IMG/VR virus record: IMGVR_UViG_3300034063_001075
Coordinates: 12,034-76,033 of that record
Origin: a virus
DNA length: 64,000 bases
Reading direction: 5' to 3' (one strand)
A model generated the notes under the pieces. It saw only the letters and a list, made by a program, of their open reading frames with translations, was not told the origin of the DNA and did not search any database. The position numbers were made by a program, and so were the translations under genes. This document shows, piece by piece, positions 1 to 64,000 of the stretch. The stretch's first letter is position 1; each line of letters begins with the position of its first letter.

Positions 1-3000
1 AAGTGCTGCTTGAAGTCGAAGTTCCGGTAGATGTGGACGTCGAGGTTGATGTTCCCGTTGAAGTAGAAGTTCCGGTAGAAGTTGACGAAGACGTCGAGCT
101 ACTCGTTGAAGTTGAGCTTCCTGTAGAACTCCCACTAGAAGTCGAAGAGGAGGTCGAACTAGAAGTCGAAGTTCCGCTGCTGGTGGAGCTAGAAGTCGAA
201 GAGGAGGTCGAACTAGAAGTCGAAGAGGAGGTCGAACTAGAAGTCGATGAAGACGTTCCGCTGCTGGTAGAGCTAGAACTAGAAGTCGAAGTTCCGCTGC
301 TGGTGGAGCTAGAAGTCGAAGAAGACGTTGAAGAAGAGGTAGAACTGGATGTTCCGCTGCTGGTAGAGCTAGAACTAGAAGTCGATGAAGACGTTCCACT
401 GCTGGTAGAGCTAGAAGTCGATGAAGACGTTCCGCTTGACGTCGAGCTAGATGTTCCGCTGCTGGTAGAGCTAGAAGTCGAAGAGGAAGTCGAGCTTCCA
501 CTGCTAGTAGAGCTAGAAGTCGAAGAAGACGTTGAAGAAGAGGTAGAACTGGATGTTCCGCTGCTGGTAGAGCTAGAAGTCGAAGAGGAAGTCGAGCTAG
601 AAGTAGAACTGGATGTTCCGCTGCTGGTAGAGGTACCGCTTGAGGTCGAGGTGGAGGAAGTGGAGGAGGTGGAAGTGGATGTTCCTGTATTAGTCGAAGT
701 AGAAGTCGAATTTCCCGTGGAAGTTGACGTCCCTGTGGAGGTGGAAGTGGAAGTCGAGGTGGAGGTTGACGTTCCGGTGGATGTTGAAGTTCCGGTAGAA
801 GTAGACGTCGAAGTAGACGTTCCGGTGGAAGTCGATGTCCCGGTGGAAGTGGAAGTGGAAGTTCCGGTAGATGTGGACGTTGAAGTCGATGTCCCGGTGG
901 AAGTGGAAGTTCCGGTAGATGTCGAAGTGGAAGTTCCAGTGGAGGTAGACGTGCTTGTAGACGTAGAAGTTCCAGTGGAAGTAGATGTCCCGGTTGACGT
1001 TGAAGTAGAGGTAGAGGTCGAGGTGCTGGTGGACGTTCCTGTCGAAGTGCTGGTGGACGTTCCTGTCGAAGTCCCGGTAGACGTCGAGGTGCTAGTGGAG
1101 GTGCTTGTTCCGGTTGAGGTAGATGTTCCGGTGGAAGTTGATGTCCCCGTAGTCGTAGAAGTGGACGTCGAGGTGCTGGTGGACGTTCCTGTCGAGGTAG
1201 AGGTCGAGGTAGAGGTCGAGGTGCTGGTGGACGTTCCGGTAGAGGTAGACGTTCCAGTTGAGGTAGATGTCGAAGTGCTGGTAGACGTTCCAGTTGAGGT
1301 AGATGTTCCGGTAGAGGTAGACGTTCCAGTTGAGGTAGACGTTCCTGTCGTTGTGCTTGTACTCGTCGAAGTAGACGTTCCGGTGGAAGTGTTAGTTCCT
1401 GTCGTTGTGCTTGTACCCGTCGAAGTGTTAGTTCCGCTCGTTGTGCCACTCGATGTTCCCGAAGAACTACTGCTTCCGGAACTTTGAACGGTCGCGTTTG
1501 AAGTTCGGTTTTCTGTCGGGTCGCTGGTCAGAGGAGCGCCTCTGCGAGATGACGTGACCGAATCTCTTGAACCAGTTTGGGTGGTAGACTGGCTCTGCCC
1601 TTGAGATTGGTTCTGAGACTGGCTCTGCCCCTGAGACTGGTTCTGGCTCTGCGACTGACTTTGTCCTTGGGATTGAGACTGGCCTTGGCTCTGGCTCTGG
1701 GACTGGCTCTGGCTCTGTCCTTGAGATTGAGACTGGCCTTGGCTCTGACTTTGAGACTGGGATTGGTTCTGGCTCTGCGACTGACTCTGAGACTGGGATT
1801 GGTTCTGGCTCTGGGATTGGTTTTGGCTCTGAGACTGGCTCTGGCTCTGAGACTGGCCTTGGCTCTGCGACTGACTCTGAGACTGGCTCTGAGACTGACT
1901 CTGGCCCTGAGACTGGCCTTGGCTCTGACTTTGAGACTGGCTCTGGTTTTGGCTCTGGCTCTGGGACTGGCCTTGGCTCTGCGACTGACTCTGAGACTGG
2001 CTTTGAGACTGACTCTGGTTCTGGCTCTGCGACTGACTTTGTCCTTGGGATTGAGATTGTGACTGATTCTGGCTCTGAGATTGGTTTTGGCTTTGAGACT
2101 GGCTCTGCCCTTGCGACTGACTCTGAGACTGGCTCTGCGACTGGTTCTGCGATTGGCTCTGACTCTGAGACTGGCTCTGCCCTTGCGACTGACTCTGAGA
2201 CTGACTCTGCGACTGGTTCTGCGATTGGCTCTGAGACTGGCCTTGGCTCTGCGACTGGCTTTGGTTCTGGCTCTGCGACTGATTTTGAGACTGGGACTGG
2301 CCTTGGCTCTGACTTTGAGACTGGCTCTGAGACTGGCTCTGGCTTTGTCCCTGCGTCTGACTCTGCCCTTGGTTCTGCGACTGACTCTGACTTTGTCCTT
2401 GGCTTTGACTCTGGGACTGAGACTGGCTCTGAGATTGCGATTGAGACTGCGACTGGCTCTGCCCTTGGCTCTGGGACTGGCTCTGCCCTTGGCTCTGGGA
2501 CTGACTCTGGGACTGGGCTTGGCCTTGGCTTTGGGACTGGCTCTGCCCTTGGCTCTGGGACTGACTCTGGGACTGGCTCTGCCCTTGTGATTGAGACTGC
2601 GATTGAGACTGGCTCTGCGACTGGCTTTGAGACTGTGATTGGGACTGGCTCTGCGACTGGCTTTGAGACTGTGATTGGGACTGGCTCTGTCCCTGCGACT
2701 GTGATTGGGACTGGCTCTGTCCCTGCGACTGGGACTGACTCTGATTCTGTCCTTGGGATTGGTTTTGGGACTGGCTCTGCGACTGCCCTTGGCTCTGGGA
2801 CTGGCTCTGAGACTGGCCTTGGCTCTGCGACTGCCCTTGGCTCTGACTTTGAGACTGGCTCTGACTCTGTCCCTGAGATTGATTTTGGGACTGACTCTGA
2901 GACTGGCCCTGTCCCTGAGATTGGTTTTGGGACTGACTCTGCGACTGGCTTTGCCCCTGAGACTGGCTTTGCCCCTGAGACTGGTTTTGAGACTGGCTCT

Positions 3001-4948
3001 GGCTCTGGGACTGGCTCTGCCCTTGACTCTGGTTCTGGCTCTGGCTCTGAGACTGACTTTGCCCTTGGGACTGGTTCTGACTTTGTGACTGATTCTGGCC
3101 CTGCGTCTGAGACTGCGATGTAGAGGATCCGGTTGAAGAGGAGGTTCCGTTAGAGGTCCCAGTAGAGTTCGTGCTTGAAACAGAGTTAAATACCGTATTC
3201 GAATTCGACGTCGCGGAGGTATTCGAAACAGTATTCGAGTTTGTGTTCGAATTGGTATTCGAATTAGACGAAGAGTTCGACGTCGAGTTAGAAGTAGAAT
3301 TTGTATTTGAAACCGTATTCGAAGTGGACGAAGAGTTTGACGACGAGTTTGTGTTTGAAAAAGATGTTGAACTAGTAGTAGCGGAAGTTGTCGAAGAGCT
3401 ATTTGAAGTCGAAGTTGAGTTAGTAAGTGCGTTCGAATTCGAAAGAATATTCGACGTAGTAAGAGAATTAGAAGTAGAGCTTACAGAGGACGTGGTAGAA
3501 GTCGTGTTAGTGTTGCTAGAAGAAGATATGGAATTGTTGCTCCCGCTCGTCGTTGAGGATGAATTGCCCGTAGACGAAACACTTGAAGTGCCACTCGAAG
3601 TAGACTGCGACGTATTCGAAATAGTCCCGCTTGAAGTTCCAGTCGAAAAATTGGTAGCGGAACTTGTGGAGTTAACTGTAGACGTACCCGAAGAAAGACT
3701 TTGAGTATTTGTCGTAGACTGATTGCTTCCGCTCGTTGTCGAATTTGATATAACCGAGCTATTGGTTGTAGAGGAGTTTGTTCCCGTGCTCGAAGTAGTG
3801 AGGTTGCTGGACGATGTAGAATTATTTGAACCTTCCGAAGAAACTTCGGACTCCGAATGAGTTGAACTGTTTCTAGTAATTTCTATCTCAACAGCCGTAG
3901 AAAAAGACTGGGCGTTGAAGATTTGAGCAGAAGGCTGATTTGTTGGAGGGCCGTAGTAAAAAGACCGAGTAAAGCGAGCGAGCAACGCACCGTCAGGAGC
4001 CGAGCGATACCGGGGAATAACCACCGGGGTTTCTGTCCCGACAACCTCCAACTCAAGCAATTCATCGGGGAGAGACGCTTCCCGGCGACGGCCATACCAA
4101 ACTTGAGGTTGAGGGAGGACAATACTGCTAGCAACGCGAACGGAACGGAAGCTATCGACAGGGTCTACCTCAGTAGCGATAACACGGTTTTGAGCCGTAA
4201 TCTGAAGACCGCCTTCGGTCCCAGCAGATACAACCTTACGCTCAATGCGAATCGGAATACCCAGACGCTGATCAATCTGAGTTCCGACCAGTGTCGGCCA
4301 ATCAGAATCGGCAAGTTCCGACTTCTCCAAGACGGACTTCCCACCCCCAAGCGGCTTGATGCTAGCATCGATGACATCTTCGCCAAGTTGGATAGGTGTA
4401 TCTGAATCAACGACTTGCTGCGTCGTATTGACCTTTACCCCACCGAAATCTTTTACCCAACCCTCACCTGTCTGGGCAGGCCCCGGAAGCGTCTCGTAAA
4501 CCCGAACAACCTTTACGAAAAGACTGTCCAAGGTTTGGTCATCAATCCTCTGGACTTCCTGCTCTACGAGCTTGGCTGACGAATAAACAGGGTCGGGGGT
4601 TCCTGCTGCTAGCGGGGCGTAATCCTCTCGGGGGATTACGTACGACCGGATATAAATCGGGTGGTCTTTTGAGTTCCCCGAATACTTGATCGCGAAGTTG
4701 TACGCGTCTTGGTCTACGCGGTCTGTAGCGTAAACATTTCGAATCCAATTACCATCAATAGGCTGCTGGAAAACTAGTTTTAGATTAGGGTAGCGGAAGG
4801 TGTCCGGATGCGCGGTCCCGTACTCTTTGGCTACATACCCCGGAAGACGCGTATCCTCCTCCTGCACCAACACCAAATCCGAAATATTCGGCGTCGGGTA
4901 CGAGACGACTACTTCATTCGGACTAGGGTTACGAGGGCTCCGCATCAT
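1..4948 (-). CDS. Giant virion-associated protein, 3' end beyond the window (>1,649 aa): ~350-aa globular N-terminus, then S/T/N-, (SQ)n-, (ST/GT)n- and S-rich blocks
   Basis: Manual minus-strand translation from ATG 4948 (MMRSPRNPSPNEVVVSYPTPNISDLVLVQEED...) stays in one frame to position 2. It is absent from the ORF track, consistent with no stop in the window. The plus-strand EV/LRLAL/GSGT ORFs are its antisense shadows. Confidence 0.85.
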   Translation of the reverse strand, partial: MMRSPRNPSPNEVVVSYPTPNISDLVLVQEEDTRLPGYVAKEYGTAHPDTFRYPNLKLVFQQPIDGNWIRNVYATDRVDQDAYNFAIKYSGNSKDHPIYIRSYVIPREDYAPLAAGTPDPVYSSAKLVEQEVQRIDDQTLDSLFVKVVRVYETLPGPAQTGEGWVKDFGGVKVNTTQQVVDSDTPIQLGEDVIDASIKPLGGGKSVLEKSELADSDWPTLVGTQIDQRLGIPIRIERKVVSAGTEGGLQITAQNRVIATEVDPVDSFRSVRVASSIVLPQPQVWYGRRREASLPDELLELEVVGTETPVVIPRYRSAPDGALLARFTRSFYYGPPTNQPSAQIFNAQSFSTAVEIEITRNSSTHSESEVSSEGSNNSTSSSNLTTSSTGTNSSTTNSSVISNSTTSGSNQSTTNTQSLSSGTSTVNSTSSATNFSTGTSSGTISNTSQSTSSGTSSVSSTGNSSSTTSGSNNSISSSSNTNTTSTTSSVSSTSNSLTTSNILSNSNALTNSTSTSNSSSTTSATTSSTSFSNTNSSSNSSSTSNTVSNTNSTSNSTSNSSSNSNTNSNTNSNTVSNTSATSNSNTVFNSVSSTNSTGTSNGTSSSTGSSTSQSQTQGQNQSQSQNQSQGQSQSQSQSQNQSQGQSQSQSQSQSQNQSQGQSQSQGQSQSQSQSQNQSQGQGQSQSQSQNQSQGQSQSQSQSQSQGQSQSQGQSQSQSQSQGQSQSQSQNQSQGQNQSQSQSQGQSQSQSQSQGQSQSQSQSQSQSQSQSQSQSQSQSQSQSQSQSQSQGQSQSQSQSQSQGQSQSQSQGQAQSQSQSQSQGQSQSQSQGQSQSQSQSQSQSQSQSQSQSQGQSQSQSQNQGQSQTQGQSQSQSQSQSQSQSQGQSQSQNQSQSQNQSQSQSQGQSQSQSQNQSQSQSQSQSQGQSQSQSQSQSQNQSQSQSQSQSQGQSQSQSQNQSQSQNQSQSQSQGQSQSQSQNQSQSQSQSQSQSQSQGQSQSQSQNQSQSQSQSQGQSQGQSQSQSQSQSQSQSQGQSQSQSQSQSQNQSQSQNQSQSQSQSQSQNQSQSQSQSQGQSQSQGQSQSQSQSQSQGQSQSQGQSQSQSQNQSQGQSQSQNQSQGQSQSTTQTGSRDSVTSSRRGAPLTSDPTENRTSNATVQSSGSSSSSGTSSGTTSGTNTSTGTSTTTGTNTSTGTSTSTSTSTTTGTSTSTGTSTSTGTSTSTGTSTSTSTSTSTGTSTSTGTSTSTSTSTSTSTSTGTSTSTSTSTSTTTGTSTSTGTSTSTGTSTSTSTSTSTGTSTGTSTSTSTGTSTSTSTSTSTSTSTGTSTSTGTSTSTSTSTSTGTSTSTSTGTSTSTGTSTSTSTSTGTSTSTSTGTSTSTGTSTSTSTSTGTSTSTGTSTSTSTSTSTSTGTSTSTGNSTSTSTNTGTSTSTSSTSSTSTSSGTSTSSGTSSSTSSSTSSSTSSSTSSGTSSSTSSSTSSSTSSSTSSGSSTSSSTSSSTSSGTSSSTSSGTSSSTSSSTSSGTSSSTSSSSSTSSGTSSSTSSSTSSSTSSSTSSGTSTSSSSSTSSGTSSSTSSSTSSSTSSSTSSSTSSSTSSGTSTSSSTSSSTSSGSSTGSSTSTSSSTSSSTSTGTSTSTGTSTSTSTSTGTSTSSST

Positions 4949-4965
4949 AAGCGACCAACATATAC

Positions 4966-5661
4966 CTAGACGTGCAATTTAACAAGATCAGCTTCTGCGT
5001 CTCTTCTGCGGACTAACCCTTTGAACTTTGTGCCAACCCACAAGCGTTTCATCCGACGGATAAGGCCCTCAATTTGTTCGATGTCCCCAACGCGTACGGC
5101 TTCTCGAAGCATTGCCATTTCTTTTCGACGCGAACCAGTCAAAGAAGACCCCCGGTTAAAGACAATAGAAACCAGAGCCCCCAGAACGTCCGGATGGAGT
5201 TTCTCAGAACCGGGATACGTTTTCAAAGTAAGATCGACAAATCGTGGAAGCGTAGAGTGCCGAAATACTTGCAGGGCTGACTCCCAAGGAATACGGATAT
5301 CGGAAAGACTTTTAATTAGTGTCGAAGCCCGGACCCCCTTGACCGACAAAGTAGCGGCAAGGCGCTTGAATGTGACGCTCGACATCAGATTCCCACCCCA
5401 ATCGCGGGAAAACTGCATGGGGGTGTTGTAACCAAGATCATACCCGATCCCAATAGTAACCCCCGACGCGAGCCCCGGCCACGTGGGTTTAGAAAGATAG
5501 CGTTCGTAATAAGCTTTAGAACTGACCTCGTACTTTACGATCAGGTCGAACGCCTTGTCGGAAATCGCTGGCTTGCTAACAGATTGAGGAGGCGCTGTGG
5601 GAGAGTCCCAGAAAGACTTAACCCAGTCGGAGAATTGCGTGAAGAGGTCGAACCGCGCCAT
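4966..5661 (-). CDS. Endolysin, pesticin-C/T4-lysozyme-like muramidase
   Basis: KYE...SGVTIGIGYDLG motif, ALVSIVFNRG, and C-terminal GLVRRRDAEADL. Confidence 0.85.
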   Translation of the reverse strand: MARFDLFTQFSDWVKSFWDSPTAPPQSVSKPAISDKAFDLIVKYEVSSKAYYERYLSKPTWPGLASGVTIGIGYDLGYNTPMQFSRDWGGNLMSSVTFKRLAATLSVKGVRASTLIKSLSDIRIPWESALQVFRHSTLPRFVDLTLKTYPGSEKLHPDVLGALVSIVFNRGSSLTGSRRKEMAMLREAVRVGDIEQIEGLIRRMKRLWVGTKFKGLVRRRDAEADLVKLHV

Positions 5662-5664
5662 AAA

Positions 5665-6132
5665 CTAGGGGGTGCTGATTACAGTGACCGCTTCCTGCGA
5701 AGCGGCTTCGTAAGTCACAGGCGGTTCGGGCCAGCCACTTTTGGGGCTTGGGTCGATTGACGAAGCTAATAAGATTCCTTCAAGCCATTGTTTCATCGCC
5801 ATCATGGCGGGGCCGAGAGTCTGGCCGCTAGTAACCAAGGCCATCTCTAGCCGCTGAAGACCAATGATCTGAAGGCTCGTCAAGAATCGGGAAGTCCACT
5901 GCTCTGCGGTATAGGTGAGATCGGTGACGGTCCAAGTGCGCGTCACGGTTTGCGCTTCGACATCTACGACATCCGATTGAGTGAGCACTTGGGTTTCGGA
6001 GTTGTAAGCAGGCGGTTCGCTTTCCACCACAGTCATCTCCAAAAGCTCTGGAGCAAGGCCGACAATCGGCTCCTCATCAATGCGCGGCCACGGAAGGACT
6101 TGTTCTGTTTGGGTATTGTAGAGAAGTTTCAT
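5665..6132 (-). CDS. Putative tail-fibre-associated/assembly protein
   Basis: Coupled in the late operon; PPAYNSETQVL...TRTWTV motif typical of fibre accessory proteins. Confidence 0.55.
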   Translation of the reverse strand: MKLLYNTQTEQVLPWPRIDEEPIVGLAPELLEMTVVESEPPAYNSETQVLTQSDVVDVEAQTVTRTWTVTDLTYTAEQWTSRFLTSLQIIGLQRLEMALVTSGQTLGPAMMAMKQWLEGILLASSIDPSPKSGWPEPPVTYEAASQEAVTVISTP

Positions 6133-6134
6133 AC

Positions 6135-6656
6135 TTAGAATATTACGCTGACATTAGAAAGACCGGGGGTTTGAGCCGCTGCCCCTTTCCAAAAGTTGAT
6201 GCGAACCACATGACCCGCAGGCACGTTGGACGCTGTAAGCGTGACGGTCTGTGGCGTATTAAAGGCAGGTTGCACTGCAAGTTGCTGACCACCAGTAGTT
6301 CTATTCACAATGTTCGCAGCCATTGCCCACGCGTTTCCATTGAATGGATTTGAGCCGTTCCATGAGAGAATGAAATCAGACGTTGCAGGCATTGTGAAAT
6401 CTTGGAAAAACGTCAACAGCCCCCCCGCCTCTTGAGGTGAACGTGTAAGGCCCTGAAGATTTGCGTAATAGACGCCCCCAAGTAATCGAACCAATGAGTC
6501 GTTTGTAGCCACATTTACAAACGTGCCCCAGCCAAAAGGCACTGCTCTGCCCCACCAATTCGCAACATTGCTGGTCATGCCAGTGACATTTGAAAAGTCA
6601 CCGTTTACGACGCGTTCTTCAGCAAAGGCATACGGATTGATTACGAAAGCACTCAT
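6135..6656 (-). CDS. Putative virion protein with carbohydrate-binding-like beta-sandwich
   Basis: FVINPY N-terminal motif, VVNGDFS start of a CBM-like domain, tail gene context. Confidence 0.5.
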   Translation of the reverse strand: MSAFVINPYAFAEERVVNGDFSNVTGMTSNVANWWGRAVPFGWGTFVNVATNDSLVRLLGGVYYANLQGLTRSPQEAGGLLTFFQDFTMPATSDFILSWNGSNPFNGNAWAMAANIVNRTTGGQQLAVQPAFNTPQTVTLTASNVPAGHVVRINFWKGAAAQTPGLSNVSVIF

Positions 6657-8359
6657 AAAGGACGGGTTCCCTCCAAATATACTTTCAATCCTTTTCCTGC
6701 AAAAGAGCCGCCGACCTGTTGGACAAAAATGTTGAGCGCAATTGGTTGATCACCAAATATAGTCATGCTGTCAATGCTTGAAGCATGAGTTGTTCCGGCT
6801 GCTATAGTTACAGTTGCTAAATTATTAGTCCCCTGACGAAGATGCACGATTAGCGAAGATCCAGTCGGGGCTTCAGTGACCGAAGCACGGAAAGTCGAGA
6901 ATTCCCACTCGAAAAAGTTGGTGAACACGAGCTTTTGTCCAGTAGTCAAAGGGGATGACTCGTTCGAACAAGCGGCGATGATTTGGTAAGGGACGTTTTC
7001 GACAGGAGGATAATACTGTATGAGACTCCACCCGTTTACGGTATCCCAGACTATAGTCGCCCACTGAAACTTGGTACTCGCAAAGGCGGGGTCTAACTCC
7101 CCGAATTCCGTCTTAGTAAGAACGTTGGGTTTGTTAAGAATCTCCGCATCACCCGAAGTTGCGTTCCAGTCGGCCTTTGGAATATTCGCAATGTCCCGTC
7201 CATCAATATTCAGCCGATTACCCGGCCCTAAGTCCTGCCAATATACCGGATCGGTTACAGGTATAGATTCATTGTCGAATTTCGCCCGATAAATCCGCCC
7301 TCCTGAATGCACTACATCCCCCGCAAGGTAGCGGGTTCCGTCAACAAGTGTATGGTTGGCAGTCCACGGAACGGCGGCGTTGAAATAGAGGTCGTCGTGA
7401 TTGTGGGCAGAAGGCGGAAACGAGGAGGGTTTATTTAGGATCTGCGCGTCCCCCGAGTTGGCGTTCCAATTAGCCTGCACGTTTGGACTGATCTCACTGT
7501 AAGAAGTGCCGTTCCAGACATATACTTTACCGTTGTCTGAAGTCACATACACGGAGCCACCTTGAGAAACAGCAACGCCAGTTGTAGGAAGAGCGGCAAA
7601 ATTGGCTACGCTAACAAGTATATCCAAAGCGTCTCGTTGAGCTTGTGCATTTGCGGCAAGCAACAAAGCGCGGCCTGCGGCGGTGCTGTCGGAGATGGCC
7701 GAGGCGGGGTGAGTATGCTTTGAGGGGTTCTTGATCGACCAAGTGACGGGAGTGCTACCACCACCGACTGCAACCAGTTCGACAGTCTCTCCATCAGCCA
7801 GAGTTATCAGGTCTGTAAAGCCAGTGCCGTATTGCGGACTCCCTTGGGGGGCGACTACCTCATATTGTCTGAGAACAACGCTCCACGGCCCACCAGCGTG
7901 AAACTGCGCGTTGTGGGTAAAGGTCAGGGTATCTCCGGGCTGCGCCCCATCATTCGACCTTGGCAAAGTGACCTTTCTGTTTTGTGAGAAGTTGTATGAG
8001 TTAAACGTGATAATTTGGTTCCTTCCGGCATTCACTACGGAATTGGCATTTGTCGTCCCCCCGATATCGAAAGATATTCTAGACTCTTTCTGCCCTAGCG
8101 CGGTCTCCAACCCGGTCACTTCGCTTATGCTGGCCGCGACTACCTTCTCAACGAAATGCGAGTTATCGACACCGTCTTTGAACCAATACTCCACGACAGA
8201 GTTGCCGCTTTTGATACCGACGGTTAAGCCCTGATAACGTAAGCCGGACGAGAGGTCAGCGAGCGCGAGCGCGGTAGTATCGTAAGGCCCGTACTTCGCA
8301 TCGATGGGTTTAGGGGAGCCAACGACTACGCCGCTTGAAAGTTGAATTCCAGTAGGCAT
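6653..8359 (-). CDS. Tail fibre / receptor-binding protein
   Basis: 568 aa; HTHPAS motif, repeated (A)xWNAxSGDAxILNKP, YVWNGTSY and CBM5/12-like YLAGDVVHSGGRIYRA. Confidence 0.75.
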   Translation of the reverse strand: MPTGIQLSSGVVVGSPKPIDAKYGPYDTTALALADLSSGLRYQGLTVGIKSGNSVVEYWFKDGVDNSHFVEKVVAASISEVTGLETALGQKESRISFDIGGTTNANSVVNAGRNQIITFNSYNFSQNRKVTLPRSNDGAQPGDTLTFTHNAQFHAGGPWSVVLRQYEVVAPQGSPQYGTGFTDLITLADGETVELVAVGGGSTPVTWSIKNPSKHTHPASAISDSTAAGRALLLAANAQAQRDALDILVSVANFAALPTTGVAVSQGGSVYVTSDNGKVYVWNGTSYSEISPNVQANWNANSGDAQILNKPSSFPPSAHNHDDLYFNAAVPWTANHTLVDGTRYLAGDVVHSGGRIYRAKFDNESIPVTDPVYWQDLGPGNRLNIDGRDIANIPKADWNATSGDAEILNKPNVLTKTEFGELDPAFASTKFQWATIVWDTVNGWSLIQYYPPVENVPYQIIAACSNESSPLTTGQKLVFTNFFEWEFSTFRASVTEAPTGSSLIVHLRQGTNNLATVTIAAGTTHASSIDSMTIFGDQPIALNIFVQQVGGSFAGKGLKVYLEGTRPL

Positions 8360-9384
8360 TAGGTGGGGTTCCTTAGCTGAAGTGTTGTGTTGGAGTTAGT
8401 GAGCGGAAGAGGCGTAATGTGCATCTTGTACTCTACGGACCACAACGACGTAGCCACATCCTGTTGAGTAGCCACTGCGTTGAAAACAGACGTTATCGAC
8501 CCGTTGTCCAAATCTGTGACGTAATACGTGGCTTTAGTAGTCAGCGCAGACTGATAAGCCACCCCGAGAAACTGATTGCTTAGGTTGTAGGGGACCGAAA
8601 TTGTGCCACTCGCATCCCCAACGACTTTCGAAAGAACCGCTGACGTATGAATGGCCGTGGCATTACCTGCCATAATAGCTGCCTTAAACTGGGCGGGAGT
8701 AAATGAGACGGGAGACTTGAGGTAATACCACGGATAAACCCCGGTAATGATAGGTGAACTAGTGCTATCCGATACAGTGCCGTTTGGTTGACCGACATTC
8801 CGGTCAGCATCAAGCGCAGTGCTAGCATTTCCTTTGTTATCGAAATACAACCCCGTTCCCGGCTGATGAACCACAGTAACAGCCCAATTATTTGAACCGA
8901 GAACAACCGGGACGTTTCCTAACGAATGCGTCCCTACATTAGGGACGGGTGTCCCCATTGCTGTACCAGAATACGTGAAAGATATTGCGGGGCCTACTAG
9001 TTCAGGCCCTAAAGTGCCATTGCCGTTAGTAATACGCCCACGATCAAAAGTCGCCGTAAGCGTTCGGTTCACTACTGTGCCAACTTCCAAAACTCCTGAA
9101 AGCCCACTAACCGTGAGTGCAACAGACTTAGCTGTGCTTATAGAAGGAGAGACTGTCGGGAACAGAATGACATCCAGAGCTTCCGAGAGCGTACGGGTCT
9201 TCCAAACGCTGGCTAATTCTGGGTCCGCTCCTCCGACTTCTGTGCTAAGAACGCTGTCTCCAACACCGCTAGCATACAGTAGGGAAGCGCTTTCCCCCGG
9301 AGGACCCTGCGGACCTTGTGGGCCGACCGTGTTTACCTGAACAACAGTCGCAGCGGTAGAGATAACTTCGATGACGTCAGCCAT
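8359..9384 (-). CDS. Virion structural protein with short collagen-like motif
   Basis: GPQGPQGPPGE near the N-terminus, T/V/G-rich beta composition, translational coupling. Confidence 0.6.
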   Translation of the reverse strand: MADVIEVISTAATVVQVNTVGPQGPQGPPGESASLLYASGVGDSVLSTEVGGADPELASVWKTRTLSEALDVILFPTVSPSISTAKSVALTVSGLSGVLEVGTVVNRTLTATFDRGRITNGNGTLGPELVGPAISFTYSGTAMGTPVPNVGTHSLGNVPVVLGSNNWAVTVVHQPGTGLYFDNKGNASTALDADRNVGQPNGTVSDSTSSPIITGVYPWYYLKSPVSFTPAQFKAAIMAGNATAIHTSAVLSKVVGDASGTISVPYNLSNQFLGVAYQSALTTKATYYVTDLDNGSITSVFNAVATQQDVATSLWSVEYKMHITPLPLTNSNTTLQLRNPT

Positions 9385-9743
9385 TATCTCGTAACCTCCG
9401 GTGTAACTTCAGAGGGGCCTTCCAAAATACGAAGAACTTCACCTGAAGGGGAAACTAACTCCAAGTCCCAAACACCAGACCCCGCTGGTATATTTTGGGT
9501 CAAAATAGCAGTGGAGAACATATCAATACGGCCAAGCGCTCCCTCGGCTTGTAGCGTGATGCCTCCGTTCTCAGTATTCCACGTCGCCCAAACTGTGTTT
9601 GAAGAATACGAAGGACGCATCATCGAACGGGCGGTCCATCCCGTCAAATTTACAGGCGTTGCATTAGACGCAGTTGTCCCTGCCTTATAAATAAAGGTCT
9701 GCCGAAAAGTAGCGCCTTGATCGATTACGAGTTTATAAGTCAT
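9384..9743 (-). CDS. Tail adaptor (LtfC/BppU-N-like)
   Basis: IDQGATF...PVNLTGWTARSMMR...GVWDLELVSPSGEVLRILEG...VTPEVTR pattern. Confidence 0.7.
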   Translation of the reverse strand: MTYKLVIDQGATFRQTFIYKAGTTASNATPVNLTGWTARSMMRPSYSSNTVWATWNTENGGITLQAEGALGRIDMFSTAILTQNIPAGSGVWDLELVSPSGEVLRILEGPSEVTPEVTR

Positions 9744-9915
9744 GGGAGTCGTCTAACCATACTCTATCTCGTTTATGTTTGCGAGAAGTTCGTGAACGTT
9801 TTTTAGATGAGTCGCGAAAAGAATAATTATGTGAGTGATTGCGAGACTCGCGACGATGCTCGTCGTGTCTGTACTCGTCGTCCTCGAAAAGCTCGCGGTC
9901 GCGAACGCGGGGCAT
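9733..9915 (-). CDS. Small highly charged hypothetical protein
   Basis: Fills the gap between coupled late genes; 60 aa, R/D/E/H-rich. Confidence 0.4.
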   Translation of the reverse strand: MPRVRDRELFEDDEYRHDEHRRESRNHSHNYSFRDSSKKRSRTSRKHKRDRVWLDDSHDL

Positions 9916-9923
9916 AAACGAAA

Positions 9924-10214
9924 TTACGGCGTGGTGGGGCCGAATTTAAGTTTAAGCACTTCTTCGATTCGTTTTGTGCGTTCGTCGATACGAATCAAAG
10001 TTTCCGCTCGCTCTGCCGCTGCTTTTTCGATGGCTGTGAGTCGCGCCTCTTGCCGCCCGTTTTCTTGGTTAATGTGCTGAATTTGGGTGGGTAAAACAAT
10101 CCACCCATTCAACGCCACGAAACAGGTAACAAGAAGCGCGACCCCGGCGATTAACTCCCCGGCAGTCAAACGCAAGAGGTGTGTGGTACGAACCGCCTCC
10201 ATTGTTATACTCAC
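9924..10214 (-). CDS. Holin-like membrane protein (one TM plus coiled coil)
   Basis: Hydrophobic LIAGVALLVTCFVALNGWIVL followed by an RIDERTKRIEE coiled coil. Confidence 0.5.
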   Translation of the reverse strand: MSITMEAVRTTHLLRLTAGELIAGVALLVTCFVALNGWIVLPTQIQHINQENGRQEARLTAIEKAAAERAETLIRIDERTKRIEEVLKLKFGPTTP

Positions 10215-10573
10215 CCGACAGCTTCGTCTTTCGCGTCAGCGAAGCCCTTTTCAACCGCCGCCATGAAGTCAGGATCAGCAGGCTCTTCTTCCGCAACTTC
10301 AGCCTCTTCGGGTTCTGGAGCAGAAGCTGTAACGGGCAAGCCGTCGATAGCTTCCAAAAGAAGTTTTCCGCCAGACATCTTCACAGTTGCTAGCACGTCG
10401 AAGGGGCGCTCGTCGCCTGCTTCTTCCGGAGCCTCAAAACCAGCGGGGACGGGAATCTCAATAGCTGAGCCCTCATTCATCTCCGGGGTTTCTGGGGTTT
10501 CTTCCGAAGCTGCGGCCATCGCATCCTCCAAACCCGGCATCTCCTCCGGGGCCATTTCGGTGTCTTTAGCCAT
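10211..10573 (-). CDS. Acidic hypothetical protein downstream of the capsid gene
   Basis: 120-aa E/P/A-rich ORF overlapping the next gene by 4 nt. Confidence 0.65.
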   Translation of the reverse strand: MAKDTEMAPEEMPGLEDAMAAASEETPETPEMNEGSAIEIPVPAGFEAPEEAGDERPFDVLATVKMSGGKLLLEAIDGLPVTASAPEPEEAEVAEEEPADPDFMAAVEKGFADAKDEAVG

Positions 10574-10574
10574 A

Positions 10575-10630
10575 AAAAAGTATTCGGTCGGAGTGGGGGC
10601 AGGCCGAAGCCCACCCCCACTAACAACCGA
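10575..10630 (-). terminator. Hairpin after the major capsid gene (terminator/attenuator)
   Basis: Minus strand GGGGGTGGGC-TTCG-GCCTGCCCCC with extended stem, followed by a T6 tract. Confidence 0.6.
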
Positions 10631-10636
10631 TGTTAA

Positions 10637-11836
10637 TTAGGCCGTAACCGTTCCGGCGCGTTTGAACCGGATGACGTAACCGTACTCAGGCTTAATCGGC
10701 TTGGAACCGTTAGACATAACCGAGCGGAAGTAACCGATCGTTTTGTCCGGATTCAAGACTCGATCCTGAATATTCAACCATTTGAAGTCACCTTTATAGG
10801 CAACTGCGTCGAATTTGGTGTTGCCGCCCGGAGCCGTGATCGGCTTCGGAACCATGCTCACAAACACGTCGCGATGGTAGACAATGGCGTCCTCGAACTC
10901 TGCTAGCTCGTAAGCCGGATTAACGATCCAGCCGCGAGCGCTAGCCGAGGTGTCCTTGATGAACGGATAGACCCGCACCCACTTGTTGCCAGCAGTGTTG
11001 CCAGTAACGAAGTTGTACCTCGGAGCGAAGTCGTCAACCATGTGGTAGAAACCACGGAAGCTGCGTTCGATGCCGAGAGGAGTGAGAAGCTCATTGGCGC
11101 GAGTCGAGTAACGGAAGTCGTAACGAACGTTACCGTCGTTGTCGCGAATGAGGTTCATCGAAGCCTCAGAACCGAGGATGACGCCGAACTCAGGGCGACC
11201 ATCCGCACGACCGAGAGGATTCAGGCCAGCACCGTCGCGAACGAGGCGCAGGTAAACTTTATCCAACTGGGCTTGGGTGAGGGTGGCGGTAGGAGCCGTT
11301 TCAGCAATAGTGCTGGCAAACGTCTGTGCGCCGTGGGTGGCAACGCCCTTGTTCTCAGAGAGACGGACGTACTCGTTACGATAGCGCTCTTTCCAGCTAT
11401 AAGCGACGTTCTCAGTGAGGATGTCGAAGATGTTGGAAAGCTGCTCCTTGCGTTTGAAGGAGTAGCGCAGGTCGTTGATACAGAGCGGAGGACTCTCCAA
11501 CGCGGTCTGCTTGAGGTTGTAGGTACGCAGGTAATGAGTGAACTCAATGACCGAAGCCTGCGGAACGCAGTTCGCCGGATCGTTGACCACCGTATTGAAG
11601 GAAACGTCGTTCCACTTCGAGGTGATGTCACCACTGTTGTCAGAGACCGTAGGAAGCGAGCGACCGTAGGTGAGAACCGAAATGGTCTCGCCCATTTCAT
11701 CGGGCCACGCTTCTTGTTTGGTCAGTTTGAGCCAGACGCTGGTGTCCAACGTCTTGCGATGGATGTCAGGGCCGATACGTCCGGCTTCTGCTTCCAGAAT
11801 ACTATTGATTTGATAATTGCTAAAGCTAGCAGGCAT
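10637..11836 (-). CDS. Major capsid protein
   Basis: 399 aa from MPASFSNY; strong AAAGGAGG RBS; canonical position after portal and scaffold; hairpin downstream. Confidence 0.75.
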   Translation of the reverse strand: MPASFSNYQINSILEAEAGRIGPDIHRKTLDTSVWLKLTKQEAWPDEMGETISVLTYGRSLPTVSDNSGDITSKWNDVSFNTVVNDPANCVPQASVIEFTHYLRTYNLKQTALESPPLCINDLRYSFKRKEQLSNIFDILTENVAYSWKERYRNEYVRLSENKGVATHGAQTFASTIAETAPTATLTQAQLDKVYLRLVRDGAGLNPLGRADGRPEFGVILGSEASMNLIRDNDGNVRYDFRYSTRANELLTPLGIERSFRGFYHMVDDFAPRYNFVTGNTAGNKWVRVYPFIKDTSASARGWIVNPAYELAEFEDAIVYHRDVFVSMVPKPITAPGGNTKFDAVAYKGDFKWLNIQDRVLNPDKTIGYFRSVMSNGSKPIKPEYGYVIRFKRAGTVTA

Positions 11837-12002
11837 AAAACCTCCTTTGTTGAGTGTGAGACCCGCATACATCCGAAACACCACACAGCGCCCAGAGACG
11901 CGGGTTTGATTCAGTCGGATGAGCGATACCGACACCCCGGAAAGGGGCTGCGCTCTAAAATACTGTCAGTGGTTTTTACGACTCCACAGAAGTCGCGCAG
12001 GA

Positions 12003-12057
12003 TTGACTGCTCCTGCTAGCATGATGCAACCATCACATACCGCTAGCAGGATGTCAA
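12003..12057. promoter_or_regulatory. Imperfect palindrome upstream of the capsid gene, with TTGAC at both ends
   Basis: TTGAC-TGC-TCCTGCTAGC ... GCTAGCAGGA-T-GTCAA; TTGACA on the minus strand at 12052-12057. Confidence 0.5.
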
Positions 12058-12065
12058 ATAATTTT

Positions 12066-13274
12066 TTAGGACCCTATTCCGGCTTCGATGGCATCCAAAA
12101 AGGAAAGACCTTCGGGGGCAGCAGGGACGCCACCATCAGAAGTTCCCGCACCCGCTTTTGGCTTACTCTTAGTGTACTTCGCCAAAGAAGTTTGCAATTC
12201 CTTAACTTTAGCATTGGCCTCTTTAACTTGACGGAGCACACCGGGCAAAAGAGCGGCTGCGAACGAGCTATAACTCTTCACATCGTTTGAAGCGTCTCCC
12301 AAAGTTGCGACTGCACTTCTAGCCATCTCGTAGGCCTTTGTCCGGTCAGACTCAGGCATATTCTTAATGGGGCCGAGTTCGCTCAGCTTCTTCCAGACAT
12401 CTTCAGAAGCCGAGAGAACTGCTTTTCGTTGTTCTGCGACGGTGGTTTCGTAAGCTTGCTTAGCCTCTGCCTGCTTCTGCGATACAAACTCTTTGTGATT
12501 ATCGCGATACCAAGCTTTGCGCTCCATGATATTCCGCATCCCCCGAACCAGAAGATGAAGCTCCTGTTGGTCGAAAGTGTTCATGGAGGTGGCGACGTCT
12601 GTAAGCTCGTCGGAGGGTGTTCCCTTTTCAGCGCTCTCTTCAATAGCCCGCTCCAGAAGTCGTTTGGACACGCTGTACTTCTCGGAAAGAGCACCCGCAC
12701 TACGCAAGGTATCAACCAAAGGGCGGATGACCTGCTCTTTATACTCAGGGGTCGTCTCTACAGAGATAGTGGACAGTTCGGTCGAAACCTCTTCCAGCTT
12801 GGATTTAAGGACTTTGTTCTCTTCAGCTAGCTTCTGGACCTGTTCCGTATCTGCTGGCTTTTCGGAAGGCGACTCTTTGAGTTTTTGAAGCTCGGCCTTG
12901 GTCGTTTCAAGCTGCTTGGACAACTCCCGGTTCTTGACGCGGTACTCTTTGAAAGCCCGTCTCGCCTCGACAGACATATTCGTCGGCTCCGTTTCCTCGG
13001 AAGTTTCTTCGGAAGATGACTCTGTTTTATCGTCGGCACTCTCTGACTTTTCGTCCGACTTTTCAGTTTCCTTGGCTTCCTCGGAAGTGGGCTCTTCGAC
13101 GTTTTCTTCCCCAAAGACATTATCCAGACGATCCAACCACGACTCAGAAGAACTCGAAGAAGAGTCAGCGGTTTGAGAAGTCGCTTCGCTAGTGCTAGCA
13201 ACATCGGATGTGGTTTGAGGAGTTTCGGAAACCGGGGCTTCCGACAACGGGGCTTGTGCATTTTCTGTGGACAT
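12066..13274 (-). CDS. Capsid scaffolding protein
   Basis: Acidic disordered N-terminus, long coiled coil, position between portal and capsid. Confidence 0.7.
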   Translation of the reverse strand: MSTENAQAPLSEAPVSETPQTTSDVASTSEATSQTADSSSSSSESWLDRLDNVFGEENVEEPTSEEAKETEKSDEKSESADDKTESSSEETSEETEPTNMSVEARRAFKEYRVKNRELSKQLETTKAELQKLKESPSEKPADTEQVQKLAEENKVLKSKLEEVSTELSTISVETTPEYKEQVIRPLVDTLRSAGALSEKYSVSKRLLERAIEESAEKGTPSDELTDVATSMNTFDQQELHLLVRGMRNIMERKAWYRDNHKEFVSQKQAEAKQAYETTVAEQRKAVLSASEDVWKKLSELGPIKNMPESDRTKAYEMARSAVATLGDASNDVKSYSSFAAALLPGVLRQVKEANAKVKELQTSLAKYTKSKPKAGAGTSDGGVPAAPEGLSFLDAIEAGIGS

Positions 13275-13280
13275 AAAGGT

Positions 13281-13568
13281 TTACTTGTTTGCTCCAGTTC
13301 GTCTCCAAGGCTGGAGGTCAACTGTTTCGGGTTTGATCGGCTGAACTGCCAAAGACTGGAAATTGCGAAGACACTCGAAATAGCCCTCTCGACGGGCGTT
13401 AATAAGAGCCCCGTGCTGAATCGGGTCTGTTCCCTGTGGAACAGGCTTCATAACTGGGAGCCCGTGGTCTCTCAAAACAGCGACGGCTTCCTGCATAACA
13501 GGATTCGCTAAAGCTTCTTTGAAGAGGATGACTTTATCCTCGTTCGCGTACCATTCCGCGAGGGTCAT
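13281..13568 (-). CDS. Small protein downstream of portal (Bbp19-like position)
   Basis: 95 aa with ALINARREG motif; conserved position in podovirus head modules. Confidence 0.55.
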   Translation of the reverse strand: MTLAEWYANEDKVILFKEALANPVMQEAVAVLRDHGLPVMKPVPQGTDPIQHGALINARREGYFECLRNFQSLAVQPIKPETVDLQPWRRTGANK

Positions 13569-13571
13569 AAA

Positions 13572-15833
13572 TTAAACAGAGGCGAGGTTGGATGCAGTTT
13601 CAGCGTCTTTCAGACTCATTTTCTGACGGGCTTCCGCCGCCCGAATAGACATTTTGGCTTCAGCGGCCTCCTGCATAAGCTGTAGTTTCAAGCGGTGCTC
13701 GGAGATTTTTGCTTCGAGTTGGGGGTCTACGGCAGGTGCAGCGGGGGCCGGAGCGCCGGAACCTGCTTGAGAAGCTTGGGCTCTACGGGCGGCTGCTTGA
13801 ACTTTCTTGATCCCGTTGGTCACAATCTCACCCAGATTCTGCAAAGCTTTGCGGAGCATCGCAGCTTCTTCCGCGAGTAAGGCATCTTTCGAAGCTTCAG
13901 CGACGTGGGGTTCGGTATGTGCAAAGCAACGAGACAGGAAATCAATGACCTGCTCAACAGGGACCTGCCCCTGCTCAACAGCCCCAGCGACCATTGTCAT
14001 CGCCTCAATGTGAACCCGCGCATGAACCATGTGGTTGTCGTTGGGGAGCACGGCCATGTCGCTGCCTGTCCGCATCACGGCATTTTCAATCTCTGCAAAC
14101 TTAACATCCATCGGAGGCCTACCCTCGTCGGAAACTTTGGGCGCGTAGCGGCTAGCAGCCTCGTATCCAATTCTAGCAGCAAAGCGGTCACGAATCAGGT
14201 TCTTGCGACCAACGTCGTCCAACGACCCCAGCATCTCGGTAAACTCAGTGAGGGCCATCGTCCGCATGGACTCGCTGCCATTACCGATTGCCCGAACAGC
14301 TTTAACTGAGGCGACGTCCACCGCATGAATTGCCTCACTAGGAACTCCGCGTTTGTGGCAACGCTTGCGAAAATCAATCACAGCGCGGCCACCGGGCTCC
14401 AACACGTTGTAGTCGCGGCGGATCAAACGGCTGACAACCGAACGAAGAAGACGAGTCCACGGCTCGTAAAACAGATTGAGGGACGCGGTGGAAACGCGAT
14501 TCTGCGCCTGAAGCTGCGCTTGCACCTCAAACCGAGTGCGCTCTTTACTGCCAGCAAAATTCTCGCTGACGTTGTATTGGCCGACCTTCTTGGAAACAAT
14601 GTCCGCCATATCGTTGAGGACAGGCAGCACGTTTTTCGAAAAATCAGGAACCGTACGCTCGGCGACATCGAAGCCGGGGTTCAAAATCGCGTAGGGGCCG
14701 TAGTAGGAGAAGGCCAGTGAGTCGAGAGCGTCTTCGGTCTGCGGCACAATCAACAAACTGCTAGCGAGCATGGAGCCATCAACCAACTGGCTACGAAGGC
14801 GGTTGCTAACTTGGATATGTGGGAAAATGCGGTGACCCAAGCCTCGGATACTGTGATAGTAACCGTTGGTCCCAATGCCGTAAGGGAACACAACAAAGGC
14901 GTGGCTGGGCGATTCGAAGCGGGAACGGCAAGAATAAAGAAACGTGTTGTTCTTATCGTCAGCGTCATCTTCTAAAGCAATGTAGTGGCTGACGGTCCCG
15001 TCAAACTCCTGAACCCAACCGTGAATAACGCGGACTTCAGATGAGGTGGCATACGAATGATACAAGTCGTTGTTTTTGACTTCCGTTTGAAACTGCTCCC
15101 AGTCTCCGTACCCAGACTCGCCCAAGTGTTTCGGCTGGGCCTCCATGATGGCTTTCTTCGTAGCCTCGACATCCCAACCTGCTTTGATCGCTGTTTCTTC
15201 GTCTTCGATATATCGGAACAACTGCTGAACTTGGAAAGACCTGCGAGCAACCGCGACTTCCAACTCCTGCTCGGAGGCCTGCGTTTTCCTCGGCATGAGG
15301 AAATCGCCAAGACCAATAACTTTCCAACGCCAATCTACGTCGTCCTCAAAAAGAGCAATCCCGACTCCGTGAGCAATAAAGTGATGTGCTAGCAACAGAT
15401 AGTTGTAATGGAAGTCGGGCCAACTCCGGAGCAGGTGTGAAATCTCTTCGGCGATGATTGGTTCCCATTCAGATCGTTGAGCTTCCGACCCAACGGTCGT
15501 TTTAACGGAGACCAAATTCTCCACCGCGTTGAGCAAATCCACATATTGGCCGACCGATGCTTCTAGCATCGACGAAGCCTCATCGAAGTTCAGGTTACAC
15601 CGGAACGATTGGCCTGTGGCCTGCAACTCGTTTTCATCATACGGGGGCTGACCATCGAACATCGCCTGCACTTCAGCACGATGTTCCGCAGCGCGGCGGT
15701 CGGCTTCACGAAGCCGTTGATAAATCTCACGTAAACTTTTCGCATCCTTGACGCGTGAACACGGCGGAATCCCCGACTCGGAATCGAGACCGGGGACGAG
15801 CAAATCAGAGGAATGGGAAACGAAGTCGCTCAA
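13572..15833 (-). CDS. Portal (head-tail connector) protein
   Basis: 753 aa directly after terL; helical; KERTRFEV motif; Q/A-rich C-terminal extension. Confidence 0.75.
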   Translation of the reverse strand: MSDFVSHSSDLLVPGLDSESGIPPCSRVKDAKSLREIYQRLREADRRAAEHRAEVQAMFDGQPPYDENELQATGQSFRCNLNFDEASSMLEASVGQYVDLLNAVENLVSVKTTVGSEAQRSEWEPIIAEEISHLLRSWPDFHYNYLLLAHHFIAHGVGIALFEDDVDWRWKVIGLGDFLMPRKTQASEQELEVAVARRSFQVQQLFRYIEDEETAIKAGWDVEATKKAIMEAQPKHLGESGYGDWEQFQTEVKNNDLYHSYATSSEVRVIHGWVQEFDGTVSHYIALEDDADDKNNTFLYSCRSRFESPSHAFVVFPYGIGTNGYYHSIRGLGHRIFPHIQVSNRLRSQLVDGSMLASSLLIVPQTEDALDSLAFSYYGPYAILNPGFDVAERTVPDFSKNVLPVLNDMADIVSKKVGQYNVSENFAGSKERTRFEVQAQLQAQNRVSTASLNLFYEPWTRLLRSVVSRLIRRDYNVLEPGGRAVIDFRKRCHKRGVPSEAIHAVDVASVKAVRAIGNGSESMRTMALTEFTEMLGSLDDVGRKNLIRDRFAARIGYEAASRYAPKVSDEGRPPMDVKFAEIENAVMRTGSDMAVLPNDNHMVHARVHIEAMTMVAGAVEQGQVPVEQVIDFLSRCFAHTEPHVAEASKDALLAEEAAMLRKALQNLGEIVTNGIKKVQAAARRAQASQAGSGAPAPAAPAVDPQLEAKISEHRLKLQLMQEAAEAKMSIRAAEARQKMSLKDAETASNLASV

Positions 15834-15865
15834 AGATTAAGAATTAGGCAGGTAACATATACCTA

Positions 15866-17626
15866 TTAAAAAGGCAAGCGCAACTCTTGTTTAGAGAGAT
15901 TCACAGGCCGGGAGGCGGCGACTCGGTTGAACTTCTCTAGCAGCTTCCGCTTCGTAGCTCGTTGCCCTCCGAAGTCATCCCCGTAACCTGTTGAATCCGC
16001 CGTCATAGCATGACGCTGACGGGCCAAATCCAAAAGGATGAACGCGGCATCTGCTACGTCGGGGGACTTCCCTGTGCGCTCTTTCATGTCAGACTTCGGC
16101 TCCACCCGGAGACGGAGGCTACCGCTCTTATCTGTAATATAGCGTCGCTCGCACATCTCCCGTGCTAGCTCCTTGCAGACGCCTCGAATCTGCCCGGTTC
16201 GCATCATCTCCTTTGCGGAAAACCAAATCTCAGTGACTCGGTTTCCGTACCGCTCATCAGAAGGCGTACGGTCAGTAAGTGAAACTGGGAGTTTGCTAGC
16301 TCGGCCCCCAAACTGAACTCGCAAAACATCCCGGCTCCACAAAGCATCGACAATGTCACCGAAAGGGTTTCCGGCTCCTGTGGCGTCGTAAGCGGCATTT
16401 CGGGCAGACACCCCTTCCTGCTCGCAACGAGCCCGGAACTGGCGGACGATCTGGTAAGCCCTCGGCTCCTTCGAAGACACGTCCTCTACGAGGTGCTCAT
16501 AACGATCGAAGCAAACGGTGCGAAGTTTAGTATTCGCATCGATTCCGACATAGCCAAAGTAAAGGATACTTCTGTCGCCGCCGTTGGTGAAAGCAGGGTC
16601 GAGTGCAGCAATAGGGGTGGGTGGGGAAAGCCAGAGCGGGGGAGCATCCGCTTGGGTCCGCACAATATCGGCTTCGGCGTAAATACAGTCTTCAGAACCG
16701 CTCGGACACCAGAACCCACGAAACATCCGCCAGAAAGCGACTGATTTCTCGCCAAATTTTTGACGGGCGTCCTCCAACTTGTCTTCCGTAATCATCCACG
16801 GATAAACGGTGCGACCCGCTAGGATGTTTGGGCTCTTGATTCCGTCCAAATGGATGCAAATTCCTCGCTCGGTCTCCCACTCGTCATCGTTGACGGTCAC
16901 CGTAGCCCACCCATTCTTAGGCTGGGCCAAAAGACCGAACGCGTCGTAGTAAGAGTTGGGGTTTCCTAGCCCGACCAACTGAAAATACGGGTTCGCCGAC
17001 AGGTTTGAATAGGCTGCTTGTAGGATCGCTTCCGACAACTCAGGCAACTCGTCCGCGATGAGAAAAACCCTCTTCTGCTTCAGACCAATCAACTTGCCAA
17101 TCGCCTCTTTTTCGCGCTTCCGCTCGGCGGCGACTAGTGTGATCCCCGCTTTATCGGACAAAGCATTGCCCTCGGCGTCTTCAAAGCGAATCTGGCCGAC
17201 TGAATCAACCAGCTTACCGGGAAGCCCCGGAACTGCCTGAAAATATTCTCTGACAGAGCCCCAAATACGTTTTCGTGACTCCTTCAGGGTGGTCGAAGTG
17301 ACCAAAATCATTGTCTCGGTGGGGGCGCACAGCCAATTCACAATGCTCCAAACCGCAAAAAAATCAGTTTTTCCCGAGCTAGCGCACCCGGCAACGGCCA
17401 GATAGTTTGAACGGCAAGCCCCGTCCAGCATCTGCTCCGCCCACGGATGCCAAGTCCACGGTTTGGGACTGCCGGGATGCCAAAGAACATTGACAATGTT
17501 CCGAAAATGCCCAGCCTTACCGAGACCGCCTTGCTCGACGGTTCTACCATGCCGGAAGCAATAAAGCTCAATGTTCAGCGCATCTATGCCTTCGGGCCAT
17601 TCTCGCCCATATCGGGTAATCCCCAT
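15866..17626 (-). CDS. terL: Terminase large subunit
   Basis: Walker A GCASSGKT, Walker B FLIADE, GLGNP coupling motif, RNase H-like ALDPAF and KSPDVADA. Confidence 0.9.
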   Translation of the reverse strand: MGITRYGREWPEGIDALNIELYCFRHGRTVEQGGLGKAGHFRNIVNVLWHPGSPKPWTWHPWAEQMLDGACRSNYLAVAGCASSGKTDFFAVWSIVNWLCAPTETMILVTSTTLKESRKRIWGSVREYFQAVPGLPGKLVDSVGQIRFEDAEGNALSDKAGITLVAAERKREKEAIGKLIGLKQKRVFLIADELPELSEAILQAAYSNLSANPYFQLVGLGNPNSYYDAFGLLAQPKNGWATVTVNDDEWETERGICIHLDGIKSPNILAGRTVYPWMITEDKLEDARQKFGEKSVAFWRMFRGFWCPSGSEDCIYAEADIVRTQADAPPLWLSPPTPIAALDPAFTNGGDRSILYFGYVGIDANTKLRTVCFDRYEHLVEDVSSKEPRAYQIVRQFRARCEQEGVSARNAAYDATGAGNPFGDIVDALWSRDVLRVQFGGRASKLPVSLTDRTPSDERYGNRVTEIWFSAKEMMRTGQIRGVCKELAREMCERRYITDKSGSLRLRVEPKSDMKERTGKSPDVADAAFILLDLARQRHAMTADSTGYGDDFGGQRATKRKLLEKFNRVAASRPVNLSKQELRLPF

Positions 17627-17695
17627 GACCGTATGCAGGTATCATACCTCTGTAGACAAGTCAAACATACCTCGACGGACGAAACATCCGTTACA

Positions 17696-17987
17696 GGGGA
17701 CAACTTCACTGTCCCCAAAGCGTCCCCATACCCCTTTTTAGAGCACGACAGCATGAATATAAGTTGTTGTAAATGAACATTTTGCCGGCGTGGCGGAACT
17801 GGCAGACGCGACGGACTCAAAACCCTATAAGCGCGGAGCATATACCCACATATACCGCGCAAGTTGCGGAGAAAGAGCAACTAAACCACAAGGCGAAAAT
17901 TTTTGATATTTCGCCAGTAATTCGTTTTCAACGACTTACAACAACTTCGAGTGCAACCCGTCCCCCTATCGCACAAACGGGGGACAA
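17696..17987. mobile_element. attP region: arm-type repeats, IHF-like sites and tRNA core
   Basis: GGGGAC/GTCCCC repeats at 17696, 17711, 17722, 17960, 17980; inverted AAGTTGTTGTAA (17761)/TTACAACAACTT (17936); IHF-like TTTCAACGACTTA; adjacent to the integrase. Confidence 0.75.
17784..17822 (+). pseudogene. 5' half of tRNA-Leu(CAA), probable attP core
   Basis: GCCGGCGTGGCGGAACTGGCAGACGCGACGGACTCAAAA gives acceptor 5' strand, Leu-type D arm, anticodon 5' stem and loop; similarity stops right after the loop. Confidence 0.85.
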
Positions 17988-18038
17988 TTTTGTTTGAACA
18001 GATGGTCGCATCTCCTGTCATATACCAGTACCAAGCCA

Positions 18039-19262
18039 ATGAAGACTGACGTGTTATCCTACCCGCAAACTATACCTACACCGCTGGGTCCGGTGAAAAT
18101 CTATTGCTGCCGCAACGGTTTCAAAACCGAGTACGTCGTAAACTGGAGCATAGCGAAGCAACGAAAGCGGGAAAAATTCGCGGATGAACTCAAAGCGCTA
18201 AACCGTGCTCAGGAAGTAGCCAAAGACTTGAGCAAAGGGCGCATTGAGAGAACGGCGATCTCACCCGCAGATATTGCCGAGTTCATGGCGGCTAAACAGC
18301 TACTTAGTGGGGGTTCTTTGCTCCGAGCCGCTGAGTTTTTCGTGGAAAGCAACACAGGCCTCGTTCAGAAAACGGTCAAAGAAGTATGTGAACATCACTT
18401 GGCAGAACTCGCCATAGGGAGTAGCGAACGTCACAAAGCCACAACAAAGTGGAGGCACGGGGTTATCAACGAGGTCTTTGAAAACCGTATCATTAGCTCA
18501 ATAACAAGGGACGAAATCATCGACTTCCTTAAAAAGGCGAAATGCCGATCCAAGCAGAAAGCAGGAGTGGCGATGAGCGGCAAAAGCAAAAACAACCTAG
18601 CGAACGCCTTCGGTGCGGTCTGGAACCACGCCCAAACCCGAATGAGCGCCCTACCTAAAAATATGCCACACGCAGCGACAGAACTACCGACATTCGAGGA
18701 ATCCCGAGAGAAACGGATATACACACCGGAACAAATGACAGCCATACTCCATTGGTTGGAAGATGAGGTCACCGCCCATCGCATCCCCAAATGGGTTCTC
18801 GCCACCGTAGCAATCAAAGCCTTTACAGGCATTCGAACGGCAGAGATTGAAAGACTTCAGTGGGAAGACGTGCGTTCCGACGCGGGTACAATCCTCCTCC
18901 ATAGGGGGCTGACCAAAACTCAGGAGGGACGTATCCTCCCCATCCGACCAGCCCTAAACGAATGGCTTCAACTTTGCGCGAAGAGGTCGGGCAAGGTAGC
19001 AGAAGACCAATTCTTCACGTACACAAAAAAAATCGCCGAAGGCGTGTTCGGCAAAGGGGCTCCGTGGGAGAAGAACGCTTTGCGTCATAGCTTCATTTCT
19101 TACTCAATGGCCGAAACCGGAAACGCGGCTACCACGGCAGACATTAGCGGCAACTCAATCCGGATGGTTAAAGCCGTTTATCAAACCTTGGCCGTCCCGA
19201 GCGATGCTCATAAATACTTCAACATCAAACCGAAAGGAGGTGTAGGTGACCTGCCGTCTTGA
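18039..19262 (+). CDS. int: Tyrosine recombinase/integrase
   Basis: GIRTAEI (R), TK (K), NALRHS (HxxR variant), KAVY (Y); next to a tRNA fragment. Confidence 0.9.
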   Translation: MKTDVLSYPQTIPTPLGPVKIYCCRNGFKTEYVVNWSIAKQRKREKFADELKALNRAQEVAKDLSKGRIERTAISPADIAEFMAAKQLLSGGSLLRAAEFFVESNTGLVQKTVKEVCEHHLAELAIGSSERHKATTKWRHGVINEVFENRIISSITRDEIIDFLKKAKCRSKQKAGVAMSGKSKNNLANAFGAVWNHAQTRMSALPKNMPHAATELPTFEESREKRIYTPEQMTAILHWLEDEVTAHRIPKWVLATVAIKAFTGIRTAEIERLQWEDVRSDAGTILLHRGLTKTQEGRILPIRPALNEWLQLCAKRSGKVAEDQFFTYTKKIAEGVFGKGAPWEKNALRHSFISYSMAETGNAATTADISGNSIRMVKAVYQTLAVPSDAHKYFNIKPKGGVGDLPS

Positions 19263-19288
19263 CTACCAACGAGACGGTATGCTAGGTT
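19259..19288 (+). promoter_or_regulatory. Sigma70-like promoter for the RHH regulator
   Basis: TTGACT-N18-TAGGTT with extended TG. Confidence 0.45.
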
Positions 19289-19313
19289 GCAGACACCAAT
19301 ACCAACCACGACT

Positions 19314-19541
19314 ATGCCTAACCAAATAAGCGCACACACCAAAAGGGTAACCTTTTGCGTAGATAAAACGGACTACGTAAAATTAGAGCGCCTTGCATCC
19401 GAATCCGGATTGAATACTTCGGAACTAATACGCGAAGCGCTGTGGGAATACGTTGTCAAAAACCAAGACGCCGAGTTTATCCAACTCCGGAGAAGTACCG
19501 TCAAAAGTAAGTTTGTCCGGAACCGCTTCAAAAGAAGCTAA
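19314..19541 (+). CDS. Ribbon-helix-helix (CopG/Arc-like) regulator
   Basis: KRVTFCVDKTDYVKLERLASESGLNTSELIREAL. Confidence 0.8.
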   Translation: MPNQISAHTKRVTFCVDKTDYVKLERLASESGLNTSELIREALWEYVVKNQDAEFIQLRRSTVKSKFVRNRFKRS

Positions 19542-19682
19542 CAACATAAGGAAAACGCGACCACTTTTCGCGACTAAGAAATATGCAACCTGCACATTTG
19601 CGCTTGCACATGAATATTATCTAGATACGATTGCCGTTTCAGTTAGTAAAACTAATTAGTAACCACCCACCACATTACACCT

Positions 19683-19853
19683 ATGTCGTCCCATACGTGC
19701 CTAATAGAACATCCACCAACCAAAACCAAAGCCACAATATCACTCCCCAACACTCTGTACGATAAAATCCTCGAACGGGCGCACCAACAAAACAAATCGT
19801 TGGAAGACCTCATCGCTGAAGTCGTTCAACAATCAATTCCTAGCAATGAGTGA
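19683..19853 (+). CDS. Second small RHH-like regulator (56 aa, below track cutoff)
   Basis: Manual translation KATISLPNTLYDKILERAHQQNKSLEDLIAEVV; overlaps the next start. Confidence 0.6.
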   Translation: MSSHTCLIEHPPTKTKATISLPNTLYDKILERAHQQNKSLEDLIAEVVQQSIPSNE

Positions 19854-20331
19854 AAAGCGCCCCATCCTCGGCGTTGATCCCGGCTTAGAACAATCGGGGT
19901 TTGTCCTTTGGGATGGGAACAAGATTATTGAGTCGGGGGTTATCGACAATGAACAACTCCGCGCAAAAATCGAAACAACGCCCGACAGTACCCACATCGT
20001 TTGTGAAATGATCGCCTCGTACGGAATGGCCGTTGGGCGAAGCGTGTTTGAGACGTGTGTTTGGATTGGGCGCTTCATGGAAGCTGCTTTGCGGAGAAAT
20101 TTGGATTGGAAATGTCTCTTCCGACAAGAAATCAAAATCCACCTCTGCCATTCGGCGAAAGCCAAAGACTCCAACATTAGGCAAGCTTTGATCGATCGGT
20201 TTGGTGAGCCCGGAACAAAGAAAAATCCCGGCCCCCTTTTTGGGGTCAAATCCCACGCATGGGCCGCGCTCGCCGTCGCTGTCACATTTTGTGATTTCAA
20301 ATATGCAACCAGCATATACCCGCCCGAATGA
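19846..20331 (+). CDS. RuvC-like Holliday junction resolvase
   Basis: ILGVDPGLEQSGFV, IVCEMI, RNase H fold pattern. Confidence 0.75.
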   Translation: MSEKRPILGVDPGLEQSGFVLWDGNKIIESGVIDNEQLRAKIETTPDSTHIVCEMIASYGMAVGRSVFETCVWIGRFMEAALRRNLDWKCLFRQEIKIHLCHSAKAKDSNIRQALIDRFGEPGTKKNPGPLFGVKSHAWAALAVAVTFCDFKYATSIYPPE

Positions 20332-20573
20332 AAAAACGCGGAGTCAAAGTCATCCGAAGGAAACTTGGTCGGGAACAAGCCGACGGGCTCTGCACTTTCG
20401 ACGGGAAAGTCCACGTCGATGAAAGACTTAGGGGAATCAAACACATGGAGACGCTTCTCCATGAACTTCTCCACCACGAATTCCCGTTCCTGAGCGAAGA
20501 CGCAGTGGATGCGTCAGCGAAAAGCATGGCAACGACCATGTATGACGACCATTGGCGGCGAGTGGAACAATGA
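20328..20573 (+). CDS. Small HExxH zincin-like protein
   Basis: ETLLHELLHH preceded by GLC...VHVDERL. Confidence 0.6.
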   Translation: MKKRGVKVIRRKLGREQADGLCTFDGKVHVDERLRGIKHMETLLHELLHHEFPFLSEDAVDASAKSMATTMYDDHWRRVEQ

Positions 20574-20579
20574 AACCTT

Positions 20580-21326
20580 ATGCTAAACATACTGAAAAAG
20601 AACAACCCCCTCGAAATCTACTGGTGGACCGACGTCGAAGGGCTCGCTGAGGTATGTCCGATCCTAAGAGGTCACGAAGTTCCGCCCCCTGACTACTGGA
20701 CTAAAATCCCGAAAATTCCGGACCTCAGCAACGTAAAGGACCGAGGGACCGCAAAGAACTGTCCCGCCATTCCCGATATGTGGAACATGGGGTATGTCCT
20801 TCCGCTTTGGTGTGACACAAAGTTTACGTTTTCCGAAGGGGGCAAATACACAATCGTTCCTTCAGACAACAGGTTCTCTTTTACGCACCACGGCGACAGT
20901 CAGTACAAAGACCACCTCCCAAAAAAAGTTCAGGACGCTGTGAAAATGGTGATCAAGGCGAACTGTCCGTGGAGGGTCCGGACCCCGGAGGGGTACAGTA
21001 TGATGCAGTTGCCGATGTACTACCACCACGACGAGCTTTTCGAAGTGATGCCGGGGACCATCTGGACGGATATCCACCATGAAATCAACCAGCAGATGGT
21101 GATCAAAAAGCATGGGGAGTTCATCCTCAAGCGAGGACACCCACTCGCGGCTTACATCCCGTTCCGAAGGGACAACTTCAAAACAATCATTGAGGGACCC
21201 AACCCCCGCAACAGAGCGTGGGACTTGGAATCTCGGACACGTCTTTGGACTAAGTTTCGGTTTGGATATCGAATGGGTCAGGCTGAGCACAAGAAGAAGT
21301 GCCCGTTTCACTCACTGTTCCAATGA
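20580..21326 (+). CDS. Hypothetical protein (beta-clip/DUF6065-like)
   Basis: TAKNCPAI, PWRVRTPEGYS, PGTIWTD, LKRGHPLAAYIPFRR, C-terminal KCPFH. Confidence 0.55.
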   Translation: MLNILKKNNPLEIYWWTDVEGLAEVCPILRGHEVPPPDYWTKIPKIPDLSNVKDRGTAKNCPAIPDMWNMGYVLPLWCDTKFTFSEGGKYTIVPSDNRFSFTHHGDSQYKDHLPKKVQDAVKMVIKANCPWRVRTPEGYSMMQLPMYYHHDELFEVMPGTIWTDIHHEINQQMVIKKHGEFILKRGHPLAAYIPFRRDNFKTIIEGPNPRNRAWDLESRTRLWTKFRFGYRMGQAEHKKKCPFHSLFQ

Positions 21327-21329
21327 GCT

Positions 21330-21548
21330 ATGAAAGCCATTTTAGAATTCAATCTGCCTGAAGACAAAGACGACTTCGAAGTGGCCCAGCAAGGTTGGCA
21401 GTGGAAACTGATCGTGTCTGATCTGCTCGACTTTTTGCGGAGTGAAACCAAGTACAAGGATCACACCGCCGAAGAGTACGCGGTCTTTGACCTGATACGC
21501 GACCGCCTTTCGGACGAAATACGGGATAGAAACCTCTCCGTTTGGTGA
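21330..21548 (+). CDS. Conserved phage hypothetical protein
   Basis: MKAILEFNLPED start typical of a common phage family. Confidence 0.6.
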   Translation: MKAILEFNLPEDKDDFEVAQQGWQWKLIVSDLLDFLRSETKYKDHTAEEYAVFDLIRDRLSDEIRDRNLSVW

Positions 21549-21691
21549 TGAGTGGGCCGTTAATCCTCTTCGTAATGGTCATCTACGGAATCATCTCCGT
21601 TGATCAGTTTCTTCGAGGAAACATGGGAATGGGGATCACGTGGGCTGGATACAGTTTGGCGAACATTGGGCTATACCTCGCATCCCGGTGA
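21548..21691 (+). CDS. Small membrane protein (47 aa)
   Basis: Manual translation MSGPLILFVMVIYGIISVDQFLRGNMGMGITWAGYSLANIGLYLASR; coupled on both sides. Confidence 0.55.
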   Translation: MSGPLILFVMVIYGIISVDQFLRGNMGMGITWAGYSLANIGLYLASR

Positions 21692-24171
21692 AAAAACTTT
21701 ACCCAGTGCAGGAGGCTAGCAGGGAACGCCTCCTATTTGCTATTCGCGAATACCGATCGGCGCTGGATGCCAGCGAAACAGGGACGGGTAAAACCATCGT
21801 GGGGGCCGACGTTGCCAGAGTGCTTGAGCGCCCAACCCTTGTAGTCTGTCCTAAGATTGTTATCCCGGCATGGAAGGCGGAGCTAGCAGAACGTGGGGTC
21901 AACGTGATCGGTGTGATCAACTACGAACTTCTCCGCACAGGGAAAACAAAGTTTGGACACTGGGACGGGAAGCTTTGGGTTTGGACGCTTCCGGAGGAGC
22001 CGTTGATTATCTGGGACGAAGTCCACAGGTGTCAGGGAGTGTCTACCAAGAACGCCAAAATGCTCATCGCCGCCAAGCCGCTCTTAAACTTGATGTGCTC
22101 TGCCACAGCCGCCGAGGACCCGACAGAGATGCGAGCGCTAGGGTATGTCCTCGGACTGCACAGCTTGGCAAACTTTTGGTCTTGGGCTCAAAGACACGGA
22201 TGCTTCAGGAACCACTGGGGAGGCTTTGAGTTTCGAGGCACAGCCCAACTTCTCAAGACTATTGCCGATCAAATATTTCCTAAAAGGGGGTCGTTGGTGA
22301 CGAAGGTGATGCTAGCAGACCACTTCACTGAAACTCAGATAATCACGACACCTTTGGACATCGGTGACGGTGGGAAGATTCAGAAAGTCTACGAAGACAT
22401 GGAGCGGGAGCTTCAAAAACTAGAGCTTCAGGCCGCAGGGGACCGCAAGGGCCACGAACACGAAAAGCTGGTTGCCATGTTGCGAGCGCGGCAAAAAGTG
22501 GAATTGTTAAAAGTGCCTGTCTTTATTGAACTTGCGGAGGACCTCCTGCGTGAGGGGTACAGTTTAGCCATCTTTGTGAACTTCGACGCGACCGCCGAGG
22601 CGCTGAAAGAAAGGTTGGAAAACCCCGACATCATTCGTGGGGGTCAATCGGCTAAGGAGCGACAAGAGATAATAGAGAGATTTCAAAACAATGAAAAAAA
22701 AGTCATCATCGCAAACATCGCCGCAGGCGGGGTGGGCGTCTCGCTCCACGACCAAAAAGGCGGTCACCCGAGAGCGGCGATCATCTCGCCGTCGTGGAAC
22801 GCGAAAGACCTCGTCCAAACGCTCGGGCGCGTCCACAGAGCGGGGGGCAAAACGCCGTCGCTCCAAAAAATTGTCTTCGCTGCTGGGACCATTGAGGAAG
22901 AAATTGAGCGAAGTGTGCGGTCAAAGCTGGCGCAACTAAAAGTTCTCAATCCGGAACAAGCGAATTTGAACGACTTGACTTTTTTTGAGTCTGGTATATG
23001 TTACCCGCCATCACCCTGCCATACATCTCAAAAACCGCCCAACCCAATGTCTGAGCCTACGCAAAAGAAACACGCCGAGTTCTCCCCAAGTGGTTTGAAA
23101 TATTTTGAAATGTGCCCGTCGTTCACGCGACGCGAAGGCACTAACGTAATCGCCGAGAGGGGCACACGAATCCACGAAGCGCTCGAAACGGGAGACTTCA
23201 GCAAGTTGGAAAATGATGAAGAGGTCAACATTGCTTCGCTATGCCGATCGTTCGTGGCGGACCTCATTGAATCGAAGGGCTGGAAATCAATCAAGCGGAT
23301 CAACGAGCTTCGCCTAGAAGTCGATCTAGGCCAAGGCGTCGATACTTTCGGGACCTGCGACGTTTTTGTCCAGAGTGGCAACGAAGCCGTCATGGTCGAT
23401 TTCAAGACGGGATGGGGAAGGGTAGATGACGCTGAAGAAAACGCCCAAGCCCAATGCTATGTGCTCGGGGCGTTCCAACGATTTCCGGAGTTGGAAACCA
23501 TAGAGTTCTACTTCGCCATCCCGCACCGAGACGAAATCTCTTACGCGACCTACAAAAGGTCGGATTGCGATAAAATCGCCCTCCGATTCAACACCGTTAT
23601 CCGTCGGGCGAGAGCGGCAAGGAGTGGAAAACTCCCACCAGTTGAAGCCTATTCACCGTCCCACGGACTTTGTGAGTATTGCGGATTCCAAAGTTCCTGC
23701 CCCGCGCTCGCCGACAAGGTTCTTTCGATAGCCAAAAGGTACCAGCCCGACAGGATTGAACTTCCAGAGACGGTCGATGGGGCTGCGACAAACGACCCTG
23801 AAGTGCTAGCAACCCTTCTCAAGCTAGCACCGATTGCGGAGGAATGGGCCTCGTCGATCCGTAAACGCTGTATCGAACTGGCGGTGCAAGAAGGGGTGAA
23901 TTTCCCCGGTTTCAAACGCGTTGAACGAAGGGCGGCTCGGAAAATCCTGTCTGTAAGTGGGGCCTTTGATCAGGTCAAGGACGTCATGCCCTTCGAAGAA
24001 TTTCTAAAAGCTTGTGACACCGTGTCGATAAGCAAACTGGAAGAAGCATTTGCGAGTCACGCTGCGAAGGGAAAAAAGAGCAACTCGCGCCAAATTTTAG
24101 AATGTCGGCTTAAAGACGCTGGCCTTCTGAAAGAAGAACAGGGGTTCATCTATTTGAAACAAATCAAGTAG
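21688..24171 (+). CDS. SNF2-like SF2 helicase in frame with a DUF2800/Cas4-like PD-(D/E)xK nuclease (internal start 23047)
   Basis: ETGTGKT, WDEVH, QTLGRVHRAG; then HAEFSPS...CPS, GTRIHEALE, GTCD...VDFKTG, QAQCY, CEYC...C. Confidence 0.85.
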   Translation: MKKLYPVQEASRERLLFAIREYRSALDASETGTGKTIVGADVARVLERPTLVVCPKIVIPAWKAELAERGVNVIGVINYELLRTGKTKFGHWDGKLWVWTLPEEPLIIWDEVHRCQGVSTKNAKMLIAAKPLLNLMCSATAAEDPTEMRALGYVLGLHSLANFWSWAQRHGCFRNHWGGFEFRGTAQLLKTIADQIFPKRGSLVTKVMLADHFTETQIITTPLDIGDGGKIQKVYEDMERELQKLELQAAGDRKGHEHEKLVAMLRARQKVELLKVPVFIELAEDLLREGYSLAIFVNFDATAEALKERLENPDIIRGGQSAKERQEIIERFQNNEKKVIIANIAAGGVGVSLHDQKGGHPRAAIISPSWNAKDLVQTLGRVHRAGGKTPSLQKIVFAAGTIEEEIERSVRSKLAQLKVLNPEQANLNDLTFFESGICYPPSPCHTSQKPPNPMSEPTQKKHAEFSPSGLKYFEMCPSFTRREGTNVIAERGTRIHEALETGDFSKLENDEEVNIASLCRSFVADLIESKGWKSIKRINELRLEVDLGQGVDTFGTCDVFVQSGNEAVMVDFKTGWGRVDDAEENAQAQCYVLGAFQRFPELETIEFYFAIPHRDEISYATYKRSDCDKIALRFNTVIRRARAARSGKLPPVEAYSPSHGLCEYCGFQSSCPALADKVLSIAKRYQPDRIELPETVDGAATNDPEVLATLLKLAPIAEEWASSIRKRCIELAVQEGVNFPGFKRVERRAARKILSVSGAFDQVKDVMPFEEFLKACDTVSISKLEEAFASHAAKGKKSNSRQILECRLKDAGLLKEEQGFIYLKQIK

Positions 24172-24211
24172 GCCCCCACCAACTAAACACAAACAATCAA
24201 ATCAACAAATT

Positions 24212-24964
24212 ATGGCTACAATGTCATTCCGTAATAAAAACACCGAAGAAAAAACCGAGCCCGTCATCGAAGTCGTTGCTGAAACGACAGCAATAACCCC
24301 CGCCACTGAAAAAACAGTCGCGGTCCCTGTAAGTGCTTCAGGTGACGTTCGCGGTGAGTTCGGTATTTCCGATATCAAACTCCCCTACCTCAAGATCGTC
24401 CAAAAGATCAGCAACGATGCTGAGAGATTCGGGGCGGGAAGTATCCTCTTTAACGGGGAAGTCAAAGTCGGAGGAGAGAACCAGCCTTTTAGTGCCACGT
24501 TCCTCTCGCTCGACAAAATGTATGAGGAGAAGCTCCCAATGGACGCTCAGAAACGCCCGTTGGTGTTCGACAAAGCTGACGACGTTATTCAGGCGGGTGG
24601 CAGCTTCAACCCAAACGACGAGCACTACTTCCAAGACGTCGCGCTCATGCGTGTTGTCATCGAAAAACCGGAGAACGCGTCCGACCAAGACTCACTCCTG
24701 TTCCCGTACAAAGCACCGAACGGCAAGTGGTACGCACAATCGCTGTGGTCCGCACGGGGTACTTCGTATTCGCAAACGGGTCCGGTTCTCTACACCGCAA
24801 GCATGAACTTCCTCGCCAACGGACTGTATCGCGGTCAGTGGGCGGTCAGCACGGAGAAACGCACGAACAGTAAGGGTTCTTGGCACATTCCGTCGCTCCG
24901 GTTCATGGGAGAGCACGAAGAAGAAATGCAAAACTTCTTCCTGAAACTTCGCGGGAGCAAGTAG
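24212..24964 (+). CDS. Putative ssDNA-binding/recombination protein
   Basis: DIKLPYLKIVQ...KGSWHIP pattern; lies between nuclease and polA. Confidence 0.55.
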   Translation: MATMSFRNKNTEEKTEPVIEVVAETTAITPATEKTVAVPVSASGDVRGEFGISDIKLPYLKIVQKISNDAERFGAGSILFNGEVKVGGENQPFSATFLSLDKMYEEKLPMDAQKRPLVFDKADDVIQAGGSFNPNDEHYFQDVALMRVVIEKPENASDQDSLLFPYKAPNGKWYAQSLWSARGTSYSQTGPVLYTASMNFLANGLYRGQWAVSTEKRTNSKGSWHIPSLRFMGEHEEEMQNFFLKLRGSK

Positions 24965-24967
24965 CAC

Positions 24968-25291
24968 ATGAAGCTACGACGCACATACGAGCGCTTCGTA
25001 GTATGGCTCATCGGGAAGCTGGCGGACACGATCGTCCGTCCAGCGCCCCTTGAGCTAGTATCGAAGCTGGAACTCAAACCGTTCATGCACGTTGTCTTCG
25101 GAGACAACGGTGTCCGGCACATCGGAATCTATTGTGACGGTGTGTGGAAGGCGCTTAATGGCTATCCCGAGATGGGAATCCGAGGCGAGTTCGGTTTGAA
25201 ATTTGTGGGTAACCCACCAAAACCGAAACGTGTGAGATTGGAAACCAAAAAGAAAAAGCACGGAAAGCGTGGAGTTGCTAATGCAAGCTGA
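24968..25291 (+). CDS. Hypothetical protein
   Basis: Coupled ORF in the replication operon. Confidence 0.5.
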   Translation: MKLRRTYERFVVWLIGKLADTIVRPAPLELVSKLELKPFMHVVFGDNGVRHIGIYCDGVWKALNGYPEMGIRGEFGLKFVGNPPKPKRVRLETKKKKHGKRGVANAS

Positions 25292-25631
25292 CGCCGTCAT
25301 TACATATAATCCCGAAGAATTCGTCGATGCGACCGTTGACGATCTAGCTGCCAAACTCGGTCTCCAGACCGACATGGGTAAGGCGGCGTTGAAGGTAGCC
25401 CTTGAAAACATTAAACTGCTGGATCGAAAACAGCAGGATTATGGATCAGGCAACATCGCGACCTTCGGGGAAAAAGGGGTCTTAGTCCGTTGTGTGGACA
25501 AGACTGAACGACTAAAACAGTTGGTGTGGAAATCCAAGACCGCTAAGAACGAGACCATTTACGACTCGTGGCAGGACTTGGCTAACTACGCCGTAATTGC
25601 ACAACTCTGTTCGCAGGGTTTGTGGAAATAA
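25281..25631 (+). CDS. Nucleotide-modification-associated domain 1 (DUF1599-like) protein
   Basis: KQQDYG..NI...GVLVRCVDKTERL...ETIYDSWQDLANYAVI. Confidence 0.75.
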   Translation: MQADAVITYNPEEFVDATVDDLAAKLGLQTDMGKAALKVALENIKLLDRKQQDYGSGNIATFGEKGVLVRCVDKTERLKQLVWKSKTAKNETIYDSWQDLANYAVIAQLCSQGLWK

Positions 25632-25747
25632 GAAAATAATTCTTCGTGGGCGGGACGTATGCTGACCGGAGAGATTCCGGTAGACGTGTAAAAAAAGGCA
25701 AGACAACGGACGTGCATAGGCGTCCGAAAGGTGGGTCTGCCGTTGGC

Positions 25748-26194
25748 ATGGTGAAACAAAGTCTCGCTCACGAACTCCCCAAAGCTCGTTACGCAAACCA
25801 TCAACAGTCCGAAATCGTCGAGAACTTCGTGGCGCAAGAACTCATCGGCCAAGGATGGTCTATCGCGTACCCACGCACGGAAAAATACCCCTTTGATCTA
25901 ATCGCCGTGAAGGGGACCACCGTTCTTCGAATCCAAGCCAAATCCACCAAAGGACGCAAAACAGATGCACGACTTCAGTTCTGTACTAATCGGTACCAAG
26001 CAGGAGGGGGGAAACGGAGGGGTTTGTCGTGCGAAGACTGCGACGTGCTGGCGCTTGTGAGCGTCAAAGATATGTCTCTTTTCTTAGTCCCTGTAGATGA
26101 CGCCATCTCAATAGCAACTTTTACAATAAACTCAAAAAACAAAAGCCGATACTACCGCAAATTCTCAAATCTAAAACCATGCAAAACCACCTAA
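25748..26194 (+). CDS. Free-standing PD-(D/E)xK homing-endonuclease-like protein
   Basis: YPFDLIAVKGTTVLRIQAKST...CDVLALV; start uncertain (25646 possible). Confidence 0.7.
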   Translation: MVKQSLAHELPKARYANHQQSEIVENFVAQELIGQGWSIAYPRTEKYPFDLIAVKGTTVLRIQAKSTKGRKTDARLQFCTNRYQAGGGKRRGLSCEDCDVLALVSVKDMSLFLVPVDDAISIATFTINSKNKSRYYRKFSNLKPCKTT

Positions 26195-27963
26195 TCTACG
26201 CAATCGACTTTGAAACGTACTACTCTAAGACGGTTGGCATTAACTCACAGGGGACGTGGCACTACCTCATGCACCCCGAGTTCGAGGCCTACCGCGTCAG
26301 CATTGTGGGCTCCAACGGGTTCAAATTTGTTGGAAGCCCTAAAGACGTAGACTGGAAAGTGATCTGTGAAGCGGACGTCTGGGTCTCCCACAATGCGAGC
26401 TTCGACGAACCTGTATATCACTTCCTCCAACAGACAGAGCAGATCGAAGCACCGGAGGTCACCCCAGTCTGGCAGTGTACGGCAGACTTGAGTGCCTTCC
26501 TCGCAAGTCCACGCAGCTTAAAGCAAGCGGCGGGGGTTCTTTTGAACGAAGAGGTAACGAAAGACATCCGAGATGCGATGAAGGGTAAACGGTGGACGGA
26601 TATGACCCCAGAGTTTCAAAAAGAGGTGGACGAGTATGCTTTGAAGGACTCGGAATTGTGCTTACGGCTCTGGCTTGAATTCTCAGACAAATGGCCGGAG
26701 CACGAACGGCGCATCTCCCACCATACGCGAGAGATGGGGGCTGAGGGATTGATGATTGATAAGGACAGCGTCGAGGAGGGTATCACGACACTGCGCCGAC
26801 AAATTTGGGAAGCAGAACAAAAGATTCCGTGGGCGGATACCGACGCGAAAACGCTGTCGGCCAAAGCGCTAGCGATAGAATGCCGGAACGTCGGAATCGA
26901 ACCCCCGTCGTCCTTGGCAATCGACTCTGAAGAGTGTGCCGCGTGGGAGGAGAAGTACGGGGATCAGTATCCGTGGGTTGGGGCGATGCGTACCTACCGC
27001 AGGTGCAATGCTCTCCTCAAGAAGGTCGAAAACATCAACAACAGGATAAGGCCGGACGGAAGACTGGGATACTCCCTGATGTATTGCGGGGCACATACGG
27101 GTCGGTTCAGCGGAGGGGGCTCCGGAATCAACTTCCAGAATCTCCCAAGGGAAGAGCTTTTCGGGGTCAACCTCCGTGGGATGATTGTCGCGCCAAAAGA
27201 CAAAAAGCTGATCATCGCCGACCTAGCACAAATCGAACCGCGAGTTCTGGCGTGGTTTGCTGAGGACTGGGAAACCCTCAAGATGGTTGAAAGCGGGGTA
27301 GACATTTACGAATCCCACGCACGAATGACAATGGGCTACGACTTGGACATCTCGCTCAAGCAAGCCGCAGAGAACGACCCAAAGTACAAAAAGCTACGGC
27401 AACTGGCGAAGGCTAGGGTATTGGGGCTGGGTTATGGGTGCGGCCCGGACAAGTTCGTTATTGTCGCCAAAACCCTAGCGGGTCTCGACATCACCCGAGA
27501 AGAATCTGAGGTGATCGTCAGCAACTGGCGGGAGAGCAACCCCAAGATTATCGCGTTTTGGAGAAAGCTAGAAAACCACTTCAAGATGCGCGTCCCCGAA
27601 CCCGTCGAGATAGGCCTACCGAGCGGGAGGGAGATTCGCTACCGCGACACTCAAAGTCTTGCCGGAAACCTCACTGCACGGATTCCCAGACAGGGAAAAC
27701 TCATCCCCGTAAAAATTTGGGGCGGAGTTATCTGTGAAAATGTCGTTCAAGGCGCGAGTCGAGATGTGTTTTGTGACGGCGTTTTGCGGCTGGAAGATGC
27801 TGGATATAAAGTCATCTTAACCGTTCACGACGAAGTAGTTGTCGAAGCCGAACCGCATCAGTCCGCCGACGAAGTGGTCAAAATTCTTTGCCAGACCCCG
27901 GAGTGGATGCCGGGGCTACCCGTAGATGCAGAAGCCGTCGAATCCTCTGTCTACGTCAAGTAA
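26179..27963 (+). CDS. polA: DNA polymerase family A with 3'-5' exonuclease
   Basis: IDFETY, HNASFD, motif A DLAQIEPR, motif B RQLAKARVLGLGYG (Leu at the 762-equivalent position), motif C TVHDE. Confidence 0.92.
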   Translation: MQNHLIYAIDFETYYSKTVGINSQGTWHYLMHPEFEAYRVSIVGSNGFKFVGSPKDVDWKVICEADVWVSHNASFDEPVYHFLQQTEQIEAPEVTPVWQCTADLSAFLASPRSLKQAAGVLLNEEVTKDIRDAMKGKRWTDMTPEFQKEVDEYALKDSELCLRLWLEFSDKWPEHERRISHHTREMGAEGLMIDKDSVEEGITTLRRQIWEAEQKIPWADTDAKTLSAKALAIECRNVGIEPPSSLAIDSEECAAWEEKYGDQYPWVGAMRTYRRCNALLKKVENINNRIRPDGRLGYSLMYCGAHTGRFSGGGSGINFQNLPREELFGVNLRGMIVAPKDKKLIIADLAQIEPRVLAWFAEDWETLKMVESGVDIYESHARMTMGYDLDISLKQAAENDPKYKKLRQLAKARVLGLGYGCGPDKFVIVAKTLAGLDITREESEVIVSNWRESNPKIIAFWRKLENHFKMRVPEPVEIGLPSGREIRYRDTQSLAGNLTARIPRQGKLIPVKIWGGVICENVVQGASRDVFCDGVLRLEDAGYKVILTVHDEVVVEAEPHQSADEVVKILCQTPEWMPGLPVDAEAVESSVYVK

Positions 27964-27982
27964 TCAGCAACCAACATATACC

Positions 27983-30103
27983 ATGCCCTTATTCTCCATC
28001 AAAAATCTCCGTAGCTCCGAGGCGAACACCTGTGAGCCGTGGGCCTTGAATCAAAAGAGGCCCCTCTTCCCAAACAAAGAGGCTTTCCGAAAATGGAGCG
28101 CGGACGCGGCTACAGACTGGGTCTTCTTCTCCGCTTTCGAAGGAACAAACCAGAATGTCCGAATATCGCGTCAAAACCCCGCGATCAAAATACACGGAAT
28201 CATTGCTGACTACGACGCGAAGGTGTCCGCAACCGAAATAGCTTCACTGATCGACAAGAATGCTCCCGTTAAGCCGAAATACTACAGTCAGACGTTTTCC
28301 GGAGGGGCGCGGTTGGTGTGGTTACTAGAAGAGTCCACATATATCGACAATGGGAAGATTTCAGAGAACTTCGTTAAGATTGCGGCCAAAGAGTTAAAAC
28401 TCAAAAGCGTAATTCCGGGGTTCGATCCTTCTTCGTTGGAATCGACCCAATACTTCGAACTCGGGGAAAACTGGGTCGAGATTCCGGACGCCGAACCGAT
28501 CGACAGCGTCACAGTCGGTTTCTGGATGCACGAAGCTTGTAAGAAAATAGACGTATCGTCTGAAGGAACGGAAATACCTGTCGAAGTAATCAAAGAAGAA
28601 ATCGACAGGCAGTTCCCCGGACGCTGGACCGGAAACTTCAGCATTGGGACACGTGGCCCCCTGTTCTGGATTCAAGACGGCATAGACCGCACAGGCTGTG
28701 AAGTAGCTAGCACGGGGATGATCTGCTACTCCTCCCGCGCCGGAACAAGCTTTGCTACTTGGGAGATGATCTTTGGCAAGGGGTTCGTCAAAGCCTACGA
28801 GGAGAAAAAATATGGCTCCGTCGTTAACGACTTCTTCTACGACGGATCGTTCTACTGGTGGAGGAAGGAGAACGGTGATTGGAGGTCGGCGAACAAAGAA
28901 GACACCATCCTGCACCTCAAGGTTGCACAGAAGATGTCGTGCAAAACCAAGCAGAACGAGACGGCCAGTGAAGTAGACAAAATCCTCTATTCGATCCAGA
29001 GCAACAAGCTCATCGATGCGGCCCTTCCGTTCCTCTACCAAAAAGAACTAATCGTAGAAAACAACGGTCTGCGTCACCTGAACATCAACAGGCGTCAAGT
29101 CATGCAACCTGCGGATTGTACACACAAACTCGCATGGGGTGAAAACTTCCCGTGGATAGCCAATTTCATCGACAACAGCTTCGACCCAACTAACCAGAAA
29201 TACTTCCTCATCGAATGGTTGCGGCGGCTTTATCAACCTGCCTACGAGGGAAACCTACAGCCGGGTCACACACTGTTCATCGCTGGCCCCCACGGTCGAG
29301 GTAAGTCGTTCTTCGGAATGCAAATCCTCCGTCAGATGATGGGCGGTGGAACTGACGCATCCTCGTTCTTGATGAGCGAAACGTCCTTCAACAAGGAGAT
29401 GCTCGAAGTTCCCATTTGGAATGTGGATGACGGAACGTCGTCTTCGGATTGGAAGAGTCATCGCCGCTTTTCGGAAATGGTGAAGAAGGCTGCGGCGAAC
29501 CAGTACTTCAACTACCACCCGAAGTACAAAGACTCGCAGACAATGCCGTGGCGGGGGCGCGTAGTTGTCACGCTAAACGACGACCCGCATTCGTTGAACC
29601 TCATCCCCGCGACTGACGGAACAATCATGGACAAGATCATGCTGCTCAAGATGTCCCCCAAGTTTGAGCCTCACTTCTCGCCGAACCAAGACGAGAACAA
29701 TGCTATGATCGCCAGAGAACTGCCGTGGTTCTTGCGTTGGCTTCTTGATTCCGAACCGGACTCACAAATCAAGGGGTCCGCACGTTTCGGGTTTGAGCCC
29801 TACCACCACAACTCGTTGGTGCAAGCTTCGTTGGATCAAAACCCCTCGTTCCGGTTTATCGAAACCCTCGACGTCTTCCGCAGGGAATACAAACGACACC
29901 ACGACGACAAGGTGATGTTTGAGGGGACGGTGACCGAGCTTGTGCGTGAGATCAACAAGATCGACGGACTTAAAGACGTTAACAAAGAGCACGTGAACGT
30001 TATTGGCCGCTGGCTTCACCAACTCCACGCGCACGTGGACTGGCTTCACAAACCCCGCACCCTTGACGGGAGAACTATGTGGAAAATCGATTTACCTGTA
30101 TGA
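27983..30103 (+). CDS. Primase-helicase (AEP/primpol-like N-terminus plus P-loop helicase)
   Basis: IADYD, TFSGG in the N-terminal part; GPHGRGKS Walker A, NVDD Walker B, VVTLN. Confidence 0.75.
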   Translation: MPLFSIKNLRSSEANTCEPWALNQKRPLFPNKEAFRKWSADAATDWVFFSAFEGTNQNVRISRQNPAIKIHGIIADYDAKVSATEIASLIDKNAPVKPKYYSQTFSGGARLVWLLEESTYIDNGKISENFVKIAAKELKLKSVIPGFDPSSLESTQYFELGENWVEIPDAEPIDSVTVGFWMHEACKKIDVSSEGTEIPVEVIKEEIDRQFPGRWTGNFSIGTRGPLFWIQDGIDRTGCEVASTGMICYSSRAGTSFATWEMIFGKGFVKAYEEKKYGSVVNDFFYDGSFYWWRKENGDWRSANKEDTILHLKVAQKMSCKTKQNETASEVDKILYSIQSNKLIDAALPFLYQKELIVENNGLRHLNINRRQVMQPADCTHKLAWGENFPWIANFIDNSFDPTNQKYFLIEWLRRLYQPAYEGNLQPGHTLFIAGPHGRGKSFFGMQILRQMMGGGTDASSFLMSETSFNKEMLEVPIWNVDDGTSSSDWKSHRRFSEMVKKAAANQYFNYHPKYKDSQTMPWRGRVVVTLNDDPHSLNLIPATDGTIMDKIMLLKMSPKFEPHFSPNQDENNAMIARELPWFLRWLLDSEPDSQIKGSARFGFEPYHHNSLVQASLDQNPSFRFIETLDVFRREYKRHHDDKVMFEGTVTELVREINKIDGLKDVNKEHVNVIGRWLHQLHAHVDWLHKPRTLDGRTMWKIDLPV

Positions 30104-30294
30104 GACCTATACTCCGACAACTACACCCTAAACACCCACTCCTCAAAGCAACCCGCGCATATAAACGTGTGTGGAAAGGCATCTGTGGTGGGGCTACTTG
30201 GAACGACCTATCGCATAACGCGACACCTATGCTCGCGAGAATGCAACGCGAGGCTCGGGAACGGGAGAACCCAACGTCGAGGATTGCCGTATGA
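30100..30294 (+). CDS. Hypothetical protein
   Basis: ATGA overlaps at both ends. Confidence 0.4.
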   Translation: MRPILRQLHPKHPLLKATRAYKRVWKGICGGATWNDLSHNATPMLARMQREARERENPTSRIAV

Positions 30295-30704
30295 TGTGCT
30301 ACCGAGACATGACGTTCTGTGAGGGGGAGGGATGCCTCAAGTTCAACGAGTGCCCCCGTGCCCTGACACAAGACGTGCGGGAAAGAGCAAAAATGCTTGG
30401 CCTATTTGTATCGCGGTTTACAGAGCCTACGAAACTTCACTGCTACCGAGCGTCTTCAATTAACCGCCTCCTGAAGGAGGTTGGCAAAGAAGAAATCCTG
30501 CTAGCAGATGGGTTCGATGACGCCTTGATTGGAACAGCCCGTCGAACGAGCGGAACCCTCGTTGCCGTATACGACCGGGCCAAGTGCATCGAAATCCTCT
30601 CCCGCGAAATGTCCCCGGAGGAAGCTGAAGAATATTTCTCCTTCAACACCGAGGGGGCTTGGGTCGGGGAACAAACACCAATTTTCACGGAAATAAAACT
30701 ATGA
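30291..30704 (+). CDS. Conserved phage hypothetical protein
   Basis: ADGFDDALIG...AVYD...EAEEYFSFNTEGAWVGEQTPIF. Confidence 0.65.
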   Translation: MMCYRDMTFCEGEGCLKFNECPRALTQDVRERAKMLGLFVSRFTEPTKLHCYRASSINRLLKEVGKEEILLADGFDDALIGTARRTSGTLVAVYDRAKCIEILSREMSPEEAEEYFSFNTEGAWVGEQTPIFTEIKL

Positions 30705-31003
30705 GTATACGAACCACAACTACTACGACCAATCTGAAAAAGTACACCATCGTCATCAACAAGGATGTGCCCCTCGTCCCGAAATCAACACTGTCTTCGA
30801 GAACGATGCACCCATTGTCGTTTCTCTTAAAGAAGCTCGAAGTAGGTGAAAGTTTTCAATGGCCCGTGGAAGCTGGTGGCGACTTCAACAAGCTGAGGTC
30901 CGTAGCAGCTTACTGGGGTAAGAAATGGGGCCGCTCGTTTACGGGGCGACAAGTTACAGCCACCAAAGGACGTAAAGGTCTTAGATTTTGGAGGACAGCA
31001 TGA
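30701..31003 (+). CDS. Small basic putative DNA-binding protein
   Basis: LEVGESF...GLRFWRT motif. Confidence 0.55.
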   Translation: MSIRTTTTTTNLKKYTIVINKDVPLVPKSTLSSRTMHPLSFLLKKLEVGESFQWPVEAGGDFNKLRSVAAYWGKKWGRSFTGRQVTATKGRKGLRFWRTA

Positions 31004-31120
31004 GCGCGGGTTGGCTCCTCTTAGGGATAGCCATAGGGATACCCTTGGGTGGGTTGGCTACGTATGGAGCTATCTTTGCGTGGGCTGTTCGCTGCGCCAA
31101 AGCGGAAGGAGAAAACAACG

Positions 31121-31315
31121 ATGCCGAGTGATCCTGATCAAGACCGGGACGAAGCGCAGGGGATGGACGCCGAAGAGGCCCATTACTGGAAGCGCCGAAT
31201 GGACCCAATGGAAGAGTATTGCGAATACTGCGAAGGGTTCTACGGCGAGTGCGAGTGTGAAGAAAAAAGAGAAGCGGAGCGCAAGGCGGAAGAGGAGGAA
31301 GACGAGGATGAATGA
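31121..31315 (+). CDS. Small acidic Cys-containing protein
   Basis: CEYCEGFYGECEC; coupled to the next gene. Confidence 0.45.
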   Translation: MPSDPDQDRDEAQGMDAEEAHYWKRRMDPMEEYCEYCEGFYGECECEEKREAERKAEEEEDEDE

Positions 31316-31676
31316 ACAAGTAATGGAAATCCTCCGCGTACTAGCGGAGAAGTTCGGGACCACCACGGAGTTCTTGTGGGGGGTCTTGATCCGGCAGGCT
31401 TACGTCCACGGGGTCACGGCAATCGTTTGCTTCCTCATCACTTCAGTCTTAATCTTCGGATGGAACTGGGTCTGGTGGCGAGCGGAAGTCGGAGAAGAAG
31501 TCAGCCACCGCGACAAAGGCGATCGAATGTTCGCTATATTCATGTGCCGACTCGGTGGTCTAGGTCTGGTGTTCATCTGGACCTGCTTTTTCCTGAGCGG
31601 AATGTTCGAGGTCACGACCGCGCTCCTCAATCCGGAATATTGGGCGCTTAAACAAGTCTTGGGAGGGTTGAAATGA
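31308..31676 (+). CDS. Two-TM membrane protein
   Basis: LAEKFGTTTEFLWGVLIRQA...LLNPEYWALKQ; true start is probably MNEQ. Confidence 0.6.
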   Translation: MNEQVMEILRVLAEKFGTTTEFLWGVLIRQAYVHGVTAIVCFLITSVLIFGWNWVWWRAEVGEEVSHRDKGDRMFAIFMCRLGGLGLVFIWTCFFLSGMFEVTTALLNPEYWALKQVLGGLK

Positions 31677-31858
31677 GTGAAACCCCCAGAACAGACGAAG
31701 CCGTCGAACGCTGGAGGCAGGGAAAAATAAACCTCTGGGAAGAGACGGCTCGGCTGGAGCGGGAGCTACGGTTAGCCCAAAAGGAGATTAAAGAACTTCG
31801 GGAGGAACGGGACCTGTTCCGAAAGATGTTCGAGAAGAGCGGAGCTTGGCATCCATGA
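31673..31858 (+). CDS. Coiled-coil hypothetical protein
   Basis: MSETPRTD...ARLERELR. Confidence 0.55.
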   Translation: MSETPRTDEAVERWRQGKINLWEETARLERELRLAQKEIKELREERDLFRKMFEKSGAWHP

Positions 31859-32145
31859 TGCTAGAATTTCAACGTCCGTTCTGTGTAAAAACACCTATCG
31901 GGTATGGGTGGGTTATCTACGTTTGCAAAGAAAGCCATCTGGCAAACGACATCTGGACGGTGGCAATGGAACAAGGGGGTAGCGTCGCCCACTTCCGGTC
32001 GGACCAGATCAAGGCGCTACCTAACGGAACGTTAGACATTGTCGAAAATGCAGAGGTGGCTCCCCGAAAGGAACCACCTCGCGTCCGGTTGCCGAAGCGC
32101 CCGGAGGGGCGTCTAGCTAGAAAAGCAAAGCATGAAGACGAGTAA
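31855..32145 (+). CDS. Hypothetical protein
   Basis: VKTPIGYG...NDIWTVAM motif; coupled. Confidence 0.5.
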   Translation: MMLEFQRPFCVKTPIGYGWVIYVCKESHLANDIWTVAMEQGGSVAHFRSDQIKALPNGTLDIVENAEVAPRKEPPRVRLPKRPEGRLARKAKHEDE

Positions 32146-32665
32146 TAAGCCGTTTGAACCTAGAGCAACGGGAAACTCGGGGCGGAGTCACGACACCGCC
32201 TTGAGTTCTCCGCTGTTGGACAATACAGCCGATTCCGCCATAGGGACCGTAAACAATCCCCAAGTGGTTGATAATATACATTGTAAAGCACCTCCTTTCA
32301 ATTTTGTGTTCCTCAATCGGTATTGTAGCATCTTTCGAACCACCCCTAAAACATTTTATCTGGGGATTCTATTATTTCTAATCTACTGGTTCATCGGGTT
32401 TTTCCTTCTGGGATGCGCTAGCATGGTCCCCGAAAGACCGATGGCGAAGCCGTGGAATTTTCCCCCGCTGAGGGAATGGAACGCGCCCTTTGAATTCGCG
32501 TGGCAAAATGGTGTCGATAACTGGCGAAAACTGACAGTTAAGAGAACGAAAACGATCGAAGGTATGGTCTACGAGTACGACGAAGTGACACAGCTATACT
32601 TTCCAGACCTCATTCGATACGCCGAGGAGCCGCAGTGTGGGAGCACGATGGTTGACTCGTTGTGA
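32132..32665 (+). CDS. Hypothetical membrane/lipoprotein-like protein
   Basis: Hydrophobic stretch ending LLGC; start uncertain. Confidence 0.35.
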   Translation: MKTSNKPFEPRATGNSGRSHDTALSSPLLDNTADSAIGTVNNPQVVDNIHCKAPPFNFVFLNRYCSIFRTTPKTFYLGILLFLIYWFIGFFLLGCASMVPERPMAKPWNFPPLREWNAPFEFAWQNGVDNWRKLTVKRTKTIEGMVYEYDEVTQLYFPDLIRYAEEPQCGSTMVDSL

Positions 32666-32968
32666 GTTGGGTATATGATACCAACGTATGAGCTTCGAAC
32701 CCCAAGGACCGATGGACCCAGAAGAGTTCATTCTGGCCTTACTTTTAGGGCTGCTCGCCCTCTCAGTAATGATGAGCTACATGGTCAAGAACCTGATTTG
32801 GTAACCTGCGGAATTTATCACTTTAGAAGCACGGATTAGACTACGCTTTAACAACTACTCTTTTTCTACTCAATGATGGGGGTGCATGGCAGCGGCCTCT
32901 AAAGCCGAAGGAGCCAGCTTTACTGGGGATTACCCGGACCCCATCCCCTCTAGCCACCGTATCGTTAA

Positions 32969-33370
32969 ATGAGACCTTCATGGGCTGAATTTGCAATGAG
33001 CGCGGCTGAAGTAGCCTCCTCTCGGTCGGAAGACCCGTGGGTCAAAGTCGGGGCCTGTGTCCTCCGAAAGGACCACAGCATAGCCGGGGTTGGGTACAAC
33101 GGAGCGCCCTCTGGAGTCGAAATCGACTGGTCCGACCGGGAGAAACGAAGGCTCTATGTGATCCACGCGGAGGCCAATGCACTGAGGTATTTGAGGCCTG
33201 ACGAGGGGGATATCATAGCCGTCACCCTAGCCCCATGTCCGAACTGCCTTACGCTAATTGCTTCCTACCGCATTCCGACAGTGTTCTACAGAGATACATC
33301 GGAAACATACCCGATCGGGATAACGGAAAATGTTGCATCAGAGTTAGGCGTCGTGCTGCACCAGATTTAG
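32969..33370 (+). CDS. dCMP deaminase
   Basis: RSEDPWVKVGA, GYNG, HAEANA, PCPNC. Confidence 0.9.
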   Translation: MRPSWAEFAMSAAEVASSRSEDPWVKVGACVLRKDHSIAGVGYNGAPSGVEIDWSDREKRRLYVIHAEANALRYLRPDEGDIIAVTLAPCPNCLTLIASYRIPTVFYRDTSETYPIGITENVASELGVVLHQI

Positions 33371-33478
33371 TTCCCGTTCGGGTATATGTCGGAGGTAGCC
33401 GACATCCTGTAAAAGTCGGAGAACGGCGACTCCCGCCCCATCAAGTGCGAAAGCGTTATCGAAAGTAAGGGGGAAGAG

Positions 33479-33809
33479 CCCCACTTTCCCACTGCCTCCC
33501 CACTGCATATTCGAAGGCCTACAGAGTAAAAGTGGGAGTGGGGTAAGGGGGGTGGGAAAATAATCCCGGCAAAAATCTAAGAGGCGTTGGGGGCCTTCCC
33601 TTATATTATAATTTTTAGTCCATAAATGTTACTTTTCTTCATTTATCTCCACTTCTGGCTACCCATCCGTCCCGTGCAAGACTCCGATTTACTCTGTTGA
33701 ATGAGGGTCTTTCGGGGCGGGGGCTGGGCCTTTTTGGGAGTGGGGGTAAGTGGGGGTCCCCTCTGTAGCGTTGTCCCACTTCAACCCCACTTTTTAGGCC
33801 TACCCCACT
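33479..33809. repeat. Iteron-like CCCACT/AGTGGG repeats around an AT-rich core (candidate origin or packaging site)
   Basis: Ten copies in both orientations within ~330 bp; AT-rich 33600-33645; non-coding. Confidence 0.55.
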
Positions 33810-33983
33810 TCCAGACCAAAAATTTTTTCTATCCCCCTAATTAAAGTAAAGACATTGCCGATTTCCCCCCTCCGGTCCTACCCGCGTGGTGGATGCTAGC
33901 TCCGTCTCTGCTTCTCTGTCGAGAGCTAAAGGGGGACGGTCGGGGGACAGATGACGGGACCAACAGACAGGGGCCAGAGCGCC

Positions 33984-34772
33984 TCAGACAGGGGGCGGAG
34001 CAGGCAGGGCGAGGAGCGGCTCCCCGCTCTCTGTTGGCGACCCGCTCTCACATTCTTGCGGCCTTCTCTGTAGCGGCCTGCTTTGGACGTCAATCTGCTC
34101 CTCTGCTAGCTGAGACAGGAAGCCGATGTTCACTATGGTCTTCGACTCCTTGTCTCCTTGGTCTAGGCCCAAGGTCTGTCTGGCTACAGAGTTGAGGGAA
34201 GAGATATCTTTGGCCTTGGACAGAAGCTGAGGGCCGTTCATCTTCGCTACTGAGTCCGCAAAGACTAGGGAGGCCCTTGCCATCTTCTCTCTGTAGCTCT
34301 TACCCTGCTCGACTAGCTTAGAGACGGCGGCATTGGTCGCCGATTCGAATCTCGCCTGTGCCGCCTCATGGAGGGCGTCTATCTCCCTAGCCCACCCCTC
34401 CCTGCTGAACCTAGCTGTGAGGGTCTGCACCCCGCACCCCATGTCCGCCGCTATGTCTGCATAGGTGTCGCCACGGGCACGGCGAATCCTAGCCAACATC
34501 CAATCGATTGAATCAGTAAAGGTATCGGTCCCCGACTTCATTCGCTTCTTCGTCGCATAGCTCCTCTTCTTCTTCTTAGCCGGAGGCGATTCAGGATCAG
34601 GGGACTCAGGAGAATCAGGCGTGCTAGCACTGCTAGCAACTTCAGACCCGGCAGCCTCCGGGTCAATCGCCGGGTCAATCGCCGGGTCTTCCGGGGGAAG
34701 CGCTGGGTCACTGTTGTGGAGCGCTAGCACAGTATCGAGAAACTCTTCTGACGGTTGGTCGTTCTGTTCCAT
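33984..34772 (-). CDS. Putative terminase small subunit (HTH)
   Basis: TYADIAADMGCGVQTLTARFSREGW helix-turn-helix, coiled coil, ARQTLGLD...IVNIG; start at MEQND. Confidence 0.6.
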   Translation of the reverse strand: MEQNDQPSEEFLDTVLALHNSDPALPPEDPAIDPAIDPEAAGSEVASSASTPDSPESPDPESPPAKKKKRSYATKKRMKSGTDTFTDSIDWMLARIRRARGDTYADIAADMGCGVQTLTARFSREGWAREIDALHEAAQARFESATNAAVSKLVEQGKSYREKMARASLVFADSVAKMNGPQLLSKAKDISSLNSVARQTLGLDQGDKESKTIVNIGFLSQLAEEQIDVQSRPLQRRPQECESGSPTESGEPLLALPAPPPV

Positions 34773-34819
34773 TCGATCAAAGGACGCTAGCAGCAAATCA
34801 CTGATTTGCAAGAGGTTTG

Positions 34820-34847
34820 TGATACCTGCTAGCAGGTTGGGGATAAG
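34820..34847 (+). promoter_or_regulatory. Early bipartite element, copy 1 (box variant TGGGGATAAG)
   Basis: TGATAC-N12-box; ATG 7 nt downstream. Confidence 0.65.
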
Positions 34848-34854
34848 TCGCTGT

Positions 34855-35943
34855 ATGGAAAACATCAACACCACAATCAACCTCACAGCAACTGAACTCA
34901 GCGCTCTCTCTGTTAAAGAGCTTCGCAAGCTCGCCAACGAACAGAGCCTCGGGTCCGGAGGCTGGAGGGCCACCGCAACCAAGGACGCTCTCGTCACCGC
35001 GCTCTCGACCGGACAGGTTCCCGCTTCGCCGACGAACTCGGCTGCTAGCGCGGCAACTCTCGCCGATGCCATCGAACGTGTGATTTCCTCGGTCACACCT
35101 TCGCTCGACGAAGACCGTGTCCGCGAACTGATCGCGGAGATCGTCCCCACAATCGACTCCAACCGCCCCCGAGAGATTGAGGTCATCCGCCTCGACACCT
35201 CCAAGGTCAACGTGGGTCGCCAGCACTACCTGTTCGCACAGCTTCTTCAGTGGGCTGCTCTCCGGATTCCGGTCATGCTCGTCGGCCCCGCTGGCTCTGG
35301 CAAATCGACCGCCGCTGAATTTATCGCCAAAGCGCTCACTCTGGAATTCTACCCGATGAGCGTGACGAACCAGACGAGCAAGTCCGATCTGATTGGCTAC
35401 AAAGACGCGACCGGAAACTACCATCCTAGCATCTTCCGCCGCGCCTTCGAATTCGGTGGGGTCTTCAACCTCGACGAGGTGGACAAGGGTAACGCGAACG
35501 TCCTCGCCGTGCTGAACTCGGCCTCGGCGAACGGTTACTGCTCGTTCCCCGACCGTGTCGTGCAAGCGCACCCCGACTTCGTCTTCATCGCCGCTGGCAA
35601 CACCTACGGCCTCGGGCGGAACGCTCAGTTCGTCGGCTCCAATCAACTCGACGCCGCTACGCTCAACCGTTTCGCCACTCTGTCGTGGGGTTACGACGAG
35701 TCGCTGGAGAGCGAAATCACCGCGCCGTTCGGTCAGACCGATTGGGTTCGGTTCGTCCAGAAGGTCCGCTCTGTCGTGGATTCGCTGGGCATCCGCCACA
35801 TCGTCTCGCCCCGCGCTAGCATCCAAGGTTCACAGGCCCTCGCTGCGGGAATCGACCGCCATGACGTCGAGTCCGCCGTGCTCTGGAAAGGCCTCGACTC
35901 CGCTTCAGTGGAGAAGGTCCGCCAGAACCTCATCGCCGCCTAA
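34855..35943 (+). CDS. MoxR/CbbQ-like AAA+ ATPase #1 with N-terminal HeH/Rho-N-like module
   Basis: GPAGSGKS, FNLDEVD, AAGNT, LDAATLNRF, VSPRAS. Confidence 0.85.
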   Translation: MENINTTINLTATELSALSVKELRKLANEQSLGSGGWRATATKDALVTALSTGQVPASPTNSAASAATLADAIERVISSVTPSLDEDRVRELIAEIVPTIDSNRPREIEVIRLDTSKVNVGRQHYLFAQLLQWAALRIPVMLVGPAGSGKSTAAEFIAKALTLEFYPMSVTNQTSKSDLIGYKDATGNYHPSIFRRAFEFGGVFNLDEVDKGNANVLAVLNSASANGYCSFPDRVVQAHPDFVFIAAGNTYGLGRNAQFVGSNQLDAATLNRFATLSWGYDESLESEITAPFGQTDWVRFVQKVRSVVDSLGIRHIVSPRASIQGSQALAAGIDRHDVESAVLWKGLDSASVEKVRQNLIAA

Positions 35944-35992
35944 CCGGATTGGCACAGGGTCCGACCCCCTGTGCTAGCACCTCAACCAACTC

Positions 35993-36020
35993 TGAAACTC
36001 TGAAAACCTCTGTGGATAAG
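35993..36020 (+). promoter_or_regulatory. Early bipartite element, copy 2
   Basis: TGAAAC-N12-TGTGGATAAG; ATG 6 nt downstream. Confidence 0.7.
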
Positions 36021-36026
36021 AACCCG

Positions 36027-36917
36027 ATGAAAACCAGCACCACCTTCGAAACCGATCACACGCTCGTCCGATTCCCTTCGTTCGCCGACTACGTGGCCGC
36101 ATCTGAGGCCCCGAACCCGAGTTCCGAAATCGGCAACCATTTCGGCAAGGGCAACGAGTGGGCGGGATACGCGACCCTCACCCAAGCCCGAGACCTCATG
36201 TCCTCCGGTTGGGAAGAAGGCGCGGCCCGAGTCCGCTCAATCTCCGACCGTGTCAAGCAAGCCATCCCCGATGCCGTGCTCAGCGCCTTCCGCCCCGAAC
36301 AGGTTTGGGACGTCACAGGCGAGCAACTCGACGTGGGTCGCTTTCTCGACGGCGAGCCCGAGTGCTTCATGGACGAGGTGGTCCCCGATCGTTCCGAGCA
36401 AATCGACGGCAACGGCATTGTCCGCATCACGATCAACCTGTGGGCCTCTGCTGGAATCTCGCCCGACGAACTCCGGACGCGAGGCGTCTTCGTCGCAGCA
36501 CTGGCGGACGTGCTGGAATCGATCGGCTACCGCGCTCAGATCGACGGCTACGTTGCTAGCGCCACCCATCACGACGTCAAAGGCAAGATGCTCAAGCGTC
36601 CGCTCGTCATCGCGTTCCCGATCAAACGCCCCGACGAGGCTCTGGAAATCGACCGCCTGTCGTTCGTGCTAGCTCACGCCGCCTCGCTTCGCCAGATCGG
36701 TTTCCATGTCATGGACGTTGTCGGGTCTCGCGCCAAATACTACGGCTCGCCCTGCACCTTGCCCAAAGTTTACGAGGGCCACGTTCCGGTCAACGCCCTG
36801 CACTTCCGTGACCTCACCGACAAGGATACGGCCAAGCAAATCCTCGACCAACTCAAACAGCTTGGGGTGGACCTCGACACCGACGACCTCTTCGAATCCA
36901 ACGACGAGTGCTTCTGA
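36027..36917 (+). CDS. Degenerate VWA-like partner of AAA+ #1
   Basis: G..LDVGRFLDGEPECF, VRITINLWASAG (MIDAS-like position), ALADVLESIGYR; follows a MoxR gene. Confidence 0.6.
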   Translation: MKTSTTFETDHTLVRFPSFADYVAASEAPNPSSEIGNHFGKGNEWAGYATLTQARDLMSSGWEEGAARVRSISDRVKQAIPDAVLSAFRPEQVWDVTGEQLDVGRFLDGEPECFMDEVVPDRSEQIDGNGIVRITINLWASAGISPDELRTRGVFVAALADVLESIGYRAQIDGYVASATHHDVKGKMLKRPLVIAFPIKRPDEALEIDRLSFVLAHAASLRQIGFHVMDVVGSRAKYYGSPCTLPKVYEGHVPVNALHFRDLTDKDTAKQILDQLKQLGVDLDTDDLFESNDECF

Positions 36918-36954
36918 GGAATCCGGTGCGGGGTCCGATCCCCCGCGCCCCCGC

Positions 36955-36982
36955 TGATACACGCGCAACCCCTGTGGATAAG
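36955..36982 (+). promoter_or_regulatory. Early bipartite element, copy 3
   Basis: TGATAC-N12-TGTGGATAAG; ATG 9 nt downstream starts a 30-aa hydrophobic ORF (36992-37084). Confidence 0.7.
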
Positions 36983-37088
36983 ACTGAGACCATGAACATA
37001 TTCATCCCCATGCTTTTCTTCGTGATCATTCCCGCCGCTGGAGCGATCGCCATTCTCATCGCCGACCATTACCGCAACGACTAACAAC

Positions 37089-37346
37089 ATGACCGCCGAA
37101 CCCACACTTCAAATCCGTCACGACCACCCCTCGCTTCGCCCGACCTTGGAAGAGGCTCAGCAATATGTCGGGGGGCTCGTCGAAATAGCTCCGGTCTACA
37201 ACTCCGAATACCGTGACGCACAGCTTCTGGTCAACGAGGAGGGCCTCGTCCACGACCTACCACCCAACGTCCTCGCTAGCATCTTCGCAGGTTACGAGAT
37301 TCGCGGCAACGCCATGATCCTCTTGGGCGCGGCCAGATGGGATTGA
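37089..37346 (+). CDS. DUF3846-like protein
   Basis: PTLEEAQQYVGGLVEI...VNEEGL...N..AS...IRGN. Confidence 0.7.
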   Translation: MTAEPTLQIRHDHPSLRPTLEEAQQYVGGLVEIAPVYNSEYRDAQLLVNEEGLVHDLPPNVLASIFAGYEIRGNAMILLGAARWD

Positions 37347-37392
37347 CCATGAACTCTTTCACCCGCTTCGAATCTCTGACCAGCACTGTGCG

Positions 37393-37420
37393 TGATATCT
37401 TCGAAACCCCTGTGGATAAG
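37393..37420 (+). promoter_or_regulatory. Early bipartite element, copy 4
   Basis: TGATAT-N12-TGTGGATAAG-ACTACG-ATG. Confidence 0.7.
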
Positions 37421-37426
37421 ACTACG

Positions 37427-37726
37427 ATGAAAAACCAATTCAGCCGCAAACATTACGAGGCGATCGCCTCCGCTCTCGCCAACCGCATCGCCCTTGAGGG
37501 CGCTCAGTCACCCGCCGCTGGCGGCATTCGCCTCGCCGCTCTCGACCTGTCCTACGTCTTCGCCGCCGATAATCCGCGCTTTGACCGTGGCCGATTCCTG
37601 TCCTCCGCTGGCGCAATCGACACGACCTTCCGACCGTTTCGCCGCCCCGAGCCCGACAACGGCCAGCGCACCCCCCGCTTCAGTGCGCTTCAGCCTTCCG
37701 GATCGCCCTTCGCTCGTTCTTATTGA
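37427..37726 (+). CDS. Conserved phage early protein
   Basis: SRKHYEAIA...FAADNPRFDRGRFL motif. Confidence 0.65.
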   Translation: MKNQFSRKHYEAIASALANRIALEGAQSPAAGGIRLAALDLSYVFAADNPRFDRGRFLSSAGAIDTTFRPFRRPEPDNGQRTPRFSALQPSGSPFARSY

Positions 37727-37771
37727 CCGACTGCCATCAACCCGCATATACCAATCATCACCTTGCCATCT

Positions 37772-39769
37772 ATGAATCTCGATCTTCTCCAGTCCGTGCT
37801 TGAGGCGTTCGTTTTCCTCACCGTGCTCATCGCTACTGCGATTGCGCTATGGCCCGAACCCGCCGTCGAACCCGAACCCGAGCATGATAGTCCGTTCGAC
37901 GACTTCGATACTCAGCCTCAGTGCGAGGAGTTTTACGCCGACTAGTAAGCAACCTTCCATACACCAACACCAACCAACACACCAACAACCATGCCCGAAA
38001 CCATCGAACCCAACGCCGTCCTTCCTACGATTGACGGACCACTCAAGCTGAGCCAGCAACACGTGGCGTTCCTCGCCGTGCTAGCTGCTCTCAGCGGCGA
38101 CCCGAGCGAGGCTTTGCAATTTGCACAGACCGAGCCCGACTACTTCATTTCACAGTCCAACGACTGGGCGGCGGAACAGGAGGTGTCGCTTTGAGAAACG
38201 GACCCTTCACTCTTGACGAGGTCTTCGACCGGATCGCCGAAATCCTCGACCTCCCCGAGGAAACGAACGACCTCTTCAATGCGTTTCTAGACGAGGCTCC
38301 CTGCGGCGAGGAAGAGGACGAGAGTCCACTTCTTGATATCCTCCCGAACGCAGAGCAAGTCGAGGACGGCTTCGTCTATCGCGTCTCAGTCAATGAATCG
38401 GAAAGCGGCAACACGCTAGCAAGCGCCGTCTTCCAAACAGAGGAGCAGGGCCAGCAAGCCATCGACCTTCTCCTTCTTCTCCAAGAACTCAACGAACACG
38501 GACTGCACTAAACTTATGATACCACTGCACAACACAGTAATGGGCCAGCGATTGATTGAGGGCACGTTGCCCGACATCGCTCGCGAACTGAAAGCGCTCA
38601 ACGTGAACATGAATCGGATTGCAGAAGCGTTCGAAAAGAAAGAGGTCTTTTCTTCTTCGTCCTCTTCTAGCTCTTCGGTGACTACCGTGGCGACCTGTCC
38701 GCCACCTCCGGTTTGTCCGGTTCCGGAAGGGACCTGTCCGGTCTGCGTAGTTGAAGCGCTTGTCGAACACTTCGAAAGCATACATGGCGAGGGCGCTTGC
38801 GATTGTCGCCCCGAACCCGAGAACGAGGGATACACCTGCCCGATCTGTATCGCTCGCCTGTTTATTGACGAGAACGATGGGAGGGAACACTGATGGAACC
38901 CAAAGAAGTCACAGAGCTAGAACGTGCGCGTCAGATGAATCACCGCCACATCAACCTCACGTTCCGCACCGAGATTACCACCGACGACATACCGGACGCC
39001 GCGCTGTTGGGATACCTCAAGAAGCGTTCGCTGTCCGAACTGTCGCAACGCCGCACCGAGATCATCGACGACGAAGGGAGGGGACAATGATGCTAGCAGA
39101 CTTTGACCCCAAACCTTTCGTGGGGTGGGCGCGGAACATGGCATCCATCCTCAAGGACGGCGGCACGTGGGCTGTGCCTATGAACCAAACAGCGTATCGC
39201 TTCGACCACAAAGCCAAGCAACTTGTCTTGGTCTATGGTCCGGAGGACGAGTTGTTTGAAAAGACCCGCTCTGTCTTTTCCGAAATTGGCTACACCGTCA
39301 TCGCCGATCCCGACCGTCCTTTGGGCGGCGAGTGTCCTGCGACCATCTTCTCCATCTGACCACCATGCACCTCTCCGAGTTACCCGACCAGACCACCCCG
39401 CTTTGCCTCTTGTATCACAACGGCACGGTCAACATGGTCAATGACCGAGAGGACACGATGGAGATTTCTCCGGTCCAGACCCTAGCTGTGGCCCAACTTA
39501 TGGACCGCGATAACCTTTGGGAAAGTTTCCGAGCGAACGACAGCTTCATGCAGTTGTTCCGCTTTGTCTTTCCGGAGGAACATATCGCCCCCGAACGCAA
39601 AGCTAGCACCGGAGTGCGGCACGTGTCGGGCATGATAGTCCTGTTGGCCGCAGCTAGGCGGGATCGGCTCCGCGCTTTTCTCCGTTTCCCCGAATCCTAT
39701 TTACACCCCAAGGCACAGTTAGGACTGGCCGACATGATGATAAGCCTGTCGAAACCAAGCTGTTGCTGA
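37772..39769 (+). other. Run of seven small coupled hypothetical ORFs (37772-37945, 37991-38194, 38191-38511, 38516-38893, 38893-39090, 39087-39359, 39365-39769)
   Basis: Head-to-tail ORFs with overlapping stop/start; 38516-38893 has three CPxC motifs. Confidence 0.55.
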
Positions 39770-39793
39770 TTTCTAAAACTCCCTGTGGATAAG
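39767..39793 (+). promoter_or_regulatory. Early bipartite element, copy 5
   Basis: TGATTT-N11-TGTGGATAAG-ACTACG-ATG. Confidence 0.65.
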
Positions 39794-39799
39794 ACTACG

Positions 39800-40661
39800 A
39801 TGAACGCTGAATTTACACCCACCGCTTGCGATAAGGAGAGTTATTACATCACCGTGGGCGACTACGTTGCCCACAACCGGAAGCTTTATCGCGTTGTCCG
39901 CATATTCGAAGACCCGAGTATCGAACCTCCCGCTGGTAATACCTTTCTAGAACTTATCAGCATCAAAAACCTTTCTATCTTGGTCGTCCGTGACAACACC
40001 GTCGAAGTGCTGGAATGACATGAAGCGCCACTACCTTGTTCACACTCGCGGCCACTCCTATGCGTTCACCGCAGAAGAAGGCAAAGAGCTACAGCTTCCC
40101 CCTCGTTTGCGGAAGCGGGTCGCCGCTCACCTCAAAATTCACGATATGCTTTTGGATGAATCGGTAACGATTTTCCAAGGCAGCACCGGAATCGTTCTTC
40201 AACGAGTCCGCCCCGATTGGAGTCACGCTTATGAAAATTAAAATCAACACAACCGTTGACGTCGATCCGGTGAAGTGGGTTTTGAACCGCTACGGAACGA
40301 CCGTGAAGTCCGACCGCAATGTCCAGTGCCGGAAGCTAGCAGAGGAGATTCGTGAAGGCTGCTTGCGAGCCATCGATGAATATTTAGAGCAATACGACCC
40401 AAGCAAATGAAAACTCAACTCACCCAAGAAGAGGTATCCACCCTCCAAACGGAACACCAAGAAATGTTCGTCGCGTTGCTAGAAGCTGTGTCGGCTCTCG
40501 ACCGGATCGATGAGTTGCTGTTGGAACAAACCAACAGCCCCCGCGAATGCGCCCTTGGCGAAGTGAGTCGTGGCCTCGCTGTGATTTGCCGCGTAGCCGC
40601 TCGTCACCGCGACTCCGTTTACCGCCACACCATAAGTCGTTTGGAATCAAGGGGTTCGTGA
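39800..40661 (+). other. Four small coupled hypothetical ORFs (39800-40018, 40020-40241, 40231-40410, 40407-40661)
   Basis: Head-to-tail arrangement behind element copy 5. Confidence 0.5.
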
Positions 40662-40686
40662 TACTTTGATTTGCCCTGTGGATAAG
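40659..40686 (+). promoter_or_regulatory. Early bipartite element, copy 6
   Basis: TGATAC-N12-TGTGGATAAG-TAACTG, then a CA-rich leader. Confidence 0.7.
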
Positions 40687-40728
40687 TAACTGTCAGCACA
40701 CCAACCATCAACCAACACATCAACAACC

Positions 40729-41073
40729 ATGCCTAAAAAATCCGCCTCCGAAATCGCCGCTGAGAATCTTGAGAAAGACCTCACGTCGAAATACCCGACT
40801 CCGAAGATCGTTGCCGAGTTGATCGAAAAGGAATTCATCGCGGCCCCTTCGTTGTCCCGCATCGTGACGCAGTTGGCTTATTACGCCTTCCGCGACACGT
40901 CTGACAAGGAACGCACCGTGAAAGCGTTCAGTGACCTCATTCACTTCTGTGAAATGGCTGAGGATCAAGTCAAAGAGGGTCTCACAGCCATCGGCATTCT
41001 CAATGGCTTGGCCGAAGACTTGGTTGACACGGCAACAAAGCGGGAGGCCAACCCCTTTGCGGGGGTGAACTGA
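40729..41073 (+). CDS. Hypothetical protein
   Basis: 114 aa, CA-rich leader. Confidence 0.6.
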   Translation: MPKKSASEIAAENLEKDLTSKYPTPKIVAELIEKEFIAAPSLSRIVTQLAYYAFRDTSDKERTVKAFSDLIHFCEMAEDQVKEGLTAIGILNGLAEDLVDTATKREANPFAGVN

Positions 41074-41080
41074 TCCCGCT

Positions 41081-41135
41081 GCGGCGGAGTCGTCCGGTGG
41101 TTTTATGTCCCACTGGTTCTCCACGACTCCGCCGC
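41081..41135. other. Long intergenic hairpin
   Basis: GCGGCGGAGTCGT/ACGACTCCGCCGC 13-bp perfect stem plus inner CCGGTGG/CCACTGG. Confidence 0.6.
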
Positions 41136-41177
41136 CCAACTTTCAAAATCCAACTAACCACTAACTAACCTAGCACC

Positions 41178-41423
41178 ATGCCACTAACTAAAACTGAACT
41201 GACAAAACGCCGCCTTGAATTCTACCGAGGATACGAAGCGGATCGTGAAGAAGAAGTCGCCACGCTCAAACGTGGGCAAGACGAACTGATTAACCTCATT
41301 CGCGCTCTTGTCCTCGTTTCCCGCCGCGACGAAACGATCAACAACATCATTAAAGAACGCGAGTCGTTTGTGGATCACTCTTACGACTCCGAATGTGAGG
41401 AATACGAAAAGAAGAACAACTAA
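41178..41423 (+). CDS. Hypothetical protein
   Basis: Shares the leader ACTAACTAACCTAGCACCATG with the next gene. Confidence 0.55.
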   Translation: MPLTKTELTKRRLEFYRGYEADREEEVATLKRGQDELINLIRALVLVSRRDETINNIIKERESFVDHSYDSECEEYEKKNN

Positions 41424-41440
41424 CTAACTAACCTAGCACC

Positions 41441-42580
41441 ATGTCAACTACCGAACACAGCCACGCAATCGTGGAATCCAGCACACCCTCGACCGCCAGC
41501 ATCGATCTTTCGACGCTAACCGTTGCGGGTCTCCGCAAGCTCGCTTCTAATCGCGGGATTGGAACGGGTGGGTGGCGGGTCTCCGCGACTCGCGACCAAC
41601 TCATCAACGCGATCACCCTTGGTCACGTCCCGACCCCCACGCCCGTTGCTCCGGCTCCGGCCTCCGTTGCTCCTGCTCCTGCTCCGGTCGCCCCGAGCGC
41701 TAGCACCGTGGTCTCACCTGCGATCCAACCGTCCCGACCCGCACCCGTGCTGGTTTATCCGGACGTCGATCCTAGCTTCGTCGTTTCCAAGGAGGTTGCC
41801 GAACTCGTCGATGTCGTTCTGCAAATCCCCAACGGCAAGATTCGCAACGTCCTTGTCACCGGACCTGCGGGTTGCGGCAAGACTGAGCTAGCACGTTTCT
41901 CTGCGGCTACGGGCAAAGCTCCGTTCTTTGAGTTTTCCATGCCGCTGTATCGTGAACCTCTCGACCTCTTCGGCGAGAAGTGCGTAGCGGACGGCAAGAC
42001 GTTCTTCCTGCCTAGCTTGTTCATCCAAGCTTTGGAAACACCTCACGCTGTTATCCTCCTCGACGAGGTTAACCGTGTTGCTCCGCTCCTCGCCAACGGT
42101 CTGCTTCCGTTGCTCGACCACCGCAAGGAGGTTTATGTGGAAGGCCTTAACCGGATCGTCCGTGTTGCCGAGAACGTCACGTTCTTCGCCACGGCGAACA
42201 TCGGCGTCGAATACACCGGAACATTCCGCCTCGACTCCGCTCTGGCCTCGCGCTTCCCGTATCGCATTGAGGTGACCTACCTCGACCGCGAGTCCGAATC
42301 CAAGTTGCTTGCCGAGCGTTGCGGGATTACCCCCGAGGATGCTCAGATGCTAGCAACCGTGGCCGAGACGATCCGCGCCAAATCCGCCGACTTCGGTGGA
42401 ACCCTGTCGCACTCAGTCTCGACCCGCGAACTCATCGGCGCGGGGTGGCTGGTCGCTGGCGGTCTGCCTACGGGCAAGGCCCTCACGCACACCATTGTCC
42501 CCACCTTCGATCCCGAGGGTGCGGAGTCTTCGGAACGGGCACAAGTCCTTCAAACTGTTCAGCTTGTCTGTGGTCTCTGA
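41441..42580 (+). CDS. MoxR/CbbQ-like AAA+ ATPase #2 with the same N-terminal module and a Pro/Ala linker
   Basis: GPAGCGKT, ILLDEVN, ATAN, LDSALASRF, VSTRE. Confidence 0.88.
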   Translation: MSTTEHSHAIVESSTPSTASIDLSTLTVAGLRKLASNRGIGTGGWRVSATRDQLINAITLGHVPTPTPVAPAPASVAPAPAPVAPSASTVVSPAIQPSRPAPVLVYPDVDPSFVVSKEVAELVDVVLQIPNGKIRNVLVTGPAGCGKTELARFSAATGKAPFFEFSMPLYREPLDLFGEKCVADGKTFFLPSLFIQALETPHAVILLDEVNRVAPLLANGLLPLLDHRKEVYVEGLNRIVRVAENVTFFATANIGVEYTGTFRLDSALASRFPYRIEVTYLDRESESKLLAERCGITPEDAQMLATVAETIRAKSADFGGTLSHSVSTRELIGAGWLVAGGLPTGKALTHTIVPTFDPEGAESSERAQVLQTVQLVCGL

Positions 42581-42605
42581 TACCAGATAGCAACCTGTGG
42601 ATAAG
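42578..42605 (+). promoter_or_regulatory. Early bipartite element, copy 7
   Basis: TGATAC-N12-TGTGGATAAG-TAACTG. Confidence 0.7.
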
Positions 42606-42704
42606 TAACTGAACAGAACTTTCCATCCACCCCTCGCCGGAAGGGGTAAAGCTCCCAACAGAGCATCCGGCCAACTTTCCAAAAACACCAACCAACAACT
42701 GACC

Positions 42705-44816
42705 ATGTCTCAATATTCATCATTCGCCGATTACCACCGTCAACGTGCGGCTAGCTCCGGTGCAGCTATGAAGCGCCGTGCCTCTACTTGGTTCTACGAA
42801 GAGAAGACTGAGGACCGTAGCGACCGTAGCTGGAAGAACTACGAAGATGACGAACTCTTCGATGCCGAGGCCTACGATGGTTCCAAGTATTCAGCCTCCG
42901 CTTCCCTTGGCCGCTATTGGGGTAGCTACTCCTCCTACGGGGACTCCGATAAAAAGAAATCCAAGAAGCAGGAGAACTCCGAAAAGCTAGCTCGCTCACT
43001 CAAAGCTGTGGCGCGGTCATGCAATGCGATTCGGTCTACCGTTGGGCGCGGCAAAGACCTTTCCCTCAAGGTGAAATGGAGCAGTGGCTTTGACGGTAAC
43101 AACGTCCGTCAGAATGACGTGATAGTGCTTTCGCCCGATACGATCTTACAGACCAAGGTCAAAGAGAACTGGGACGAAGGCAAACGCTCTGACGCTCTCG
43201 TTGGTGACGCACTTACCGCCGCCGCTCAGAAACGCACGATCACTCCCTCTGTTGTGGCGGAAGCTGTATTGGCCTCCCAAACCGACCCCGATGCCGAGAC
43301 TGCCCGACTACTGTGGTCCGCTGTCGAGACGGACGTTGCCCAATCCGCCCTGCTTAACGACTACCGTGGCGCGGCTGTTTACTTTGCTGCTAGCAACGCG
43401 TTCCACTCTTCCGACGAATACCGGACAGTCGTGGAAAACTCTTTCACGGACGGTCAAACCCGCAAGTCTGATGCCGCTACCGTGGCGCTGGCTTGGAACA
43501 TCCTCCACCAGAAAAAGCTAGAGCTTCCGGAGGACGTTAGAGAACTCACTGCTACTGCGATGCGTGAATTCGCAAAAGCCAAGACGTGTCGCGATCGTTG
43601 GAACGCTTCTCTTCGCGCCGTCAAACTTCTCCGCTCGCTTGATCCCGAGCAACCTCCGCAGGAGAACCCGCCCTCCCCACCCGAGGAAGAAAGCGCAAAC
43701 CAAAACCCCAACGGGGAGGGCGGGGATGCGGAGCAGGATGCTTCCGAGGAAACTAGCGTAGTTAAAAATGGCGCTGGGCAGATTGGTATGTCCGATCTCC
43801 TTGGCGACCTCGTTGAGAACACAACAGGTCCGGTTCAATCGAACACCCAAGACGTGGAAGAGATTGCCGAGGAAGACGAGTCGTCCCTCAACTCCCGAAA
43901 CACCATCGACGATGAGTCTAGGCACACCCGTTTGCACGACCACCAACAACTAAACGGTTGCCGCTCTGCGGTTGTGGCCCCCGCAACCAAGGCCCTGCTA
44001 GCAGGTTACAACGGGTTGGTTCGCCGCCTTTCCGGCTTGGCCGATTTGTTCTCTACCGTCAACACAGTCGAATCCTACGGTCGCCGTTCCGGTGTGCTTG
44101 ACGATGCCAAGCTGTGGTCCGTTCCGTCCGGTGAAACAAACGTCTTCATCCGCCGAGACGAGACAGGCGAAAAACGGGAGGTTTCAATCGCTGTGCTTGT
44201 CGATCTTTCCGGTTCGACCGGATGCCAGATAGACACGTCTTTCGGCGGTTTCGCCGACTTTAGAGAAAGTGTATCGTTCGAAGAGCGTGTAAAGCGCCTT
44301 AACAAAACGGATGAGGACTATCCGCAACACGTTCCGATTTCCGTTCATCTTAAACGGGCGGCGTCCATCTTAACTGAGGCTCTCCGTGCTTCTGATACCA
44401 ACACTGGCGTCCGCATTCAAACTTACGGACATTATTGTGGGCACGTCGAGTATTACGGCCAGACCGCCAACTTGGTTCAAGGCGACAACGGTGGCGGGAC
44501 CGACGAAGCAGGTGCGCTAGCACGGACTGTCAAACACTTTACCGAAAGCGACACTCGCGATTGCCGTAAGATCGTAATCTGCATTGGGGATGGTGAGACT
44601 GATTCAGCACACCTCCGCAAGATCGTTGATGCGTCTGCCAAGCTAGGCGTCGAAGTCTATTCCATTCTTGTAGCGCATCACGAAGGGCGCATCAAACAGC
44701 ACGGCGAAGTTGCCTTCGGCAAGGGCCGCTTCTGCGGTCTGTCGATTGATACCGCGAAAAACCTTCCGACTGTCCTCACTTCGTTCGTCACCCGCATCCT
44801 TTCGAAAGCCCGTTAA
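42705..44816 (+). CDS. VWA (CobT/NorD-like) partner of AAA+ #2
   Basis: RSGVLD...VLVDLSGST (MIDAS), GGTDE, ICIGDGE; acidic linker. Confidence 0.8.
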   Translation: MSQYSSFADYHRQRAASSGAAMKRRASTWFYEEKTEDRSDRSWKNYEDDELFDAEAYDGSKYSASASLGRYWGSYSSYGDSDKKKSKKQENSEKLARSLKAVARSCNAIRSTVGRGKDLSLKVKWSSGFDGNNVRQNDVIVLSPDTILQTKVKENWDEGKRSDALVGDALTAAAQKRTITPSVVAEAVLASQTDPDAETARLLWSAVETDVAQSALLNDYRGAAVYFAASNAFHSSDEYRTVVENSFTDGQTRKSDAATVALAWNILHQKKLELPEDVRELTATAMREFAKAKTCRDRWNASLRAVKLLRSLDPEQPPQENPPSPPEEESANQNPNGEGGDAEQDASEETSVVKNGAGQIGMSDLLGDLVENTTGPVQSNTQDVEEIAEEDESSLNSRNTIDDESRHTRLHDHQQLNGCRSAVVAPATKALLAGYNGLVRRLSGLADLFSTVNTVESYGRRSGVLDDAKLWSVPSGETNVFIRRDETGEKREVSIAVLVDLSGSTGCQIDTSFGGFADFRESVSFEERVKRLNKTDEDYPQHVPISVHLKRAASILTEALRASDTNTGVRIQTYGHYCGHVEYYGQTANLVQGDNGGGTDEAGALARTVKHFTESDTRDCRKIVICIGDGETDSAHLRKIVDASAKLGVEVYSILVAHHEGRIKQHGEVAFGKGRFCGLSIDTAKNLPTVLTSFVTRILSKAR

Positions 44817-44832
44817 CCACTAACCAAGAATC

Positions 44833-44860
44833 CGATACCAACAAATCGTCCGTGGATAAG
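44833..44860 (+). promoter_or_regulatory. Early bipartite element, copy 8 (variant CGTGGATAAG)
   Basis: CGATAC-N12-box; ATG 6 nt downstream. Confidence 0.65.
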
Positions 44861-44866
44861 TATTGT

Positions 44867-45103
44867 ATGGAAACACCCACAACAACAGCCCCCGTCAACC
44901 GCACCCGAATCCCCAGCCTCGTCAACCGAGCCGCTCTACGAAAGCTGCTCCTCGACATTGCGGCTGAGGAGAAGGGCCACTTGCCGTCCTGCTATCACCT
45001 CAAGCGTGTAGCAGATTCTGTCTTCGACGAGGCCGAGGCCGCGCTCCGGACCTTCGCCCGTAACAAGGTCCGCTCCGTTAGAAAGGGAAAGACCATCCAG
45101 TAA
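44867..45103 (+). CDS. Small basic protein
   Basis: SLVNRAALRK...RVADSVFDEAEAALR...KGKTIQ; possibly bacterial histone-fold-like (weak). Confidence 0.55.
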   Translation: METPTTTAPVNRTRIPSLVNRAALRKLLLDIAAEEKGHLPSCYHLKRVADSVFDEAEAALRTFARNKVRSVRKGKTIQ

Positions 45104-45229
45104 CCCCTTTTGACAGGGAGAGGAATTGCGGCGGCGTTTGGTTCTTTGCGCTGGTTATTTTCATTCTCCTGCTCCGTAACCGCGTAAAAGCGGAGCGCCC
45201 TGTCAACCCCTTGACTTTCACCTACCAAT

Positions 45230-45451
45230 ATGCAACCATCATACACCTACACCGTGACCTATAAAAACTTACCGTGCTGGCATCCGGTTCGCCAAATGCA
45301 CCGGAACCCCTCGTTCGATCGTGAGAACGACTGGCTCTTCGACCTGTTCTCCCGCCGCCGTCCCTTGTCTCTCTGGCAACGGCTCAAAGCCTTTGTCGCG
45401 AGGGAGTTAGCTCCGGTCTCTGATCACCTTAAACGGACTGTGGATAAGTAA
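45230..45451 (+). CDS. Hypothetical protein
   Basis: 73-aa ORF between an intergenic structure and element copy 9. Confidence 0.4.
   Translation: MQPSYTYTVTYKNLPCWHPVRQMHRNPSFDRENDWLFDLFSRRRPLSLWQRLKAFVARELAPVSDHLKRTVDK
45421..45448 (+). promoter_or_regulatory. Early bipartite element, copy 9
   Basis: TGATCA-N12-TGTGGATAAG; ATG 7 nt downstream. Confidence 0.7.
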
Positions 45452-45455
45452 CCGT

Positions 45456-45872
45456 ATGCAAACGTTCCTACCTTATCCCAACTTTCACGACTCTGCCCGA
45501 GTCCTCGACAATCGGCGTTTAGGCAAGCAACGGGTTGAGACGCTTCAGATTCTCAAAGCTCTCAGCCTCCCCACTTACGGTTGGCAAAACCACCCCGCTG
45601 TCAAAATGTGGCGCGGCTTTGAGCGGGGGCTCGCCGTCTACGGCGTAGTGATCTGCAACGAGTGGCTTCGGCGTGGTTTCAACGACACCTGCCTCGACAA
45701 GATTCGTCTGTATCTCAACGTGCATCCGACTGGGGGCACGATCCCGCCGTGGATCGACGACGAACAATTCTGTCGGTCTCACCAATCCAATCTCATCCGA
45801 AAGGATCGCGCTCACTACGCCCCTTTCTTCCCCAACGTTCCGGACAACCTCCCGTATGTCTGGCCCAACTGA
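45456..45872 (+). CDS. MSMEG_6728-family / pyrimidine-dimer glycosylase-like protein
   Basis: MQTFLPYP...LDNRRLGKQRVE..QIL...GWQNHPAVKMWRG...SHQSNLIRKD...LPYVWP. Confidence 0.8.
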   Translation: MQTFLPYPNFHDSARVLDNRRLGKQRVETLQILKALSLPTYGWQNHPAVKMWRGFERGLAVYGVVICNEWLRRGFNDTCLDKIRLYLNVHPTGGTIPPWIDDEQFCRSHQSNLIRKDRAHYAPFFPNVPDNLPYVWPN

Positions 45873-45875
45873 TCT

Positions 45876-46094
45876 ATGAAACAACGCAACTACAAAAAGG
45901 AATACCAACAGTTCCATGCAAAGCCCGAGCAAAAGCAAAACCGCGCTCAGCGTAATGCGGCTCGCGCAAAGATGGCCGCTGCTGGCCGAGTCCACAAAGG
46001 GGACGGCAAAGACGTCCATCACGTCAAAGGCATGAGCAACAAAGCTAGCAACCTTCGGGTCATGTCTGCCTCCCGTAACCGCTCAATCAAATAA
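45876..46094 (+). CDS. Small HNH-like endonuclease
   Basis: KGDGKDVHH...SNLRVMSASRNRS. Confidence 0.7.
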   Translation: MKQRNYKKEYQQFHAKPEQKQNRAQRNAARAKMAAAGRVHKGDGKDVHHVKGMSNKASNLRVMSASRNRSIK

Positions 46095-46117
46095 CCACCA
46101 ACACCAACACCAAACCT

Positions 46118-47719
46118 ATGCGAACCATCCAAAGAAGTAATCCACTACAAGACCACGACAACTCAGAAGACACCGTCTCAATCATGGCCGAAGTCCTCGT
46201 ATCCGAAAACGTGCGTTCCAAGCATTCACCCCGTCCGGTGATGGAGCGTGTCGTCCGTGCGATGCAGGGGGACGCTGGCGACGATCTCTCCGAGGAACAG
46301 CACAAGCGATTCGACCTATCCCGCAGGGTAGCGAAGTTCACCGTGAGCCGATTCGAATTGGAAAGCGGCTCAATCTTCGTGCTGATCTTCTTGGACGCTA
46401 GCGGCGTGTTCGTGGCGACGCTGAAGGACCTCGAAGACATTCTTCGTGCCGATGCTAGCAAGCCACACCCGTTCGACTTGTCAGCCAATAGGGTCGTCAT
46501 TCGATCCCTTATCCCGCTCCGTGAAGGCGAGGCCTTGGACATTTCAATGACCCCCGAGGATGCGGAGAACGACAAAGCAATGCAGCACGTGCTTCGTCTC
46601 GCGACTGTTCTCAGTCCGAGTGATGTCGTCAAACCGGAGCTTAACTAATGACTACCATAGTACAGCTAATCATAGGGGGCGGCATTCTCTTCATGCTCTT
46701 CTGCGTGGTCGGACTTGTCGTCGAAATGAATCGACTCCGAGCCAAAGCGCGAAGCGCCGAGGAAGACGCTGCGTTTTACCGCAAGTGGTTGAACCGCGCT
46801 TTGTTCAGAGACAGGGAGGACTTGTTTGTATGACTACTCCCTATTCTTTTGATCAAGTCCGGATTCTTTCGGAGTCGTTGGGTCGTAGTCCTTTATCGTG
46901 GGGCAATGATGCAAGTTCCTTGCGCCATCGCTCTGCGGTTGCTGCTGCCCGTTTATCCGACGAAAGCTTATTGCAGATATTCGACGAGATTCAGCTACAT
47001 ACGAAGGCTCTTTGTAAAGAGCTTCCCGTTCTTCGATCTTTTGCGGGTCGTTGGATACTAGAGTCGGAAGACGAGTATTATGATAGTGAGTTTGTCCGCG
47101 CTCCGTATCGCTCCGTTGTGTCGGTGCTAGCTGAAGGTGGATTGCCGCTATTCACCTCGTTGTTTGACCTCGAAACCCAAGAGGACTGTTCCGTTTTGCA
47201 GGAGTATTTCACTGACGTCGTCAGAGTTGAGTGGGAGTTCGCTCAACTGCTGATGGACAAACCCGAGCATCTTGAGTCCTACAAAAGTCAGCTTCGCGAG
47301 GCTTATAGCCGGATCGTGGATCAGATGAAGAAGGACTTCCCGTATTTGCCGTGGTCGAGCCGCCTCCAAGTTGGAGACGCTCTAGCGGCCTAACCAACAA
47401 ACAAACAAAACTAAGTATGGAAACAGCAAATGAGTTCGATAAATCCGTGACTCTGATAACGGATGAAAAGGAATACCATGCGTGGCGTCTCAAAATCGCC
47501 GCTGCTATGGGGCAGGGCCTTCTGGCGTCGCAAGACAAAGAGGGCTGGAATCTGGCGCGTCTGGCGTTTGTTAGCCTTCAAGCGGCTGACGCTATGCTGG
47601 AGATTGCCAGTAAACCGTTGCCCAAGCCGACTACCCGTCCTAGACAGGACGATATGAGCCCTGTTGAGCTTCAAGTGCTCGACGAAAATGGGGTGTCTGA
47701 GGGTCGCTCTTCGGACTAA
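46118..47719 (+). other. Four hypothetical ORFs (46118-46648, 46648-46833, 46830-47393, 47417-47719)
   Basis: Coupled ORFs with CA-rich leaders; 46648-46833 has one TM. Confidence 0.55.
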
Positions 47720-47728
47720 AATAAATTT

Positions 47729-47904
47729 CTAACAGGCTCTGGCGGATACATCTCCGTTCAACCTGTTGGCTCGCCCCCCTCAAGGGGGGTGTGATGTCGG
47801 TGCTGCCAGAAGCACGGAAATATAGGGTGGGGAGTCTGGCCTCCCCGCAAACATGGAGCGGGGCCGTTAACATTGTCAGTGCGATCGGCCCCGCTCTCTT
47901 TTTC
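47729..47904 (+). ncRNA. Candidate structured RNA: five hairpins with a kissing-loop pair
   Basis: Stems found by eye; adjacent loops GCCAGA and TCTGGC are complementary; last stem followed by a T-rich tract; strand is inferred. Confidence 0.5.
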
Positions 47905-47905
47905 T

Positions 47906-48324
47906 ATGAAGCCTTTTGAAGCGTGTTTATTCAAACGTGGTTACGACACCGAGGCCGAAGCGTTGCAGAACGGGATGGAAGTATACTTTTGCTTGTATTG
48001 CTGTAAGTTCCATTCCCGTATGTCCCTAGCCAACAAACGCAAAGAAAACCGATTCGCGCATAGAGAGCGCTTCTTTGCTTGTGCTAAGCGTCGCAGGGCT
48101 GCTAGCTGATGGACATTATTCGTGAGACCGTCGCCTCGTTGGACCGCCAAGACTTGGAGAACAAAGACTGGGCGCGGTTTCTCGTTCGTTCGATTCCGGA
48201 GGATACGGGGGGCGCGATGTCCCGACTATTCAAGTCCGTGCGTCCCTCTGTTGCGTTTTCCATCAACTCAGAAACGGGCAAGCCTACCTTGAAGCTAGGG
48301 ATTACCGCCTCAGTGCGTTGGTGA
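47906..48324 (+). other. Two small ORFs (47906-48109 with a CxxC/H zinc-ribbon-like motif; 48109-48324)
   Basis: CLFKRGYDT...VYFCLYCCKFH; coupled. Confidence 0.5.
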
Positions 48325-48330
48325 ATTTAG

Positions 48331-48400
48331 CGAGCGTGGCAGGATTCCATACCTGCAACTTTCTGGTTGTGCCCATTGCGTCTAGTTCCGCCACACGCTC
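48331..48400 (-). ncRNA. tRNA-like element with reduced anticodon arm
   Basis: GAGCGTG/CACGCTC acceptor, TGGCGGAACTAGACGC D arm, GCAGG-TATGGAAT-CCTGC T arm. Confidence 0.65.
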
Positions 48401-48414
48401 AAAGTAAGAAGGGG

Positions 48415-48481
48415 GGTGGGGGCTGGGGTTTCACCATATCTGCGCCCTCAGTCATACGCCGAGAGTAATCGCACCCCCACC
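48415..48481 (-). ncRNA. Second tRNA-shaped structured element
   Basis: GGTGGGGG/CCCCCACC closing stem, TGCG/CGCA plus CTCTCGG-7-nt loop-CTGAGGG, TGG-TGAAACC-CCA T-arm-like hairpin. Confidence 0.4.
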
Positions 48482-48489
48482 ATTAAGTA

Positions 48490-48885
48490 TTAAGGCTCTG
48501 GCGCTACTTCTTGCGGCCCCGTTGTTGGGGGCTCTGCTAGCACGTCCGTAGTCAAATCCTCTACGTAAAAGTCGAATATTGTTCGCATCCGGACAATGTC
48601 TCGTTCCCCACTACCTTGAGTCCGTCGTTCGTCAAACTCTTTACCGACACCCATTTTACGGGGCCAGTCCTCAGGAGGCTTAGCCATGAACGCCGCGTGT
48701 AGCGCCTCTGTAATTGCAAAATAGACTTTTCGGATATCTCCCGTTGCCGCACTTACTTCGCTGGCTTGTAGCTTGGGGAGACTGCTAAGGGGGATGAATA
48801 AGCCTGTCGTCGGGGACCCAGAAACTGTTGCAGTAACAACATCTATGCCTGCAATCCACGCTTGCGGTATCTTATTAAATGCCAT
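48490..48885 (-). CDS. Small structural protein, paralog family A
   Basis: MAFNKIPQAWIAG...IPLSSLPKL...TGDIRKVYFAITE. Confidence 0.65.
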   Translation of the reverse strand: MAFNKIPQAWIAGIDVVTATVSGSPTTGLFIPLSSLPKLQASEVSAATGDIRKVYFAITEALHAAFMAKPPEDWPRKMGVGKEFDERRTQGSGERDIVRMRTIFDFYVEDLTTDVLAEPPTTGPQEVAPEP

Positions 48886-48892
48886 TGGCTCT

Positions 48893-49171
48893 TTAAGCGT
48901 CCTCCGGCGCGACTTCAGCGGCGTCTATGAAAGTCTCGAACGAGAAATTGTAGGCTCTGTCAATTTGGTTGACGTTTGCGCTCGTCTGTCTCCGCATTTC
49001 CATTCGTGCCGGAAGCTGGTTTGGTAATTTCGAGCGATAGGAATCATACATTGCCTCAGCCAGTGCGTAGAAAACTTTGCGAACATCCGCATTAGGCCCC
49101 TGCACTTCTTCAGCGGTTAGCATAGGAATGCTAGAGAGCGGAATACATAACCACTGTTCGTCGTTTGGCAT
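48893..49171 (-). CDS. Paralog family A member lacking the N-terminal motif
   Basis: IPLSSIPML...NADVRKVFYALAE. Confidence 0.65.
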   Translation of the reverse strand: MPNDEQWLCIPLSSIPMLTAEEVQGPNADVRKVFYALAEAMYDSYRSKLPNQLPARMEMRRQTSANVNQIDRAYNFSFETFIDAAEVAPEDA

Positions 49172-49176
49172 AAGGC

Positions 49177-51360
49177 TTATGGAACGGTCACACCCATGAG
49201 GACCCCGTTAGTGAAGCGCAGCGTATTGGTGACGTTGCTTGGTCGGAGAACTGTGATGTTAGTAGTAAGCCCCCCGCCGATACCTAAGTTATTCAGAGTA
49301 TTTGTTCTAACAGCGTTGTTAATAAATTCGATGCCTTTCGTGCCAACTATAGTAAAGGAGTTGCTGAACACATAAGCAACGTCAGTATTATAAACCTCAA
49401 ACACCATTCGGTCAGGACCTTGCATTCTCCAGATTCTATGATTCGTGCTTCCGATGTTAACTCCGGAAAAGAAAGGTGTATCATTCGTGCCGAGTCCTAA
49501 ATTATCTCTAGTCGTGTGTAGGACCGTGTTAGTGGACGCAAACCCGTCACCGAATACGAGAGGGACATACGTGGTAAATTCGTTGTCTCCTACTCGAAAC
49601 TTAGTGTTGTTGTTGTGGATGTAAGTCAAATCACCGCTGTTCTCTCCCGGCCACCCAAAACCATAATTAAGGGGGTTTTCAAGATACCAAGCAGAAATAG
49701 TGTGGCCGATCGAGTATTCGTTTGCGAAGTAAGTTTGAGCTACCCTCACTGTACTGACGTGAATGTCGGTAGTGCCAGTGCCGTTTGTAAGAAAGGCGGT
49801 ATACTGTGCGGGGTCTACCCACTCAGTACCGCTTTCCCACTCGTTCACGCTAAGAAGTTTGTTAGCATTCCCGCTAAGCGACGGTACTTCATCGGGTGGA
49901 ACGGGCACATCAACCCACCCAACGTCGGAGCCTACAACTCCCAGCAACTTGTTATTGTTGCCACTCAATGACGGCAATATGAGCGCACGTGCCTCTTGCA
50001 GCGTCCAGTTTGTGAGGCCGTCACCGACGTTGCCTATGATGTAAGTTTCGAACCAAGTGTCGTTTAGTGTGGTCTTAGTGAAATTACCTGCTTGGCTCGC
50101 TCCGACAATGAGGCTTCCCCCTAAGAGGTTTGTACTACCACCCACATTGACGGTAAGTTCAGGTAACGCGCCGTCTTTGTCTTTATGAACAACCTCACCC
50201 CAGTCTGTGCGGTTTGTGCCGTACTTCACTAAGAGTCGCTGTCCGTCTATTCCAAGAGAGCCTATATAGCCTGTTGGCGACCAAGGGTCTGACTGTGGGC
50301 TGATCTCGGACGGGAAAAGCCATATACCAAAACGTAAGTCCGGTTCGTCCCAGTCGTTGTCCACGACGAAAGGGGCTACTGAGCCCCCGTTGGTCCCCAA
50401 TGGAAATGGCGGGATTCGCACATGAAAACGGTGCTCGGGGGCGTTGACATTGAACCCCGCTTTGCCGTCAGCTTTTACAACAAAGCGTGTTGTAATATTT
50501 ACCTGTTCGCCGTCTTCTTCATCGTACAAGGGGACGCCAGATGACGCCTTCACCAAATAGCCGTCGTTAACTGGCGCTGTGGAGTGAGACAGGTTAACAA
50601 AGAGGCCCTTACCGGATGGGTGGGTATGCTCAAGACGGGCAGTGTGAAGCCCTCCTGTGTCCTCCTTAACGTTGAATGCGGAGCCCGCCCACAAAGGGTC
50701 GTTGATGGTTAGCCTGCCGCCGAGCACAGTGTTTCCGTTAACGTTTAGTGATTTAACCTTAGTGTCATTCAAAAAGGCCTTTGGCCCCCAATAGTACACC
50801 TCGTTCGTCGGCCACGTGCCCCAAACCAACTCGTTCGTGAGTTCCGGAGCTTTTATGCTAGCTGTATTCGGCATGAGTAGATTGTCCGAAATACGCGTGT
50901 CTCCCGCGACATGAAGCGTGTGCTGGGGAGACGAAATGTTAATGCCTACTTTCCCGTCTGCTAGGACAATGAAACGGGACACGGCGGTGTTGGTGTTGGT
51001 GTTAGCTCCCCCGTCCTTGGAAGTGGCGTGAAATAAAATCGAACCGGGGTTGTTGTTGTTAATCATCGAGACCAAAAGGCCTCTCGTTCCGACGTTCGTG
51101 TTGGTGTTATACACCAAAAGGGAATGCGGCGGGAGCCCGTATTCTTGAAAGAGCATTGATTGCGGGGACGGAGAAATGGTGACGGAATTCGTGAACTTCA
51201 ACGAGTTAAAGTTCGTGCCCATCGGCGCTACTACGGTTCCGTTGGTTGGGAAAAACGAAAGGGTACGTAGTGACGTTCCGTAGGTCCCAAATTGTGCGTG
51301 TGATAGTTGCGTTGTGGCAAACATAGCCGCTGCTCCTATGATGGCTGATGCGATTTTCAT
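49177..51360 (-). CDS. Tail-fibre-like beta-repeat protein with an apparent Sec signal peptide
   Basis: MKIASAIIGAAAMFATTQLSHA/Q; GKVGINISSPQHTLHVAG and GKAGFNVNAPEHRFHV repeats; C-terminal TLRFTNGVL. Confidence 0.7.
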   Translation of the reverse strand: MKIASAIIGAAAMFATTQLSHAQFGTYGTSLRTLSFFPTNGTVVAPMGTNFNSLKFTNSVTISPSPQSMLFQEYGLPPHSLLVYNTNTNVGTRGLLVSMINNNNPGSILFHATSKDGGANTNTNTAVSRFIVLADGKVGINISSPQHTLHVAGDTRISDNLLMPNTASIKAPELTNELVWGTWPTNEVYYWGPKAFLNDTKVKSLNVNGNTVLGGRLTINDPLWAGSAFNVKEDTGGLHTARLEHTHPSGKGLFVNLSHSTAPVNDGYLVKASSGVPLYDEEDGEQVNITTRFVVKADGKAGFNVNAPEHRFHVRIPPFPLGTNGGSVAPFVVDNDWDEPDLRFGIWLFPSEISPQSDPWSPTGYIGSLGIDGQRLLVKYGTNRTDWGEVVHKDKDGALPELTVNVGGSTNLLGGSLIVGASQAGNFTKTTLNDTWFETYIIGNVGDGLTNWTLQEARALILPSLSGNNNKLLGVVGSDVGWVDVPVPPDEVPSLSGNANKLLSVNEWESGTEWVDPAQYTAFLTNGTGTTDIHVSTVRVAQTYFANEYSIGHTISAWYLENPLNYGFGWPGENSGDLTYIHNNNTKFRVGDNEFTTYVPLVFGDGFASTNTVLHTTRDNLGLGTNDTPFFSGVNIGSTNHRIWRMQGPDRMVFEVYNTDVAYVFSNSFTIVGTKGIEFINNAVRTNTLNNLGIGGGLTTNITVLRPSNVTNTLRFTNGVLMGVTVP

Positions 51361-51569
51361 GGGTTACCTTGAGGCGGTGGGTTGGGGTTATCGGGCGCAG
51401 GTGCTAAAAGTGCCGTTCCTAGTGTTCCGTCGTTGTTAACGACTAGCTCCCATATCCCCCCGTCCTGAGCGATTAACTGAAGGGAGTTCAACGGAAAGTC
51501 TCCTAGTTCATTTGTTGAGTACAGGGAAAGACCCGCGATCCACGTGCTCGGCGCTGGATTGAATGGCAT
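51357..51569 (-). CDS. Small protein starting with the family A N-terminal motif
   Basis: MPFNPAPSTWIAG...DGGIWELVVNNDGTL. Confidence 0.55.
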   Translation of the reverse strand: MPFNPAPSTWIAGLSLYSTNELGDFPLNSLQLIAQDGGIWELVVNNDGTLGTALLAPAPDNPNPPPQGNP

Positions 51570-51572
51570 GGA

Positions 51573-51812
51573 TCACAGCACGTTGCGCCAACGCAGCATG
51601 GCAAGGCTCAATTCAATCCCCAGATTGATCCACGAATCCCCAATGTTGGAGGGCAACGCTTCTCGCATTGCCGCAAACGCCGCGTTTCTTTTCGTGGAGT
51701 TGGAAACTTTTCTCTCGCTTTGCGCGGTGACCGCAGAAACTCCAAACAGAATAAGCTCCGAGATGAGGCCCCAATTCTTCGTGATAAAGCGAATGACCGT
51801 GAAAAAGTTCAT
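51573..51812 (-). CDS. Holin-like protein
   Basis: Hydrophobic N-terminus, TKRNAAF...INLGIEL pattern. Confidence 0.45.
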   Translation of the reverse strand: MNFFTVIRFITKNWGLISELILFGVSAVTAQSERKVSNSTKRNAAFAAMREALPSNIGDSWINLGIELSLAMLRWRNVL

Positions 51813-52138
51813 TTGGCTTTGTCAGTTACCGCAGCGGCTGTTTTGACTAGCACAACCCCGTCAACTTTGAGGGATGCGCCAGCGTCGTTTAGCACAGTTT
51901 GGATTTGCTTCCCGTATGTTTTGAGAATCTTCGCCGGAAGCATGGAAACGAGTTCCGAAACCGCTAGAAATGTGAAACCCGCAACAAGCTCTGGGGTGAT
52001 GAGTTTGTCCGCGTCTGGGATATATTTAGACGCCTGAACTGAAGCGTAAGCTGCTAGCGCGGATATGAGATTGATCGCGAGCGGCCCCCCTTTAGAGAGG
52101 AACAGCCTAACAATGAGTGTTTGAATCCAGTCCTTCAT
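51809..52138 (-). CDS. Two-TM membrane protein (holin-like)
   Basis: Two hydrophobic segments; coupled. Confidence 0.5.
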   Translation of the reverse strand: MKDWIQTLIVRLFLSKGGPLAINLISALAAYASVQASKYIPDADKLITPELVAGFTFLAVSELVSMLPAKILKTYGKQIQTVLNDAGASLKVDGVVLVKTAAAVTDKAK

Positions 52139-52174
52139 TAAGTTGTAACGGAGGACCTTCGGGGTCCCACGTTG

Positions 52175-52516
52175 TTAAGCCGTCGGCTCGTTGTTCACCT
52201 CAAGGCCAGCAGCAATCGTACGAACCACGAAGGTGTAGGTATGGGTGATAGAGTTATCCGCGTTGATAACAGACGAGCGCTGAAGAGTGACTTGGGAAGG
52301 ACGATCGGCAGCAGGGGTAGCGGTCCACTTAGTATGGATGCCTTCAAGAACGGCGAAGATGATTTTGCGAATGTCGCCCGTGGCCTCGTCTGCTTCCGCG
52401 TTGGTAAGCTCAGGGAACGTGACGTCGGTCAGTGCGCCAGCAGTGTTAAAGGTACAAACGTTTCCGGTATGAGAATATCCGGTAAGCCAGTTAGAGGGTG
52501 TTTTGTCGAATGCCAT
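52175..52516 (-). CDS. Small structural protein, paralog family A
   Basis: MAFDKTPSNWLTG...FPELT..EADEATGDIRKIIFAVLE. Confidence 0.65.
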   Translation of the reverse strand: MAFDKTPSNWLTGYSHTGNVCTFNTAGALTDVTFPELTNAEADEATGDIRKIIFAVLEGIHTKWTATPAADRPSQVTLQRSSVINADNSITHTYTFVVRTIAAGLEVNNEPTA

Positions 52517-52549
52517 ATTCGGGGAAGGTATATGCAGGTCGCTGCTAGG

Positions 52550-53263
52550 TCAACGGGAAAAATCAGTGTTCAAGGAATTTTTTTTCCAACAGTTATCTGG
52601 GAACGCCATATCAGATGTTATTCCTTTGGCTAGCACGTCGAGGGGGACGTGAACTTGCGCTTGGTTGGCGCACCCGCAAATACCGCAGTTTAGAAGACCA
52701 TCATCTTTTGACGTTTTTCTCCGCCCGACTATGGAGGCGATCAACGAGATAATGCTCGTACACCCGGCACACCCGGAAGCCGGGACGTTTTGCGGACACC
52801 CGGCGCAGATGCTAGCACGTCTTTCGGCCTCTTCTTGGGAGACAAAATCTGCACGGGTCGTCATCCATTCCTTCAGAACGGCTAAGAAATTCCGCACGTC
52901 GCCCACTGTGAGGCTCCGCGTTTTGCCTTTTTCCTTAGGACTTTGGAACGGTTTACAGAACGCCTCCCCGAGATTGTTCTGCTCGCAAATTAAAGACTGA
53001 AACACCATCGGCCACATTCGGGGAATTCCTAGTCTGTTTGCGACTCGAAGTTGGGTCGCCTGTTTGAAAACCTCGTTGATATTTATGTGGTTCAAACGAA
53101 CTCCGGTGTCGGGGTCCGTATAGGTCCAACCTCCTGATGGGACGTCTGTTGTATTGAAGATCGTGAAACGCACGGGCTCGTTGTGGATAAGGTGTTGTGA
53201 AGACATTTGTTCAACTCCTTCTATCAACGGCTTGTTTCGTTGCTCGGCGCGTGGTCTCGACAT
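52550..53263 (-). CDS. Cys-rich putative metal-binding protein
   Basis: RASICAGCPQN, GCAGC, CGICGC, CWK. Confidence 0.6.
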   Translation of the reverse strand: MSRPRAEQRNKPLIEGVEQMSSQHLIHNEPVRFTIFNTTDVPSGGWTYTDPDTGVRLNHININEVFKQATQLRVANRLGIPRMWPMVFQSLICEQNNLGEAFCKPFQSPKEKGKTRSLTVGDVRNFLAVLKEWMTTRADFVSQEEAERRASICAGCPQNVPASGCAGCTSIISLIASIVGRRKTSKDDGLLNCGICGCANQAQVHVPLDVLAKGITSDMAFPDNCWKKNSLNTDFSR

Positions 53264-53369
53264 TGGCGTTCTGCTTAATCTGTTTGGGGCTTACCGCTTG
53301 TTTTACGCTTCTTATGGCCGTCCCCTTTGGACTCATGGTGTGCGTTGTTCAGATATTACGACACCTTAT

Positions 53370-53897
53370 TTAGCGCATTGCTACCGCTCTTCGCTGTTTC
53401 TCGTCAGCCATATCCCCTGCGGCTTTATAGTCTCTTTGGGATAGCCCCATCATGGGGCGCACTCCTGCTGCTCCCATCATTGCGGTTGGGTCTATACCCT
53501 TTTCAGTTGCGGCCCCTGCAATCGCTTGCCCTGTTCCCACAAGGGTTGTGGCGGGGTTTAACAGCCCGAATAAAGCACGGTTACCTACGGGCTCTTGCGC
53601 CACCTTCTCCATTGTTCTCTGTGTCTCGTTTGGGTTGGCGAGGGCGCTTGCCCCATCTGCTACCAAGTTTGCTGCCTGAACCCAAGGTGCCGCTTTACCG
53701 ACAGCCCCCGCAACTGATCCAACGTTGGGCAACGCTTTTCCAACAAAATCTTTCGCAAGACCCGCAGCCGACGTTACCGCGTCTGCTGTGTTGACAACTG
53801 TATCGATAGCGCTTGAGCCGGAACCAGCGCCACCTACGGACGCGATGTCTTGAGGCACTGTAACGGCTTTCGGAAGCATTTTCTTAATTTTGTCCAT
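53370..53897 (-). CDS. Ala/Gly-rich putative internal virion (ejection) protein
   Basis: Composition, and position directly after the giant protein. Confidence 0.55.
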   Translation of the reverse strand: MDKIKKMLPKAVTVPQDIASVGGAGSGSSAIDTVVNTADAVTSAAGLAKDFVGKALPNVGSVAGAVGKAAPWVQAANLVADGASALANPNETQRTMEKVAQEPVGNRALFGLLNPATTLVGTGQAIAGAATEKGIDPTAMMGAAGVRPMMGLSQRDYKAAGDMADEKQRRAVAMR

Positions 53898-53923
53898 AGC
53901 GTGAGTGTAATCTAATATAAGGG

Positions 53924-56900
53924 TTATTCAATCGGCACTTTCAGTCTGCCGTTCGCGATGTCTTTTTGGACTTTGGCTTTGGCGTAGGCGTTGGCATCTG
54001 GTCCGAGTTCGCTAGACAGCGCCGTCTGCACGGCATCCCTGTCTTTTTGCGCTGCTGTCGCTAGCTTGCTTGCTAGTTCGTCGGTCACGATTCGGTCTAC
54101 GTATTCGCCGCGATACTTTTGGAACGCCCTCCATACGTCTGCATATCGTCCAACGGGAATTTGGATAGTCGTGCCGTCCTTTTTCGGAAGGACAATTTCC
54201 GTCGTTTTGCTGGGGCCTGTAAGCCTTAGCCCAGCCGTAACGAGTTTGGTATCGGCCTCGTTGAGGGGGCGAGGTTCGATAACCCCAAACCTACGGGTCG
54301 TGGCCGTCCACGGGTAATCCTTGATTTCATTCCCACGGTAATCGATCGCCGCTTTGTTGTATCCGAGCGAAAGTGGGACCATCGAATACAGCCACCCTTC
54401 AGTGGTCGAGTAATCCAACTTGTTGACCATTCCATCTTCGCCCATTGCGAAAGTGCTTCGAATCCACCGGAGCATACTGGGGTTGGTATATCCGCCGACG
54501 ATTCCGGAGGTGATCTGTTTAAGCCCGGACTGGGTTTGATTGGGGTCCCCGGTAAAGATTTTGAAGAAGTTGCTAGCACCCGCAAACAGGCTCTTGCTGG
54601 TGATTGAACTAAACGCGCCCACCGCTGCCGCCCATGCACGGTCTCCCGCTGTCTTCTCTCCACCTTTTTCGTAACGGTATACGTCAGAAATTGTTCCGAA
54701 GATACTCAGTGGGAGGTTGACCAAGGGGAGGTCCGTAAAGCGGAGGCGGAGGCTTCCGAATTTCACAGTGCTCGGTTGCCACCCCGCTGCTTCCAGTTGC
54801 TGGCGCTGCGCCTTATCGGTCGGGCCTTCACCGTAGACCGCGAACCAAGGCTCCTTGCCCTCTTCTTCGTCTTCGAATCCTTTGAGGACCATCAAAGTAA
54901 GGGCGAGATACGTCAGCGAACCCGACACACCCATGAACACCTTCTCGTAGAATTCCGGCGACCCCGCTTCGATCGGGCGTTTAGTACCATTCTCGTCAAC
55001 GTCCCACCTGTAGACGCTGTCGCTAGGCAGGATTGCCGAAGGGGTTAAGCCGTAAGCTCTAAGTATTCCGACAGGGCTGAAATCCAACGCGGCGTTGAGA
55101 AGGTTCGCCAAGGTGTTCATAAAGCTGAACACAAATCGAGTTACGCCGACTCGGCGGTTCATTTCGCCAATGAGCCCACTGAGGACTTGCCCCAAGATAC
55201 CTTTGGCTTGAGCGTTGAACGTCCATCCTTCGGCTGTTCCTCTAGCTTGGCGCTTGAGGTCTGGCATCAGTTCGAACCTCCGCTGCTCCAGCAGTTCGAC
55301 CATTCGGTTTTGAATACCCACGTCCCGCAGCTTTTCTATCTGCGCTTTTCGTGCGTCGCCCTTGATGCCTGCTAGCGTCAGTTCTGACGGGTCGAAGAGG
55401 CCTGCTTTGGCTTCCTGCTCAGCTTGCCGACGGGCGTTTTGGATTGCCGATTCGGACGGGTTCAGTAGTTCTTCGAACGCCTCTTGATTCGCTTTGAGTT
55501 GTCCCGTGGAGAGGGCATATCTCAGGGCCATTCTGGATTTTACCTCACTGGCGATGGCTGCGTTCCCCGCGTCTGCGGCGACCATTACGCGCCCGACATA
55601 CTTGTGGAAAGTAAGGGCTTTCATATCCACTTTTTCGAGAACGCCGAATTCGTCCGCCTTTTCGTTACGGAACCGCGTTGAGCCCGTTGCCATTCCCTTT
55701 CGGAATGCGGTCGTTACCGCGTTTGGCATACCTTCTTCTGAGAACATTCCGAGTGCTCCGAGGTATCCAACCACCGCGTCTGCAAAGTAGAGGGACCGAT
55801 CGCCTAGCGAAGCATTCTTGTCGGCCCACGCATATCCTGCTGCGGATGATAGAGAGCGCATGAGGATGTGGAGATTGCTCATGCTGACGTTGACAAGCTG
55901 TGTCGGAACACCACTGAGAACACCCGCCTGCCAAACTGCTAGCGGAACATCCATGAAGTACAGCTTAGCCCACGCTCTGATGTCTTGTTTCTTTAACGTG
56001 TCTGTATGCTTCTTGGAAATTTGCGTCAGCAGTTGTTTGGCTGCTTCTGCCCGAGCATCCGACTTGTCCGGCATTCGTTGAATGCGGTCTGCTTCCTTTT
56101 CTACTTTGCGGGAAAATTCTTTGTCGTATTGCGGCAGCTTAAACTGCTTAGCCACAGCATTGTAGAAAGCCTCGTTGGAGAAGGTTCCCATATTCGCCAA
56201 TTCCAGAAGGTCCTGCATTGCGGAGTTCGCTACTTTCTTCTCCTTCTCCGGTGCGTTGGCCGATGCCACCGTGCGTTTGATTTCCGCTTCAATGGCCGCT
56301 TTGACGTTCCGCTTGTAGGCCACCCGAATGGCTTCTGCGACGGCTTCAGCTACCTTCGGGGAGATGTTGAACTTGCTTTGGAACAAGTTGACAAGGGTGT
56401 CCTCCGACGCTTCTTGAGAAAGAACGTGCTTTCTGATTTCGGCCCGGAAGTCATACGCATCCCTCACTACTTTCATCAAATTGTCGTCGATGAGAACGTT
56501 ACCAAGCTTCATTTCTTCGAGGGCTTCGATTTGGGCGTCTGTAAGCGGGACAGACTTGTTGTCTTCTCTCCGTTTTTCGATGTCTCTTAGAATTTTCGAT
56601 CGGGTCTCTTCGAACATTCTTTCTGCCCACGGGCGGGAAAGGATTGCTTGGGAAAGCTTGTCCAAAATCTTTTGTGCCTGCCCGTCTTTCGACTGCTGCA
56701 AAGCCATTTCCAGTTCCTCTTCGGTGAACTTTTTCTTCAGTTCTTCTTCAGTGACCCGTTTGAGTTCCTTCTTGATCGCCGTTTGAACAACGCCCCGGAT
56801 TTCGTTTGCAACGATTGCTAGCACTGGGCCAGATTGTGCTTGGTTGCTATCGGCCAACAGCAGGTTGCTTATCTTTTTCGACAAATCTTGGACGTACCGC

Positions 56901-59900
56901 TCCATGACCGGAACGCTTGCTTCAGACTTGCGGCTTCGGGTTAGTGTTTTGTCGTCATAAATCTCGTAAAGCGCCTTCAGCAACTCCATCAGAAGTTTCT
57001 TCTGCTTGACTGTCCCCTGTGACGTGTTGACAACCAACTTATTCAGCAACTCGCCGACATCCTTGAGGGCGTCATCAGACCCCGACTCAACGGCGCTCTG
57101 AACTCGGGCAAAGAGGGCTCTCATGGACGCGTCGCTTCCGATTACTTCTTTGTGAACTTTGCGGATACCACCATTCAAAGCTCGGATCGCCCCGTAAGGA
57201 TCAAGCTGGTCGGCCACCTCCTTAAACGCTCGGAGACCTTGGCCGTAAAGGGTGGCGATTTCGGAAAGGTCGTTCATCACATCCTCACGCACGTCTTTCA
57301 GATAACGAACCAATTCTAGCTTGGCGGTGCTTCCACCTTTGAACGCCTCTTCTTGTAGGGCAGTCGCGGTGTTGAACAGCTTTCTGGCAAGCTGCGCTTT
57401 CGCCAAAATGAACTGAACCATCGTCATCCCTTCCGGTGGGACAGTCCCCTTTAACTTGTCTGCCAGCGCTTCCGGGTCGGAACCTTCGTCCATCAATGAG
57501 CGGATGTACGATTCCGCGACGTAGTTGTCTTCGTCGTAGTAATCAGGGATGTAAGTTTTCTCCTTTAACCGCTTGGCAACATCGTCGTTCTGGGCGAGTA
57601 GAGCACGGAGCAAAGACCTCGTAGTCTTGCGTTCTCGGTCACCAAAAGTTTGGGGTGTTTGTGACTCGGAGAAGTTAAGAAGCCGCTTGGCTTGGTTGCG
57701 ATTGATGTTGCTAGCTTCAAGTTCCGCAAGGGCCTGCTTCTCCACCGCAGGCAGGGCTGCTAGCTCCCGTCGAACGGCATTGATGTTCTCGATTGTTTGC
57801 TGGAGTTCAGGATCGAATCCAATCTGAAGCCTTGTCTGAATCTGTTTCACCAGCTTGGCGAGGTAGTTTAGCACCGTCGAGATGAAGTCGGGGTCGTTGA
57901 AATGTCGGTAGGTGTCCTCTGTGGTCTCGCCGCTCCGCGCTTTCTGTCCGACTTGGCGAAGGTGTTCAGCGCCTAGAATCTTCAAAGCCAGACTCCGCTC
58001 GTCGGAGGTCATGTCTTCGGCTGTTCCCGCCCAGCGTTTGACAGCACTTTCGTACTCGGCGTCAGTGTTGTAGTTGCTCCTGCTGAGATACGTTTGAGCT
58101 ATTGCCTCACGTTCTGAAACCCCAAGGCGCTCGGCGATCTCTTGGATTTTTGTCCACCCGACCGCCTTGACCGTGGCGATGTGATCAACCTCTTCGTCTG
58201 CAATTTTGGTCAGAGCCGCCGTAGCCGCCGCTTGGGTGCGACCCTTGATGAGTCGATCAATATGCTCTCTGGAAATGTAGACTGTCGGTCTTCCGTTCGC
58301 GTCATGCTCGACAAACGCGGAGCTAGTTCCACCACGCAGTTTTGTAGAATCCTCAACCACTATATCCGCGTTGTCCCCGACCTGTCTCTTGACTTCCGAG
58401 ACTAGATGATCTTGGCCTTCTTTTAGCGTTAGCTGTTTGCCACTGAGAGAAGGGGGTGGGGGCTCCACGGTAGCTTCGGGTGTGGCCGAAGCGAGACGGG
58501 CTGCTTTGTCAGAATCCTGAACCTTTGTAGCAGGAGCTTTCTCAAAGAGGGCGACTACGTTGAGTCGCGAGTTAACGAAACCAGAGTATCCGGCTGCTTT
58601 AATCTTCTTTTCGTAAATAGTGTTTGCGGCTGCTTCATCGAATGGCGCGTATCCTCGTTTACGAAGTTCTTCCCGCGTTGGGAAAAGATCGTCAGGGTCC
58701 TTGTTGAAGTCGTAAATGGCGTTACCATCGACTCGGAGAGTATAGCGGCTCCTCCCGATGACTGGCTCCCTTGTGTACTTACCGTATGCCGCAAAAGTGC
58801 GGTCCACCCATTCTTTCTTGTAGTCTCGTCTACGAGCGCTTTCTTTTCCGGCTCCGTAGCTTCCGTAACTTTTGGGGTCTGTTTGTTTAAGGTTATCCCT
58901 ACCGCTCCAATGCGTAAGGTTTACCCACTTGTCTTTGAAGAGTTGGAACGTGCCTGTTTTGGCTTTGGAGAGTCCGCTTTCTCGCTCTGCGATTCCGAGT
59001 TGAATTGCTCCTTCGCTTCCGCCGCTAGCGTCTTGTCGAACCCTGCGAGCGCCCTTTCCTTGAAGCTGTTCGACGGCGTCGTTGAGGCCTTGTTTGAAAA
59101 GATCGGTGATCCCAGAATAACCCCCCGTCCTCCGAGAAAGGTTTCCCCCGGTTTTGGTTTCCGGTAGCTGATCACGTCTTTGTTGCGTTCTTGCGGTTGT
59201 AGTGTCTCGTCCATAATCGGTTTGTTTGGCTTTGTCTTTTAGGTCTTCCAGAAGTGCCGACTGGAAGCGGGTATATACAACTTCTGCTTGTATGCGGAGG
59301 TCACGTGAAGCGACCGCGACGGCATCCTCCAAGTTAAGCTGGAACTGCTTGTCGTCAATTCCTGAGAAATTCGAAAACACCAGATTTCCACCACGGCTCG
59401 AAAAACCGCTGGCTTCCGGAAATTCTTTTGCGACAACGCTGTAGAACTTCGCCAGTTCCTTTTCGGAAAGAGACTTACTGGGTTGGACTACGAAGTGCGA
59501 TGAAATGCCGTCCCCGGAGGTGACGCTTTCATCGAACACCATGACGGACTTCTGTTGGAACACCGACCCTGCTATCACGGCGAAGCGCTCCATTTCCGAA
59601 GCTGTGACTTCTGGCCCAAAGGCCACGTATACCGACGGGTTTACGGTGTTTTCGTAGCCCCCCTGTTCGAACTGAATTGTGCCCCGGAGTTCGAGGTCGC
59701 GTAGTAGTTCTGGGAGAACCTTCTCTGCTAGCGCTTGCGTCAGGTCCTTCTTTTGTGCGTCGCTCAGCTTGGACCACTTCTCAGTCTCTGCGACGTTGTC
59801 CGGGTCCGGAGCTACTTCAATGTTTACGCCCCGCTCCACACCCCCGTCGTTTCGCTCTACGGCGGTAGCCATTTCTGAAGCCACACTGAAGTTTTCCACT

Positions 59901-62900
59901 GTTGCTTCGACTTCTTCCTTGAGCGCTTGCCCGAATTTGCCTGTGTCGATCGCGTTCACAGCCTCGTCGAGTCGAGCGACGGCACTCTTGAACCACCTAA
60001 TCATGCTAGCAATCGCTCTTCTGATTTTGTCAAAAGTTCCCTGTCCCGCTGGAGCTTCGACGTTGTAGAGAAATTCCTCGGTGAGAATGCCCGACTGTTT
60101 GAGCATGGCAACTTGCCGAATGAATTCGGCGACAGCTACTCGCTGTCCCATAGAACCCGCGTACGTATTTAGGTATTTGAACACACCCTTGGCGGTAACT
60201 TTGTTGCCTGTTGCTGAGTACAAATTGATACTATCGGCCAACGCTTGCCTGATCTGTTGTGCAGCTTTGTTCGCTTCCGCTCGCTTGGCTTTGTTTGGGT
60301 GGGTGTCGTCTTCCAGTGCCTTAACTACCGCGTCCATTTGCCCGACAATTCGCCGCGCTGCTTGGGTTGCGAACTGGTCAAATGGCAGATTGCGGCGGGG
60401 AGCAGCAGGGAGTTTGTTGTATTGCTCGGAGAGAAACTTGTAATGAGCCGCGTGAAGTAGCTCCTCCGTCAAGGCACGGTTAGTCATGCGGCGGAGATAG
60501 TCGGCATCATCTGCTCGCCCCGTTTTGGAGAGCCCCATGAAAATCTGTGTGGGGTTGAACGTTATGAATCTCAACTCCCCGGAACGTCCCGCCACGTTCA
60601 TTGAGGTTCTTGAGGTGTCTGCCGGATCGTTCGGGTCCGGAGGACGAACTCTAAGAACTATTTCGGTGTCCAGTGCCCGAGCCAAATTCAGAAAATAATT
60701 GGTGTCCCGCCATTGTTTGATGTCCCCAACAAGGGAGTTCACCTGCACAGATGGTTGATAAAGTTTCAGGGCGAGGCGTGTCGCAAAGTCATCCGGCTCA
60801 TTAAGAAGCTTGGTCAGCAACGAGTAGGTTTTGTTAGCGGTCAACGTGTCTTGTTGATCCGATAGCACCTCAAGCACCGAGTTCGGCACTCCCAAAGCTT
60901 TGAGAATGCTCGCATAGCTTTCACCGCTAACATTCGTCGAAGCCTTGTTGATTGCCGCCGCATTAGCAACGGCAGTAGCCCAACTGTCCGCCGCATTTGG
61001 GGAAGCCGCATTGAGTTGGACGGCATCGTCGAAGACCCGCTTTGCCAAATTCCTCGCCCATTGACCAACTTCTGCAACGAGGCGGCGTGTAAAGTCAGCA
61101 AGCTCAGTGGCTCCCTTACGAACGAGGTCTAGACCAACTGTAACCAAGTCGCGGTAGTTGTCGGGGGACACTTCTCCAACCGGAGGAGCTTGGAGAAGGG
61201 GTTTGAGACGCTCTTTGGCGTCCGCAACCTCTTTTGCAAAGACGATACGGACCTTGTTCCCGGCCTTGATATCCACCAAGTCCTTCGCATTGCTAGCATT
61301 GTAGTCCGGTTCGAGAAAACCACGGGGGACGGTCTGTCCAACACCGACAAACCTATCCGCCCATCCTTTTTCAATAAGGTCGTAGTTGTCTTCCGCTGTG
61401 CGCTCCACCGCGTCCTTGTCGTTGCTAGCGGGTTTGAACGGTTTTACCGGGAAGTCTTCGTCTGTCGTAAAGTCGGCTACGCCGAGGAGCCACGACTTAA
61501 CTTTTCGCACCACGTCACGGTTGACCCCGCTCGCAGTAGCTGCGTTGTCGATTGCGCGGGTGCTGTTGACCCCGCCGCGCAAGAGATTGTCTGCAATGTC
61601 CATCACCAACTCTCGGGTAAGCGGGATCGTCTCTCCCGTATTGAGGAGCGAAGACTTGGCGACAGCTTCAGTAACGAAATCTTTCAGTTCTTCTCGGCGC
61701 TCAGTCAAAATGGTCTGAGCTTCGGCTGCTTCTTCCGGGGTGACGGGTTTGCGTTTTTGAACAGCGGCCCCCCGTTCTTGCCCAACCAAAGCAGACAATT
61801 TGCCGTCTTCTGCTAGCAGCATACGGACGGCTTCTTTGTATGCCGGGGACTTGTTTTCTAGCGCCTGAGTTAGGAGACGACGGGAATCTTTACGAACTTC
61901 TGAAGCCGTTTGCTTCGCCTCTTTCTTGGTGCGAGACGGAGACGTTGTTTCGCCGGAAGGCTGAATGTCCGCCTGCGAAATCTTATCGCCTTTCGTGATT
62001 CCGGAATCCGTCTCTTCGTCGAGAGATGGGGTGCTCTTGCGGTCCAAGAATGCTTTGTCACGGGTCACAAAGTTGCTCAAGCGGTCGGGGAACCGTTGAG
62101 TGAACGCGGTGTTAAGTGACGCCGACTCGGGATCAAACCACTTGGACCCTGCGATTTCCAAAAAGAGATTTGTCGCGATTATTTGTTTGTCGTCCTCGGT
62201 TAGCTCCGAGTTGCTGTCGAGAATTTTGCGAGTTCTCGGCATTGCTTGCGCCTGTGCTAGCAAGCTGTTGACCGCGTCTTGGAAAGTGAGCCGGGGTGCG
62301 TCTTCCCCGGTGATTTGGTTCCCGGCGCGTTTGCTTTCCTGTTCCAGAAATTGCGCTGTACGCTCGGCGATTAGCTCCCGCTTGTTCGAATCCAGTCCTT
62401 CGATGGCCCCGGTGAACGACGGGTCACTCACTAGATTCTGCGGGTTTTCGTTGTACGCGATGGCTACTTTTGCCAATTCGCGAACCTGATCTGACGGAAG
62501 ACTGTCTACAAGTTCGGGAGCAACCTCTACACGACCGTCAGGTTGGCGGACGAAAAAGCCTTTGTTGAGGAGCGCATCAATCTCTTCCGTTGTTGGGGCT
62601 TCTGGGTTCAGAACTCCCGGCATTTTGTCCGGTTCTGTCCCCATTTTGTCCGGTTCTGTAGCTACATTGGCTGGTTCTGTCGCCGTTTTGTCCGGTTCTG
62701 TAGCCGCTGGAATTTCTGCGGGGGGAGCCGTAGGGGACGTGGAAAGCGGCCCTTTCCAGTCCATGAACTCTTCCGGAAGGAGGGCCACTTTTTGAACGGC
62801 GAACGGGCGATCAGACGCGGGAATGTCCAAACGCTCTCCGTTCTCATCAAAGTTTTGTGGCCCAAAATTGACCCAAGAATTTTGACCGCGAGTTTCGGTA

Positions 62901-64000
62901 GTCAGCGCTTTCTGAGCCGACTCGGAGAACATCTGGCTGTGCTTGATCCACGCGTTCTCCTCGCCCCGCGCCCCGAATTGGTAATCTTCGGCGGCGTGGC
63001 CGAAAAGGTCGTGGATGGCGCGAAGCTTATCGTTGATGGTTAGCCCGTTCTCATCAGCTTGGTTTAGGAGGGGGTGCGGTTGACCCCCTTGGAAAAAATA
63101 AAGGTGCTTGTTCTCGCGAACGTCTTGCACCATTTCGCGGGAATTTGCATACGGTTGGCCTTCTTCGGTCCACGCTTCAAAGGTGATGCCGAGTTTTTGT
63201 TCGGCATAATCCCACTGCTGCTGCACCTCAGTTGCGAGGGCGGCATACGCTTCTTGCGTTTCGGGGCTGTTGTCTAAGACAGGAAGAGCTTCGTACGCTT
63301 CCGCGATGCTCTTGGCTCTGTCTTCGTCTACAGGAGCGTAGTGGCCCCTTACAATTTCGCCGTTGCCGTAGTCCCGGTTGTATCCATCGGCCCCGTCTTG
63401 GATTTCGGGGTTTGGTTCTGCGTTCGGTCTGGTGACCTGTATGACGGTCCCCCCGGCTTCCACCCCTGCGGGGGTCTCCGGAACGGTGTCGGTTGGTCCT
63501 CCGAGTTGCTCTGTTTGCTCGGGTTGGTTTGCTTGCTGTTCATTTTGGTCTCCTTGGTTAGATAAAGGCTGTTGAGTTTCGTTCAGAATTTCAGTCGGGG
63601 TTTCAGGTTGTGTCTCGATTGTTGTGCCACCCGGCTCTGTCACCGTCGCAACCTCTGTGCTGCTAGCAGGACCAGTTTCGAAAGAATTGTTGATGCTGTT
63701 TTCTTCCAAAACCGTCTCGGAAACTGGGACTGCTGGGGTTTCCGGGGTTACCACCGGAGCGGTTTCTGTAACAGGGGCGGGAGCCACCGGGGTCTCGGGT
63801 GTAAGCAGGTTGCTTACTTCTGGACCAGCAACAGGTTCTGCCGGGATGACGGTGGGGCTGACCTCGGGTTCAACGCTAGCAGGCTGCGGTGCTACGACAG
63901 GTGGAGCAGCTTCGGGTTCGTCTTCTTTGGCTTTGAGTCCCTCTTCAACGGCGTCTAGTCCGGCCTTGCCGAGAGCCGCTTTCAGGTCTTCTACGGCTTT
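53924..64000 (-). CDS. Large polyvalent / internal virion protein, 5' end beyond the window (>3,350 aa)
   Basis: Frame is open upstream of 63787 to the window edge; zincin-like HDLFGH, EELLH and EEVDH motifs; ART-like LTHWS...YDF...AAGYSG segment; helical C-terminus. Confidence 0.8.
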   Translation of the reverse strand, partial: KAVEDLKAALGKAGLDAVEEGLKAKEDEPEAAPPVVAPQPASVEPEVSPTVIPAEPVAGPEVSNLLTPETPVAPAPVTETAPVVTPETPAVPVSETVLEENSINNSFETGPASSTEVATVTEPGGTTIETQPETPTEILNETQQPLSNQGDQNEQQANQPEQTEQLGGPTDTVPETPAGVEAGGTVIQVTRPNAEPNPEIQDGADGYNRDYGNGEIVRGHYAPVDEDRAKSIAEAYEALPVLDNSPETQEAYAALATEVQQQWDYAEQKLGITFEAWTEEGQPYANSREMVQDVRENKHLYFFQGGQPHPLLNQADENGLTINDKLRAIHDLFGHAAEDYQFGARGEENAWIKHSQMFSESAQKALTTETRGQNSWVNFGPQNFDENGERLDIPASDRPFAVQKVALLPEEFMDWKGPLSTSPTAPPAEIPAATEPDKTATEPANVATEPDKMGTEPDKMPGVLNPEAPTTEEIDALLNKGFFVRQPDGRVEVAPELVDSLPSDQVRELAKVAIAYNENPQNLVSDPSFTGAIEGLDSNKRELIAERTAQFLEQESKRAGNQITGEDAPRLTFQDAVNSLLAQAQAMPRTRKILDSNSELTEDDKQIIATNLFLEIAGSKWFDPESASLNTAFTQRFPDRLSNFVTRDKAFLDRKSTPSLDEETDSGITKGDKISQADIQPSGETTSPSRTKKEAKQTASEVRKDSRRLLTQALENKSPAYKEAVRMLLAEDGKLSALVGQERGAAVQKRKPVTPEEAAEAQTILTERREELKDFVTEAVAKSSLLNTGETIPLTRELVMDIADNLLRGGVNSTRAIDNAATASGVNRDVVRKVKSWLLGVADFTTDEDFPVKPFKPASNDKDAVERTAEDNYDLIEKGWADRFVGVGQTVPRGFLEPDYNASNAKDLVDIKAGNKVRIVFAKEVADAKERLKPLLQAPPVGEVSPDNYRDLVTVGLDLVRKGATELADFTRRLVAEVGQWARNLAKRVFDDAVQLNAASPNAADSWATAVANAAAINKASTNVSGESYASILKALGVPNSVLEVLSDQQDTLTANKTYSLLTKLLNEPDDFATRLALKLYQPSVQVNSLVGDIKQWRDTNYFLNLARALDTEIVLRVRPPDPNDPADTSRTSMNVAGRSGELRFITFNPTQIFMGLSKTGRADDADYLRRMTNRALTEELLHAAHYKFLSEQYNKLPAAPRRNLPFDQFATQAARRIVGQMDAVVKALEDDTHPNKAKRAEANKAAQQIRQALADSINLYSATGNKVTAKGVFKYLNTYAGSMGQRVAVAEFIRQVAMLKQSGILTEEFLYNVEAPAGQGTFDKIRRAIASMIRWFKSAVARLDEAVNAIDTGKFGQALKEEVEATVENFSVASEMATAVERNDGGVERGVNIEVAPDPDNVAETEKWSKLSDAQKKDLTQALAEKVLPELLRDLELRGTIQFEQGGYENTVNPSVYVAFGPEVTASEMERFAVIAGSVFQQKSVMVFDESVTSGDGISSHFVVQPSKSLSEKELAKFYSVVAKEFPEASGFSSRGGNLVFSNFSGIDDKQFQLNLEDAVAVASRDLRIQAEVVYTRFQSALLEDLKDKAKQTDYGRDTTTARTQQRRDQLPETKTGGNLSRRTGGYSGITDLFKQGLNDAVEQLQGKGARRVRQDASGGSEGAIQLGIAERESGLSKAKTGTFQLFKDKWVNLTHWSGRDNLKQTDPKSYGSYGAGKESARRRDYKKEWVDRTFAAYGKYTREPVIGRSRYTLRVDGNAIYDFNKDPDDLFPTREELRKRGYAPFDEAAANTIYEKKIKAAGYSGFVNSRLNVVALFEKAPATKVQDSDKAARLASATPEATVEPPPPSLSGKQLTLKEGQDHLVSEVKRQVGDNADIVVEDSTKLRGGTSSAFVEHDANGRPTVYISREHIDRLIKGRTQAAATAALTKIADEEVDHIATVKAVGWTKIQEIAERLGVSEREAIAQTYLSRSNYNTDAEYESAVKRWAGTAEDMTSDERSLALKILGAEHLRQVGQKARSGETTEDTYRHFNDPDFISTVLNYLAKLVKQIQTRLQIGFDPELQQTIENINAVRRELAALPAVEKQALAELEASNINRNQAKRLLNFSESQTPQTFGDRERKTTRSLLRALLAQNDDVAKRLKEKTYIPDYYDEDNYVAESYIRSLMDEGSDPEALADKLKGTVPPEGMTMVQFILAKAQLARKLFNTATALQEEAFKGGSTAKLELVRYLKDVREDVMNDLSEIATLYGQGLRAFKEVADQLDPYGAIRALNGGIRKVHKEVIGSDASMRALFARVQSAVESGSDDALKDVGELLNKLVVNTSQGTVKQKKLLMELLKALYEIYDDKTLTRSRKSEASVPVMERYVQDLSKKISNLLLADSNQAQSGPVLAIVANEIRGVVQTAIKKELKRVTEEELKKKFTEEELEMALQQSKDGQAQKILDKLSQAILSRPWAERMFEETRSKILRDIEKRREDNKSVPLTDAQIEALEEMKLGNVLIDDNLMKVVRDAYDFRAEIRKHVLSQEASEDTLVNLFQSKFNISPKVAEAVAEAIRVAYKRNVKAAIEAEIKRTVASANAPEKEKKVANSAMQDLLELANMGTFSNEAFYNAVAKQFKLPQYDKEFSRKVEKEADRIQRMPDKSDARAEAAKQLLTQISKKHTDTLKKQDIRAWAKLYFMDVPLAVWQAGVLSGVPTQLVNVSMSNLHILMRSLSSAAGYAWADKNASLGDRSLYFADAVVGYLGALGMFSEEGMPNAVTTAFRKGMATGSTRFRNEKADEFGVLEKVDMKALTFHKYVGRVMVAADAGNAAIASEVKSRMALRYALSTGQLKANQEAFEELLNPSESAIQNARRQAEQEAKAGLFDPSELTLAGIKGDARKAQIEKLRDVGIQNRMVELLEQRRFELMPDLKRQARGTAEGWTFNAQAKGILGQVLSGLIGEMNRRVGVTRFVFSFMNTLANLLNAALDFSPVGILRAYGLTPSAILPSDSVYRWDVDENGTKRPIEAGSPEFYEKVFMGVSGSLTYLALTLMVLKGFEDEEEGKEPWFAVYGEGPTDKAQRQQLEAAGWQPSTVKFGSLRLRFTDLPLVNLPLSIFGTISDVYRYEKGGEKTAGDRAWAAAVGAFSSITSKSLFAGASNFFKIFTGDPNQTQSGLKQITSGIVGGYTNPSMLRWIRSTFAMGEDGMVNKLDYSTTEGWLYSMVPLSLGYNKAAIDYRGNEIKDYPWTATTRRFGVIEPRPLNEADTKLVTAGLRLTGPSKTTEIVLPKKDGTTIQIPVGRYADVWRAFQKYRGEYVDRIVTDELASKLATAAQKDRDAVQTALSSELGPDANAYAKAKVQKDIANGRLKVPIE

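Follow-up and report, generated by a model that had tools for sequence, protein, structure and literature searches.

A two-part element repeated through an accessory gene block

Ten copies of a two-part DNA element, (c)TGAtAC-N12-TGTGGATAAG, are carried by an uncultured 76-kb phage (record length 76,033 bp) and most likely represent a real, lineage-specific promoter class, with promoter activity, start sites, and the readers of both halves predicted from sequence. We favor, with moderate confidence, the fuller reading that all ten belong to a single class private to this phage lineage, built on sigma-70-family geometry and giving leaderless mRNAs at seven copies. Coordinates refer to the window, the whole 64,000-nt stretch of the record that was analyzed.

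The 9-mer TGTGGATAA occurs perfectly eight times in the window, always on the plus strand, against an expectation of 0.26, and none of 100 shuffles gave eight; each perfect copy is directly followed by G. The original prediction listed nine copies of the element in one orientation with the same trailing G, an accurate description: seven are perfect, and two, TGGGGATAAG at 34838 and CGTGGATAAG at 44851, have a single mismatch. The placement that it gave for the upstream hexamer also holds, at 18 nt 5′ of TGTGG in eight of these copies and at 17 nt in the copy at 39784. A further perfect core had been noted at 53182; it has TGAAAC at -18 and is thereby a tenth full copy. No eleventh was found in the whole 76,033-bp record on both strands, either with up to two mismatches or by a relaxed bipartite scan. 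The gap between cTGATA and GATAAG is 17 bp in nine of the ten copies and 16 bp in the other, and the N12 spacer between the halves is not conserved, that of copy 1 containing the palindrome CTGCTAGCAG. Nine copies are co-directional with the next gene and lie in short intergenic gaps, and in three the TGA of the upstream half doubles as the stop codon of the preceding gene (copies 5, 6, and 7, for the last of these the second AAA+ gene, 41441-42580).

Copies 1-9 punctuate a block with a GC content of 55-59%, as against ~52% elsewhere, which is flanked by the backbone genes for a dCMP deaminase (32969-33370) and a 72-aa product (45876-46094) and sits inside a 30-kb same-strand gene array. The block comprises two MoxR-type AAA+ genes with their partners, a DNA glycosylase gene, and many small ORFs. 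Both modules had been described as AAA/VWA; MoxR-type AAA+ domains are present in the products of 34855-35943 and 41441-42580, but searches of Pfam, NCBIfam, and PDB sequences detected no VWA domain in the partners. The labels "early" and "host takeover" attached to these genes are unproven; the copies mark a lineage-specific block of an integrase-bearing phage, and one precedes the integrase gene in a relative.

Table 1. Copies of the two-part element and associated features (window coordinates; distances from GATAAG to the start codon)
Feature	Coordinates	Strand	Core start	Distance to ATG (nt)	Context
Accessory block with copies 1-9	33400..45900	+			~12 kb; lineage-specific
Copy 1, TGATAC-N12-TGGGGATAAG	34820..34847	+	34838	7	MoxR-type AAA+ gene (34855-35943)
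Copy 2, TGAAAC-N12-TGTGGATAAG	35993..36020	+	36011	6	DUF7192 gene (36027-36917)
Copy 3, TGATAC-N12-TGTGGATAAG	36955..36982	+	36973	9	30-aa hydrophobic ORF (36992-37084), then DUF3846 gene (37089-37346)
Copy 4, TGATAT-N12-TGTGGATAAG	37393..37420	+	37411	6	99-aa ORF (37427-37726)
Copy 5, TGATTT-N11-TGTGGATAAG, upstream half at -17	39767..39793	+	39784	6	72-aa ORF (39800-40018)
Copy 6, TGATAC-N12-TGTGGATAAG	40659..40686	+	40677	42	CA-rich leader, ATG at 40729, 114-aa ORF
Copy 7, TGATAC-N12-TGTGGATAAG	42578..42605	+	42596	99	Leader, ATG at 42705, 703-aa partner of second AAA+ gene
Copy 8, CGATAC-N12-CGTGGATAAG	44833..44860	+	44851	6	78-aa ORF (44867-45103)
Copy 9, TGATCA-N12-TGTGGATAAG	45421..45448	+	45439	7	Pyrimidine-dimer DNA glycosylase gene (45456-45872)
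Copy 10, TGAAAC-N12-TGTGGATAAG	53164..53191	+	53182		Outside block; antisense in 5′ end of minus-strand ORF 52550-53263
Ribbon-helix-helix-like gene, 56 aa	19683..19853	+			Same-position gene in sister phage unrelated in sequence

Promoter architecture and predicted leaderless starts

The elements behave as promoters because they are one-way and intergenic, have a 17-bp gap between hexamers, and place an ATG at the expected transcript start. The -35/-10-like geometry originally proposed is supported, the gap falling within the 16-18 bp that separates sigma-70-type hexamers, and so is the spacing of 6-9 nt from GATAAG to ATG at seven copies (table 1). When the sites of this phage and of the sister phage described below are pooled, 9 of 15 have a start codon 6-9 nt past the core (binomial p ~5e-8), in all nine cases ATG; the distance of 6-7 nt at most sites is consistent with a start ~7 nt after a -10 hexamer.

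In the mechanism that we propose, cTGAtAC would take the -35 position, 17 bp from a -10-like hexamer, GATAAG, that is preceded by TGTG, and host RNA polymerase would be the likely enzyme. Transcription would begin ~7 nt past GATAAG, which is the A of the ATG in seven copies, and would yield leaderless mRNAs. Transcripts from two further copies would carry a CA-rich leader, as those of most genes of this phage do, and none would have a Shine-Dalgarno sequence. The class would drive nine small transcription units in the GC-rich block, with a further copy antisense in another operon; this copy 10, a candidate antisense promoter, is followed 5 nt on by a GTG that starts a 58-aa plus-strand ORF.

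The genes behind the elements had been singled out as lacking Shine-Dalgarno sequences, which they do, but so does the entire genome, and the trait is hence not peculiar to them. Such a genome, with the motif tightly tied to ATG at nine sites, could also suggest an RNA-level signal, that is, a translation enhancer replacing the Shine-Dalgarno sequence or a cleavage site trimming mRNA to the AUG. We regard this as very improbable. At four sites the start codon is 41-99 nt away, most genes of this phage have CA-rich leaders and no element, and a partner conserved 12 nt upstream, at the spacing of DNA promoters, would serve no purpose in RNA. The sites also have no hairpins and no conserved fold, folding no better than shuffles.

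The hexamers themselves depart from the sigma-70 consensus. Instead of TAnnnT, GATAAG is found at 15 of 16 sites in both phages, with the A at -11 present and G at -7; the sole site with T at -7 is the AATAAT of one drifted core in the sister phage. Nor is the upstream half a TTGACA-like -35 element common to phages of related hosts, cTGATA matching at four of six positions. Housekeeping sigma factors require T at -7. Since GATAAG lacks T at -12 and, above all, at -7, and TGTG is one base off the extended -10 register, the reader would not be the ordinary housekeeping holoenzyme alone. It also counts against the promoter reading that near-perfect identity over a 10-mer is less typical of -10 elements than of sites bound by a dedicated protein.

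Alternative sigma factors recognize other consensus elements, TGAAAC/TGTAAC at the -35 position of ECF-type promoters and GCCGATAA at the -10 position of sigma-28 promoters. The upstream half, YGWWAC, ends in AC, presumably comparable with the AAC motif of ECF -35 elements. We likewise take GTGGATAA to have G..GATAA in common with the sigma-28 -10 element, and the arrangement TGAT-N15-GTGGATAA to match the geometry of TAAA-N15-GCCGATAA. However, neither consensus is fully matched, and no sigma-factor gene was found in the phage.

To our knowledge, hardly any promoter classes have been described for uncultured phages whose hosts dispense with Shine-Dalgarno sequences. The present case offers a clean, testable example, with ten copies, exact geometry, and predicted leaderless starts.

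Exchange of the upstream half in a sister phage

The comparison set consists of one close relative (G001 with G002), the sister phage, at ~70% nucleotide identity (64-78%). It has six copies with the same core and spacing, four of the cores being perfect, but CACGTAAC replaces TGATAC in all six. In relative L009, the ortholog of copy 1 retains the spacer but combines CACGTAAC with a perfect core. That of copy 2 in the sister phage reads CACGTAAC-N12-TGTGAATAAT-N6-ATG, where TGTGAATAAT is the one drifted core of that phage and its hexamer AATAAT is nearer TATAAT, a better -10 element. More distant family members (TerL 50-60% identical) have neither block nor motif, and the TerL family was not found among 401 sampled genomes from each of four phyla.

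Because the upstream half was exchanged wholesale between the sister phages, its reader is likely to be phage-specific rather than a factor recognizing a generic -35 element. We propose that such a factor would read the upstream half and that a conserved component, a host sigma factor, would read the downstream half. This natural half-site swap would separate the conserved reader from the phage-specific one.

T4 middle promoters are similarly bipartite. Their MotA box, 12 +/- 1 bp from the -10 element (PMC2988021), is a phage-specific element in the -35 region, held at a set distance from a strictly conserved -10-region element that the host sigma factor reads, as we propose for the present downstream half. 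The swapped upstream half and retained core follow this pattern, and both systems have many copies before small genes, which in T4 are prereplicative. In contrast to T4 middle promoters, the downstream half differs from TAtaaT, leaderless transcripts are predicted, and no MotA/AsiA-like factor was matched in the phage by PHROGs or Pfam; only small ribbon-helix-helix proteins were found. We put one of these forward, as a lead only, as a candidate that may read the phage-specific upstream half. Searches of the phage for a sigma factor, an RNA polymerase, or DnaA domain IV were negative. Pfam, PHROGs, and PDB gave no RNA polymerase match to its giant ORF, whose resemblance, a weak one, is to polyvalent proteins and not to a virion RNA polymerase. 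N4-type virion-RNA-polymerase promoters (5-7 bp stem, 3-nt loop) were accordingly rejected, given the shuffle-like folding of the sites and this lack of a polymerase match.

A phage-specific half could alternatively set immunity specificity. The elements would then be one-way operators for a phage repressor rather than promoters, comparable to the stoperators of Cluster A mycobacteriophages, which are also dispersed, asymmetric, unidirectional, and intergenic and whose motif co-varies with lineage (PMC6550527; PMC9283540). The phage has an integrase, the ribbon-helix-helix gene is fixed in position and unrelated in sequence between both phages, and at the sister phage's integrase copy a GTTACG located 10 bp 5′ of CGTAAC forms an inverted repeat. 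We nevertheless consider this reading unlikely. Stoperators are single 13-bp sites, whereas the present 28-bp sites have two halves at promoter spacing over a non-conserved 12-nt gap and are coupled to start codons, and the tight 6-7 nt distance to ATG would serve no purpose for a roadblock. A search of the phage for a CI-type repressor gene found none, a divergent 214-aa ORF having been rejected as a shadow of plus-strand genes. An operator over the -35 half would, moreover, be compatible with the promoter reading.

The repeated copies also recall the promoter-early stem-loop (PeSL) elements of T4-type phages (PMC2839356, PMC4122927), near-identical promoters that recur throughout a plastic region with small variable genes (PMC4122927). 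On this model the elements would be mobile promoter cassettes with a mainly recombinational role, serving as crossover points that shuffle accessory genes. The copies do lie beside small variable genes, the block that holds them is absent from other family members, sites have been gained and lost between the two phages, one replaced segment begins at a promoter-bearing gap, and two sister-phage copies are identical over ~33 nt. Even so, we think a primarily recombinational role quite unlikely. Most copies have only 10-16 nt in common, a short stretch for homologous exchange to act on, the replaced segment ends on its right at a breakpoint away from any copy, and stem-loops, expected as terminators at each PeSL copy, are limited to G+C-rich hairpins 5′ of copies 2 and 3. 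Shuffling of this kind would be a side effect of a repeated promoter and not an alternative to it.

Identity of the core with the DnaA box

The core was originally identified as a consensus DnaA box, and over the 9-mer the identity is exact. Among the 16 sites of both phages, 13 match TTATNCACA and 12 are perfect TTATCCACA (eight in the window and four in the sister phage), by reference to the consensus box, which may not be the host's. The original prediction reasoned that an ordinary phage promoter would drift from the box in relatives while keeping its spacing; the 9-mer is instead kept at ~70% identity, and the drifted TGTGAATAAT still fits TTATNCACA, its changes affecting only a free position and one base outside the box. 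Unrelated loci totaling 3.1 Mb contain ~0.9 perfect boxes per 76 kb, compared with eight here. DnaA is known to activate or repress transcription from promoter-proximal boxes, lambda transcription being among its targets (PMC8203912). DnaA boxes lie at the promoters of E. coli dnaA and nrdAB and at lambda pR; the elements resemble the repressive cases in that an exact TTATCCACA overlaps the (predicted) promoter (PMC8203912). Binding by host DnaA might be what maintains the core as TTATCCACA, with DnaA either repressing the promoters when bound over -16 to -8 or being titrated by ten high-affinity boxes per genome during phage replication.

We judge such DnaA-coupled promoters improbable. Conservation is not confined to the box, as position 10 is G at 15 of 16 sites and position -1 is C in most, and DnaA binding alone does not explain the strict orientation, the fixed partner half, the ATG distance, or the intergenic placement. 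Three sites violate box position 7 or 9 (TTATCCCCA once, TTATCCACG twice), and the one drifted core moves toward TATAAT. Unlike the promoters cited above, this phage has ten dispersed single boxes, each fused to a -10 region in one register, with no ATP-DnaA boxes and none of the relaxed boxes or clusters that origins and datA contain; nor does it encode a DnaA-like protein. A chance match of some repeated promoter core to the 9-mer is also expected across ~250,000 scanned windows. Finally, TGTG abutting NATAAN gives TGTGNATAA, necessarily the reverse complement of TTATNCACA, so the box identity can arise as a by-product of promoter architecture, and this is its most likely origin.

While promoter behavior and leaderless starts find support in the sequence, the DnaA link of the original interpretation is unproven. 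In an improbable elaboration of it, the -10 region of the whole class would have been molded to serve also as a consensus DnaA box, so that free host DnaA gates (represses) the block, or ~10 boxes per replicating genome drain DnaA and stall host initiation, with the variable ribbon-helix-helix protein reading the upstream half. Binding of these sites by DnaA would tie a phage gene block directly to the host replication cycle. Should DnaA not bind them, they caution that promoter cores of the TGTG-plus-ATAA type look like DnaA boxes. As a separate observation, an unrelated element family has four boxes within 180 bp, with the look of a true cluster.

Bipartite Elements

The 9-mer TGTGGATAA singled out in the original prediction occurs eight times without mismatch, always on the plus strand, against an expectation of 0.26, and the one-mismatch copies at 34838 and 44851 belong to the same set. 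A TGAtAC-like hexamer does lie 18 nt upstream of every core (17 nt once). The copy at 53182 carries this hexamer too, raising the number of full copies from the predicted nine to ten. On both strands of the whole record, neither a scan tolerating up to two mismatches nor a relaxed search for the bipartite element returned any others; the element class is sharply bounded.

The window consensus is TGAtAc-N11-C-TGTGGATAAG, with cTGATA and GATAAG separated by 17 bp. Between TGAtAC and TGTGG the 12 nt are unconserved except for a C-rich 3' end, and in folding the sites do not surpass shuffled sequence. Copies are placed in short intergenic gaps, and at three of them the TGA of TGATAC also terminates the preceding gene. 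At seven copies GATAAG is followed by an ATG after 6–9 nt, most commonly 6 nt, with CA-rich leaders, 42 and 99 nt long, at the other two copies in the accessory block; counting the window and a sister phage together, the ATG falls at +6 to +9 in 9 of 15 scorable sites (p about 5e-8). Six bases intervene between a -10 hexamer and the transcription start, so the predominant distance predicts mRNAs that start at the AUG. The idea of leaderless mRNAs is thus sustained, as a prediction, for seven copies, but not for the two with leaders. That the elements act as a signal at the RNA level is unlikely because four sites lie 41–99 nt from the start codon. Copy 10, downstream of a giant ORF, opposes the 5' end of a minus-strand gene and, judging by its placement, would yield an antisense RNA.

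No Shine–Dalgarno sequence precedes any gene in the whole record, and many genes follow CA-rich leaders of the form accaaccaacaacc-ATG. The distant family member G005 likewise has CA-rich leaders and no Shine–Dalgarno sequences, and the host probably comes from a lineage that dispenses with Shine–Dalgarno pairing.

Locations and properties of features in the window phage and other viral contigs
Feature	Location	Strand	Remarks
Three genes (56, 161, and 81 aa)	window 19683–20573	+	region formerly called a 214-aa minus-strand gene
248-aa gene	window 20580–21326		phrog_7084, function unknown; 12-nt junction at the equivalent position in the sister phage
Accessory block with copies 1–9	window, about 33.4–45.9 kb		GC 55–59% vs about 52% elsewhere
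G+C-rich hairpins with tRNA T-arm-like loop (GGGGTCCGAYCCCC)	window 35957–35985, 36931–36950; L009:4505–4525		after AAA+ and DUF7192 genes, directly upstream of copies 2 and 3; possible terminators or processing sites
99-nt leader of 703-aa gene	window 42606–42704		contains hairpin CCCCTcgccggAAGGGG, possibly a regulatory structure
3287-aa ORF	window 53924–64000; L249:1–2400	-	exits the record end
ORFs called opposite the 3287-aa ORF	record 558–2371	+	probably shadows of the giant ORF
Clustered GGGTAGGGG(TG) repeats	G003 17.9–18.4 kb; G004 22.1–22.5 kb; G006 45.3–45.8 kb (L330, L335, L344)	both	10–12 copies in ~400 bp; probably an iteron-type replication origin
Four DnaA boxes (TGTGGATAAC/G) in an unrelated viral-contig family	L357, L360, L374, L383, L386, L389, L393, L403, L404		within ~180 bp, one pair tandem; looks like a DnaA-dependent origin

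Comparison with Related Phages

The sister phage, represented by two fragments from one metagenome (G001, 22.7 kb; L009/G002, 8.1 kb), is collinear with window 10.3–39.3 kb at 64–78% nucleotide identity and carries six copies of the element in total. Four of the six cores are perfect TGTGGATAAG. The core CGTGGATAAG stands before the integrase gene, within the loop of a GTCCCCC/GGGGGAC hairpin, and extends the element class beyond the accessory block; the core TGTGAATAAT has the ATG of the DUF7192 ortholog 6 nt downstream. All six upstream halves read (G)CACGTAAC(C)T, with CGTAAC at -18 replacing TGATAC, and the AAA+ promoters orthologous between the two phages share the spacer CTGCTAGCAGG and differ in the upstream half. 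Over the 16 sites, G2, G4, and A6-T7-A8-A9 are invariant. The downstream half is thus under strong constraint. The upstream half has been swapped as a unit and is therefore no universal -35 element, a pattern that implies two different readers for the two halves. The drifted core of the sister phage gives the hexamer AATAAT, which is nearer to TATAAT and so backs the reading of GATAAG as a -10 element. Our literature search found no paper tying the motif to a phage promoter.

The window phage is one of a large uncultured family with genomes of 66–78 kb and TerL proteins 50–60% identical. Five complete members have the backbone genes on either side of the accessory block, none of its genes, and 0–2 perfect boxes each, which makes the motif part of a lineage-specific accessory block. 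The 9-mer GTGGATAAG occurs 0–1 times per distant member (all ten records searched), and collection-wide pattern scans found multiple bipartite copies only in the sister phage, with all others at chance level. Orthologous promoters in distant relatives offered no comparison, G003–G007 being without the whole block. The block had been described as an early regulon; none of our results supports the word "early". Closer relatives are indicated by proteins that share 92% and 87% identity with AAA1 (the MoxR-type AAA+ product encoded after copy 1) and 82% with TerL, on contigs of 75,204, 3,790, and 156,421 bp that were not recovered in metagenome and genome scans.

Sites that are one-way, dispersed, and lineage-specific recall the stoperators of other phages (PMC6550527, PMC9283540), but neither the two-part 28-bp build nor the coupling to start codons fits such a role; an operator covering the upstream half could coexist with the promoter. 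Gene shuffling of the PeSL type (PMC2839356, PMC4122927) agrees with a plastic block in which sites are gained and lost, and would be a side effect of a repeated promoter.

Other repeats in the family differ in kind from the elements of the window phage. Besides the clustered repeats of G003, G004, and G006, G005 (L338–L341) has a dispersed motif, GGTGACAAMCACC, lying between canonical TTGACG and TATAGT hexamers before many genes, which looks like an operator-in-spacer promoter class.

Candidate Readers and Host

Neither a sigma factor nor an RNA polymerase, single-subunit enzymes included, was found among the ORFs with Pfam and PHROGs, and six-frame searches with Sigma70_r2, Sigma70_r4_2, and DnaA domain IV (PF04542, PF08281, PF08299) returned no sigma factor or DnaA-like domain. 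This leaves the host RNA polymerase as the default enzyme. An N4-like virion RNA polymerase with hairpin promoters was rejected, the giant ORF having no RNA polymerase match and the sites no hairpins.

Housekeeping sigma factors need a T at -7. GATAAG has no T at this position, and TGTG misses the usual extended -10 register by one base; the plain housekeeping holoenzyme is less likely than an alternative host sigma factor or a helper supplied by the phage. The YGWWAC upstream half appears to resemble ECF-type -35 boxes, and G..GATAA the sigma-28 -10 element. One lead to a phage-specific reader is the 56-aa gene (starting at 19683) directly after the integrase gene and a conserved ribbon-helix-helix gene; its product is ribbon-helix-helix-like in both phages, in versions unrelated in sequence.

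With 401 genomes sampled from each of four phyla, the TerL family was absent from those of Planctomycetota, Bacteroidota, and Actinomycetota and had one weak match in Verrucomicrobiota. Among isolates, an Akkermansia phage comes nearest (23%). No tRNA or tRNA-like att clue to the host was found.

The Possible DnaA Box

That the core also serves as a DnaA box in vivo is a possible but unlikely reading. In its favour, eight window cores match TTATCCACA exactly, an identity that the sister phage keeps, and even its drifted core remains within TTATNCACA; the drift in relatives that would mark an ordinary promoter is thus not seen. Against the proposal, DnaA binding leaves unexplained the orientation, partner half, ATG distance, and intergenic placement, all of which are promoter properties; G10 and C-1 are conserved though they lie outside the box; and three sites break the box at position 7 or 9. 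Boxes are unclustered in the window phage, whereas the unrelated contig family has four in about 180 bp, the pattern expected of origin-type use. Moreover, when NATAAN directly abuts TGTG the result reads TGTGNATAA, which is TTATNCACA in reverse complement, so that any promoter built in this way is a DnaA box by construction, and with about 250,000 windows scanned one such coincidence is expected somewhere. DnaA would probably bind such DNA in vitro.

Genome Organization

The window corresponds to bases 12034–76033 of a 76,033-bp IMG/VR virus record with a 127-bp repeat at both ends, taken to be assembler overlap in a circular assembly. This agrees with the giant minus-strand ORF, which runs over the junction in frame, so that the real protein is longer than 3287 aa; at the level of features the ORF weakly resembles large polyvalent proteins, and it has no match in Pfam or PDB.

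Phage genes include an integrase, family-A DNA polymerase, helicase-exonuclease, DUF5906 primase-like protein, dCMP deaminase, terminase, two MoxR-type AAA+ proteins, a DUF7192 protein, and a pyrimidine-dimer glycosylase. All real genes from 17994 (the integrase) to 48324 lie on the plus strand, and a divergent CI-like repressor, read from a 214-aa minus-strand ORF, was rejected as a shadow of plus-strand genes. Among the genes in its place, the 161-aa product is RuvC-like with an ILGVDPG motif, and the 81-aa product, an HExxH protein that weakly matches IrrE/ImmA (Peptidase_M78), is possibly an anti-repressor protease. TGCTAGCA is scarce in five bacterial genomes that were checked. The whole record of the window phage contains 91 copies of GCTAGC, against 0–12 in five complete members of the family with genomes of similar size, an enrichment private to this lineage.
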